A stretch of DNA of 41,404 nt from the UHGV virus genome UHGV-1357019, one strand, 5' to 3'. The notes below the pieces were generated by a model, which saw nothing but the letters and a program-made list of their open reading frames with translations, had not been told where the DNA came from and did not search any database. Shown in pieces: positions 1 through 41,404 of the stretch; the stretch's first letter is position 1, and every line of letters starts with the position of its first letter. The position numbers were made by a program, and so were the translations under genes. The DNA is from a virus.

Positions 1-68
1 TCGGTAGATCCATATTTACACCACCAGTTTTTAAACCATTATATCAAATTGAAAGAGGTGAGATAGTA

Positions 69-215
69 ATGAACAGAAAAGAAGCATTACAAATTGGGAA
101 AATCATTGCTGATCGATGGTGGCATCATAACGAGTCAACGATTCTAGCAAAACAGAATATCGAGCGCAGGAAAGCGTGGGAACAAAAAAAGCTCACTACG
201 CCTGCAAGCAATTAG
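69..215 (+). CDS. hypothetical small protein (48 aa)
   Basis: ATG at 69 preceded by GAAAGAGGTGAG RBS-like sequence; open to TAG at 213-215; below the ORF-track cutoff, read manually. Confidence 0.3.
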   Translation: MNRKEALQIGKIIADRWWHHNESTILAKQNIERRKAWEQKKLTTPASN

Positions 216-250
216 TGAGCAAATGAAATTCGATTTGAGGTGATTATAAC

Positions 251-580
251 ATGCTATCGGAAAAAGAGAAAGTAGCTTTGGATAGATACATCACGACAAT
301 ACCAGATGAACCGAGGTGTGACAAAGAGGCTAGAAAGAATGAACTTGGAGAAACGCTTGAGTATTTTCAGGATGACAACGGTGCGACAGTAGCTCATAAC
401 GACACAGTATATCGTTTATCCATTCAAACAGAAACAATGCGTATCCATTTCTTAGTTCTTTTTGAAAGTGCACAGGAGTTGCTAGACGAATTCCAACAGG
501 AGTTGGTTATGGCTTCTCTATCAAAACACAGTGACGGTAAGACGTTTATTAAGGAAATGGAGGAGATGTTTGGTGAGTGA
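251..580 (+). CDS. hypothetical phage early protein
   Basis: ORF track; ATG with GAGGTGA upstream; no recognisable motif. Confidence 0.45.
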   Translation: MLSEKEKVALDRYITTIPDEPRCDKEARKNELGETLEYFQDDNGATVAHNDTVYRLSIQTETMRIHFLVLFESAQELLDEFQQELVMASLSKHSDGKTFIKEMEEMFGE

Positions 581-1283
581 GGTTAAGTCATTCGAAAATA
601 TATCTCAAATGGATTGGGAAAACGATATAAAACAAAAAGAAGGCGGGAAAAACAAAGAGACAGGCGAAACTATTTATCTAAAATACCTGTCATGGGCAAC
701 TGCACATAAAATCATGAAAATAATTGATCCTGAGGCTAAGATTATCGAGCATGAGTTCGAACATTATAGTGTCTTGAGCGGTCAAAAGAAAGACTTTTTA
801 ATAACTGAGTTGAAACCCTATCGTCAAACTGGTGATGGATACATGGTACAAGTTTCAGTTGAATTGTTCGGGAAGACGGAGACAGAAAATTATGCAGTGA
901 TCAATTTTAGAGGTCAGCCAGTTTTAAAACCGACTTCTACGGATATAAATAAGGCTCTAAAAAGAGCGTTTGTAAAAGCTTTGGCAAAACACGGAGTTGC
1001 GTTGTATCTCTATGAAGGAGAAGACATACCTGATCAACCTAAGATTGATGTTAAAGAGATTGAGAAACTAGAAAAATTATTAGCAAGTTTAGATGAAATA
1101 ACAGGGAACGAAAACAAGAAGACGCTAATTAATACTGTAAACAAGTATACAAAACAGGATAGTCGCTTAGGTAAAAAGGTTAAAGAAATCAGTGATATGA
1201 CTTATGACCAAAGTGGACTTTTCAAAATTGCTGCTAATAAGATTCAGCAAGACTTTGAAAAGCAATCGAAAAACAAGAAGTGA
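570..1283 (+). CDS. putative single-strand annealing protein (Rad52/Sak-like); start TTG 570 or GTG 573
   Basis: ORF 531..1283; GGAGG at 560-564 precedes TTG/GTG 570/573, so the upstream in-frame part is probably not translated; no Walker A; sits at the head of the recombination/replication module next to HNH and replisome-organizer genes; family call is from memory of Sak-like proteins. Confidence 0.4.
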   Translation: MVSEVKSFENISQMDWENDIKQKEGGKNKETGETIYLKYLSWATAHKIMKIIDPEAKIIEHEFEHYSVLSGQKKDFLITELKPYRQTGDGYMVQVSVELFGKTETENYAVINFRGQPVLKPTSTDINKALKRAFVKALAKHGVALYLYEGEDIPDQPKIDVKEIEKLEKLLASLDEITGNENKKTLINTVNKYTKQDSRLGKKVKEISDMTYDQSGLFKIAANKIQQDFEKQSKNKK

Positions 1284-1288
1284 AATAG

Positions 1289-1957
1289 ATGAATAATCTT
1301 TCCTATCTGACAAAAATTGTAAAAATAGTTGGAAACACAGTTGTTTTAGAACTGAAAGAAGAATTAAATATCGAACGTCTCAAAACAATATTTCATGACT
1401 TTGAGGGCGAACGACAAGCTGAAATTTTTATCAAGGACCCACGAAGCTTCACTTCACAGCAGAGACGCTTCATATTCGCTTTGTTGCAAGACATATACCT
1501 TTACACTGGAGAGCCTTTGGAGAGCCTAAAAGACGTGTTCTATTGGCAATTCAGATACTTCACAGGTAAAAACATCAGTCTATCTAATGAGTCCGAAAAC
1601 TCAGTTGATGAAGTAGCTACTTTAGCAGAGCTAATACTAGATTTCATCTTTGAAAATGATATTCCTTTCAGGGAAGGTTATGAAATTGCTCCACAGAATC
1701 AAGCGTACTACTTCTATAAATGTGTAATGACTCGAAAGTGCTGCATTTGTGGCAAGCATGCTGATATCTGTCATATAGACACAGTAGGAATGGGTAGAAA
1801 TCGTAGAAGAATAGATCATACGCAACACACGTTTTACGCTGGGTGTCGAAAGCATCATAGCGAAGAGCATCAATTAGGAACACAAAACTTTTTAAACAAG
1901 TACCAGATTATCCCGACAAAATTGAATGCAGATGCGGTCAAACGTTTGGGGATATAG
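1289..1957 (+). CDS. HNH-like zinc-finger nuclease domain protein (DUF968-like)
   Basis: C-terminal CxxC...H...H...CxxH cluster (CCICGKHADICHID...HTQHTFYAGCRKHHSEEH) typical of phage HNH/DUF968 proteins found beside annealing proteins. Confidence 0.5.
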   Translation: MNNLSYLTKIVKIVGNTVVLELKEELNIERLKTIFHDFEGERQAEIFIKDPRSFTSQQRRFIFALLQDIYLYTGEPLESLKDVFYWQFRYFTGKNISLSNESENSVDEVATLAELILDFIFENDIPFREGYEIAPQNQAYYFYKCVMTRKCCICGKHADICHIDTVGMGRNRRRIDHTQHTFYAGCRKHHSEEHQLGTQNFLNKYQIIPTKLNADAVKRLGI

Positions 1958-1968
1958 GAGGTGTTATT

Positions 1969-2205
1969 TTGTTTGAAGTAAGTAATAAAGCTCTAGACTT
2001 ATCGACGAAGTGGTTATTACTGAGACGGAAACTTTCGGCAAAGCAAAATTTGTTTCTAGAAATCATGACGTTTGCCTATATAGCTACGAATTCTAAAAAC
2101 AGCGGAATAGATATAAAAAAGACAACCAGAGAATCATTTGATTACAAAGGTCGATTAAAAAAAGACATTGTTTATGAAATGGTTGTTGATGTAGAGGAGG
2201 GATAG
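1969..2205 (+). CDS. hypothetical protein
   Basis: TTG start 1969 with AGGAGGTG RBS 5 nt upstream. Confidence 0.4.
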   Translation: MFEVSNKALDLSTKWLLLRRKLSAKQNLFLEIMTFAYIATNSKNSGIDIKKTTRESFDYKGRLKKDIVYEMVVDVEEG

Positions 2206-2206
2206 A

Positions 2207-3010
2207 GTGGTAGAACACAAAGGCTACTTTGCAGTAATACCGGCGATTGTTAGGTACGATTCAGAGCTTCCAGGCAATGCTAAGTTGTTGTACGGAGAAC
2301 TGACGGCTCTCTCCAATGAGATGGGTTACTGCTGGGCCACGAATCAGTATTTCGCTGAACTCTATAAAGTTAGTAAGCGGACCATTAGTAATTGGATCGC
2401 AAAACTGGAAGAGAGGAAATACATCACTATTGATCTTCAATATAAAGAAAATTCTTTTGAAGTAGCAAGACGGTGCATATATATTTCTCCATTTCCGACA
2501 AGCGGTGATTTCTATGGGGGTAGAAATAAATTTCATGAGGGTATAGAAGAAAATTTCCAGCCCCCCATGAAAAAAACTTCTAATAGAATAATACAATCTA
2601 ATAATACAAAGAATAATAAATATATATATAGTGTCGATTTCGAGGGGTATTGGAAAATGTACCCAAAAAAGACTCAAAAAAAGAAAGCGTTAGAACAATT
2701 TAAAAAGAAAGTGAAATCGGACGCTGATCTATCTGAATTTGATAAAGGGTACCTTAATTACTTGAAATATATTGAACTAAATGATTGGTATCATCCTCAA
2801 GAATTATTTAGGTGGATTCGTGATGAACGGTATAAGGATGAATACGATCTGGCACCGAAAGTTAGTAAAAGTAACTACAAAAACAATAAACACCGAGTTG
2901 AAGAGGTGCCAAGTCACATTAACACCCAACCGAATAAAAAAGAATCTGACATTGACTGGGTAGCAGAGGCAGAACGTTCTCTCGCCGAAAGAGGTGCGGA
3001 GAGTGAATGA
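2207..3010 (+). CDS. replisome organizer / DnaD-domain replication initiation protein
   Basis: N-terminal HTH-like Phage_rep_org_N-type region (YFAVIPAIVRYDSELPGNAKLLYGELTALSNEMGYCWATNQYFAELYKVSKRTISNWIAKLEE); GTG start with GAGGAGGG RBS; AT-rich iteron-like repeats inside the gene at 2585-2632. Confidence 0.65.
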   Translation: MVEHKGYFAVIPAIVRYDSELPGNAKLLYGELTALSNEMGYCWATNQYFAELYKVSKRTISNWIAKLEERKYITIDLQYKENSFEVARRCIYISPFPTSGDFYGGRNKFHEGIEENFQPPMKKTSNRIIQSNNTKNNKYIYSVDFEGYWKMYPKKTQKKKALEQFKKKVKSDADLSEFDKGYLNYLKYIELNDWYHPQELFRWIRDERYKDEYDLAPKVSKSNYKNNKHRVEEVPSHINTQPNKKESDIDWVAEAERSLAERGAESE

Positions 3011-3311
3011 CTTTGAGTTGTTAAAAACACTACACAATAAGTTGCCTCAGGATTACAAAGAGATACAGGTACCTTATTTAACAAGGTATAGCCAACATAT
3101 CGTAAAAGGTGGAAATGTATCTGACGATCGAGCAAAACAATTGTTTAAACAATACTGGGTAGGCTATTTCATCTATCATTACCAACAAAAAAATAAGGAA
3201 TATGATTTTTGGGTTCTAAATGGTCAATCATATGAAACACAACTTGATTTTGCGAAAAAGATGTATGAAAAAGTGTTTGGATATGTTCCCAAAATGAAGG
3301 ATAGAAAATGA
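2994..3311 (+). CDS. hypothetical protein (start 2994 or GTG 3003)
   Basis: ORF track; AAAGAGGTG RBS; overlaps the end of the upstream gene. Confidence 0.4.
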   Translation: MRRVNDFELLKTLHNKLPQDYKEIQVPYLTRYSQHIVKGGNVSDDRAKQLFKQYWVGYFIYHYQQKNKEYDFWVLNGQSYETQLDFAKKMYEKVFGYVPKMKDRK

Positions 3312-3724
3312 CTAGGTATACATTGCATTTAGAACCAAAGCCACAATCTCGGCCACGTTTTGGACGAAACGGAACCTATGAAGGCAAAAAGATGAAACAG
3401 TGGAAGCGTAATTGCGAGAGTCAGCTTAGATTGATGAACCCTAAAATTATCGAGAAGGGCGCTATATTCGTCGCTATGACGTTTTACATCTATCCGCCTA
3501 AACGGATAGCCGAGATGAAAAAGAAACGCTTAGAACTCGAATCAGAGACGATTTACGTTGATAAGCGACCAGACATAGACAATTACATCAAAGCAGTTCT
3601 GGATTGCGGCAATGAAATACTCTTCAAAGATGATGGGCAGGTAGCTGCACTATCGTCACAAAAACTTTATTCGTTAAATCCGCGAATAGAAATTGAAATT
3701 ACAAGCTTGGAGGAAAACAAATGA
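3308..3724 (+). CDS. rusA: RusA-family Holliday junction resolvase
   Basis: Sequence [11 protein letters not shown]....IYPPKR....[27 protein letters not shown] matches the RusA endodeoxyribonuclease signature including the catalytic D-rich region. Confidence 0.75.
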
Positions 3725-4194
3725 TAAACAATGTGGTTCTAGTAGGAAGGTTAACGGCTGATCCAAACCTACGATATACGGCAAATGGCACAGGAGTAGC
3801 AACATTCACTCTCGCAGTGAACAGAAACTTTACCAATCAAGATGGTAACAGAGATGCAGACTTTATTAACTGCGTAATTTGGCGGAAGTCAGCAGAGACG
3901 TTAGCCAATTACGCTAAAAAGGGAACGCTGTTAGGTGTGATTGGCCGTATTCAAACAAGAAGCTATGAAAATCAGCAAGGACAACGTGTCTATGTAACAG
4001 AAGTAGTTGCTGAGAACTTCCAATTGCTTGAATCACGTAGTGCGAGTGATCAGCGTCAGAATACTAACGCCAGTACTAACTCAAATGGCAACTATGATCA
4101 ATCAAATAAAAATAGTGTGCCTGACTTTGGTAGAGATAACAATCCTTTTAGTGGTTCATCGATTGACATCGGCGACGATGATCTGACGTTTTAG
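3721..4194 (+). CDS. ssb: single-stranded DNA-binding protein
   Basis: OB-fold SSB N-terminus ([33 protein letters not shown]...), Q/N/G-rich linker and an acidic C-terminal tail DDDLTF. Confidence 0.85.
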
Positions 4195-4204
4195 GAGGGG
4201 TTAA

Positions 4205-4693
4205 ATGAGTAGACGTAAAACACCAGAACAACAAGCGGCGTGGAGCGAATTGTTATTATTGATCAATGATCCAGAGTGGTATTTAGACAGGGAAAAAAGT
4301 GATAGGCATAAAACGCTTATGAAAATCATATTAGCGGATGACAAAGACGACTCCTCAAAATCGAAAAAAGAAAAATATCAGGACTATTTGAACAAACGTC
4401 CAGGGATGGAGAAGAAAATAGTTGAAATGATTAGACAGGGGAAAACAATAGCTCAGATTCATGAGGTATACACGATTGATCGTAAGATATTTGCTTATGT
4501 GAGGCACAAACACCAGTTACCAAAATTTAGAAAGCTAGTGGTTCCTACTGCCGAAGAATTAGAAAAGTCATACAAAAGCGGCGGTTGGAAGAAAGCGAGT
4601 CGAGATTTTGGTGCGTCCCAAGGAACGATTTATCAATGGATGCGGAAATACGGAATTGAAAGAAACTATGTGATAAACGAAATGGAGGATTAG
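4205..4693 (+). CDS. HTH-containing DNA-binding protein
   Basis: TAGGAGGGG RBS; C-terminal HTH-like GASQGTIYQWMRKYGI. Confidence 0.45.
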   Translation: MSRRKTPEQQAAWSELLLLINDPEWYLDREKSDRHKTLMKIILADDKDDSSKSKKEKYQDYLNKRPGMEKKIVEMIRQGKTIAQIHEVYTIDRKIFAYVRHKHQLPKFRKLVVPTAEELEKSYKSGGWKKASRDFGASQGTIYQWMRKYGIERNYVINEMED

Positions 4694-4694
4694 C

Positions 4695-4937
4695 ATGCAT
4701 ATAGCAAATATCTACGGCGAGTCTATCGTGGGTGAAGAAATCGAATATCTAGATCAACCCTACAAAAATATTATTATCGTGGAGGATTCTAACGGTGACA
4801 AACACGTGGTTCACAAAGACACGATCGATAGGAATCGTAAGCGAAAACCAAGCCGTGCAGGAGTGAGGTTTGACCTTCTAGGTTGTCAGGCGCATGGAAG
4901 AAAAGGGACGTTGAGAAAGTGGCGGAGGATTGGTTAG
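4695..4937 (+). CDS. hypothetical protein
   Basis: GGAGGA RBS then ATG 4695. Confidence 0.4.
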   Translation: MHIANIYGESIVGEEIEYLDQPYKNIIIVEDSNGDKHVVHKDTIDRNRKRKPSRAGVRFDLLGCQAHGRKGTLRKWRRIG

Positions 4938-5194
4938 GACATAAGAAAAAGCTCCGCAAACTGGGGCTATCAAGTAGAAAGAAGGTGACCATCTTGCGGT
5001 CAATTTATCAAGTGACTTTTAGTAAAAAAGATAACAAAATGACTTGGGTCAAAGCGGTTGTAGCAACATCAGAGGAAAATGCAAAGAAAGTATTCGCAGA
5101 AGAAAATCAGTTTGAAGAAATTAAAGGTGTCAGGATATTAGGGAACGTAGTAGACGAACTAATGGACGATGGGATCGGATTTGAGAATGAATAG
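4883..5194 (+). CDS. hypothetical protein (start uncertain; TTG 4883 or TTG 4993)
   Basis: ORF overlaps the upstream ORF in another frame; best internal start is TTG 4993 with GAAGGTGA upstream. Confidence 0.3.
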   Translation: MSGAWKKRDVEKVAEDWLGHKKKLRKLGLSSRKKVTILRSIYQVTFSKKDNKMTWVKAVVATSEENAKKVFAEENQFEEIKGVRILGNVVDELMDDGIGFENE

Positions 5195-5227
5195 TTCCAC
5201 AAATGGAGGAGTTTGTAGAGGTGACCT

Positions 5228-5404
5228 ATGAACAAAAGACAAAGAAAAAAGAAACAAACTGAGGTAGTTTACCTTTTCAAGTGGAATGATGATGTGTCAT
5301 CAAAAATTTGGGTGAAAGGAAATCACAGAACGAAATTACTTTATAAGTTAGCGGTTAAGTACGGTTTATTGAAAATTGGTCGAGGATACAAGGACTTTTT
5401 CTAA
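5228..5404 (+). CDS. small basic protein (58 aa)
   Basis: ATG 5228 after GGAGGAG; MNKRQRKKKQTEV...; below the ORF-track cutoff; 3' end lies in a conserved intergenic element. Confidence 0.35.
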   Translation: MNKRQRKKKQTEVVYLFKWNDDVSSKIWVKGNHRTKLLYKLAVKYGLLKIGRGYKDFF

Positions 5405-5441
5405 GTCCAGTAACGAAGGCTATTAAGGAGGTATTTTAACA

Positions 5442-5627
5442 ATGGAAATAATTTTAGAAGTTGGTTACCGAGACAAGTATACAGCCAGACTACAAACAGA
5501 AGAAGTAGTAACAGAAGATGATGGTTACGCCTATGAATCCGCAGTGATGACCGTGTTAGAAAACTTGAGCGGACACGGGGCGGACATAAAAGATATAGAT
5601 GTTTGTTTTGTAAAAGAAAACAAATAA
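5442..5627 (+). CDS. hypothetical protein
   Basis: AAGGAGGT RBS. Confidence 0.4.
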   Translation: MEIILEVGYRDKYTARLQTEEVVTEDDGYAYESAVMTVLENLSGHGADIKDIDVCFVKENK

Positions 5628-5673
5628 AAGAAGTGAACTAACGGGCGGAATTAAATAGAAAAGAGGGTTCTGA

Positions 5674-5904
5674 ATGTCAGAGGAATATCCAAGATATTTG
5701 ATACTGGGTACGATAGAGCACGAACGCTATATGCAAGACGCATATTATTGTGGTTGGGTGACGCCTACACCTATTTTAACAACACTAAAACAAAAAATGT
5801 GCCGACATGAATTCACACTTTGGTGTACAAATGTGGGCGTGAAAGATGCACGGTTAACTTCGTATCGAAAATGTATGAAATGCGGAAAAGAAGAATTCTG
5901 CTAA
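5674..5904 (+). CDS. Cys-rich (zinc-ribbon-like) small protein
   Basis: CGW..CRHEF..C...CMKCGKEEFC pattern. Confidence 0.4.
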   Translation: MSEEYPRYLILGTIEHERYMQDAYYCGWVTPTPILTTLKQKMCRHEFTLWCTNVGVKDARLTSYRKCMKCGKEEFC

Positions 5905-5927
5905 CGGAGTCGTTGGAGGAAATAAAA

Positions 5928-6134
5928 ATGGGTTTAACAGTTTTTAAAATGGAATTTTATCATTTTGATAATACTTCAATCACGATGATGAAAAATAGTA
6001 AGTTTCTGTATAGCGTGGAAATTGTAGATGATAACGGCAGGTACGAATTTAGTAACGGTCTGACATTCAAAGAAGCAAAAGCGATTGTAGACAGTGAAAT
6101 TCAAACATTTGCAGATAAGTTGAAAGTCAATTAA
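5928..6134 (+). CDS. hypothetical protein
   Basis: In-frame ATG 5928 with GGAGGA RBS inside the longer track ORF 5820..6134. Confidence 0.4.
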   Translation: MGLTVFKMEFYHFDNTSITMMKNSKFLYSVEIVDDNGRYEFSNGLTFKEAKAIVDSEIQTFADKLKVN

Positions 6135-6161
6135 TGACAACTATCAGGGAGGAAATTAACA

Positions 6162-6521
6162 ATGGGAAGAAGCATAGATTTATACAGCTATGACTATGAA
6201 CCACTTGTAGAAGGAATCAAAGAATATGTTTCTGCTGATAACACAGAAGTTATCAGGAAAATTTTATCAGTAGGTGGCAGTGTTATTGGAGATAAGTACA
6301 TTATTCTAAATAATGAGCTTTGGGATGAATGCAGTCCTTACTACAATGTAGCTGGTGCATTGGAAAATTACTTTAAGGCAGAAGACGTTTTTGGAGAAAT
6401 ATTTTGTACCATGGACAATAAGTTCGGACATGCAGAGTTAATCAATGCATGTAATCCACCAGAAGAACTTCTCTATGAACTGAAACTGATTGAGGAGAAG
6501 GACGATGATACCGAAGTTTAG
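6162..6521 (+). CDS. hypothetical protein
   Basis: CAGGGAGGA RBS. Confidence 0.45.
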   Translation: MGRSIDLYSYDYEPLVEGIKEYVSADNTEVIRKILSVGGSVIGDKYIILNNELWDECSPYYNVAGALENYFKAEDVFGEIFCTMDNKFGHAELINACNPPEELLYELKLIEEKDDDTEV

Positions 6522-6912
6522 AGCTTGGTGGATACAAGATGAAGTGATGACACACATTGACACATTGGAGTTCTTGCAAGGTGGCATCAGGGTATCTGAC
6601 GGATGTTGGCATGAGAAATTTTTAGGTGATGAAGTCATTCTCATGCAGTCAACGGGATTTCATGATAAAAACGGTAAAGAAATCTTTGTCGGTGACATTG
6701 TGATTCACACACAAAAATCAATAAATTATGAAGACGTATACCATCATAGTTACGCAGAAGTGTTTCAACAGCAAAATGGTGCATACCGTATCAGAGGAAA
6801 AGACATATATGGAACCGATGCTTATGGTGCTCGAAAAAATTTGAAAGTGGTTGGGAATATTTACGAACATGCTGAGTTATTGAATAAGGATAGATTCATG
6901 ACTGAGGATTAA
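6505..6912 (+). CDS. YopX-family protein (paralog 1)
   Basis: MIPKFRAWW... N-terminus and VVGNIYEHAELL C-terminus characteristic of YopX; GAGGAGAAGG RBS; ATG 6505. Confidence 0.7.
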   Translation: MIPKFRAWWIQDEVMTHIDTLEFLQGGIRVSDGCWHEKFLGDEVILMQSTGFHDKNGKEIFVGDIVIHTQKSINYEDVYHHSYAEVFQQQNGAYRIRGKDIYGTDAYGARKNLKVVGNIYEHAELLNKDRFMTED

Positions 6913-6940
6913 AATTCCGTTAATCACGCCTACTAAGTAG

Positions 6941-6975
6941 ATTCCCTCAATCAATATACCTGATTGAGGGAGAGA
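6941..6975. terminator. bidirectional hairpin terminator between convergent genes
   Basis: CCCTCAATCA-atatacc-TGATTGAGGG perfect 10-bp inverted repeat between the + gene end (6912) and the - gene end (6981). Confidence 0.55.
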
Positions 6976-6980
6976 AAACG

Positions 6981-7205
6981 TTACTTATTTCTTTTACGAA
7001 TGAGTATTTTATCAAGTGTGTGGACACTTTGCTTTCCTATGACGAAAAATTCGTCCGGGAACTCCTTTCCTAATGATTTTAGCAGTTTGTAATCATTGTC
7101 AGTGAAATGAGAGAAGAATTCAGGAGCATTTTTCTTTTTAAGTGTATCTCCGCCAATTTTGTCTAATGTCTCATAGACAAACATTCTGAGTTCAAAAATA
7201 GTCAT
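6981..7205 (-). CDS. hypothetical protein (reverse-oriented moron, 74 aa)
   Basis: Minus-strand ORF with a strong AAGGAGGTG RBS 6 nt before ATG 7205; flanked by a terminator and a divergent promoter region. Confidence 0.55.
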   Translation of the reverse strand: MTIFELRMFVYETLDKIGGDTLKKKNAPEFFSHFTDNDYKLLKSLGKEFPDEFFVIGKQSVHTLDKILIRKRNK

Positions 7206-7320
7206 ATTAGCACCTCCTTAAAAAATATTTTTTATTTATAAATACACTATAACAGCAAAGGATACCTCTAAACGCTCTAAATTATTTTTGAGAAATTAGT
7301 TTGATAAAGGGGGAAAGTCA

Positions 7321-8079
7321 GTGAGAGCATTATCTCTTTTTTCAGGGATTGGCGGATTAGATTTAGCGGCAGAATGGGCCGGGATTGAAACTGTCGCATT
7401 CTGTGAGAACGCCGATTTTCCAAAAAAAGTATTGAAGAAACAATGGCCAACAGTGCCGCAGTTTGAAGATGTGAAACAGTTAGATATTCAGTTGTTAGAA
7501 AGTAGTGGGATAGATGCAAGAACAATTGGAATTATTCACGGAGGATTTCCTTGTCAGCCTTTCTCACTTGCAGGAAAAGGAAAGGCCGAAAACGACGATC
7601 GCTACTTGTGGCATGAGTTCGCAAGACTCGTCAAAGAAATTCAACCTCGTTGGGTTGTCGGCGAGAATGTACCAGGAATTCTTAACCGTGGACTCGAAAC
7701 AGCCATTAGTGACTTGGAAAAAGAAGGCTACGAAGTTTGGGTTTTCAGTGTTGCAGCTAGTAATATCGGGGCCATCCACAAAAGGCAAAGGTTCTTTATC
7801 GTTGCTTGCAACACCGACAGCCAGTCAATCATACAAGAGGATTCGCCCGCTTGCACCTTCAGAAGCGAACGGCAAGCATGGCAAAGTTCTTCCTGGAAGT
7901 CTTGGCGAGAATTTCGAGAGCTACATTGGAAAGTACCCGAACCCGGCATTTGTCGAGTGGATGATGGGGTATCCGGAGAATTGGACAAAAATAGATTGAT
8001 TGCTTTAGGGAATGCGGTCCAACCACAACAAGTTTATCCGATCTTTAAAGCAATCATGGAAATTGAAAACGGAAGCTAA
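7321..8079 (+). CDS. DNA (cytosine-5)-methyltransferase, apparently frame-disrupted
   Basis: Frame 1 has motif I FSGIGG, motif IV GFPCQPFS, motif VI ENV, motif VIII QRFFIVACN and motif X LGNAV; the expected motif IX (FVEWMMGYPENW) is encoded in the overlapping ORF 7514..7999, which ends at an A5 tract (7987-7991). Confidence 0.7.
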   Translation: MRALSLFSGIGGLDLAAEWAGIETVAFCENADFPKKVLKKQWPTVPQFEDVKQLDIQLLESSGIDARTIGIIHGGFPCQPFSLAGKGKAENDDRYLWHEFARLVKEIQPRWVVGENVPGILNRGLETAISDLEKEGYEVWVFSVAASNIGAIHKRQRFFIVACNTDSQSIIQEDSPACTFRSERQAWQSSSWKSWREFRELHWKVPEPGICRVDDGVSGELDKNRLIALGNAVQPQQVYPIFKAIMEIENGS

Positions 8080-8151
8080 CTCAGCCTATCAAGTAAGAAT
8101 CTATGTGATCATTAATCGACTTTTTGACCACATAGAATTTAGGAGGTATTT

Positions 8152-8646
8152 ATGAATAAACAAGAAGTGATAAAGAAAATTAATCTCGAAATGTTTGCTT
8201 GTCCGACTTGGAAACCAGAAGATGCGGATGCTCCAACGACTGATTTCAAAGATGGATATAACGCAGCCTCTAAAGCAAATATCAAAATAATTAATCAACT
8301 AGACGAACCGACGAAAGTGATTGCTCAATTGGCCGAAAAATGGCACGAAGACATTGGTCCTGTTCTCTGGTGGGATTTCCCAGTCGAAGAACCACCATAT
8401 TGTGGCACACCACTAGATGACGATTTTCCAAAGTATAAGACACATTTTACTGAACTTTATATTCCAGACGAGATCGAGGAAGAGCCGAAGTGGGTACTAA
8501 AACATCAAAACGGGATGTATTTTACCAGATTCAACGAAGAAATGGAACCGCTCTTGGGAGGGGAGAAAAGGGCTTATAGATTCACCGATGAATCTAAAGC
8601 AGAAGCGCTGACAATATTCTTTAATGGTACAGTCGAGAAAGTGTAG
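8152..8646 (+). CDS. hypothetical phage protein
   Basis: GGAGGT RBS. Confidence 0.45.
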   Translation: MNKQEVIKKINLEMFACPTWKPEDADAPTTDFKDGYNAASKANIKIINQLDEPTKVIAQLAEKWHEDIGPVLWWDFPVEEPPYCGTPLDDDFPKYKTHFTELYIPDEIEEEPKWVLKHQNGMYFTRFNEEMEPLLGGEKRAYRFTDESKAEALTIFFNGTVEKV

Positions 8647-8655
8647 GTGTAATAG

Positions 8656-8859
8656 ATGCTAAACAAGAAAAACATTATGGGAATAATCCAAGACCATCAA
8701 GATGAAATCGATCAATTGGAGTATGAACTAGAACAAGCAAGACAGTGGTGTATGACAGAAAGTGTAAAGTCACTAAGGAACAGATTATCTTATCTGAGAG
8801 ACAATCAATACAGATATAAGCTTCAGGCGAAAGCTTGGGGCTTGATCGAGAAAGTGTAG
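8656..8859 (+). CDS. hypothetical protein
   Basis: ORF track. Confidence 0.35.
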   Translation: MLNKKNIMGIIQDHQDEIDQLEYELEQARQWCMTESVKSLRNRLSYLRDNQYRYKLQAKAWGLIEKV

Positions 8860-8866
8860 GTGTTAC

Positions 8867-9280
8867 ATGAATACTAGAGACAAAATACACTCAGCAATAA
8901 ATGAACATATTGATATTGAGGATACTTATGCATATTTCTTAACTAGGGAAAAAAGTTCATTTTCAGTTGGAACAGTAACATTAGATGACTTCGAGGAATG
9001 GACTGATAGTGATGTTGCTGATTTAACTGATTCGATAATGGAAAAGATAAACCCCGAACTCAACGAAAACCAGCAGGTCGTGTTGGAGTGGTTAGAAGCT
9101 TATGCAGATAAGGATAGTGGTGATTGGCCTATGCAAACTATTTTTTATATGTGGGATTGTATTAGAAGCGATAGGTTGGGCGGAGAGGAATTGTCAGCTC
9201 TCAGAAAATTGACTAGGATCGAACAATTTGAAGTCCTAGCAGCCTTCGCGGAATGGGGAAAGAAAGAGGTGGCGGAATGA
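8867..9280 (+). CDS. hypothetical protein
   Basis: ORF track; stop overlaps the next start (ATGA). Confidence 0.4.
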   Translation: MNTRDKIHSAINEHIDIEDTYAYFLTREKSSFSVGTVTLDDFEEWTDSDVADLTDSIMEKINPELNENQQVVLEWLEAYADKDSGDWPMQTIFYMWDCIRSDRLGGEELSALRKLTRIEQFEVLAAFAEWGKKEVAE

Positions 9281-9606
9281 AAGTAAATCCTATTTTCAAA
9301 TTCGCTCTATTAGTTTTGCTGATTCTGTCACCAACACTAATTGGAGTGTTTGGTTGTATTTTTTCGGATTGGAACAACGAGAAGGTTGCAGGCATAGTAA
9401 TTCTTGTTTATATGGTCGGAACTCTATTCATTCTATTGCTAGCGTTTTTGTGGATATTAATTTTTGAAGACAGCTATGACGAGTGGAAAAAGCTTCAAGA
9501 AAAGAATATCAACAAACGAGCAATCCATGATAAAGAAATGAAACGAATGAAAGAAGAGATGGAAGAAATGCGGCGACGGTTAGATGATCGTTGGGACAAT
9601 TTTTAG
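9277..9606 (+). CDS. small membrane protein (2 TM)
   Basis: ATG 9277 after AGAGGTGGCGGA; hydrophobic stretches LLVLLILSPTLIGVFGCIF and IVILVYMVGTLFILLLAFLWILIF. Confidence 0.5.
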   Translation: MKVNPIFKFALLVLLILSPTLIGVFGCIFSDWNNEKVAGIVILVYMVGTLFILLLAFLWILIFEDSYDEWKKLQEKNINKRAIHDKEMKRMKEEMEEMRRRLDDRWDNF

Positions 9607-9640
9607 TTCCAGTAACCGAAGCGATTAAGGAGGTTTTTGA

Positions 9641-9859
9641 ATGAAGTTTTCGGATGAATTATTTGAATTGTTAGATTCAGAGGAAACTGAAGGTCGTGAT
9701 GATCGTTTCCCTGGTTATCAAGATCAATATACTCAGGGATACTTGCGTGGAATCGAAACGGCTGCTAATTATGTCGAAAGGTTAGAAAAGACAAACGACG
9801 GAGCGATAGAAACGCTCAAGCAGAACATCAAACGGTTCTTTTGCAAAAAAGGAGGGTGA
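9641..9859 (+). CDS. hypothetical protein
   Basis: AAGGAGGT RBS inside a conserved intergenic element. Confidence 0.4.
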   Translation: MKFSDELFELLDSEETEGRDDRFPGYQDQYTQGYLRGIETAANYVERLEKTNDGAIETLKQNIKRFFCKKGG

Positions 9860-9861
9860 CT

Positions 9862-10248
9862 ATGATACCGAAGTTTAGAGTTTGGTGTAAGAACAGAAAA
9901 CGATGGGAGCGAGATGTGTGCTATATACAACAGGATGGATTGCTTTACCAACGGTCTAAAGGGTCAGAACGACTGATCCCGATACTCTCTAAAAATCATG
10001 CTGTAATGCAATCAACAGGAATGGAAGACAAAAACGGCGTTGAGATTTATGAAGGAGATATTGTCCTTTTTACAATAGAAGATGGGTTCGACTATGTATA
10101 TGGTAAGCCGGGAAGAATTAATTTGTCCCTACAATGGGGTGCTGGAGTAAGAGCAATTTCGAGTGGGAATTATCCATTAAGAAAATGTAGGGAAGTGAGA
10201 ATCATCGGCAACATCTATGAAAATCCAGAACTATTGGAGGTGAAGTAA
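9862..10248 (+). CDS. YopX-family protein (paralog 2)
   Basis: MIPKFRVW... and IIGNIYENPELLEVK; AAGGAGGG RBS. Confidence 0.7.
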   Translation: MIPKFRVWCKNRKRWERDVCYIQQDGLLYQRSKGSERLIPILSKNHAVMQSTGMEDKNGVEIYEGDIVLFTIEDGFDYVYGKPGRINLSLQWGAGVRAISSGNYPLRKCREVRIIGNIYENPELLEVK

Positions 10249-10709
10249 TGTTACCGAAATTTAGAGAGTGGGACCCAGTGAGACAAAAGATACACGGAAA
10301 AGGAATGTCCTATAGTGTCAGAGAAGAATTTGATGACAGTGTAAATTTTAGGTTTGATCACGAGGAAGATTTGGATTATACAACAAGGCTTAATGAAACG
10401 GATCGGAATGGAACGCCATATAGAAATCTGATGATGTCGACTGGATTGATGGACAAGAATGGTACTGAGATTTACGAAGGGGATATTGTACACATTTTGG
10501 ATTCCGAGCAGATCAATCAAAGAGATGAAAACGGCGCATATATTGATGCCTTCTTCGAAGAAATAGATGAAATTGATTCTGTTGTATTTGTTGATGGATA
10601 TTTCAAGTTGAAGAGAACCGGTTTTGATGTATGTATCTGTAGATCAGTTGAAGACTTTAAAATTATCGGCAACATCTACGAGAATCCAGAGTTATTGGAG
10701 GTGGAATAA
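10248..10709 (+). CDS. YopX-family protein (paralog 3)
   Basis: MLPKFREW... and IIGNIYENPELLEVE; 3' 45 nt nearly identical to paralog 2. Confidence 0.65.
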   Translation: MLPKFREWDPVRQKIHGKGMSYSVREEFDDSVNFRFDHEEDLDYTTRLNETDRNGTPYRNLMMSTGLMDKNGTEIYEGDIVHILDSEQINQRDENGAYIDAFFEEIDEIDSVVFVDGYFKLKRTGFDVCICRSVEDFKIIGNIYENPELLEVE

Positions 10710-11015
10710 ATGTTAGACATGAAAATATTTGATTATCGAATTACTAGCGATTCACGTCAAGTGATTTTGAGTAAAGCGCTGAGAAATGAAGATGGAGAAC
10801 TGTATGAAAGAAAAACTCCTAAAGGCGAAATGGAAGAGGCTCGCAGTGTTATTGGCTACTATTCTAATGTCAGCAAGGCTTTAATCGGCTTACAACGCGA
10901 TTATGTGTTACATGGCGACAAGCCTATTAACGACATCAAAACATATAAAGAAGAGCTAGAAACGATTACTAAGGCGTGTGAGGATAGATTAAACATGGGA
11001 GAACCATTTAATTAA
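10710..11015 (+). CDS. hypothetical protein
   Basis: ORF track, coupled to the upstream stop. Confidence 0.4.
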   Translation: MLDMKIFDYRITSDSRQVILSKALRNEDGELYERKTPKGEMEEARSVIGYYSNVSKALIGLQRDYVLHGDKPINDIKTYKEELETITKACEDRLNMGEPFN

Positions 11016-11056
11016 TCCGCTAATGTCGCCTATTGCATAGGGTTAGGAGGTATGAA

Positions 11057-11308
11057 ATGAACTTTATTTTCTTGATTAGTGGAGTAATTATCGGATTTGC
11101 TTATCGATCTATAACATTTAATTATAGATTTTCATTAATGGTAAACAGCTTTGAAAAGATAAAAGTGTTTAACATTGAACTGATGGAGAAGCAACAACAG
11201 AATAGCAATCGTTATTACTACATCAAGGGAGTCTTGGACGGATGCCAAGGAACCGGAGAAGTACTTCTTGGAAAAGAAAATGTTAGTAAGGCTGTAAATA
11301 ATGATTGA
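11057..11308 (+). CDS. small membrane protein
   Basis: ATG 11057 with GGAGG 6 nt upstream; N-terminal TM segment FIFLISGVIIGFAY. Confidence 0.4.
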   Translation: MNFIFLISGVIIGFAYRSITFNYRFSLMVNSFEKIKVFNIELMEKQQQNSNRYYYIKGVLDGCQGTGEVLLGKENVSKAVNND

Positions 11309-11347
11309 CGAACTTAAATGTTGAGTTAGCATACAGGAGTTAAAAAC

Positions 11348-11393
11348 ACAATATATTGTAGGCGAAAGCAAGTTCCCACGATATATTGTGGAT
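11348..11393. promoter_or_regulatory. two copies of palindromic site CAATATATTGTRG upstream of the late-regulator gene
   Basis: acaatatattgtagg (11348-11362) and acgatatattgtgga (11379-11393), 31 bp apart, followed by TTGATA...TGTGTATAAC promoter-like sequence. Confidence 0.35.
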
Positions 11394-11450
11394 AAACCTG
11401 TTGATATGTGTATAACAAAAATAAAACGTTAATCAAGTGGGGGATAGTCA

Positions 11451-11867
11451 TTGTCAGAATTAACTAAAACTAAGTTAGCGGATTTGGAAGAGGATTTCAG
11501 ATCATATAAAAAGATACCTAGCAAGATAGCAGAGGCTTTGGTTGCTAGAGAGTGGAAACCAGAAGATGCAAATTCTTGGATTAAGGGTAGTCAAACTCAT
11601 ACGGAAAAAGCTCTAACTGATTTAATAAAGAGAGAAGACAATAAAAGCTATCTTTATTATTCTAAACTATATATGGATATTTCAAATGCATATGAGAGCC
11701 TCAGTTCAGAACTAAAGGGCATTGTAGATAAATACCTATGGGGAGAGTTAGATTATCTAGAATGGCGCGAAATTGCTGAATATGAACATTGCTCTAAAAC
11801 GGCAGTATATAAAAAGCGATTTAAAATTTTAGAAAGTTTAGCGATCCAACAAGGAAAAGTGTTCTAA
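11451..11867 (+). CDS. ArpU-family late transcription regulator
   Basis: About 138 aa; sigma-70 region-4-like C-terminus (EWREIAEYEHCSKTAVYKKRFKILESLA); sits immediately upstream of the packaging module as ArpU/RinA-type activators do; TTG start. Confidence 0.55.
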   Translation: MSELTKTKLADLEEDFRSYKKIPSKIAEALVAREWKPEDANSWIKGSQTHTEKALTDLIKREDNKSYLYYSKLYMDISNAYESLSSELKGIVDKYLWGELDYLEWREIAEYEHCSKTAVYKKRFKILESLAIQQGKVF

Positions 11868-12495
11868 AACGTGTGGTAGACCACCCTGTCAATACCCTAA
11901 AATAGTATTATCAGAGAGTTATGAATTAATCCACCGAGCAGACGACCCAACCTAACTTTATTGGCATGAAGTTTCTCCTTATACCTCTTAACATACAAAC
12001 GTCTAGCTTGGTGGATTATTCGCTTTTTGACTACACTGCCACTTTGCGGAAACAGAGTAGGCAAACAATTGGCGGCATGAAATAATGATTTCTACATTGA
12101 GCATGCCGTTCTTTATGTCACTGTGGCGGAAAGGAAACGCATTAAGCCCATTATGTTAGCAAAGGGAGCTGGCGCAAGCCAAAAAACAAAGCTAACAATG
12201 CAAGGTTCGAGTCTTTGCCAGTGACTTAGAGATTGAGCAGTAAGCATGAGGCAATCAGACCACTGAATTATCCCAGGGCTTTTGCTTGGATAAACAATCT
12301 CGATTACAAGCAAGCTTGCAGGAGGTAGCTCCTCCGAGTTGACGTGTAGCATCATTGGTGATGCGTCTGACTGTTAGAGTTGGAAATGAGGTCGGTTCGA
12401 ATCTGGCCGCGTCAATTAATGCAACCGAGGATAGAAGTGGTACGTGGAGGATCAGCACGATGACGGTGCTATGTAGGTTGCTTAATACATAATCA
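11868..12495 (+). ncRNA. candidate large structured non-coding RNA (ROOL/GOLLD-class or other)
   Basis: No + strand ORF of 60 aa or more (per the ORF track); GC visibly higher than the flanks; many hairpins and long-range complementary segments; tRNA-like T-arm motifs GGTTCGAGTC (12204-12213) and GGTTCGAATC (12394-12403); ends at a terminator. Strand not established. Confidence 0.35.
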
Positions 12496-12527
12496 AGATC
12501 GCTTCGGCGGTCTTTTTATTTTGAGGA
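12496..12527 (+). terminator. rho-independent terminator
   Basis: GATCGC-ttcg-GCGGTC hairpin with UUCG loop followed by TTTTTATTTT. Confidence 0.5.
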
Positions 12528-12536
12528 GGAATAATT

Positions 12537-12719
12537 ATGCTACAAGAAGCTATTATCAAAGGTGAAGCAGCGTACTTAAGAAAATTAACACGTCGTGAAG
12601 ATGCAGACGAAAAGGATATTGTTGCTGCAAGAGAGTCATTAAAAAATAAAATGAAAGGTCTGAAATTAGATCGCGCTGTAGCTTTGATTGCAGACCCAGA
12701 AGGTAAATATCAAATCTAG
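12537..12719 (+). CDS. hypothetical small protein
   Basis: GAGGAGGA RBS. Confidence 0.4.
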   Translation: MLQEAIIKGEAAYLRKLTRREDADEKDIVAARESLKNKMKGLKLDRAVALIADPEGKYQI

Positions 12720-12749
12720 ATCACTCTTTGAGTGGTCTTTTTATTTTGT
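12718..12749 (+). terminator. hairpin plus T-run (terminator/attenuator, sequence-related to 12496-12527)
   Basis: GATCACTC-ttt-GAGTGGTC then TTTTTATTTTG; shares GGTCTTTTTATTTTG with the upstream copy. Confidence 0.4.
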
Positions 12750-12768
12750 CCTGCGAGGAGGCTATGCA

Positions 12769-12993
12769 ATGAGAACTTACTGGTATGTGTCATTAAACAA
12801 TAAATACCCGCCGCCGATGAAAGGACAATGTAAACGTGTAGTGATGTCTGTTCAAATGAAGGCGGAGTATTCAATTGTCGAAATGACAAGAGAGGCAACG
12901 CCAGTAGAGATTGATTATTGCAAGCTAGTCTATTGTGGTTATGGACATTGGAAAGATGAGCATATCCAAAAAAATATCAAGAAATACGTTTAG
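12769..12993 (+). CDS. hypothetical small protein
   Basis: ATG 12769 after GAGGAGGC; inside track ORF 12688..12993. Confidence 0.4.
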   Translation: MRTYWYVSLNNKYPPPMKGQCKRVVMSVQMKAEYSIVEMTREATPVEIDYCKLVYCGYGHWKDEHIQKNIKKYV

Positions 12994-13018
12994 TTTGTTT
13001 TAGTTTGGAGGTGATTTT

Positions 13019-13375
13019 ATGAAACTTACTAATAGGCATAATAAGGCTATAGAATTGCTGTTCGAAGGCTCTTTGAAGCGGATTGAAATCGCTGAAGAAC
13101 TAAAGATAAGCGAACAGACACTTTACAATTGGTTAAAAGACGAAGATTTCACTCATGCTTATGATGAATATGTAAAAACTATCATGGGTAAGTCATCTGG
13201 TAAAGCGTTGAATACAATGTTGAAGCTTTTAGCAGCCAGATCAGAAATGGTTCGTTTTAATGCAGCTAAAGATATTCTTGATCGTGGAGGATTCGCTCCT
13301 GTTGATAAGAAGGAGATTACTTCAATTGAGCCTCCTGTATTTAAGGATGACATCAGTGGTGAGTCAGATGGTTAA
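13019..13375 (+). CDS. terS: terminase small subunit
   Basis: About 118 aa HTH protein (IEIAEELKISEQTLYNWLK) immediately upstream of and overlapping terL. Confidence 0.65.
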   Translation: MKLTNRHNKAIELLFEGSLKRIEIAEELKISEQTLYNWLKDEDFTHAYDEYVKTIMGKSSGKALNTMLKLLAARSEMVRFNAAKDILDRGGFAPVDKKEITSIEPPVFKDDISGESDG

Positions 13376-14663
13376 ACTATCTGAGTATTTGCCAAAAGCT
13401 TTTCATAGTACGTGGAGAGCAGCAATTGATCCAGAAATTCTTCATATTGTTGAAAAAGGCGGTCGTGGTTCAGGTAAATCTTCTGATATTGCGCATGTAA
13501 TCATACAATTAATCATGAGGTATCCAGTCAACGCGGTTGCTATTAGATTCATCGATAACACGATTGAATTATCAGTTTTTGAACAGTTGAAGTGGGCAAT
13601 CGAAGAACAAGGGGTAACGAGCTATTTCAAGATCAATAAAAGTCCAATGAGAATTACCTATCTGCCCAGAGGGAACTATATTACCTTTCGGGGTGCACAG
13701 AATCCAGAACGGATAAAATCTTTGAAAGATAGCAGATTTCCATTCGCAATAGCTTGGATAGAAGAATTAGCAGAGTTTAAAACAGAAGAAGATGTAACGA
13801 CCATTACAAACTCCCTTTTACGTGGAGAGCTTGCAGATGGTCTTTTTTATAAGTTCTTTTACAGCTACAACCCTCCGAAGAGAAAACAAAGTTGGGTAAA
13901 TAAAAAATACGAGACTAGTTTTCAGCCCAAAAATACATATGTTCACCATACAACATATAAAGACAATCCCTTTATAGCTAAAGCCTTTATAGAAGAGGCA
14001 GAAGCAACAAAAAAACGTAATTCAAGGCGTTATGATTGGGAGTATTTAGGCAAAGCCATCGGTTCAGGTGTTGTTCCGTTCGATAATCTTCAAGTAGAAC
14101 CGGGCAGTATTACGGATGAGATGGTTGCGAACTTTGACAACATTAGAAATGGTCTCGATTTCGGATATGCTACTGATCCGCTAGCATTCGTTCGTTGGCA
14201 TTATGACAAAAAGAAAAATGGGATTTACGCTATCGATGAAATGTACGGCGTGAAGATTAGTAACCGTGAAATCGCAAAAATGTTACATGTAAGAGGCTAT
14301 CAAAACGATGAGATATTCTCAGACTCCGCCGAGCCGAAAAGTAATGCAGAACTGAAAAATGAGCATGGTATCAAGCGTGTTCGAGGCGTGAAAAAAGGTC
14401 CTGACAGTGTTGAATACGGCGAGCAGTGGTTAGACGACTTGGATTTTATCTGCATCGATCCACAACGCACGCCAAACATTGCAAAAGAATTCGAGAATAT
14501 CGATTATCAAACTGATCGCGACGGTAATCCGAAGCCGCGGCTAGAAGACAAAGACAATCATACGATCGACGCTACTCGATATGCGTTTAACGAAGACATG
14601 TGGGCGAAACGTAAGTCGAATGTATCGAAAGAAACCCGCCAAATAATCAAGAGGATGTTTTAA
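13368..14663 (+). CDS. terL: terminase large subunit
   Basis: Walker A GGRGSGKS at the N-terminus, ATPase then nuclease-domain acidic residues; about 431 aa from ATG 13368, which overlaps the terS stop; the track ORF's upstream extension is non-coding overlap. Confidence 0.85.
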   Translation: MVKLSEYLPKAFHSTWRAAIDPEILHIVEKGGRGSGKSSDIAHVIIQLIMRYPVNAVAIRFIDNTIELSVFEQLKWAIEEQGVTSYFKINKSPMRITYLPRGNYITFRGAQNPERIKSLKDSRFPFAIAWIEELAEFKTEEDVTTITNSLLRGELADGLFYKFFYSYNPPKRKQSWVNKKYETSFQPKNTYVHHTTYKDNPFIAKAFIEEAEATKKRNSRRYDWEYLGKAIGSGVVPFDNLQVEPGSITDEMVANFDNIRNGLDFGYATDPLAFVRWHYDKKKNGIYAIDEMYGVKISNREIAKMLHVRGYQNDEIFSDSAEPKSNAELKNEHGIKRVRGVKKGPDSVEYGEQWLDDLDFICIDPQRTPNIAKEFENIDYQTDRDGNPKPRLEDKDNHTIDATRYAFNEDMWAKRKSNVSKETRQIIKRMF

Positions 14664-14675
14664 GGAGAGTGAACA

Positions 14676-16181
14676 ATGGATAAGGTAAATGAATTTGAGC
14701 ACGGTATTGATTCAAATACGAAAGACGGCGTGAATATCAATTACGTTACTTTCCCGATTGAATCGAACCTACATTATCGCTTTTCGTCTGCGGAAGATTT
14801 GCTGGATGATTTAGACACATTGGCTGCAATGATTATGGATCATTATCAAAATCAAGTTCCGAGGCTTGAAGTGCTAGACGAATATAGCAAGGCTCGTAAC
14901 ACGAATATTCTACGTAATCAACGACGTAAAGAAAAAGAGAAAGCCGATCATCGTGCTGCGCATAACTTTGGCAAGATTATTTATACGTTTGATGTTGGTT
15001 ACAATACAGGAAATCCAATCAAGGTTGAGATTGAAGACGAAACGAGTCAGCAAGCGATTGATGAGTTCAATACAAATAACGATATTGATGGCTTAAATAG
15101 CGAACTATGGTTAGACGTTGACAAATATGGTCGAGCCTACGAAATCCACTATCGCGATGAAGATGACGTAGATTACGTAGATTTATCTAATGTTTTTGAA
15201 ACATTTGTTGTTTACGATCTGACAATGAAACGCAGGCCTATCTTAGCAATTAGATATCCAAAGGCACAGTTTAATAAAAATGCTGATAAGATGCGAATCA
15301 TGCCCATTGTTTATACAGCGGATGAAACGATCTATTATCAAGAAACGAAACTAGATGCAATCAAGCTTGTTGAGGATCATCGCGAGTCGCATAGTCATAA
15401 GGAAGTTCCTGTCGTTGAATACTCAAGCAATCGCTTTAGGATGGGAATATATGAAGATGTTCTTTCTCAAATTGATTTATACGATTCGGCTCAGTCTGAT
15501 ACCGCTAATTACATGACGGACTTAAATGATGCTTTGTTAGTAATTAGCGGAGATATCGAAGCTGCAGGTCTATCAGCCGATGACGCTGCAAAAATGAAAG
15601 ATGCAAACATGTTGCTGCTTGAATCAGGTGTCGATATTAACGGAAATAAAACCGCGGTGACTGCAGGATACATCTACAAGCAATACGATGTTCAAGGCGT
15701 GGAATCGCACAAGGATCGTGTCAAAAGTGACATCTATGAAACTGCTATGGTTCCCAACTTAACCGATGAAAAGTTTTCTGGTGTGCAATCAGGCGAAGCG
15801 ATGAAGTATAAACTTTTCGGCTTTCAGCAAATGACCGCGACCAAACAACGGCTCTTTAAAAAATCGCTGACGCGGCGCTATCGGTTGTTGTTCAACTTAA
15901 AGCAAGAAGTAAGTGAACTAACAAATGCTGATCTGAAAGGTTTGAAAATCAGCTTTACACCGAACTTACCAAAGGCGATCCTCGAAGAGTTGAAAGCACT
16001 AGTTGATTCTGGTGTGCAGTTCAGTCAAGAAACGTTGCTTGGTCTGGCTTCTTTCGTTGAAAGTGTGCAGGACGAGATTAACAAAGTTAAAAAAGAAGAG
16101 CCGAAAAGAACGGTTCCAGACTACGACTTCACCGGAACTAATTATTTGCAGGAAACGAAAGATAAAGCTGGTGTTGAGTAA
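14676..16181 (+). CDS. portal protein
   Basis: 501 aa directly after terL; SPP1-type portal size and position. Confidence 0.75.
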   Translation: MDKVNEFEHGIDSNTKDGVNINYVTFPIESNLHYRFSSAEDLLDDLDTLAAMIMDHYQNQVPRLEVLDEYSKARNTNILRNQRRKEKEKADHRAAHNFGKIIYTFDVGYNTGNPIKVEIEDETSQQAIDEFNTNNDIDGLNSELWLDVDKYGRAYEIHYRDEDDVDYVDLSNVFETFVVYDLTMKRRPILAIRYPKAQFNKNADKMRIMPIVYTADETIYYQETKLDAIKLVEDHRESHSHKEVPVVEYSSNRFRMGIYEDVLSQIDLYDSAQSDTANYMTDLNDALLVISGDIEAAGLSADDAAKMKDANMLLLESGVDINGNKTAVTAGYIYKQYDVQGVESHKDRVKSDIYETAMVPNLTDEKFSGVQSGEAMKYKLFGFQQMTATKQRLFKKSLTRRYRLLFNLKQEVSELTNADLKGLKISFTPNLPKAILEELKALVDSGVQFSQETLLGLASFVESVQDEINKVKKEEPKRTVPDYDFTGTNYLQETKDKAGVE

Positions 16182-17107
16182 TGAACTCAAAAGATTACTG
16201 GCGTCAACGTGAGGAGCAACACATTGCACAAATGATCAAAGACGAAAAGCAAATGAAGAAAGCTATCGCTGATCGATTTCAAATAGCAATTGATAATATC
16301 AACAAAGAAATTGATGCGAACTGGCAACGTTTTGCGAACAAAGAAGGCGTATCTCTTTCTGAAGCTAAAAAAGTTTCAATGGAACATGACGTTAAAGCTT
16401 TTGCTAGAAAAGCAAAGCAATATGTTAAAGACAAGGACTTCTCTAAGACTGCTAACGAAGAGTTGCGGCTCTATAATGTCACAATGCGAGTCAATCGATT
16501 GGAGCTTCTTAAATCGCAAATAGGACTTGAACTGATTGCCTTATCTGACGACTTAGATAAGTACACAGCAGATTTACTAACTAAAGAAGGTATTGCTGAA
16601 GCGAAAAGGCAAGCAGGAATATTAGGAGAAACCATTTTTGATGGCTACAGAGATGTTGTAGAAGCTGTCGTGAATGGTTCTTTTCAGTCTGCAACGTTTT
16701 CTGAACGCATATGGGGTAATATGCAAGCTTTCAAAGCAGAATTGGATAAATTACTTGTCCAAACGATTACGCAAGGGAAGAACCCACGAGATATGGCTAG
16801 AAAGCTACGTAATTTATTCGAGTCTAGCAAGTATGAAGTGGAAAGGTTAATGAGAACTGAGTCTGCGCGAGTTCAAACAGCAATTCAAAAGCAAAGTTAT
16901 GATAAATACGAAATAGACGAATATGAATACATTGCTGAACCAACAGCATGTAGCGTTTGCCTACCGTTAAATGGGAAGATATTCAAATCAAAAGACATGT
17001 TGTCAGGGACTAACGCCAGTCCAATGCACGCAAATTGTAGATGCAGCACAGCACCTTATGTCGATCGCGAAGCACTTGGTAGTTCGCTAAAAGAAAGAGG
17101 TTTATAG
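16181..17107 (+). CDS. head morphogenesis protein (MuF / SPP1 gp7 family)
   Basis: Follows the portal; C-terminal ...CSVCLPLNGKIF...HANCRCS motif typical of the gp7/MuF family. Confidence 0.7.
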   Translation: MNSKDYWRQREEQHIAQMIKDEKQMKKAIADRFQIAIDNINKEIDANWQRFANKEGVSLSEAKKVSMEHDVKAFARKAKQYVKDKDFSKTANEELRLYNVTMRVNRLELLKSQIGLELIALSDDLDKYTADLLTKEGIAEAKRQAGILGETIFDGYRDVVEAVVNGSFQSATFSERIWGNMQAFKAELDKLLVQTITQGKNPRDMARKLRNLFESSKYEVERLMRTESARVQTAIQKQSYDKYEIDEYEYIAEPTACSVCLPLNGKIFKSKDMLSGTNASPMHANCRCSTAPYVDREALGSSLKERGL

Positions 17108-17108
17108 A

Positions 17109-17414
17109 ATGAAAGACTTTAACGAAGTGATTCTTACTCTAAAAGTAAAAAAAGAGCTAGCTGAAGTTTATAAAAAAGCTATCGAAACTGAAAATAGTAC
17201 GCAATGGAAAAAGAATCCTATATATAACAGCAATAAAGAATTAGTCAGCAATGAATTGCTGCCAGTTTGGAACGGAAATCATGCAAGCGTTGAGGTTGGT
17301 GAAGAGGGGTTGCTAACAATCACACTTATTTCTCACACGCTACCAAATCTGTTAGAAACAGCTAGTTGGTACGAACGCATGGGAGCTAAGACGATTTACA
17401 AAAACATTATTTAA
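17109..17414 (+). CDS. hypothetical protein
   Basis: ORF track. Confidence 0.4.
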   Translation: MKDFNEVILTLKVKKELAEVYKKAIETENSTQWKKNPIYNSNKELVSNELLPVWNGNHASVEVGEEGLLTITLISHTLPNLLETASWYERMGAKTIYKNII

Positions 17415-17426
17415 CATAAGGAGCTG

Positions 17427-17774
17427 ATGTTTATGTGTTTCCACTGGAGCGTTGATGGAAAGTGTTGTTTATTCTGTGGAGCCTCTGTTCCGGAACAATC
17501 TCGAGCTAGAGCAAAAGAAGTTGTTGCTAGGACAATTAAAAGTGAATCATTTACCAGTGAGCCATCATCATTAAACGAATTAATGCTAGAAACTGCGATT
17601 GAATTTTTACACGACATTAATTCTGAAGAAATCGAAACTATTCAAATTAATTCAACAAAGCACGATGATAGATCAAGAAGTATCAAAATTGAGATTACCT
17701 ATCCTCCTGAACTTACGGAGTTTGAGAAACAAGCAAAAGAAGTTTGGGATCGATTAAAAAGTAATATCGAATAG
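17427..17774 (+). CDS. hypothetical protein (start 17427 or 17433)
   Basis: TAAGGAGCTGA RBS; Cys-containing N-terminus. Confidence 0.4.
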   Translation: MFMCFHWSVDGKCCLFCGASVPEQSRARAKEVVARTIKSESFTSEPSSLNELMLETAIEFLHDINSEEIETIQINSTKHDDRSRSIKIEITYPPELTEFEKQAKEVWDRLKSNIE

Positions 17775-17793
17775 TAATAAGGAGCTGAACGTT

Positions 17794-17964
17794 ATGGAAA
17801 ACAGTAACCGAAATAGCGAAAACGATTTTGTCAATTTTTTTAAAGGATTAGACGAAAGCTATCAGCAGTACCTCATCAATGAAATGAAGAAGAAACCGCC
17901 AGATCACCAACCAGAGCTGAAAGCCGATATGGCGGAAAGTGAAGGTGGTCCGAAATCTCGTTAG
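17794..17964 (+). CDS. hypothetical small protein (56 aa)
   Basis: ATG 17794 after TAAGGAGCTGA, the same RBS context as the previous gene; read manually. Confidence 0.3.
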   Translation: MENSNRNSENDFVNFFKGLDESYQQYLINEMKKKPPDHQPELKADMAESEGGPKSR

Positions 17965-17995
17965 CTGTCGTTAAAGCTGAAAAGAGGAAAAAATA

Positions 17996-18217
17996 ATGGA
18001 TTTTCTTGAATTGAAACAGAAAAAAGAACGAGGGGTAACAAATGCAGAATTCATGGATGGGTCAAAGGAATTCTTTGAAAAAGCGGACAGCATTGTTGTT
18101 GTCGGCATTAACCCAGACGGAATTATTAGCACATTCTATACACAATCTACATCCACTAACGCTATTGGAATGATGGAAATCGCAAAACAACAACTAATCT
18201 CAGAATTGGAAGTCTAG
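17996..18217 (+). CDS. hypothetical protein
   Basis: ORF track; GAGGAAAAAATAATG. Confidence 0.4.
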   Translation: MDFLELKQKKERGVTNAEFMDGSKEFFEKADSIVVVGINPDGIISTFYTQSTSTNAIGMMEIAKQQLISELEV

Positions 18218-18286
18218 CCAAACGCTAAGGCTTTTTATTTTGCCTTCTTACTGCTTGCAGGCGTTAAAGAGAAAGCTGTCGCGAGT

Positions 18287-18328
18287 AATGGCGTAACCAT
18301 TAATTTATCGGGTTGTGGCGTAACCACT
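18287..18328. promoter_or_regulatory. direct repeat TGGCGTAACCA x2 upstream of the scaffold gene (possible late promoter or activator site)
   Basis: aatGGCGTAACCAttaatttatcgggttgtGGCGTAACCActtgg lies 15-50 bp upstream of the scaffold start. Confidence 0.3.
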
Positions 18329-18341
18329 TGGAGGAATACAC

Positions 18342-18983
18342 ATGAAGAAACGTTTATTAATGCCAGCATTTCCATTAAAAATGAACTTACAATTATTTGC
18401 TGAAGGTGGAGACGGCGGTACTGGTGATGGTGCTAATGGAGGAGCGTCGACTAACTCTCAACAAAGGCAACAGTCACAGAACGAAGGGCAACAATCCGAA
18501 GGCGGCGATGGTGAGCAAGGAACTGGCAAAACTTTTTCTCGTGATGAAGTAGGAAAAATGATTGCTGCTGAAACTAAGAAAGCTCGTGCTTCTTGGGAAA
18601 AAGAGTACGAGGAAAAGCAAGAAGAAGCGAAGAAACTAGCGAAAATGAACGCCGAAGAAAAGCTGAAGCATCAACTTGAGCAAAAAGAATCAGAAATCAA
18701 TGAGTTGAAACGTCAGCAGACTTTAACTGAGATGTCAAAAGAGGCATCTAAAATGCTCTCTGAGAACGAGTTGCCTTTTGATGATGATTTGCTTTCTTTG
18801 CTCGTTAGCGACGATGCAGAAGCAACGAAGAAAGCCACGAACGCAATTATCGCTTTTGCTTCGAAAATCAAGAAACAAAATGCTCGTCAAACTACACCAG
18901 GCGAGGGCGGACAGTTTGCAGCTGGCGAGTATTCAAAAAAGACTGTAGCTGATCTAGCTAAGAAAAACAGAATCATTAAATAG
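18342..18983 (+). CDS. scaffolding protein
   Basis: Position before the MCP; Gly/Gln-rich N-terminal region then a long charged coiled-coil; N-terminal KRLLM..MNLQLFA motif. Confidence 0.65.
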   Translation: MKKRLLMPAFPLKMNLQLFAEGGDGGTGDGANGGASTNSQQRQQSQNEGQQSEGGDGEQGTGKTFSRDEVGKMIAAETKKARASWEKEYEEKQEEAKKLAKMNAEEKLKHQLEQKESEINELKRQQTLTEMSKEASKMLSENELPFDDDLLSLLVSDDAEATKKATNAIIAFASKIKKQNARQTTPGEGGQFAAGEYSKKTVADLAKKNRIIK

Positions 18984-18996
18984 GAGGAAATACTAA

Positions 18997-19920
18997 ATGA
19001 AAAACAAACGATTAATGAATATGAATTTGCAATACTTTGCTCAGACTTGGAATCCCGACAACGTAACCGTCTATGAAACAAAAGAGGGTAAAATCCCCGA
19101 CAAGTACAACACGCTAATTTTGAATGAGGTAATGGAAAACTCTAAAATCATGCAATTAGCGAAATACGAAGAAATGACTGACAAGGAAAAGAAATTTGAA
19201 TACTTTGCTGAAGGTCCTGGCGCATACTGGGTTGGTGAAGGTGAAAAGATCAAGACGTCTAAACCAAAATGGTTAAATGCAACAATGGTCGCTAAGAAAT
19301 TGGGTGTAATCATTCCTGTTTCACGTGAGTATTTAACATACAAAATGTCAGATTTCTTTACTGCAATGCAGCCAAAAATTGCTGAAGCATTTTATAAAAA
19401 GTTTGACGCAGCGGCATTGTTAAACACTGACAATCCATTCCCACAATCGTTAGATGAATCAGTAGTCGCAGCTTCTAATGTCATCAACGGTCCATTGAGC
19501 TACGACAATATTTTAGCATTAGAAGATTTGCTAGGAGAAAACGAGTTTGAACCAAATGCGTTTATCTCAAATCGGAAAAACCGTACAGAACTGCGTGCTG
19601 CCGCTCAAACGGTTGGTTCAAATGTAGAATTCATTTATGATCGTGCAGCGAATACGATTGATGGTTTCCCTGTCGCTGACTTAAAAGCATTAGAAAAAGG
19701 CAATCTTTACGCTGGAGACTTCGATTATATGTTCTACGGTATTCCGTTTAATATCTCGTTCAAAATCTCGGAAGAAGCACAACTGTCAACATTAACGAAT
19801 GAAGATGGAACGCCAGTCAATTTGTTCGAACAAGAATTATTGGCTTTGCGTTGCACGATGGATGTAGGTTTCATGATCGTTAAAGACGAAGCTTTCGCGA
19901 AAATCAGCCCAAAAGCGTAG
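18997..19920 (+). CDS. major capsid protein
   Basis: 307 aa after the scaffold; N-terminal MNLQYFA motif; HK97-fold-sized. Confidence 0.75.
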   Translation: MKNKRLMNMNLQYFAQTWNPDNVTVYETKEGKIPDKYNTLILNEVMENSKIMQLAKYEEMTDKEKKFEYFAEGPGAYWVGEGEKIKTSKPKWLNATMVAKKLGVIIPVSREYLTYKMSDFFTAMQPKIAEAFYKKFDAAALLNTDNPFPQSLDESVVAASNVINGPLSYDNILALEDLLGENEFEPNAFISNRKNRTELRAAAQTVGSNVEFIYDRAANTIDGFPVADLKALEKGNLYAGDFDYMFYGIPFNISFKISEEAQLSTLTNEDGTPVNLFEQELLALRCTMDVGFMIVKDEAFAKISPKA

Positions 19921-20201
19921 CGCCTGCTACCGGAATCGTTCCAAGCCAAAAAACTTGGACCGGTAAGGTAGGCGATACTAAGACGTTTACGATCACTACA
20001 GATCCAGCTGATGCTTCTGATTCTGCAACAGTGATTGCAGCAACCACAGCTGCATCTAGCGATGAGTCAATCGTTACTGTTGCCAAGACTGGCGATGGAG
20101 TATTTGAAGCCACGATCGCTACAGCTGGAACAGCTACAATTAACTTCACGTCAGGAACGTTTACGACGTCAATTGCAGTTACAGCTCAAGCAGCCGGATA
20201 G
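19908..20201 (+). CDS. Ig-like (Big_2-type) C-terminal extension of MCP, reached by a putative -1 frameshift
   Basis: The -1 frame is open from 19884 to TAG 20199-20201; it has no ATG/GTG/TTG start and no RBS; it encodes a Thr/Ala/Ser-rich beta-sandwich-like sequence (TFTITTDPADASDSATVIAATTAASSDESIVTVAKTGDGVFEATIATAGTATINFTSGTFTTSIAV); the heptamer C CCA AAA at 19908-19914 fits XXXYYYZ. Confidence 0.5.
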   Translation, partial: PKSVAPATGIVPSQKTWTGKVGDTKTFTITTDPADASDSATVIAATTAASSDESIVTVAKTGDGVFEATIATAGTATINFTSGTFTTSIAVTAQAAG

Positions 20202-20212
20202 GCGGTGATCTT

Positions 20213-20545
20213 ATGGGTGAAACAATAGCAGAGGATGTTAAAAAGTTACTCTCTGGCTCAATTGATGATCGACTGGAAGTGATTGAGAGACGAACAAAGA
20301 GCCGCTTGGCTGGGATGCTCGGTGTTGAAACAGTTCCTGAATCATTTCAAGATATTTCGTATGAGGTAACATTGAAGCGATTCAATCGAGTTGGTCAAGA
20401 AGGAATGCAATCGTACTCGCAGGAGGGATTGTCAATGGTTTTTCCTGATTCTGATTTCGCTGAGTATCGTCGAGAAATTGACGAGTTCAAGGATAAGGAA
20501 AAAGGTCTGCTTGGTCCGCGAAAGGGCAAGGTGAGATTTTTATGA
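20213..20545 (+). CDS. head-tail connector (gp6/gp15-like)
   Basis: Position and size of the first gene after the capsid. Confidence 0.55.
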   Translation: MGETIAEDVKKLLSGSIDDRLEVIERRTKSRLAGMLGVETVPESFQDISYEVTLKRFNRVGQEGMQSYSQEGLSMVFPDSDFAEYRREIDEFKDKEKGLLGPRKGKVRFL

Positions 20546-20868
20546 GATACACTGAGGAGATTACGTTTGTTAAAGAGTCATCTAATTCTCATTACGATCC
20601 CGATTTGGGTGAATGGATTGAAGATGAACCGGAACGAACGAAAACACTCGCCAATGTAACGGATATGGGGACAGATCGAAGTGTAAAAGTTTTCGGGGAT
20701 ATACGAGAAGGGGCAAAGGTCATTCGGACCATGCCTCTTTTTTCTTTGCCTGAATTTGATCATATCGAGATTGATGGCAAGACATTCAAGGAAACCACTG
20801 CTAGAAATCCGTCAGGACGGCATAGTTTGATTGTGCAGGAGGTGGAGAGCGGTGGCCAAGTCATTTAA
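20542..20868 (+). CDS. head closure / head-tail adaptor protein
   Basis: Position, size, overlapping starts. Confidence 0.5.
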   Translation: MRYTEEITFVKESSNSHYDPDLGEWIEDEPERTKTLANVTDMGTDRSVKVFGDIREGAKVIRTMPLFSLPEFDHIEIDGKTFKETTARNPSGRHSLIVQEVESGGQVI

Positions 20869-21190
20869 AATTACTGGGCTAAATAAACTTTCTAGCAAGC
20901 TAAAGAAGAATGTAACGATGAATGATGTAAAACAGGTAGTGAAAAATAATACTGCTGAGTTAACAAATGCCGCTCAACGAAACGCGCCGGTGGATACTGG
21001 CTTTCTAAAGCGTTCAATCGTTATGGAGCTTGCAAACGGCGGCTACGTTGGGAGATCTATCGCAGGAGCTGAATACGCGCCTTACATTGAATACGGGACA
21101 CGTTTCATGGCGTCGCAACCATTTATGGCGCCTGCTTATAGGTTGCAAAAGAAAAAATTCAAGTCTGACTTAGAAAGGTTGATGAAATGA
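20852..21190 (+). CDS. HK97 gp10-like tail component
   Basis: GTG 20852 after AGGAGGTGGAGAG; N-terminus [13 protein letters not shown] resembles the gp10 family. Confidence 0.5.
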
Positions 21191-21576
21191 TTAAAACACG
21201 TGATCAATCAATCTTTGATGAGATGTTCAAACGTTCGTTAGCATTGAAATTTTCGACATATGACTACAAGCCGCTAGATGATGTACCCTATCCATTCGTT
21301 GAATTTGAGGACACCCAAACAATCCATGAAGCAAACAAAACGGACGTAAAAGGTACGGTTAATTTAACGATTTCTGTTTGGGGATTGCAGAAAAAAAGAA
21401 AGCAGGTGTCTGACATGGCATCTGCTCTTTTTAATGAAGCGCTAAAAATAGTAGCAACAGACGGTTATTCGTGGTCGTTAAATGTTCAAGCAAGTGATAT
21501 CCGCTTAATGGATGACACGACGACGAACACGCCACTAAAACGAGCGATGCTTTCGCTTGAATTTAAACTTTTGTAG
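21187..21576 (+). CDS. tail completion protein
   Basis: Position before the major tail protein. Confidence 0.45.
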
Positions 21577-21587
21577 GAGGAATACAA

Positions 21588-22088
21588 ATGGCATTAAAAA
21601 AAGGTATTGACGTGATTTTGCTGTATCGCGAATTAGCAAAACAAGCAGAAGAATCAGCAAAAGTCGTTACGTATCAAACAGAACACACTTTCGGAATGTC
21701 ACGTAATACAGACTCGACTGAAACCAAAGATGGCACCGCTCAAACAGTAGGTGCTATCGAGTACGATTTTAGTTCGACAGCTTTGTATGATCGTGATAGC
21801 GATACGACCAAAATGCTTTACGATGCGTTTATGGCAAATAAAGAAGTTGAAGTATGGATCATCGATAAACTGAAAAAAGACACCGAAGGCAAGAAATTTG
21901 AAGCGAAATATATGCACGCACTAATTTCTAGCTATGAGGAAACGGCAGCTGCAGAAGATAACGTAGAAGTAAGTCTTGAGTATGCTGTTCAAATGGTCCA
22001 TCAAGACGGATATGCTACTTTGACCGCTGAACAAGAGAAACAAGTACAGTATGCGTTTGAAGATACAACGCCGAAAACAGGTGAATAG
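21588..22088 (+). CDS. major tail protein
   Basis: 166 aa, strong GGAGGA RBS, position before the chaperones and tape measure protein. Confidence 0.6.
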   Translation: MALKKGIDVILLYRELAKQAEESAKVVTYQTEHTFGMSRNTDSTETKDGTAQTVGAIEYDFSSTALYDRDSDTTKMLYDAFMANKEVEVWIIDKLKKDTEGKKFEAKYMHALISSYEETAAAEDNVEVSLEYAVQMVHQDGYATLTAEQEKQVQYAFEDTTPKTGE

Positions 22089-22125
22089 TTAGCCTAAACT
22101 ACCTTAATTTTTAGGAGGATGATTT

Positions 22126-22470
22126 ATGGAACAAACAATTAACGGCAAAGAATATAAATTTATTTTTGGATTTGGTTTTATTCAGGAACTGAACAGGCGT
22201 TATTCGGTAGAAGAACAGGGTATGACGATCAAGATGGGCTTAGATACAGTATTAGCCAATTTTTTTAATAAAGATGTTGAAACCCTAGTTGAAATTTTAA
22301 AGGTGGCGAATCAAACAGAGTCGCCAAAAATCAGTGTGAACGATTTAGCTGGCTTTGTCGAAGAAATTGGAAGCGAAAAGCTATTTGATGATGTGCTGGA
22401 AGAGTTAAAAAAGTCGGAATTTACCAAAGCGAAAACCAATCGGTTAGAAGAAATGATGAAAGATGCCTAG
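22126..22470 (+). CDS. tail assembly chaperone (G-like)
   Basis: Position between the major tail protein and the tape measure protein; acidic. Confidence 0.5.
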   Translation: MEQTINGKEYKFIFGFGFIQELNRRYSVEEQGMTIKMGLDTVLANFFNKDVETLVEILKVANQTESPKISVNDLAGFVEEIGSEKLFDDVLEELKKSEFTKAKTNRLEEMMKDA

Positions 22471-22511
22471 AAGATCCGGGTCAACTATATCGCGATGTAC
22501 AACTAAACTGC

Positions 22512-22787
22512 ATGCGATACTTAGGAATTGATGATTTTTTAGTTATCGACCGCATGACATTAGCTGAATACGAGCTTAGACTTACAGCTTATCAGCTTAA
22601 ACGGTTAGATGAGCAAGAGCTTATACATCAGCAAGCGTGGGCTAACTGGCAAGTACAAGCGACAGAACAGCGCGGGAAAAAGTCTGTTCCGGTATTCAAC
22701 TCCTTCAAGAAATTTTTTGATAAAGAGAAATACGAAAAAGAAATTTTAGGTGTGAAAGATGATACTCCTAAATTCGTAAACTCCTAG
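22512..22787 (+). CDS. second tail-chaperone ORF (T-like), expression mode unclear
   Basis: ORF in the -1 frame relative to the G-like gene, with no obvious RBS; no canonical slippery heptamer in the 10-nt overlap window. Confidence 0.35.
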   Translation: MRYLGIDDFLVIDRMTLAEYELRLTAYQLKRLDEQELIHQQAWANWQVQATEQRGKKSVPVFNSFKKFFDKEKYEKEILGVKDDTPKFVNS

Positions 22788-22804
22788 CGAAGGGAGGAAA
22801 AACG

Positions 22805-24985
22805 ATGGAAAGTTACTCGGTTGAAGCAATTCTTTCTGCAACAGATAAGAATTTCACTTCGACGATGAAAGCCGCGAACAGTTCCATGAACGGTTTAAAC
22901 GACAATTCAAAAAAGACACGCACATCAATTCTTGATATAGCAAAAGGGTTGGGCGTTTTTAGTGTTGTTCAAGGCGGAATTAACCTTGCTAAAAATGCGG
23001 TGGTCGGTCTAGGTGCTGAGTTATCTGCTAGTTCAGCTACGTGGAAAACATTCACTGGCAATATGGAAAATCTCGGTAAAAGCAAGAGCGAGATTGCAAG
23101 TGTTAAGAAAGAACTGCAAGATTTTGCGACACAAACGATCTACTCTGCGTCAGACATGGCAACGACTTATAGTCAGTTAGAAGCAGTTGGCATTAAGTCT
23201 TCTAACAAGCTAGTAAAAGGTTTTGGTGGACTAGCAGCTGCAGCTGAAAACCCTAAACAAGCTATGAAGACGTTGAGTCAACAAGCTACGCAAATGGCAG
23301 CTAAACCTACAGTCCAGTGGATGGACTTCAAGTTGATGTTAGAACAAACGCCAGCCGGAATGGCGGCTGTTGCGAAAACGATGGGTATGACGACGTCCGA
23401 ATTAGTAAAAAATGTTCAAGATGGTACTGTAAAAACACAAGAATTCTTTGATGCTGTTACTAAAACAGGTACTAACGATACATTCGGTAAAATGGCGACT
23501 GAATATAAAACAGTTGGTCAAGCAGTAGATGGATTAAAAGAAACGTTAGTGACTAAGTTACAACCAGCTTTTGACAAAGTTTCTGGTGTTGGTATTAAAG
23601 CTGTGGAAGGAATCATCGGAAAACTAGAAAAATTTAATTTTGATAAGTTTGTTTCTACGATTTCGGCTGGAGCTACGAAGGTTATTGACTATTTCAAGAA
23701 AATTTGGGAATCCTTAAAAAAAGGCCTTGAAGGATTTGATACGACTGGATTTAAAAAGATATTTGATACGGTCGTAAGCATTGCTAAGGTAGCGTTTGGA
23801 GTTATTCTAGCAATCTTACCTACTGTAGTTGAGTGGATCGGAAAATTAGCGACGTTTTTCAGTAAAGTAGTAACTGCTATTCAACCGTTCCTTCCGATTT
23901 TGTTACCTATCATCGGCGCATGGGCTGCCTTTATGATTCAACTAAAAGGAATCAGTACTGTTATCTTGATGTTCAAAAACTTAAAAACGGCTATTTCTGG
24001 TATAGTGACCACTTTTAAGATTTTGACTGCTATTATGGCAGCAAATCCTTTTGTGTTGATTGTAGGAGCGATCGTAGGACTGGTAGCAGCATTTGTCTAT
24101 TTGTGGAATACGAGTGAGAATTTTAGAAACTTCTGGATCAATTTGTGGGAAGCCATTAAAGTTTTGGTAAACGCGGCAGTTTCCGCGATTAAGTCTGCTT
24201 GGTCAGCGTTTAGCTCATGGTTCACTAACATTGTTTCAGGTGCTGTAACAGCTGTGGTTAACCGATGGAATAATTTCAAAACATCGACTGTCAATGCGTT
24301 TAATAACACAGTTCAAAGCGGTAAAAATATCTGGAATAACTTCAAATCTTGGATAATTGGATTGGTGTCAGGAGTCGTAAACAGTGTTTTAAACTGGTGG
24401 AACAATCTCAAACAAAATACGATTAATAATTTTAATCTAATTGTTGATGGAGCCAAAAGAGCATGGAATACGCTGACAGATTCGGTTAGAAATGTAGTGG
24501 ACACAGTAAAGAACGTTTTCGATGGTCTAAAAAATATTGACCTATTTTCTGCTGGAAAAGCTATCATAGATGGTTTTTTGAAAGGAATTAAGGAGAAGTT
24601 TGAAAGCGTGAAGTCTTTTGTCGGTGGTATTGCTGGTTGGATCAAGAAACATAAAGGACCAATTAGCTATGACAAACGGCTTCTAATTCCCGCAGGTAAT
24701 GCAATCATGGCTAGTTTGAACACGGGCCTAAAAGCTGGATTCGGAGCAGTCAAAAGCAACGTCTCGTCAATGGCCGATCGTTTATCGACGAGCTTTGATA
24801 TCGGAGGAAGATTGGCGAAAATGAGCAGCAGTATCGACGGAAAAGTGGAGCATGAAGTCAGCTACGGATCGCACAAGAAACCAACTGTGCTTAACGTAAA
24901 TATTGGCAATCAAAGCTTTAAGGCCTTTGTGGACGATATTTCGCAAGTGCAAGGACAAGAAAGGGATATAAACCTAGCATTTTAG
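22805..24985 (+). CDS. tape measure protein
   Basis: 726 aa, alpha-helical, with a central hydrophobic/TM block and repeated W/N-rich C-terminal repeats (NxWNNFK...). Confidence 0.8.
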   Translation: MESYSVEAILSATDKNFTSTMKAANSSMNGLNDNSKKTRTSILDIAKGLGVFSVVQGGINLAKNAVVGLGAELSASSATWKTFTGNMENLGKSKSEIASVKKELQDFATQTIYSASDMATTYSQLEAVGIKSSNKLVKGFGGLAAAAENPKQAMKTLSQQATQMAAKPTVQWMDFKLMLEQTPAGMAAVAKTMGMTTSELVKNVQDGTVKTQEFFDAVTKTGTNDTFGKMATEYKTVGQAVDGLKETLVTKLQPAFDKVSGVGIKAVEGIIGKLEKFNFDKFVSTISAGATKVIDYFKKIWESLKKGLEGFDTTGFKKIFDTVVSIAKVAFGVILAILPTVVEWIGKLATFFSKVVTAIQPFLPILLPIIGAWAAFMIQLKGISTVILMFKNLKTAISGIVTTFKILTAIMAANPFVLIVGAIVGLVAAFVYLWNTSENFRNFWINLWEAIKVLVNAAVSAIKSAWSAFSSWFTNIVSGAVTAVVNRWNNFKTSTVNAFNNTVQSGKNIWNNFKSWIIGLVSGVVNSVLNWWNNLKQNTINNFNLIVDGAKRAWNTLTDSVRNVVDTVKNVFDGLKNIDLFSAGKAIIDGFLKGIKEKFESVKSFVGGIAGWIKKHKGPISYDKRLLIPAGNAIMASLNTGLKAGFGAVKSNVSSMADRLSTSFDIGGRLAKMSSSIDGKVEHEVSYGSHKKPTVLNVNIGNQSFKAFVDDISQVQGQERDINLAF

Positions 24986-24999
24986 AAGGAGGATGAAGC

Positions 25000-25785
25000 G
25001 TGGAAGAATGGGAAAATCCAATGTATCAATTTAGAGACACAACGAAACGACCCGCTTACAAATCGTGGATTCCGACTTCTGCGATGATATACGGCGGTAC
25101 AATGATTGAAAAAATTATTCCCGGATACCAGACGCTATTCGTGGAAGGTCGCGAAATGCTGTCACTTGATTTGGAATCCGAGAAGAAGAATGTAGGGGTT
25201 CATATATCAGCACAGCGATTACCTGAACGCTCATTGATAATACACTACAAACTAACAGAGTCTAATCCAGTTGAGTTTCAGCGAAGCTTCAAAAAGCTGA
25301 TGCGAATTTTATACAAACAAGAAGATGTCGAGATTCATTTTAATGATGAACTCGACACTTTTTATTATGGCCGCTACTCTGCTGCAGAAAAAGTTCCAGG
25401 GAATACTGACAGCGTAGTTTCTAGTTACACAATTACTTGTCCAGATCCGCGAAAGTATTCAAGACAATTTGAAACAAACGGAGAAATATTCGAGTATATT
25501 CCTTACGACTCTGTTCCAGATTCAATAAGCTTTACTGCATCAAAAGACAACAGCGTCAAAGTGACGAACGGTCGACAAATAATTAGCATTTCAAATGCGG
25601 CTCTTAAAAAAGGTGATCGTGTCGAAATGTTAATCCGCGAGGGGAAAATACTGATCAACGGAGAGAACAAAACAAGAGTCCTTGATCTGACTAGCCCATT
25701 CAAAAGTTTCACTGTACGAACAGGAGAAGTTATCAAAAGTGACAACGGTACTCCTTTGATTAAGTATCGAGGGGTGTGGTTGTAG
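25000..25785 (+). CDS. distal tail protein (Dit)
   Basis: GTG start after GAAGGAGGA; position and size after the tape measure protein. Confidence 0.6.
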   Translation: MEEWENPMYQFRDTTKRPAYKSWIPTSAMIYGGTMIEKIIPGYQTLFVEGREMLSLDLESEKKNVGVHISAQRLPERSLIIHYKLTESNPVEFQRSFKKLMRILYKQEDVEIHFNDELDTFYYGRYSAAEKVPGNTDSVVSSYTITCPDPRKYSRQFETNGEIFEYIPYDSVPDSISFTASKDNSVKVTNGRQIISISNAALKKGDRVEMLIREGKILINGENKTRVLDLTSPFKSFTVRTGEVIKSDNGTPLIKYRGVWL

Positions 25786-28664
25786 TGGAAATTCTCGATA
25801 AAGATGTCTATTTCTTTGATGACAATCAAAAACTCATCAAAGTAGTAGGTGAAGAAAATTTATTCTCGAATATTCAAGAAATGGAAATCACACCAAACAA
25901 AGAAGAATTGATCAATGATAAGTTGTCAGTTAGTACAGAATTTGATGTTGAAATTAAAGATGCAGTTTATATGGCGGTTCGTGAAAGCGAGTCGTCTTTT
26001 TCTATGTACAAAATAGCCGGGATTGCCGATCCGGGTTCATTACTGATTTTTACGGGTGTCAACTTTGGCCCCGATGAACTAGAAGGCTTCATCATCAATG
26101 ATATTCGACCTGCGAATGAGTTCTTTCAAAAAACGATTCAACGAGTCATCGACTATACGTCAGGTGAGTGGCGCGTTGGTTACTTGGATTCAACTCTTCC
26201 TAAAGTATCAATGAATTTTTATTACTGCAGTGTTCGCGAAGCACTGAAAATGCTCCAAACGTTAGGTTGCGAGATTCTTTTTAAATGCAATCTTACTGGT
26301 GAAGGGATCACTGACAAGTGGATTGAAGTTCATCGGCAAATCGGTGAATACAGTAATGAACGATACGATTACGGCGATAAAGCTTTAACAATTGAAAAAG
26401 AAGTCAACCGAAGTAATCTATTTACTTCTTTAATTGGGAGAGGTAAAGGAGAAGAAGTGGGGGACGGTTATGGTCGCCGCATTGAGTTTGATCAAGTCTA
26501 TTGGTCTAAGTCAAAAGGTGATCCGCTCAACAAACCGACAGGTCAAATCAATTTGGAAATTCCTGAAATGACCGCAAAGTACGGTATTCCAACAAAAAAT
26601 GGAAAACGTCGCAAACGAGAAAAAGTAGTCATTTTTGAAGACTGCGAGGAACCGAATGAACTGATTCAGCTCACCTATCAAGAACTGGTGAACTGCTCAA
26701 GACCGCTCGTTCAATTCAAGTCGACTATTTTTGGCGCGGATAAGTTAGGTAATACTATACGGATTCATCGAGAAGATCGCGGCTATCACTATGAAACACG
26801 AATCTTCAGCGTGAAGATTAACCGTTTAACCGGGAAAGTAGATACAGGATTAGGCGACAATTTGAATAATTCTGCTACTCGTCAAGCGTCTAATGTTCAG
26901 AACTCCTTGCAAACTCTGGATGATACTAAAATGACCTTTTATGAATCTACCGAAGTGTCCAAGTTTCAATCTGATATTATCCGCGGTGCAAAAGGCGGAT
27001 CAATTATCATGATGAACCCATCCGATACAGGAAAAGGAACTTCAAGGCAGCCTTATCAGATGGTTTGGATGAATGGCGATTCGATTGCCACTTCTAATCA
27101 TTTTCTTGTTGCGAATTCGGAAGGTATCGGCTTCATTGATGGAAAGTTTAACGAAGCCAATTTCAAGACCGCATGGACCATTGACGGTAATTTCAATGCG
27201 AACTATATCCAGTCAGGGCGTATTAGGGCTGATATTTTTGAAACTTCATTTAATGCTGTGGGTGATCAATTAAAGCTCGTAAAAGGTGCATTGCAGGTCG
27301 TTAACAGTAATAAAAAAATAATGGAGCTAACGAAAAAAGGAATGCAGTTTTGGAGTGGTACCAAAGAAATTGGAACGATCGGAACAACGGACTCTGCCGG
27401 CAATCCATTCCCTGATGCTTCAACGCCAACACCAATTCCTGATAACGCACTGGTAATCCGAACTGAAGGCAGCGGAAAGTACATTTTAATATCACCAAAC
27501 AAAGGCAAAGGATTTATCATGCTCGCAAACGGAACCACTATTCATAACGGTGATATGAATATTCAAGGCAAGTTGCGAGTATTTGGTGATTTAGATGTTC
27601 AAGGCAAACTAACCATCAAAGGTCAGGAAGTGTTTCCTGGTCAGGGTGGTGGTACTGATCCGGGAGGGGGCTGGAACGGAGAATACCCACCAGGAGTAAC
27701 TTCTCAAGCTGACAAGTTTGCTTGGGAACTATGGGTAATCCTTCTGTCTAAAGGGTACTCCAAAGCAGCTGCTGCAGGTATCTTGGGTAACGTTCAAGGT
27801 GAAGCAGGTGTTTCCATGAATCCGGATATTGCTCAAATCGGCGGGCCTGCCTACGGAATTGTCCAATGGGATGGGAGTGCCTATCCACTTGTTGGTTCTC
27901 CTACTTACGATGGCCGGACCTATGTCCAACGTTTAATGGCTGCAGCTGGTATCACAGAGGATTATCGAACAATGGCTGCTCAAGGTAAGTTGTTAGATTG
28001 GACGATGTACAACGGCCAGTGGTTAGGAATCGTTCAACCAACTACTCAAGCAGCATTCAAAGCAATCACTGATCCGTCTCAAGCAGCGTATGCATTTGAA
28101 AGAAACTATGAACGACCAGCAAATACACACCCTGAGCGTCAAGGATGGGCGGTAAATTGGTACAACAAGTTCAAAGATTTGGAAATTTCATCTGGTGGCG
28201 GTGGAAGTATTTTATCTACTGCGAAAAGTTTACTAGGTTATTTTCATTATTCTATGCCATTAAGAACGCAATTTGGTTCTGTTGAAAATCCAGACAGGAA
28301 CGGCTATGCCGATTGTTCTTCGTTCGTTTGGCTGGTTTTAACAAAAGCTGGGTATCGTACGCCACCAGGAGTTGGCTGGTACACAGGTTCCATGACAAGT
28401 GATGCACGTGGTGCTAGAAACTGGCTTACTGAGATTCCTCAAAGCCAAGGAAAAGCCGGAGACGTGTTGATTGTAAACCAAGGTGGCGGAGCTGGATCAA
28501 ATGGACATACTGCGATTCTAGCCGAGGATTGGCACGGCTATACTACATCCATTATCGAGATGGGCGGAATGCAATCTGGCGGTGTCGGAGTAGGACGCGT
28601 AGATATGTCGTTTGGTTGGTTATTAAATGGTGGCGATGTATGTATAGCAAGAGCGAAGAAATAG
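25776..28664 (+). CDS. tail-associated lysin (Tal) with lysozyme-like and NlpC/P60-CHAP-like domains
   Basis: 962 aa after Dit; glycoside-hydrolase-like segment ILGNVQGEAGVSMNPDIAQIGGPAYGIVQWDG; C-terminal Cys/His peptidase segment (YADCSSFVWLV...NGHTAILAED); Gly-rich linkers. Confidence 0.7.
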   Translation: MVVVEILDKDVYFFDDNQKLIKVVGEENLFSNIQEMEITPNKEELINDKLSVSTEFDVEIKDAVYMAVRESESSFSMYKIAGIADPGSLLIFTGVNFGPDELEGFIINDIRPANEFFQKTIQRVIDYTSGEWRVGYLDSTLPKVSMNFYYCSVREALKMLQTLGCEILFKCNLTGEGITDKWIEVHRQIGEYSNERYDYGDKALTIEKEVNRSNLFTSLIGRGKGEEVGDGYGRRIEFDQVYWSKSKGDPLNKPTGQINLEIPEMTAKYGIPTKNGKRRKREKVVIFEDCEEPNELIQLTYQELVNCSRPLVQFKSTIFGADKLGNTIRIHREDRGYHYETRIFSVKINRLTGKVDTGLGDNLNNSATRQASNVQNSLQTLDDTKMTFYESTEVSKFQSDIIRGAKGGSIIMMNPSDTGKGTSRQPYQMVWMNGDSIATSNHFLVANSEGIGFIDGKFNEANFKTAWTIDGNFNANYIQSGRIRADIFETSFNAVGDQLKLVKGALQVVNSNKKIMELTKKGMQFWSGTKEIGTIGTTDSAGNPFPDASTPTPIPDNALVIRTEGSGKYILISPNKGKGFIMLANGTTIHNGDMNIQGKLRVFGDLDVQGKLTIKGQEVFPGQGGGTDPGGGWNGEYPPGVTSQADKFAWELWVILLSKGYSKAAAAGILGNVQGEAGVSMNPDIAQIGGPAYGIVQWDGSAYPLVGSPTYDGRTYVQRLMAAAGITEDYRTMAAQGKLLDWTMYNGQWLGIVQPTTQAAFKAITDPSQAAYAFERNYERPANTHPERQGWAVNWYNKFKDLEISSGGGGSILSTAKSLLGYFHYSMPLRTQFGSVENPDRNGYADCSSFVWLVLTKAGYRTPPGVGWYTGSMTSDARGARNWLTEIPQSQGKAGDVLIVNQGGGAGSNGHTAILAEDWHGYTTSIIEMGGMQSGGVGVGRVDMSFGWLLNGGDVCIARAKK

Positions 28665-28674
28665 AGGTGATTGC

Positions 28675-29181
28675 GTGATAGATAGAAAAGGATTGAATCA
28701 TTTAAAAAGTTTGATGAATCAGCCAGTTGGCAATCATCAATGTTATGCGCTTAGTGCGGAATACGCTGGTGTAATGATCGGACCAGATATGGGAGCTGGT
28801 ACAAAGTATGAAATCAAAGTGAGGTATGGCAATGTTTTTTCTGCTGCTGATATTGGTTCTGCTTACCAATGGCCGCTTTATCTTTGGTCAGTAATCGAAG
28901 AACCCAGCTACGATCAACTAGTAGTCGGAGCGATTATTAATTGGAAGCGCGGAGCAAAGGTAGCTAATTGGTGCGCATCACAAGCTTTTGGGCACACCGG
29001 AGTAATCAGAGGGCTTGAAAATGATCGCGTTCAAACTTATGAACAAAACGCTGAATCAGGAGAGATTGTCGCTGAATACGATAGAGAGTTTTTTGACTCT
29101 GATCAAATCGCATCTATTTGTATCCCGCCTGATTTTGAGAGAGGAGTGATGAATATATGGCAAAATGGAACGTTTCACTAA
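28675..29181 (+). CDS. CHAP-domain protein
   Basis: Cys (NHQCYALSAEYAG) and His (FGHTGVI) in CHAP-like spacing; GTG start after AGAGGTGA. Confidence 0.5.
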   Translation: MIDRKGLNHLKSLMNQPVGNHQCYALSAEYAGVMIGPDMGAGTKYEIKVRYGNVFSAADIGSAYQWPLYLWSVIEEPSYDQLVVGAIINWKRGAKVANWCASQAFGHTGVIRGLENDRVQTYEQNAESGEIVAEYDREFFDSDQIASICIPPDFERGVMNIWQNGTFH

Positions 29182-30032
29182 GCACAACTGATAGCTTCAA
29201 TTATGTTGGCATTATGACGGTTCGAAATGGTAACCGGAATTCGGAAGTCATGGAAGCCTTGATCACTGAGAATGGTAAACCATATGATCTGACAGGATGT
29301 AAAGCCTACTTTGAAGCAATTTTGACTAATGACTCTGCGGTGCAGCGATCAGCAAAAATCATCGATGCGAAGAACGGGAAAGTACAGTACACATTCGATG
29401 AGTATTCAATGCAAGCTATTCATAGGCAAACAGCGAACCTAGTCTTTTACAAAGGTGATGACTTGATTGCTACAACTCAAGACTTCACCTATTTTGTTGT
29501 TCGAGCTGTTTCGAAAACTGAGGCTGAAATGGGTAGTTACTGGCAAACGGTGGAAGATCTTATCGCAGACATGATGGAATACATCAATAGTGGGAAAGGT
29601 GATTTCGATCAGTGGATGAAAGATCGAAAAGATGAGTTCGAAAAATGGCGAGATGCTCAGCAAAACGATTACAACACTTGGTTCGAATCCATTAAGAATA
29701 TCCTAGCCCAAATTGATCCAGGAGGTACAATGCTTCTCGAATTGATGGATGCACGTGTCGATCTACAAGGAGTCCGGCATGAGTCAATTTCAAAACGTTT
29801 AATCGCAGACTTTAATTACTTATACCAAAAACTTAGATCATCGCTTTTTACAATTGAATACGGAGAATTTGAAATGGTCGATATACTGCAAGACGATCTG
29901 TTTTCAAAAAATCATGAGGTAGAGAAGATTGGAACTATTAATAATTCAATCGAAGAAGGTGCATTAGTAATCGCAACCGTTGATGATCCAGTGCAAAATG
30001 TTTTCACCCTTGAGAAAGTCGGGGTGATTTAA
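29157..30032 (+). CDS. baseplate protein (BppU-N-like)
   Basis: N-terminus resembles the BppU N-domain of lactococcal siphophage baseplates; position. Confidence 0.45.
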   Translation: MAKWNVSLSTTDSFNYVGIMTVRNGNRNSEVMEALITENGKPYDLTGCKAYFEAILTNDSAVQRSAKIIDAKNGKVQYTFDEYSMQAIHRQTANLVFYKGDDLIATTQDFTYFVVRAVSKTEAEMGSYWQTVEDLIADMMEYINSGKGDFDQWMKDRKDEFEKWRDAQQNDYNTWFESIKNILAQIDPGGTMLLELMDARVDLQGVRHESISKRLIADFNYLYQKLRSSLFTIEYGEFEMVDILQDDLFSKNHEVEKIGTINNSIEEGALVIATVDDPVQNVFTLEKVGVI

Positions 30033-30034
30033 TA

Positions 30035-30829
30035 ATGGTCAAGTCGAAACGGATGATGGAAACGGATGAACACGGGGTGCAACGGCAGTTTATGCCAATC
30101 ACTCATGCTTCAGCCGTTATCGGGCTTGGAAAAATTATCGCAGGAGAAGCTAAGGTTCTTTCTGTTAATGGAAAAATCGGAGCTGTGATGATCACCAAAT
30201 CGGATTTAGGGTTAGAAAATGCTATTACGGAACTTCCCTATGCGAATGAAACCACAGATGGGATTCTTACTGCTGAAATGTATCAGAAGCTTTTGAACAG
30301 TGGCGAAGGTGACTATGTATTGCCAATTGCGGGGATAGACAAGCTTGGCGGTGTTAAGCTTGGGGATCTTTTAACCATTGACGAAACAGGGAAGCTGTCC
30401 GCCATAAAGCAAACGGACTACAACTTTACTCTTGAAATGAAGCAGAAGCTTGATTTTCTTCAAAATTATTCTGCAGGTCAAAATATCAACATCGATGCAG
30501 ATGGAGTTATCAGTGCAGTGATTGAGCCCGGCCAAGAGTACAATCTGCCAACAGCATCGGCTGAAGAAAAAGGTGGCATTAAGATTGGTAATCGCTTGAG
30601 TATTGATGAAGATGGGACTCTAAGTGCTGATCCACAATTTAACTATACAGCCGGTGCAAATATCAGCATCAGTAACACTGGTGTGATTTCTGCGACTGGC
30701 GGCGGTGAAGGTGGCGGAGTCAGTCAAGATTACGTTGATGAAAAAGCTTCCGAAGCCTATCAAAACGCCAAAGCTTATGCAGACTCTAAGATTCCGAGTA
30801 TGACGTTCGAAAAGGTAGGGGAGGTTTAA
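30035..30829 (+). CDS. tail fibre / receptor-binding module A
   Basis: Internal repeats GG(V/I)K(L/I)G..L(T/S)IDE.G.LSA; ends ...TFEKVGEV. Confidence 0.5.
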   Translation: MVKSKRMMETDEHGVQRQFMPITHASAVIGLGKIIAGEAKVLSVNGKIGAVMITKSDLGLENAITELPYANETTDGILTAEMYQKLLNSGEGDYVLPIAGIDKLGGVKLGDLLTIDETGKLSAIKQTDYNFTLEMKQKLDFLQNYSAGQNINIDADGVISAVIEPGQEYNLPTASAEEKGGIKIGNRLSIDEDGTLSADPQFNYTAGANISISNTGVISATGGGEGGGVSQDYVDEKASEAYQNAKAYADSKIPSMTFEKVGEV

Positions 30830-30833
30830 ATAA

Positions 30834-31193
30834 ATGACAGATATTGTAAAAGTGAAACAGGATGGGGCGCAGGTCTATCCTCAATCACATTGGGAGGCAA
30901 TCGAAGGCAAACCCACATTACTCAAAGGAGATAAAGGTGATCCGGGAAATGCTGCCACAATCACAGTAGGAACCGTAACAAGTGGAACGACTGCTTCAGT
31001 TACCAATGCAGGTACGACTTCAGCTGCAAAATTTAACTTTGTTCTTCCAAAAGGTGATAAGGGCGATCCTGGAACAAATGCTACTACGACTGCTGTTGCG
31101 ACAACTTCAACAAATGGACTGATGTCGGCTGCGGATAAGACTAAGTTAGACGGATTAAACAATATTACATTTGAGAAAGTAGGCGAAGTTTAA
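30834..31193 (+). CDS. collagen-like repeat fibre cassette protein
   Basis: Two GDKGDPG collagen-like triplet blocks; N-terminus MTDIVKVKQDG and C-terminus TFEKVGEV duplicate the junction sequences of the flanking genes. Confidence 0.5.
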   Translation: MTDIVKVKQDGAQVYPQSHWEAIEGKPTLLKGDKGDPGNAATITVGTVTSGTTASVTNAGTTSAAKFNFVLPKGDKGDPGTNATTTAVATTSTNGLMSAADKTKLDGLNNITFEKVGEV

Positions 31194-31687
31194 TGTCGGA
31201 TATTGTACAACTAAAAGAAGATGGCGTTGCAAAATATCTAAAGACACATGCCGATGCGATTGACGGTGTGGATGGTAAATTGGTTAAAGCAACTGGAAAT
31301 GAGACTATTTTAGGAGTAAAAAATTTCCAAGATGGTGTGCAGTCAAAAAGCAAAAATGTTTTGATCCAGAATGGTGAGAAGGTATATGATCACACAAGTG
31401 CCACAGACTCTTCAATCCAGTCTGGGGTAGTACGATTCGTTCGGTACGGCGATATGGTTTTGGTTAACTTTAACTTTCAATGTCGTTCAGCAAATATTAA
31501 CTCAGGTGGCAATCTGATTGGCAATTTAGAAACAGATATTATTCCTGCTTATTCGATTCAGGTTGATGTTACTGAAGATAAAGCATTGACTATTGATGCA
31601 TCAGGTAAAATTACCGCTCTTTGGGGATTAGATGCTAATAAGTATTACGCAGGATCTGCAATGTATTTTGCGAAGAACAAACTTTAG
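31193..31687 (+). CDS. tail fibre distal / receptor-binding module C
   Basis: N-terminus MSDIVQLKEDG homologous to the module-B N-terminus; start overlaps the upstream stop (TAATG). Confidence 0.45.
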   Translation: MSDIVQLKEDGVAKYLKTHADAIDGVDGKLVKATGNETILGVKNFQDGVQSKSKNVLIQNGEKVYDHTSATDSSIQSGVVRFVRYGDMVLVNFNFQCRSANINSGGNLIGNLETDIIPAYSIQVDVTEDKALTIDASGKITALWGLDANKYYAGSAMYFAKNKL

Positions 31688-31698
31688 GGGGATAGACA

Positions 31699-32073
31699 AT
31701 GAAAACAATTTATAAAGTGTTGTATCCATTAGGATATGAGCCGCACGAAGTGGAAGATGGCTTTCCAGTAGTTTTACCTTTTGTTGAAGTTAAACCGCTA
31801 GAAGGACTAAAAAATGTTCAATCTCAATTCTACAATTTTGCAGAGAAGAAATGGGAAGAAGCAGTCACACAAGATTATTCGAAGAAAATTGAATTATTGG
31901 AAAACATTTCTGCTGGGCTTCAAGTTGATAACACTGCTCTAAAAGAATCAAATGCGGTACTAACTGCTAAAACTGATTCGATGGCGCAACTTAATGCCAA
32001 ATTAATGCTGAATGATGTCGCAATCAATAAAGAAATTGAAACGCTAAAAACGCAAATCGGAGGTGCTGAATAA
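31699..32073 (+). CDS. hypothetical coiled-coil protein (fibre-associated)
   Basis: GGGGGA RBS; position before XkdX. Confidence 0.35.
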   Translation: MKTIYKVLYPLGYEPHEVEDGFPVVLPFVEVKPLEGLKNVQSQFYNFAEKKWEEAVTQDYSKKIELLENISAGLQVDNTALKESNAVLTAKTDSMAQLNAKLMLNDVAINKEIETLKTQIGGAE

Positions 32074-32201
32074 TGTTCACTTACACAGACGTTAAGATGA
32101 TGTTTGACTGGGGATGCTTCACAACGAAGCAAGTAAGGGAGTTTGTCCCAGACTGCATTACTGAAGCACAATTTGAGCGAATTACTGGAGAAGCCTTTTA
32201 G
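32073..32201 (+). CDS. XkdX-family small protein (42 aa)
   Basis: MFTYTDVKMMFDWGCFTTKQVREFVPDCITEAQFERITGEAF matches the XkdX pattern W..G..T..QV......IT..Q.E.ITGE; read manually (below track cutoff). Confidence 0.55.
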   Translation: MFTYTDVKMMFDWGCFTTKQVREFVPDCITEAQFERITGEAF

Positions 32202-32212
32202 GCTTATTTTTT

Positions 32213-32245
32213 TAGTCTCGTTTTCGAACGAGACTATTTATTTTA
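32213..32245 (+). terminator. rho-independent terminator
   Basis: AGTCTCGTT-ttcg-AACGAGACT perfect 9-bp stem followed by ATTTATTTT. Confidence 0.6.
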
Positions 32246-32265
32246 TGTAGGAAGGTGGTAGTCAT

Positions 32266-32625
32266 GTGGGGATGGAGTTAGAAGCACAGGTTCAGCAGCA
32301 CGAAGACAGGCTAAAGCAGCATGATAAAGAACTGAGCAGATTAAATGATGTGACCTTAGAAATGCAAAAGACGATGAATGAGGGGCTTGCCCGTGTGGAT
32401 GAATCAAACAGATTCTTGCGAGAGCAAAACACACGTCAATCAGAACAGAATGCTCAAATATTGACAGAAGTTTTAAATCTGAACAAAGAGGAAGAGGAAC
32501 ATCGTCATGAATTAAGGGTTATTGATAAAACAAATATGTGGAAAATGATTCTCGGCATTGGCGGTTCAGCTGGTGTCGTTTTTGCGTTTGTCATGGAATT
32601 AATAAAAATTTTAGGAGGAAGATAA
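32266..32625 (+). CDS. XhlA-like haemolysin/holin-associated protein
   Basis: N-terminal coiled-coil and a single C-terminal TM segment (MWKMILGIGGSAGVVFAFVMELIKIL); sits immediately before the holin as xhlA does in PBSX. Confidence 0.5.
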   Translation: MGMELEAQVQQHEDRLKQHDKELSRLNDVTLEMQKTMNEGLARVDESNRFLREQNTRQSEQNAQILTEVLNLNKEEEEHRHELRVIDKTNMWKMILGIGGSAGVVFAFVMELIKILGGR

Positions 32626-32627
32626 AT

Positions 32628-32897
32628 ATGGATCTGTCATTTATTACCGAGAACTTTGTACCAGTTATTGTCGTTGCTTGCTTAATAGTTGGGTATTTAA
32701 TCAAGGTGACACCGCTATTTAATAAAGTAGCTAATGTTTACATTCCGCTAATCGTTGCTTTGCTCGGTGCGTTGTTAGGGTACTTAATTAATGGCATCAG
32801 CGTTGAGTCAATTGTTTATGGCGCTGTGAGTGGTTTAGCGTCAACAGGGTTACACCAAGTGTTTACAAAATTATTAAACCTAGGAAGGAATGAATAA
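32628..32897 (+). CDS. holin
   Basis: 89 aa with 2-3 TM segments from ATG 32628 after AGGAGGA; immediately upstream of the endolysin. Confidence 0.65.
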   Translation: MDLSFITENFVPVIVVACLIVGYLIKVTPLFNKVANVYIPLIVALLGALLGYLINGISVESIVYGAVSGLASTGLHQVFTKLLNLGRNE

Positions 32898-32898
32898 T

Positions 32899-33014
32899 AT
32901 GGACATGAAAAAAGCGAAAGAAACTTTTGAAAAATCGAATGATAAAAACGTAGGGTTACAACCTCAACCAAAAGAAATTGAAAACGTCAAAGAAGAAAAA
33001 GAGGAGAAAAAATA
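32899..33014 (+). CDS. small hydrophilic protein (38 aa)
   Basis: ATG 32899 after GGAAGGAATGA; KE-rich; lies between the holin and endolysin; read manually. Confidence 0.3.
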
Positions 33015-34028
33015 ATGGCTATTAATATCGAAAAAGGATTATCTGTAGTTCAAAAATTTGTAAATAATTGCTACTACAGCATGTATGGTTCTCGTTATTA
33101 CACAGATGGTACATGCGACTGTTCAGGGTCGGTTTATCGTATTTTGCGTGAATCTGGTGGTTTTAACTATGGATATATTCCTAGCACTGAAACGCTACAT
33201 GACTATCTTCTAAAGCTAGGGTATGAAAAGATCGCAGAAAATACAGACTTTCCAATGCAACGCGGCGATGTAATTATTTGGGGGAAAAAGGGTTATTCTG
33301 CAGGAGCAGGTGGTCATACTGGTGTTGCACTAGATAATCAAAATTGGATTGAATGCACTGGTTGGAAAATGACTACCATTATTGCTAATCACGATCAACG
33401 ATGGGTGATGGCCGGATGTCCTTATTTTTATGCGTACCGTTTAAAAGCTGGAGCATCTAGCTCAACATCGTCCAATACAGCGACAACAACGCCTGCAACT
33501 GGAAATAAAAACGGTATCGCGATTGACAACGTGTCGAAAGATCAAGCGGTTAAAATGGTGCAACGCATTCAAACACGATATGCATGGACTTTATTGCGCG
33601 ATCAAGTAAAACGAGTGTTGCAACCGAACAAGGTTTATACTTTAGTAATCTCGTGTGATTCTAAGTGGAAGTACGAGAACGCTGTAAATCGTTTGAAGCA
33701 GGAACTTAAGACATACTATCCTGGATACATGCAACAGAACATTGCGATTGTTGATGGAGATAAACCCATCATTAAAATTGAGGCTAGGAATCTCAACGAT
33801 GCACAAAGTAAAAAGATGGAAGATCATATGCGCAACTTCCTGAAAGATGTATTGTTGGATAAACAAACGTATGCAGAAGCTAATAGTTACGGCACTTGGG
33901 ATGTACGTGTGAGAGGTGAAGGCTTTAACGATCACGACGCACCAATCGTCTTGAAAGAAATTCAGGAGATGGGTAAAGCGAAAGATGTCAATATTAATCC
34001 AGCACATATAAAAGGATTCAAATACTAA
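33015..34028 (+). CDS. endolysin (N-terminal CHAP/Amidase_5-like Cys-His hydrolase plus C-terminal cell-wall-binding domain)
   Basis: Catalytic Cys (TCDCSGSVYRIL) and His (GGHTGVALD); Ser/Thr linker; C-terminal domain; last gene before attP. Confidence 0.75.
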   Translation: MAINIEKGLSVVQKFVNNCYYSMYGSRYYTDGTCDCSGSVYRILRESGGFNYGYIPSTETLHDYLLKLGYEKIAENTDFPMQRGDVIIWGKKGYSAGAGGHTGVALDNQNWIECTGWKMTTIIANHDQRWVMAGCPYFYAYRLKAGASSSTSSNTATTTPATGNKNGIAIDNVSKDQAVKMVQRIQTRYAWTLLRDQVKRVLQPNKVYTLVISCDSKWKYENAVNRLKQELKTYYPGYMQQNIAIVDGDKPIIKIEARNLNDAQSKKMEDHMRNFLKDVLLDKQTYAEANSYGTWDVRVRGEGFNDHDAPIVLKEIQEMGKAKDVNINPAHIKGFKY

Positions 34029-34030
34029 AA

Positions 34031-34080
34031 GCAAACACCCTCTACAGCCTTAGGTGGTTGTGGAGGGTGTTTTTTGTTTT
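34031..34080 (+). terminator. terminator after the lysis cassette
   Basis: AACACCCTC ... GAGGGTGTT stem followed by TTTTTGTTTTG. Confidence 0.55.
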
Positions 34081-34293
34081 GTTGAATGCCATTTTGAATG
34101 CCATATATCGATTTTTAGGAAAAACTAGGAAAAACAAACATATGGTAAAAATGCTGATTTAATAAGGATTTTTGTCGTTTCTTCATCTAGGAAAAACTAG
34201 GAAAAACCGCATGATGGAGACGGCGGGAGTCGCATAAATGCTTTTGTACCAGCGCTAAAGTCAATTTGAATGCCATTTTGAATGCTATTCATT
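34076..34293. other. attP region with arm-type direct repeats
   Basis: TTGAATGCCATTTTGAATGC at 34082-34101 and 34266-34285; TAGGAAAAACTAGGAAAAAC at 34115-34134 and 34189-34208; immediately adjacent to the integrase gene. Confidence 0.5.
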
Positions 34294-35448
34294 TTAAAAA
34301 TCGACAAATTTATTGAATTTATCCGCTAATTTTTCTTTGGCCAATTTAGAAACATGGGCATACGTATTCATAGTTGTTTGTATATCCTCATGACCTAGTC
34401 TGAACTGTACTTCTTTTAGTGAGGCGCCCATTTCAATTAGAAGGCTTGCTTGAGTGTGCCTAAAACCGTGCACAGTTATTCTAGGGAGCTGCTTCTTTTC
34501 TTTCTTATCCATTTTATCCTGTACGTCCAATAGCCACTTACGCGACGTGTCAAGGCTCATAATGTCATGTGGATATTTTGCAGTCGCATTTCCAAATATT
34601 AACCAGTCTTCAGATGGAGGAGCTGCTTCAATTTTCCATTCTGAAAGTTTATCCAAGGTTCCTTGATCTATCGAAATGATACGACTAGAGCCAACAGTTT
34701 TAGTTGTGTCTAACTCCAAGCCATTCGCAGTTCTTGTTACTGCTTTATGGATGTTTACTGTTTTTTCTTCAAAATCAACATCTTTCCATTCCAACGCGCC
34801 AGCCTCTTGTTTTCTCATTCCAGTCATAGCAAGCAAACGAAAAAACGCTTGAACTTTGATATTAGGATGAGTGTACAATACTTCAAGAAACAATTTTAAT
34901 TGATCTTTATCGTAAAAATGTTCTTCAGTTGTTTTTCTTTTTTTAGTTTTGGGTTTCCGAATTGATTCTGTTGGATTAGAAGAAATCATTCCGAATCGAA
35001 TTGCATATTTGAATACTAGACCAGTGTAATTAATCATTTTGTTAGCTGTGGAATATTTAGCAGCCCATTTATCCATTAACTCTTGAATTTTAAGAGGAGT
35101 GATCTCAGAAATAAAAGTACTGCCAAGCTCGTCTAAAATGTGATTTTTGAAGATACGTTTTGTTTTCAAAAGAGTAGAGCCGCGCACCGTTTTTTCGTAC
35201 TCAACCATCCACATGTCATATACTTCTTGATAAGTTTTAGGTTTCTCTTTTTTAAAAAGATCACTTTCATAATCACTTTGTAGTCTAGCTAATGCCAGTT
35301 TAGCTTCACGCTGTGTCTTAAAGTTTCTACGAGTAGTTTTAACAGGTTTTCCAGTTGACGGATTGATACCAAGATAGGCTTGGAATTTCCAGCGTTTTTC
35401 GCCGTTCTTCATTTTGTACTGACTAAAGGTTGCCATTATTGAATCCAC
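34294..35448 (-). CDS. int: tyrosine integrase
   Basis: C-terminal catalytic motifs HGFRHTQASLL...LGHEDIQTTMNTYAHV (R..HxxR..Y) and a SAM-like N-terminal domain. Confidence 0.85.
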   Translation of the reverse strand: MDSIMATFSQYKMKNGEKRWKFQAYLGINPSTGKPVKTTRRNFKTQREAKLALARLQSDYESDLFKKEKPKTYQEVYDMWMVEYEKTVRGSTLLKTKRIFKNHILDELGSTFISEITPLKIQELMDKWAAKYSTANKMINYTGLVFKYAIRFGMISSNPTESIRKPKTKKRKTTEEHFYDKDQLKLFLEVLYTHPNIKVQAFFRLLAMTGMRKQEAGALEWKDVDFEEKTVNIHKAVTRTANGLELDTTKTVGSSRIISIDQGTLDKLSEWKIEAAPPSEDWLIFGNATAKYPHDIMSLDTSRKWLLDVQDKMDKKEKKQLPRITVHGFRHTQASLLIEMGASLKEVQFRLGHEDIQTTMNTYAHVSKLAKEKLADKFNKFVDF

Positions 35449-35548
35449 TCGCTTTCTTGTGATACAATAGACACAGTAAAATAAGCCTACTGATTAGGTT
35501 TTATTGCTTAACGCGATCAAACTCTTGTCGGGGTGGGATCGTGTTTTT

Positions 35549-36304
35549 TTATTTTACTCGTACTTGTTGACCTGTGTCAAAATAGAAATTACTTCTATCC
35601 ATACCATTAAGGGCTAAAAACTCATCAACACTTAAACCATAGCGTCCTGCTATTTGTTGCGGATCATCACCGGGTTGAACCGTTCCGTATTGAGCATTTG
35701 CTTCTGGATCAGATTCACTAGATGGTTCTGATTGCTGTACTTGTGGTGCTGAACTTTCCGGCACGGATTGTTCAACAGAACTTTCGGTTGCTTGACCATG
35801 TACATTGGGAACTTGCACATCAGGCACTGAAACATTTGACCCAGCAGAAGCTAAATAAGCATCCATTATTTTTTGTGCTTCTTGAGTGTAGACATCAATC
35901 AGTTTTCCAGCCCATTCTTCATACACAGAATAATCGGATTCGCCAGCCAATTGTAGTTTTGCCATTTTTGTAGTTCCTTCATTAGAGATTTCGGCAAGTT
36001 TTTCGACTTTCTTATTCGATAGTTCTGCCAAAGCATTAATATCACCATTAAGCGCTGGATATTCATTGTTGTATTCATCTACTAATTTCGGTGATGCTTC
36101 TTGCAGCTTCTTCGTATAATCATCAAGTATCGATTGATACGAGTCATATTTCTTTGTTTCTGATTTAGCCGTAATTTTCTTAGTATTCGGTTTTGTTGAA
36201 GTAGATGTTTTTTCTGTAGTATCAGTTGCACTTTTTTCATTTGGACTAGAACATGCGCCTAATGAAAAGCTCAATACCAACATACATAACACTAATTTTT
36301 TCAT
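35549..36304 (-). CDS. LysM-domain lipoprotein
   Basis: Signal peptide with lipobox LSFSLGAC; C-terminal LysM (YGTVQPGDDPQQIAGRYGLSVDEFLALNG...QQVRV); sits between int and cI. Confidence 0.65.
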   Translation of the reverse strand: MKKLVLCMLVLSFSLGACSSPNEKSATDTTEKTSTSTKPNTKKITAKSETKKYDSYQSILDDYTKKLQEASPKLVDEYNNEYPALNGDINALAELSNKKVEKLAEISNEGTTKMAKLQLAGESDYSVYEEWAGKLIDVYTQEAQKIMDAYLASAGSNVSVPDVQVPNVHGQATESSVEQSVPESSAPQVQQSEPSSESDPEANAQYGTVQPGDDPQQIAGRYGLSVDEFLALNGMDRSNFYFDTGQQVRVK

Positions 36305-36456
36305 CTTTAGTCCTCATTTCTATGTTAAAATTAATTTAGTCGATCTTAGAAATAGGGTCTTTAGTCCGTGTGCCAGCACGGGCTTATTTATTTCCCTAAT
36401 GTATTTGCTAACTAACTCACCCTAGCCGAAGCTGCAACTTCGACTGGGGTATTTTT

Positions 36457-37173
36457 TTAAAACACGACTTTCCCAATTATTCTAATCTGTTCCGGTGAGA
36501 CGACTCTATCTTCATATAATTCGTTTATAGAGCGTAGAATAATCGATTGATTTTCATAATCTTTAAATACTTCCTTACACGTCACGCCATCACCATCTAT
36601 TTCAACGATAGCAATCTCACCGTCTTCCACGTCTGGTTGTTCCTTAACAAATACAAATTGTCCATTTCTGATTACTGGCTCCATTGAATCTCCTATAATA
36701 GGAACGGCAAAATCAGCACTACTTGGAACCCTTTCAAATTCTTCTTCCTCTACAACTGTATCGCCATAAACTAATTCAGTCGGGTTGGCGGCAGAAGCTG
36801 AATTTTTGATTGTCGGAAGTTTTTCCTTTTTAGGAAAGTGCACCACGTTTTCTCGATTTTGCTCTTCGAGTTGACGTTCAGCAAAGTTATACACTTTTTC
36901 TTGGCGAGGTGGGGCGAGTTGGTTGTAGATGGTGGTGATTCCTTCTTTTGCCGCTGGAAAAAAATCGTCTACAGCAACGCCGAATATATCCGACAAAGCA
37001 AAAAGTATATCTTGATTGGCTTTTCTTTCGCCAATCTCGTAACGACTTATTGACTGACGTGTCGTTCCTAATTTTTCTGCTAAATCATCTTGTGTCATAT
37101 TCCGTCTTTCACGGAATTTTTTTATTTGTTCACCTACATATTTGGCTAAGTCCATTTTTTTCACCTCTTTCAA
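36457..37173 (-). CDS. cI-like repressor (HTH_XRE plus S24 LexA-type peptidase domain)
   Basis: N-terminal HTH (MTQDDLAEKLGTTRQSISRYEIG); C-terminal S24 domain with catalytic Ser (IIGDSM) and Lys (LRSINE..K). Confidence 0.8.
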   Translation of the reverse strand: MKEVKKMDLAKYVGEQIKKFRERRNMTQDDLAEKLGTTRQSISRYEIGERKANQDILFALSDIFGVAVDDFFPAAKEGITTIYNQLAPPRQEKVYNFAERQLEEQNRENVVHFPKKEKLPTIKNSASAANPTELVYGDTVVEEEEFERVPSSADFAVPIIGDSMEPVIRNGQFVFVKEQPDVEDGEIAIVEIDGDGVTCKEVFKDYENQSIILRSINELYEDRVVSPEQIRIIGKVVF

Positions 37174-37206
37174 TGAAATAAGTATAACATTAAAAGCACC
37201 AAAATG

Positions 37207-37330
37207 GAACTATTTTCTTCTATTTTATAGAACGATGTTAAGCTCAACGGAATAAAAATATTTTTTTTAGAAAATATACTTGCGCTGTCACCATATTGGT
37301 GCTAAGATTGTCTTGTAACCAAATTGGTGC
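37207..37330. promoter_or_regulatory. cI/cro divergent promoter region with three operator palindromes (CACCAnaTTGGTG)
   Basis: gCACCAAAATGG 37207-37218; gtCACCATATTGGTGc 37287-37302 overlapping -35 TTGCGC / -10 TAAGAT; aACCAAATTGGTGc 37317-37330. Confidence 0.5.
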
Positions 37331-37350
37331 GGAAAGTTGAGGTGATTTAA

Positions 37351-37581
37351 ATGCAAATAGTTTTATGGAACTTGAGAAGAAACGAAAAAAGAATGACTCA
37401 ACAAGAATTAGCGGACTATTTAGGCATTGCAGTGCAGACATATCGTGAAAAAGAAAAGGGTAATGCAGAATTCACTCAAGACGAGATGTTTATGATTGCA
37501 AAACTCTTCCAAAAACGATTAGATGATATTTTTTTGCCACGCAAGCACCGAAATGGTGACAAAAAGGAGGCTAAACAATGA
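37351..37581 (+). CDS. Cro-like HTH regulator
   Basis: XRE-type HTH (MTQQELADYLGIAVQTYREKEKG); divergent from cI. Confidence 0.65.
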   Translation: MQIVLWNLRRNEKRMTQQELADYLGIAVQTYREKEKGNAEFTQDEMFMIAKLFQKRLDDIFLPRKHRNGDKKEAKQ

Positions 37582-38339
37582 ACACACCACAAATTTTTAA
37601 TTTCGAACATAACGAAGTTCGAACGTTTCTGGAAAATGACGTCCCATATTTTGTAGCAAATGACGTTGCCAAAACTCTGGGATATAAAAATCCAAGCAAA
37701 GCTACTAACGATCATTGCAAAAAAGCGATTGAAACATGGGGTAACGATTCGTTAGGTCGTCGTCAAAAATTCAAGATTATTCCTGAATCGGATGTTTATC
37801 GTCTAATTATCAAGTCTAACCTACCGAGTGCAGAAAAATTCGAAGCTTGGGTAATGGAAGAAGTCCTACCTCAAATCCGAAAGCACGGCATGTACGCAAC
37901 AGATGAACTACTAAACAATCCTGATTTACTTATTGAGGTGGCAACCAAACTCAAAGAAGAAAAGACACTGCGCCTGATAGCAGAACAACGAGTAAATGAA
38001 TTACAGCCGAAGGCGGATTATTACGACCGAATCTTAAACAACAAAGGATTGGTAACCGTTAGTACAATCGCCAAAAACTACGGTATGAGCGCTGTATCGT
38101 TTAATAAATTACTACATGAGTTGGGGATTCAATTCAATCAAAGTGGCACATGGCTGCTATACAGCAAGTTCCAAGACAAAGGGTACACGCATATCGAACC
38201 ATTCGATTATGAAGACAAAAACGGCAATCCACAAGTTAAAACACGCATGAAATGGACGCAAAAAGGACATATCTTCTTATATGAAACATTGAAGAAGAAT
38301 AATTACTTGCCGATGATTGAGCGTGAACAAACAGCGTAG
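37578..38339 (+). CDS. antirepressor (Bro-N / KilA-type)
   Basis: N-terminal Bro-N-like FNFEHNEVRTFLENDVPYFVANDVAKTLGYKNPSKA; C-terminal antirepressor-type domain. Confidence 0.7.
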   Translation: MNTPQIFNFEHNEVRTFLENDVPYFVANDVAKTLGYKNPSKATNDHCKKAIETWGNDSLGRRQKFKIIPESDVYRLIIKSNLPSAEKFEAWVMEEVLPQIRKHGMYATDELLNNPDLLIEVATKLKEEKTLRLIAEQRVNELQPKADYYDRILNNKGLVTVSTIAKNYGMSAVSFNKLLHELGIQFNQSGTWLLYSKFQDKGYTHIEPFDYEDKNGNPQVKTRMKWTQKGHIFLYETLKKNNYLPMIEREQTA

Positions 38340-38350
38340 GAGGTATAAAG

Positions 38351-38614
38351 ATGAATTGGTCGGACATCAAAAAGCTGATTAATGATTATCTTGAATTAAA
38401 ACTCACTTCTCTTTTATCAGGATTTATTCCTAAAAGATATCTGAATCAAAAACAAGCGGTCATTTATACAGGAACTTCACCAAAAACCATTAATCAATGG
38501 GTAAATGAGGGGCTGAGAATTATTCTTTTTTCTGAAAATAGTAATCCGAAATATGACATTAAGGATTTAGATAGTTGGATGGAAAAACACAAAACAAAGG
38601 AGGAATACAAATGA
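38351..38614 (+). CDS. small HTH DNA-binding protein (possible excisionase/regulator)
   Basis: HTH-like LNQKQAVIYTGTSPKTINQWVNEGL. Confidence 0.35.
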   Translation: MNWSDIKKLINDYLELKLTSLLSGFIPKRYLNQKQAVIYTGTSPKTINQWVNEGLRIILFSENSNPKYDIKDLDSWMEKHKTKEEYK

Positions 38615-38793
38615 AAATTTCCGAAGAAAAGCTTAAACAGTTCGCGCAGTTATTAGACGGATTAAACGCAATGCAGTTTGATTTGCTAGTACAACAAGCA
38701 AGAAGCTTCTATTCAGGTCATCAACATAAGGTGCAACTTACGAAAGATGATCTAAATAAAATAGAAGCTAATTGCCAGAAAAACCCTAAGTAA
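38611..38793 (+). CDS. hypothetical small protein
   Basis: ATG 38611 after AAAGGAGGA, within track ORF 38575..38793. Confidence 0.35.
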   Translation: MKISEEKLKQFAQLLDGLNAMQFDLLVQQARSFYSGHQHKVQLTKDDLNKIEANCQKNPK

Positions 38794-39025
38794 AGACTAT
38801 TTGAATATGACAAGGAGCAACGCGATAATCTGTTCCTTTGTAGTGAATCATTACGTAAGGAAATTGATAAAGGGTATCGGGAGATTCCCTATGGATAGGT
38901 GCCCATAATTCGGCATTTTCTTCCCACCAAGTGTTAGGAGATACCATGTTTGGTCCCATCAAACAGTCATCATCATCGTTTAGACAGACCCAATTTCCAA
39001 TCAGATTTGCATATATTTTGGTCAT
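38786..39025 (-). CDS. hypothetical protein (reverse-oriented, about 79 aa)
   Basis: Minus-strand ORF; internal ATG 39025 has GAGGTGAAAATT upstream; DDDDC-containing sequence. Confidence 0.4.
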   Translation of the reverse strand: MTKIYANLIGNWVCLNDDDDCLMGPNMVSPNTWWEENAELWAPIHRESPDTLYQFPYVMIHYKGTDYRVAPCHIQIVFT

Positions 39026-39078
39026 AATTTTCACCTCACTTTCTATAGTGAGTATATCAAATTGAAGGAGGTTAAAAA

Positions 39079-39996
39079 TTGAATGAAGTAAAAAAATTGT
39101 TCGACTATTCAATAGTGGATGATCAAACTGCCAATTTTCTCAAGGCGAAAGAGCAGGAAATGAGAACGATCGTTTTGAACGGAGCAGTTCAACTTGGAGA
39201 CAAACTGATTGAAGCTCAGGAAAAGCTCGCAAAGTATAAAAACGGAACATTTGAAAAATGGTTCACGTCATTAGGATTGAAAAAAACTACTGCGTATAAC
39301 TATATAAATCAAGCACGATTCGTTCATCAAATGAACGAATCGGAACAGATTGATATGTTCCAAGAATTGCCAATGACTTTAAGAACTGAAATATCAAAGC
39401 CGTCTGCTGAACCGGAAGCGGTCGAGTTAGTTCTATCTGGCGATATAAAAACCACAAAGGAATATCGAGAATTAGAAAAGCAGCTAAAAAAGAAAGATGA
39501 ACAAATCGATAACCTTTCAGAAGTGATCAATGACATGAGTGTTCAACAACCAAGAGTCATCGAAAAGGAAGTAGTTGTTGAAAAAATTCCGGATGATTAC
39601 GAAAATTTGAAACAATCCTATTCACAATTAGAAGAACGAAGTTCGCAACTAGAATCAAACTATAGAGATTTGTTAGCCGAACGAAAAGAAGTGGATGAGA
39701 AATCGTCTAAGTATGAACAACTATCAAAGGCAATCAACCAAGCTGAAGGCAAACTAAACGAAACTCAGCAACTTATTTCTAACTACAAGAATCTATCAGA
39801 TGTATTAGAAAAATCGAATGAGTTCTTGTCAGAGGCAAGCATCTTAATCTATCAGGATTTGTCAGAGGTGATCAGGCGAGATGGACTTGCAAAAAGAGAA
39901 CTAGACTTTCTAACCGAAAGGCTGGAGAAATTTTTATCTGACTTAAAATCAATTAGCAAAAACAACATATTGGAAGGAGAGATTATCAATGAGTAA
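39079..39996 (+). CDS. coiled-coil early protein (DUF3102-like)
   Basis: TTG start after GAAGGAGGT; long charged coiled-coil; position at the start of the early operon. Confidence 0.4.
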   Translation: MNEVKKLFDYSIVDDQTANFLKAKEQEMRTIVLNGAVQLGDKLIEAQEKLAKYKNGTFEKWFTSLGLKKTTAYNYINQARFVHQMNESEQIDMFQELPMTLRTEISKPSAEPEAVELVLSGDIKTTKEYRELEKQLKKKDEQIDNLSEVINDMSVQQPRVIEKEVVVEKIPDDYENLKQSYSQLEERSSQLESNYRDLLAERKEVDEKSSKYEQLSKAINQAEGKLNETQQLISNYKNLSDVLEKSNEFLSEASILIYQDLSEVIRRDGLAKRELDFLTERLEKFLSDLKSISKNNILEGEIINE

Positions 39997-40462
39997 TCAG
40001 CTATTAGAACTAGAGAAAACCCTAGAAAATCAATTAGTTTTGGTGAAAGAAATGCGCCTAATCAAGAGCGACGTTTCCAAGATGAAAGAGGAAATCACGA
40101 AGGATGTTCAAGAATTGCGAGATAGTATCACATTGAACCGTCACGAAGGAGCAGAAATTCAGTCAGCAGTTGGGAAGAAAGCATGGGATTTAGCAAAAGA
40201 ATACTTCGATCATAAAGTGTCAGATGATTTGTTTTTGGCTAAAGTTGGGCACTTCCGCGGAATCATCTACAAGCGATTAAAAGAAACTTTTAATGTACCG
40301 AGATACTATGATATTCGCCGCATTGATTTTACTAGGGCAAAACAAGTTATAGAAATCGTGTCATTAAGCAACTTAAAAGACTACCAATTGCGATTAACAG
40401 CACGGCAAAAAGAAATAGCTTACTTGAATGCTGATAATGTTGATGGATTAGAGATTGTTTAA
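39989..40462 (+). CDS. hypothetical early protein
   Basis: ORF track, overlapping start. Confidence 0.4.
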   Translation: MSNQLLELEKTLENQLVLVKEMRLIKSDVSKMKEEITKDVQELRDSITLNRHEGAEIQSAVGKKAWDLAKEYFDHKVSDDLFLAKVGHFRGIIYKRLKETFNVPRYYDIRRIDFTRAKQVIEIVSLSNLKDYQLRLTARQKEIAYLNADNVDGLEIV

Positions 40463-40476
40463 GTGGAGAGGAGAAA

Positions 40477-40629
40477 ATGAAACAAATCAACCTAGCTACA
40501 ACAATCATGTGCATGTTAGCTATCCCAGTTTTTTCAAAATTTAGTATGCTGGCAGCTTATGGATACATCGGAATCTTTCTCCTAGCGATCGGATGGGAAA
40601 AGAAAAAGCCAGCCGATGGGGCTGACTAG
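40477..40629 (+). CDS. small membrane protein (50 aa, 2 TM)
   Basis: ATG 40477 after GTGGAGAGGAGAAA; hydrophobic segments TTIMCMLAIPVF and YGYIGIFLLAIGW; read manually. Confidence 0.4.
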   Translation: MKQINLATTIMCMLAIPVFSKFSMLAAYGYIGIFLLAIGWEKKKPADGAD

Positions 40630-41321
40630 TTAGAAAGATTCATTAAATGTATTATTCCTGAAAGTATATTTTTCAGCCAAATAAAAAGTTGATAGGCGGT
40701 TTCGGAATGTTCAACAAATTCACAAACAAAATAAAAGGCAAATATAAAGGTTTTTATCTTTTTTTTAAGAATTTGACGGGTTTGTATATCAGACTGATCT
40801 TTATCGAGTTTATTGTTTCGGGTGTCATTTTCAAAATTACTAATCTTTTCAGCAATCGATACAATCATGAGTTTCAGTTCATCGAGTTTATCAGTCTGAT
40901 CATTAGCTTGTTTCTTTTGAATAGAAAGATCAGATTGTATTTTTTCATAAAAGTCTGCCAATTTATCATTTGGATCAGTAAGTTCTTTACTAGCGATAGT
41001 AGATAAGTCTTTTTCAACTTCTTGAGAAAGCACACTAATACGGAAATCGTATTTTGAGAGGTCAATAATATTTGGTTTGTAGGCTTTAGTAATGCCCGAA
41101 AAATCCCATTTTGGGACACTAGCAGCAATTTGATTTGCAATATTTGAACTAGGCAAATTTAGTCCCTTTTGAATTGCTAAAACAGAAGATGGAACCATTT
41201 TAGCGAGTGCTCTATTTCTTTCTTCGACAACTTTCATAAAAGGGTTATCCAACAGATAGTTAGAATTCAGAATTGAGTTTTGTTCCATATAACTTCTAAT
41301 AGTTTCAGAAACGGGATTCAT
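40626..41321 (-). CDS. reverse-oriented AT-rich protein with a C-terminal TM helix (candidate exclusion/Abi-like moron)
   Basis: Minus-strand 231-aa ORF in a locally very AT-rich stretch; C-terminal hydrophobic IKTFIFAFYFVCEFV; start context weak and close to the window edge. Confidence 0.4.
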   Translation of the reverse strand: MNPVSETIRSYMEQNSILNSNYLLDNPFMKVVEERNRALAKMVPSSVLAIQKGLNLPSSNIANQIAASVPKWDFSGITKAYKPNIIDLSKYDFRISVLSQEVEKDLSTIASKELTDPNDKLADFYEKIQSDLSIQKKQANDQTDKLDELKLMIVSIAEKISNFENDTRNNKLDKDQSDIQTRQILKKKIKTFIFAFYFVCEFVEHSETAYQLFIWLKNILSGIIHLMNLSN

Positions 41322-41404
41322 TTCATTAACTATAGCTAGGGTAGGGCTGATAGTCTTCCTAATAATTTCAGAAGTTGCAATTAGTTCTTTGGAATAAGGA
41401 GGTT

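What the first reader, a model, noticed from the sequence alone, without database searches (positions are those of the whole stretch)
30035..31687. Tail-fibre genes with a duplicated junction module (…TFEKVGEV-stop-M[T/S]DIV…K.DG…) flanking a collagen-like cassette
Gene A (30035..30829) and gene B (30834..31193) both end with the identical octapeptide TFEKVGEV.

- Gene B and gene C (31193..31687) both begin M(T/S)DIV(K/Q)(V/L)K(Q/E)DG.
- The DNA across the two junctions (about 30795-30880 versus 31160-31240) is recognisably repeated.
- Gene B consists largely of two GDKGDPG collagen-like blocks and Thr/Ala-rich spacers.
- Gene A carries three internal GG(V/I)K(L/I)G..L(T/S)IDE.G.LSA repeats.

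This looks like a built-in homologous-recombination scaffold that lets receptor-binding cassettes be inserted, deleted or swapped. Gene B would be one such inserted cassette. It is an interesting host-range diversification mechanism to test in related phages.
Basis: seen in the sequence. Interest (0 to 1): 0.6.

Follow-up and report, generated by a model that had tools for sequence, protein, structure and literature searches.

The report
Coupled latch-and-tail junctions in phage fibre genes
The repeated gene-boundary motif is real. It marks four tightly coupled genes that build the host-recognition fibre of an Enterococcus prophage, and its conserved ends are where related phages swap fibre parts, so it is an informative variant of a known device, not a new mechanism.

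Summary
**Observation.** It holds and is larger than reported. Three consecutive genes end in the motif, not two:
- BppU-like anchor, 29157-30032: …TLEKVGVI*
- gene A: …TFEKVGEV*
- gene B: …TFEKVGEV*

**N-terminal motif.** Genes A, B and C each begin with a related motif. It matches the "latch" β-hairpin of FtbO/FtbP in the solved Listeria monocin side fibre (PDB 9j1l).

**Tail motif.** The tail peptide is dual-coded. Its K-V-G(-E) codons form the Shine-Dalgarno site of the next, abutting gene. The residues just upstream (Φ-T-Φ-E) are kept at the protein level.

**Gene identities.**
- A plus B correspond to monocin FtbO split into two polypeptides.
- C is a TP901-1 BppL-like receptor-binding protein.

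**Comparative evidence.**
- All ~85 related Enterococcus loci examined keep the same four-gene order. None lacks B, so B is not an inserted cassette.
- Module swapping is real. One relative has the B body replaced exactly between its latch and tail codons.
- The C heads (13 types) reassort freely, with breakpoints clustered at the B|C junction.

**Limits.**
- Within this genome the two junction copies share only 9 exact bases, which makes them a poor substrate for self-recombination.
- Whether C plugs onto B's tip or onto BppU is unresolved.

**Verdict.** This is a new variant of a known adhesion device, of moderate interest.

The parts
29157..30032 (+). BppU-like baseplate anchor protein (291 aa). 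It has an N-terminal BppU_N domain, a hinge (…MDARVDLQGVRHESISKRL) and a 76-aa C-terminal β-domain ending in tail copy 1.
   Evidence: Pfam BppU_N at 7.4e-31. TP901-1 ORF48/BppU (4v96) at 1.4e-16. The hinge aligns to monocin FtbN 76-102.
30006..30029 (+). Tail copy 1 (TLEKVGVI). It contains the Shine-Dalgarno site of gene A at 30012-30027.
   Evidence: anti-SD duplex of -13.7 kcal/mol, ending 7 nt before the ATG at 30035.
30035..30829 (+). Gene A (264 aa), the first part of an FtbO-like rod.
- Latch hairpin: aa 1-32
- SVNGK…DG..T stalk unit: aa 33-86
- Fibre repeats: aa 105-123 and 180-198
- Predicted coiled coil, then the tail
   Evidence: PDB 9j1l FtbO at 4.5e-12 over aa 2-85. Repeats located. 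phrog_9625 and phrog_22125 hits.
30803..30826 (+). Tail copy 2 (TFEKVGEV). It contains the Shine-Dalgarno site of gene B at 30813-30826.
   Evidence: -13.0 kcal/mol, ending 7 nt before the ATG at 30834.
30834..31193 (+). Gene B (119 aa), the second part of the rod and a length-variable spacer.
- Short latch: aa 1-27
- GDKGDPG: 30927-30947
- β-module: 30948-31052
- GDKGDPG: 31053-31073
- NGLMSAADKTKLDGL: 31113-31157
- then the tail
   Evidence: phrog_6907 at 1e-39. The FtbO C-terminus aligns to aa 84-119 at 1e-5. Homologues range from 77 to 208 aa.
31167..31190 (+). Tail copy 3 (TFEKVGEV). It contains the Shine-Dalgarno site of gene C at 31173-31186. The B stop and the C start overlap (TAATG).
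   Evidence: -9.9 kcal/mol, ending 6 nt before the ATG at 31193.
31193..31687 (+). Gene C (164 aa), a BppL-like receptor-binding protein.
- Latch: aa 1-26
- Conserved stalk motif KLVKATGNETILGVKNFQDG: 31277-31336
- Variable β-sandwich head: about 31364-31684
   Evidence: AF2 model with pLDDT 82 overall and above 90 in the head. Foldseek matches TP901-1 ORF49 and p2 RBP at E 7e-6 to 1e-4, probability 1.00. Pfam BppL_N is weak, 13.8 bits. 13 real head types occur in relatives.
31699..32201 (+). XkdW-like gene (31699-32073) and XkdX-like gene (32073-32201). They follow the fibre genes, and the XkdW-like type travels with the C head type.
   Evidence: Pfam Phage_XkdX at 7e-15 and phrog_1536. C/W type linkage. 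Breakpoints at W+90 and W+225.

Best explanation
The repeated junction is the boundary signature of a translationally coupled four-gene operon. The operon builds the baseplate side fibre of a temperate Enterococcus siphophage.

**The four genes.**
- A BppU-like anchor.
- Rod part 1 (gene A).
- Rod part 2, a collagen-like spacer (gene B).
- A BppL-like receptor-binding protein (gene C).

**Downstream half of each junction.** It encodes the N-terminal latch. This is the three-β-hairpin plug by which FtbO/FtbP-type trimers attach to their partner in the solved Listeria monocin fibre.

**Upstream half of each junction.** It encodes a short C-terminal tail with two layers of constraint.
- Its K-V-G(-E) codons are the Shine-Dalgarno site of the next gene. 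The genes abut or overlap, so the site must lie inside coding sequence.
- The Φ-T-Φ-E residues before it are conserved as protein, probably as a terminal β-strand.

**Wiring.**
- A and B together equal monocin FtbO cut in two. B's latch therefore most likely plugs onto A's C-terminal tip, and the two form one rod. This step is inferred from homology and one natural fusion.
- C attaches either to BppU, as in TP901-1 and monocin, or to B's tip. This is unresolved.

**Consequence for evolution.** The ends are conserved and the middles are free to vary. The junctions, above all B|C, therefore act as crossover points where related prophages exchange spacers and receptor-binding heads.
For: **Homology to solved parts.**
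- A aa 2-85 matches FtbO at 4.5e-12.
- B aa 84-119 matches the FtbO C-terminus, including its tail IALETIKEV, at 1e-5.
- BppU matches TP901-1 ORF48 at 1.4e-16.
- The C model matches TP901-1 BppL and p2 RBP at E 7e-6, probability 1.0.
- The latch description and the FtbN/FtbO/FtbP architecture come from PMC11830787.

**A plus B equals a split FtbO.**
- FtbO 1-92 aligns to the E. faecalis A protein at 9e-16.
- FtbO 95-156 aligns to the B protein aa 38-104 at 3e-11.
- A and B are paralogues at 5e-8.
- P0074 is a natural A-B fusion that lacks exactly the internal tail and latch.
- In one lineage A is only 76 aa: a latch, one stalk unit and a tail.

**Embedded Shine-Dalgarno site.**
- Anti-SD duplexes are -13.7, -13.0 and -9.9 kcal/mol and end 6-7 nt before the start. 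This is like other genes of the window.
- The pattern holds in three other Enterococcus lineages and in monocin FtbO>FtbP (IKEV = ATT AAG GAG GTT).
- Where the tail is longer (FEKVGEISG*, FEKVGEVQ*), the next start moves upstream and the spacing is kept.
- Where there is a spacer (C>W, FtbN>FtbO), the site lies in the spacer and there is no tail motif.

**Protein-level layer.**
- The tail ITFEKVG[ET]V is kept in Carnobacterium and Melissococcus.
- The tail VEFEKVKGDEEINA keeps FEKV although its Shine-Dalgarno site is the KGD codons.
- In BppU variants that read on into an Ig-like domain, FTLE is kept but KVG is lost.

**Exchange at the junctions.**
Against: - No complex could be modelled, so no tail-latch contact is shown.
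- In the solved monocin, FtbP docks on FtbN hooks, not on the FtbO tail. Genomic adjacency of tail and latch therefore does not prove that they touch.
- The AF2 model of the BppU C-terminal domain was poor (pLDDT 60) and gave no significant fold match. Similarity to the FtbN 'treble hook' rests on a 27-residue hinge alignment.
- The His pairs that bind iron in the FtbO stalks are absent from A and B.
- The covariation of A tails with B latches is confounded by tight linkage.
- The breakpoint counts come from related, non-independent loci.
Confidence: 0.7

Rival explanations
1. Fully serial plug-and-socket chain. Each C-terminal tail is the socket strand for the latch of the next protein. The fibre is then BppU→A→B→C end to end, with the receptor-binding head at the far tip.
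For: - Every protein but the last has a tail, and every protein but the first has a latch.
- The B tail and the C latch are the two most invariant elements across all lineages, while the C heads are exchanged.
- A-tail variants pair with B-latch variants: VEFEKVKGDEEINA goes with MPDLYVVKKDG, and TFEKVGEV goes with MTDIVKVKQDG.
- A can be as small as latch plus tail, 76 aa.
- The natural A-B fusion removes exactly the tail and latch.
Against: - Both solved relatives place the RBP on BppU/FtbN. In monocin the FtbO tail lies next to the FtbP latch in the genome but not in the structure.
- Invariance of the B tail is partly explained by its Shine-Dalgarno role.
- No B-C fusion was found among 247 B homologues or 72 C homologues.
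Confidence: 0.3
2. The duplicated junctions are a built-in homologous-recombination scaffold that lets cassettes be inserted, deleted or swapped within a phage population, and gene B is one such insertion.
For: - The B body is replaced between conserved ends in L015 versus L013.
- C heads reassort freely and breakpoints cluster at B|C.
- The junction is a ~60-nt island at about 0.9 conservation.
- Inside B, the two GDKGDPG blocks bracket a β-module that is absent from the minimal 77-aa homologue.
Against: - B is present in every locus examined, and the link count is always four.
- The junction copies inside this genome share at most 9 exact nt and are 71-79% identical over 24-33 nt.
- The conservation has independent functional causes: the latch domain and the Shine-Dalgarno site.
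- Breakpoints also occur elsewhere.
Confidence: 0.15
3. The tail peptide has no protein function. It is only the translation of a ribosome-binding site that must sit inside the upstream gene, and it is shared because A and B are paralogues.
For: - The Shine-Dalgarno pairing covers E-K-V-G in every abutting junction, with constant spacing to the start.
- There is no tail motif where a spacer carries the site.
- KVG is lost when BppU reads on into another domain.
- BppU tails drift in peptide (IEGV, EKVG) but keep AAGGT.
- AAG dominates the Lys codon of the tails of position-B genes across the related loci (59 of 69 loci, 5 of 7 DNA versions), although AAA is the commoner Lys codon in the structural genes of this window, 268:124. 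The window's own B tail uses AAA.
Against: - T-F lies upstream of the pairing and is invariant across genera despite synonymous change at Thr.
- Val is never replaced by residues that would give a better Shine-Dalgarno site.
- FEKV persists 20 nt from the start in the A1 tails.
- The two window junctions place the Shine-Dalgarno core on different codons of the same octapeptide.
Confidence: 0.2
4. Programmed frameshifting or read-through fuses A, B and C into one long fibre protein.
For: The genes abut. Long single-chain fibres with the same head exist, for example the 572-aa protein of phage EFC-1.
Against: - The frames alternate 0, 2, 0, 2 and there is no canonical slippery heptamer.
- The overlap geometry differs between lineages (+4, -1, -4, -8).
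- Each gene has its own start codon and Shine-Dalgarno site.
Confidence: 0.02

Closest known systems
Listeria monocin (F-type tailocin) side fibre FtbN-FtbO-FtbP, PDB 9j1l (PMC11830787)
   Same: - The gene order is anchor, then rod, then RBP.
- FtbO and FtbP carry N-terminal latch hairpins.
- The A N-terminus and the B C-terminus align to FtbO.
- FtbO ends in a related tail (ALETIKEVIE) whose codons are the Shine-Dalgarno site of ftbP.
   Different: - Here the rod is split into two polypeptides, each with its own latch and tail. It is elaborated with fibre repeats, a coiled coil and collagen-like triplets.
- There are no His-X-His iron sites.
- The anchor has a BppU_N Ig-like domain, which FtbN lacks.
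- The RBP head is BppL-like rather than FtbP-like.
Lactococcus phage TP901-1 / Tuc2009 baseplate (BppU, BppA, BppL; PDB 4v96)
   Same: - BppU_N anchor.
- C has the same size and layout as BppL: an N-terminal hairpin-like segment, a G(D/N)ETI.G.K.F motif and a β-sandwich head.
- Accessory gene(s) lie between bppU and the RBP gene in Tuc2009 (from my own knowledge).
   Different: - The TP901-1 BppU C-terminal domain is a different, larger module and has no FEKVG tail.
- Two rod genes lie between the anchor and the RBP here.
Modular exchange of phage receptor-binding modules at conserved motifs. Examples are collagen-like repeats flanking VR2 in Streptococcus thermophilus phages and engineered TP901-1/p2 and Listeria RBP chimeras (from my own knowledge; PDB 3d8m appears).
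   Same: - Conserved N-terminal anchoring parts with variable heads.
- Crossovers fall at the conserved stalk motif. EFC-1 carries the same head on an unrelated fibre, joined at TGDQEISGIKDFKDG.
- P0009-P0011 carry the head on a different anchor.
   Different: Here part of the conserved crossover zone is a gene boundary, made of a tail, a Shine-Dalgarno site, overlapping stop and start codons, and a latch. It is not an in-frame linker.

Membership tests
BppU family (upper baseplate protein), for 29157-30032 | N-terminal BppU_N (PF10651) domain | tested here: met
   107 bits against a cut-off of 23.1. TP901-1 ORF48 at 1.4e-16.
BppU family | C-terminal domain that holds RBP trimers (TP901-1 type, or the FtbN 'treble hook') | tested here: inconclusive
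   Only the hinge aligns to FtbN (E 0.002). AF2 gave pLDDT 60 and Foldseek found no match with E below 0.27.
Monocin FtbO-type rod protein, for A and B | N-terminal latch plus SVNGK-type stalk unit, by sequence | tested here: met
   A aa 2-85 against FtbO at 4.5e-12. The A and B relatives from E. faecalis score 9e-16 and 3e-11.
Monocin FtbO-type rod protein | Paired His-X-His residues that coordinate iron at the stalk tips | tested here: not met
   There is no H-x-H in the A or B sequence. FtbO has HTH/HNH at 67-69 and 122-124.
Monocin FtbO-type rod protein | The latch docks on the tip of the preceding trimer | not testable with these tools
   No multimer prediction or coordinates were available. 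The docking is inferred from the A-B fusion P0074 and the split-FtbO alignment.
BppL / lactococcal-type receptor-binding protein, for C | β-sandwich head fold | tested here: met
   Foldseek matched 3da0, 3d8m, 3ejc, 4v96 and 1zru at E 7e-6 to 1e-4 with probability 1.00. The head alone gave TMt 0.75 against 4ios, on a model whose head pLDDT exceeds 90.
BppL / lactococcal-type receptor-binding protein | Pfam BppL_N N-terminal domain | tested here: not met
   13.8 bits against a cut-off of 25.8.
Collagen triple-helix repeat protein (PF01391), for B | A run of G-X-Y triplets detectable by the Pfam model | tested here: not met
   Window B gives no Pfam hit and has two runs of three triplets. Longer B homologues do carry PF01391.
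Dedicated diversification system (shufflon, invertible or DGR-type cassette) | Long repeats with a nearby dedicated recombinase or reverse transcriptase | tested here: not met
   No repeat longer than 33 nt at 79% identity, and no strong inverted repeat, in 29000-32200. The neighbouring genes are lysis genes and the prophage integrase. No specific search for a reverse transcriptase was made.

The most novel reading that the evidence does not exclude
The tail-latch pair is a generic, portable non-covalent joint. It lets trimeric fibre segments stack in series (anchor, rod 1, rod 2, head). Some lineages would use orthogonal joint variants, and the B|C joint would be universal, so that any head fits any stalk. 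The same few codons would also enforce equimolar synthesis through translational coupling. If so, this would be a natural Lego-style system for changing fibre length and host range, and a ready-made engineering handle for Enterococcus phages and tailocins.
Probability: 0.3. Interest if true: 0.55.

Novelty: new variant of a known kind. Interest (0 to 1): 0.35.

Why it matters
- **Annotation.** It gives a concrete, structure-anchored identity to three 'hypothetical' genes found in most temperate Enterococcus siphophages and in a chromosomal tail-like element of several Enterococcus species.
- **Engineering.** It shows where receptor-binding heads and spacers are naturally exchanged. The sites are the B|C boundary and the GNETILGxKNF stalk motif, which are the obvious splice points for retargeting enterococcal phages or tailocins.
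- **Method.** A strikingly conserved C-terminal peptide can largely be the shadow of a ribosome-binding site embedded in coding sequence. It should not be read as a protein motif, or as a recombination signal, without checking this.

Tried and rejected
- **Megablast of the four genes against 50,697 phage records:** no match. Only tblastn found relatives.
- **Exhaustive HMMER search with gene A:** it was swamped by the ubiquitous LP.A…LGG[IV]K[VI]G..L.I…G.LSA fibre repeat (1821 hits). The long hits do not end in the tail motif. It was useful only for a few short latch-bearing relatives and the A-B fusion.
- **Search for B-C or A-C fusions that would settle where C docks:** none among 72 C homologues and 247 B homologues.
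- **AF2 of the BppU C-terminal domain:** pLDDT 60 and no significant Foldseek match. It is uninformative.
- **Covariation of the C latch with BppU versus the B tail:** uninformative, because the C latch is nearly invariant and linkage confounds the comparison.
- **Genome-collection scan with a latch alignment:** only one usable pattern and 13 loci, all Enterococcus. The distribution outside the genus therefore rests on protein hits (Carnobacterium, Melissococcus, Listeria).
- **Literature search for the motif letters FEKVGE, FEKIGE and TFEKVG:** no paper.
- **Frameshift or read-through fusion:** rejected on frame pattern and variable overlap geometry.
- **P0100, an apparent BppU-A fusion:** it looks like a decayed pseudogene and was not used as evidence.
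Full report
**1. What is in the sequence**

- A, 30035-30829, ends TFEKVGEV*.
- B, 30834-31193, ends TFEKVGEV* and begins MTDIVKVKQDG.
- C, 31193-31687, begins MSDIVQLKEDG.

- The gene upstream (29157-30032) ends FTLEKVGVI*.
- Gene A begins with a longer form of the same N-terminal motif (MVKSKRMMETDEHGVQRQFMPITHASAVIGL).
- A regular expression for the tail finds just these three sites on the coding strand of the six-frame translation, each followed at once by a stop codon.

At the DNA level the repeat is weak.
- The tails match at 17-19 of 24 nt.
- The gene starts match at 79% over 33 nt.
- The longest exact word shared by the two junctions is 9 nt.
- Five of the seven FEKVGEV codons differ synonymously between A and B.

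Two details of the finding need correction.
- Gene A has two full GG[VI]K[LI]G…LSA repeats plus two half-repeats, not three.
- Gene B has two three-triplet GDKGDPG blocks around a 35-residue β-rich module.

**2. What the genes are**

- The upstream gene has a BppU N-terminal domain (Pfam 7e-31). It matches TP901-1 ORF48/BppU in the PDB (1.4e-16).
- Gene A aa 2-85 match FtbO of the Listeria monocin side fibre (PDB 9j1l, 4.5e-12).
- The last 36 residues of gene B match the last 36 of FtbO, including its tail …IALETIKEV (1e-5).
- An AlphaFold model of C (pLDDT 82, head above 90) matches the receptor-binding proteins of lactococcal phages TP901-1 and p2 (Foldseek E 7e-6 to 1e-4, probability 1.00).
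- Downstream lie XkdW-like and XkdX-like genes, a holin, a lysin and the integrase.

The locus is therefore the adhesion-device module of a temperate Enterococcus siphophage. The closest C and B homologues come from E. malodoratus, E. gilvus, E. raffinosus, E. faecium, E. hirae and E. durans.

**3. The N-terminal half of the junction is a known structural element**

The monocin paper (PMC11830787) describes each side fibre as follows.
- An FtbN trimer whose C-terminus forms a 'treble hook'.
- One FtbO trimer attached at the centre through an N-terminal 'O-latch' of three β-hairpins.
- Three FtbP (RBP) trimers attached to the peripheral hooks through a similar 'P-latch', by β-sheet complementation.

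In the monocin locus (L083), FtbO and FtbP begin as follows.
- FtbO: MTEIKRMLQTKEDNSKEQFYPETHVAGIVGL
- FtbP: MTKIVKMSEKNEHGTLEQFYPETHAEAVKGL

These align with the starts of A, B and C. The M(T/S)DIV..K.DG motif is therefore the latch.

**4. A plus B is FtbO cut in two**

In the E. faecalis relatives, A and B are each 105 aa and consist of a latch, one SVNGxxGxV…DG..S stalk unit and a tail.
- FtbO 1-92 aligns to that A (9e-16).
- FtbO 95-156 aligns to that B, aa 38-104 (3e-11).
- The two are paralogues (5e-8).

Three further observations fit.
- In the solved structure, O-stalk 1 and O-stalk 2 are consecutive parts of one rod.
- A protein from the exhaustive search (P0074, 326 aa) is a natural A-B fusion. 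The A coiled coil runs straight into the collagen-like part of B, and exactly the internal tail and latch are missing.
- In a chromosomal element of E. caccae, E. termitis, E. rivorum and relatives, A is only 76 aa: a latch, one stalk unit and a tail.

I infer that B plugs onto the C-terminal tip of A and that the two form one rod. In the window's lineage that rod is elaborated in two ways.
- A carries fibre repeats and a coiled coil.
- B carries collagen-like triplets, a β-module and a length that varies from 77 to 208 aa among homologues.

**5. The C-terminal half of the junction is dual-coded**

The genes abut or overlap (TAAtaATG, TAAataaATG, TAATG). The ribosome-binding site of each downstream gene must therefore lie in the last codons of the upstream gene.

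Folding the 23 nt before each start against the 16S anti-SD gives the values below. Pairing covers the E-K-V-G(-E) codons and ends 6-7 nt before the start. Other genes of the window lie in the same range.

| Junction | Anti-SD duplex (kcal/mol) |
|---|---|
| U>A | -13.7 |
| A>B | -13.0 |
| B>C | -9.9 |

The same pattern holds elsewhere.
- It is seen in two E. faecalis lineages, in the E. ikei-group element (tails FFLRKVGSV, ITIDKVGTV, ITFSKVGAV) and in monocin (IKEV = ATT AAG GAG GTT).
- Where the tail is longer (FEKVGEISG*, FEKVGEVQ*), the next start codon sits 8 or 4 nt upstream of the stop, so the spacing is preserved.
- Where a spacer exists (C>W, FtbN>FtbO), the site is in the spacer and the upstream protein has no tail motif.
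- Across the related loci, AAG is the Lys codon in 59 of 69 tails of the position-B gene. AAA is the commoner Lys codon in the structural genes of this window, 268:124. The window's own B tail uses AAA.

This explains much of the invariance of K-V-G and its fixed position. The synonymous differences that at first look like proof of protein-level selection are in part alternative ways of keeping anti-SD complementarity (GAA AAG GTA GG versus GAG AAA GTA GG).

**6. The tail is not only a ribosome-binding site**

- The residues before the pairing (I/F-T-F) are invariant in B from Enterococcus to Carnobacterium and Melissococcus, despite synonymous change at Thr.
- Val is never replaced by residues that would give a stronger site.
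- The A tails of one lineage (VEFEKVKGDEEINA) keep FEKV although their site is the KGD codons, 20 nt nearer the start.
- The two window junctions place the Shine-Dalgarno core on different codons of the same octapeptide: G-E-V at A>B and E-K-V-G at B>C.
- In BppU variants that read on into an Ig-like domain (P0358, P0359), FTLE is kept but KVG becomes EVV. This is the split expected if Φ-T-Φ-E is structural and K-V-G is mainly the ribosome-binding site.
- A low-confidence AF2 model of the BppU C-terminal region puts NVFTLEKVG in the last strand of a small β-meander.

**7. Where C attaches is unresolved**

In favour of C docking on B's tip:
- The B tail and the C latch are the most invariant elements in all lineages.
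- The B and C latches resemble each other.
- The A and B tails are identical in this genome.

In favour of C docking on BppU:
- In both solved relatives the RBP sits on BppU/FtbN.
- In monocin the same tail-stop-latch gene boundary (FtbO>FtbP) does not correspond to a physical contact.

No B-C fusion was found, and I could not run multimer predictions.

**8. The recombination idea**

A scan of viral contigs with BppU gave 80 loci.
- In all 70 with a complete chain, the order is BppU-A-B-C-XkdW-XkdX.
- The same holds in 13 loci from species-representative genomes and in E. pallens and E. hulanensis prophages.
- No locus lacks B or has an extra link, so B is ancestral and not an insertion.

Exchange is nevertheless plain. 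Clustering at 80% identity gives these types:

| Position | Types |
|---|---|
| BppU | 3 |
| A | 4 |
| B | 4 |
| C | 14 (one is an artefact of a deleted C, leaving 13 real types) |

- A and B types are tightly linked, while C types occur on different A/B backgrounds.
- Against the window, L013 switches from about 72% to about 100% identity some 80 nt before the end of A.
- L003 is about 99% identical up to the B|C junction and then diverges through the C head.
- L015 and L013 are 1797/1805 identical up to B+50 and 901/913 identical from 32 nt before the B stop. Between those points they are 183/274 identical with 156 gap columns. This is a cassette replacement bounded by the latch and tail codons of B.

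The ends of segments sharing at least 96% identity, taken among 61 distinct loci, number 121.
- 74 fall within -90..+165 nt of the B stop.
- 28 fall about 390 nt before the BppU stop, at the conserved MDARVD hinge. P0378 shows a TP901-1-type C-domain joined at that hinge.
- 15 fall in the XkdW-like gene.
- Only 4 are assigned to the A|B junction (two about 165 nt before the A stop and two about 45 nt after it), and none falls at U|A itself.

Across 47 distinct B|C zones, nucleotide conservation peaks at 0.89-0.93 over 31164-31223 and falls to 0.3-0.5 on both sides.

Heads also move onto unrelated fibres at the GNETILGxKNF stalk motif.
- The 572-aa fibre of EFC-1 carries such a head.
- P0009-P0011 carry the head on a different anchor.

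The junctions, mainly B|C, are therefore real exchange points between related phages. The conservation that makes them so is imposed by function. The copies inside one genome are too diverged (9 exact nt) to make self-recombination likely.

**9. Comparison with what is known, and novelty**

The following are all described: BppU/BppL devices, the monocin latch-and-hook fibre (2025), and modular exchange of receptor-binding heads. The points below are new as far as my searches show.
- A four-polypeptide version of the fibre in which the FtbO-type rod is split into two latch-bearing proteins. It is conserved across Enterococcus prophages and a chromosomal tail-like element.
- The recognition that the conspicuous C-terminal motif is largely an embedded ribosome-binding site.
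- The map of natural crossover points.

No paper contains the motif letters. I rate this a new variant of a known kind, with interest 0.35.

Noticed in passing
window 31699-32073 (XkdW-like) and related loci: The type of the XkdW-like protein travels with the type of the C head. Heads ending …YEW/YEY/YAI go with W2/W4, and the others go with W1/W3. Breakpoints lie at W+90 and W+225. This suggests a head-specific partner or assembly factor.
   Followed up: partly
L092-L102 (E. ikei, E. caccae, E. ureasiticus, E. plantarum, E. quebecensis, E. termitis, E. rivorum…), around 2200-7100 of each locus: A conserved tail-tip and fibre gene set: a Tal-like gene, a 291-aa BppU-like gene, a 76-aa A, a 94-112-aa collagen-like B and a variable C. 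It sits at a similar chromosomal place in many species. In the listed ORFs of three loci (L098, L099, L102) it is followed by two apparent ribosomal-protein genes flanking a small ORF (identified by eye, not searched), with no obvious lysis genes. It could be a tailocin-like element.
   Followed up: no
window 30347-30403 and 30572-30628 (gene A): The GG[VI]K[LI]G..L.IDE.G.LSA unit belongs to a very widespread fibre repeat (LP.A…LGG[IV]K[VI]G..L.I…G.LSA). The repeat occurs in 1821 representative proteins of up to 4450 aa, yet Pfam gave no hit for it.
   Followed up: partly
window 30927-31073 (gene B): The two GDKGDPG blocks bracket a 35-aa module (ATITVGTVTSG…FNFVLPK). The module is absent from the minimal 77-aa homologue (P0283) and occurs in tandem in other collagen-like phage proteins (P0291, P0310, P0317). 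It looks like an insertable unit inside B.
   Followed up: partly
window 29724-29780 (BppU hinge MDARVDLQGVRHESISKRL): The hinge is a second module joint. A cluster of breakpoints lies here, about 390 nt before the BppU stop. P0378 joins this hinge to a TP901-1-type BppU C-terminal domain.
   Followed up: partly
L084 3756-5474 (Enterococcus phage EFC-1): A single 572-aa fibre, annotated 'glycerophosphodiester phosphodiesterase', carries the same C5-type receptor-binding head as the four-gene phages. The head is joined at TGDQEISGIKDFKDG. The annotation looks wrong.
   Followed up: no
L065 about 7529-7680: One relative has most of gene C deleted, so the XkdW-like gene follows B almost directly. 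It is probably a defective prophage.
   Followed up: no
window 28675-29181 and 25776-28664: A separate CHAP-domain gene overlaps the BppU start by 25 nt. The 962-aa Tal upstream ends in a lysin-like region whose C-terminal sequence reappears fused to an A-type N-terminus in protein P0124. That protein is either a chimera or an assembly artefact.
   Followed up: no
window 34294-35448 (-) and the whole window: The integrase and lysogeny genes lie in the middle of the window, with early genes at both ends. The window reads like a circularly permuted or excised phage genome of about 41 kb rather than a prophage with host flanks.
   Followed up: no
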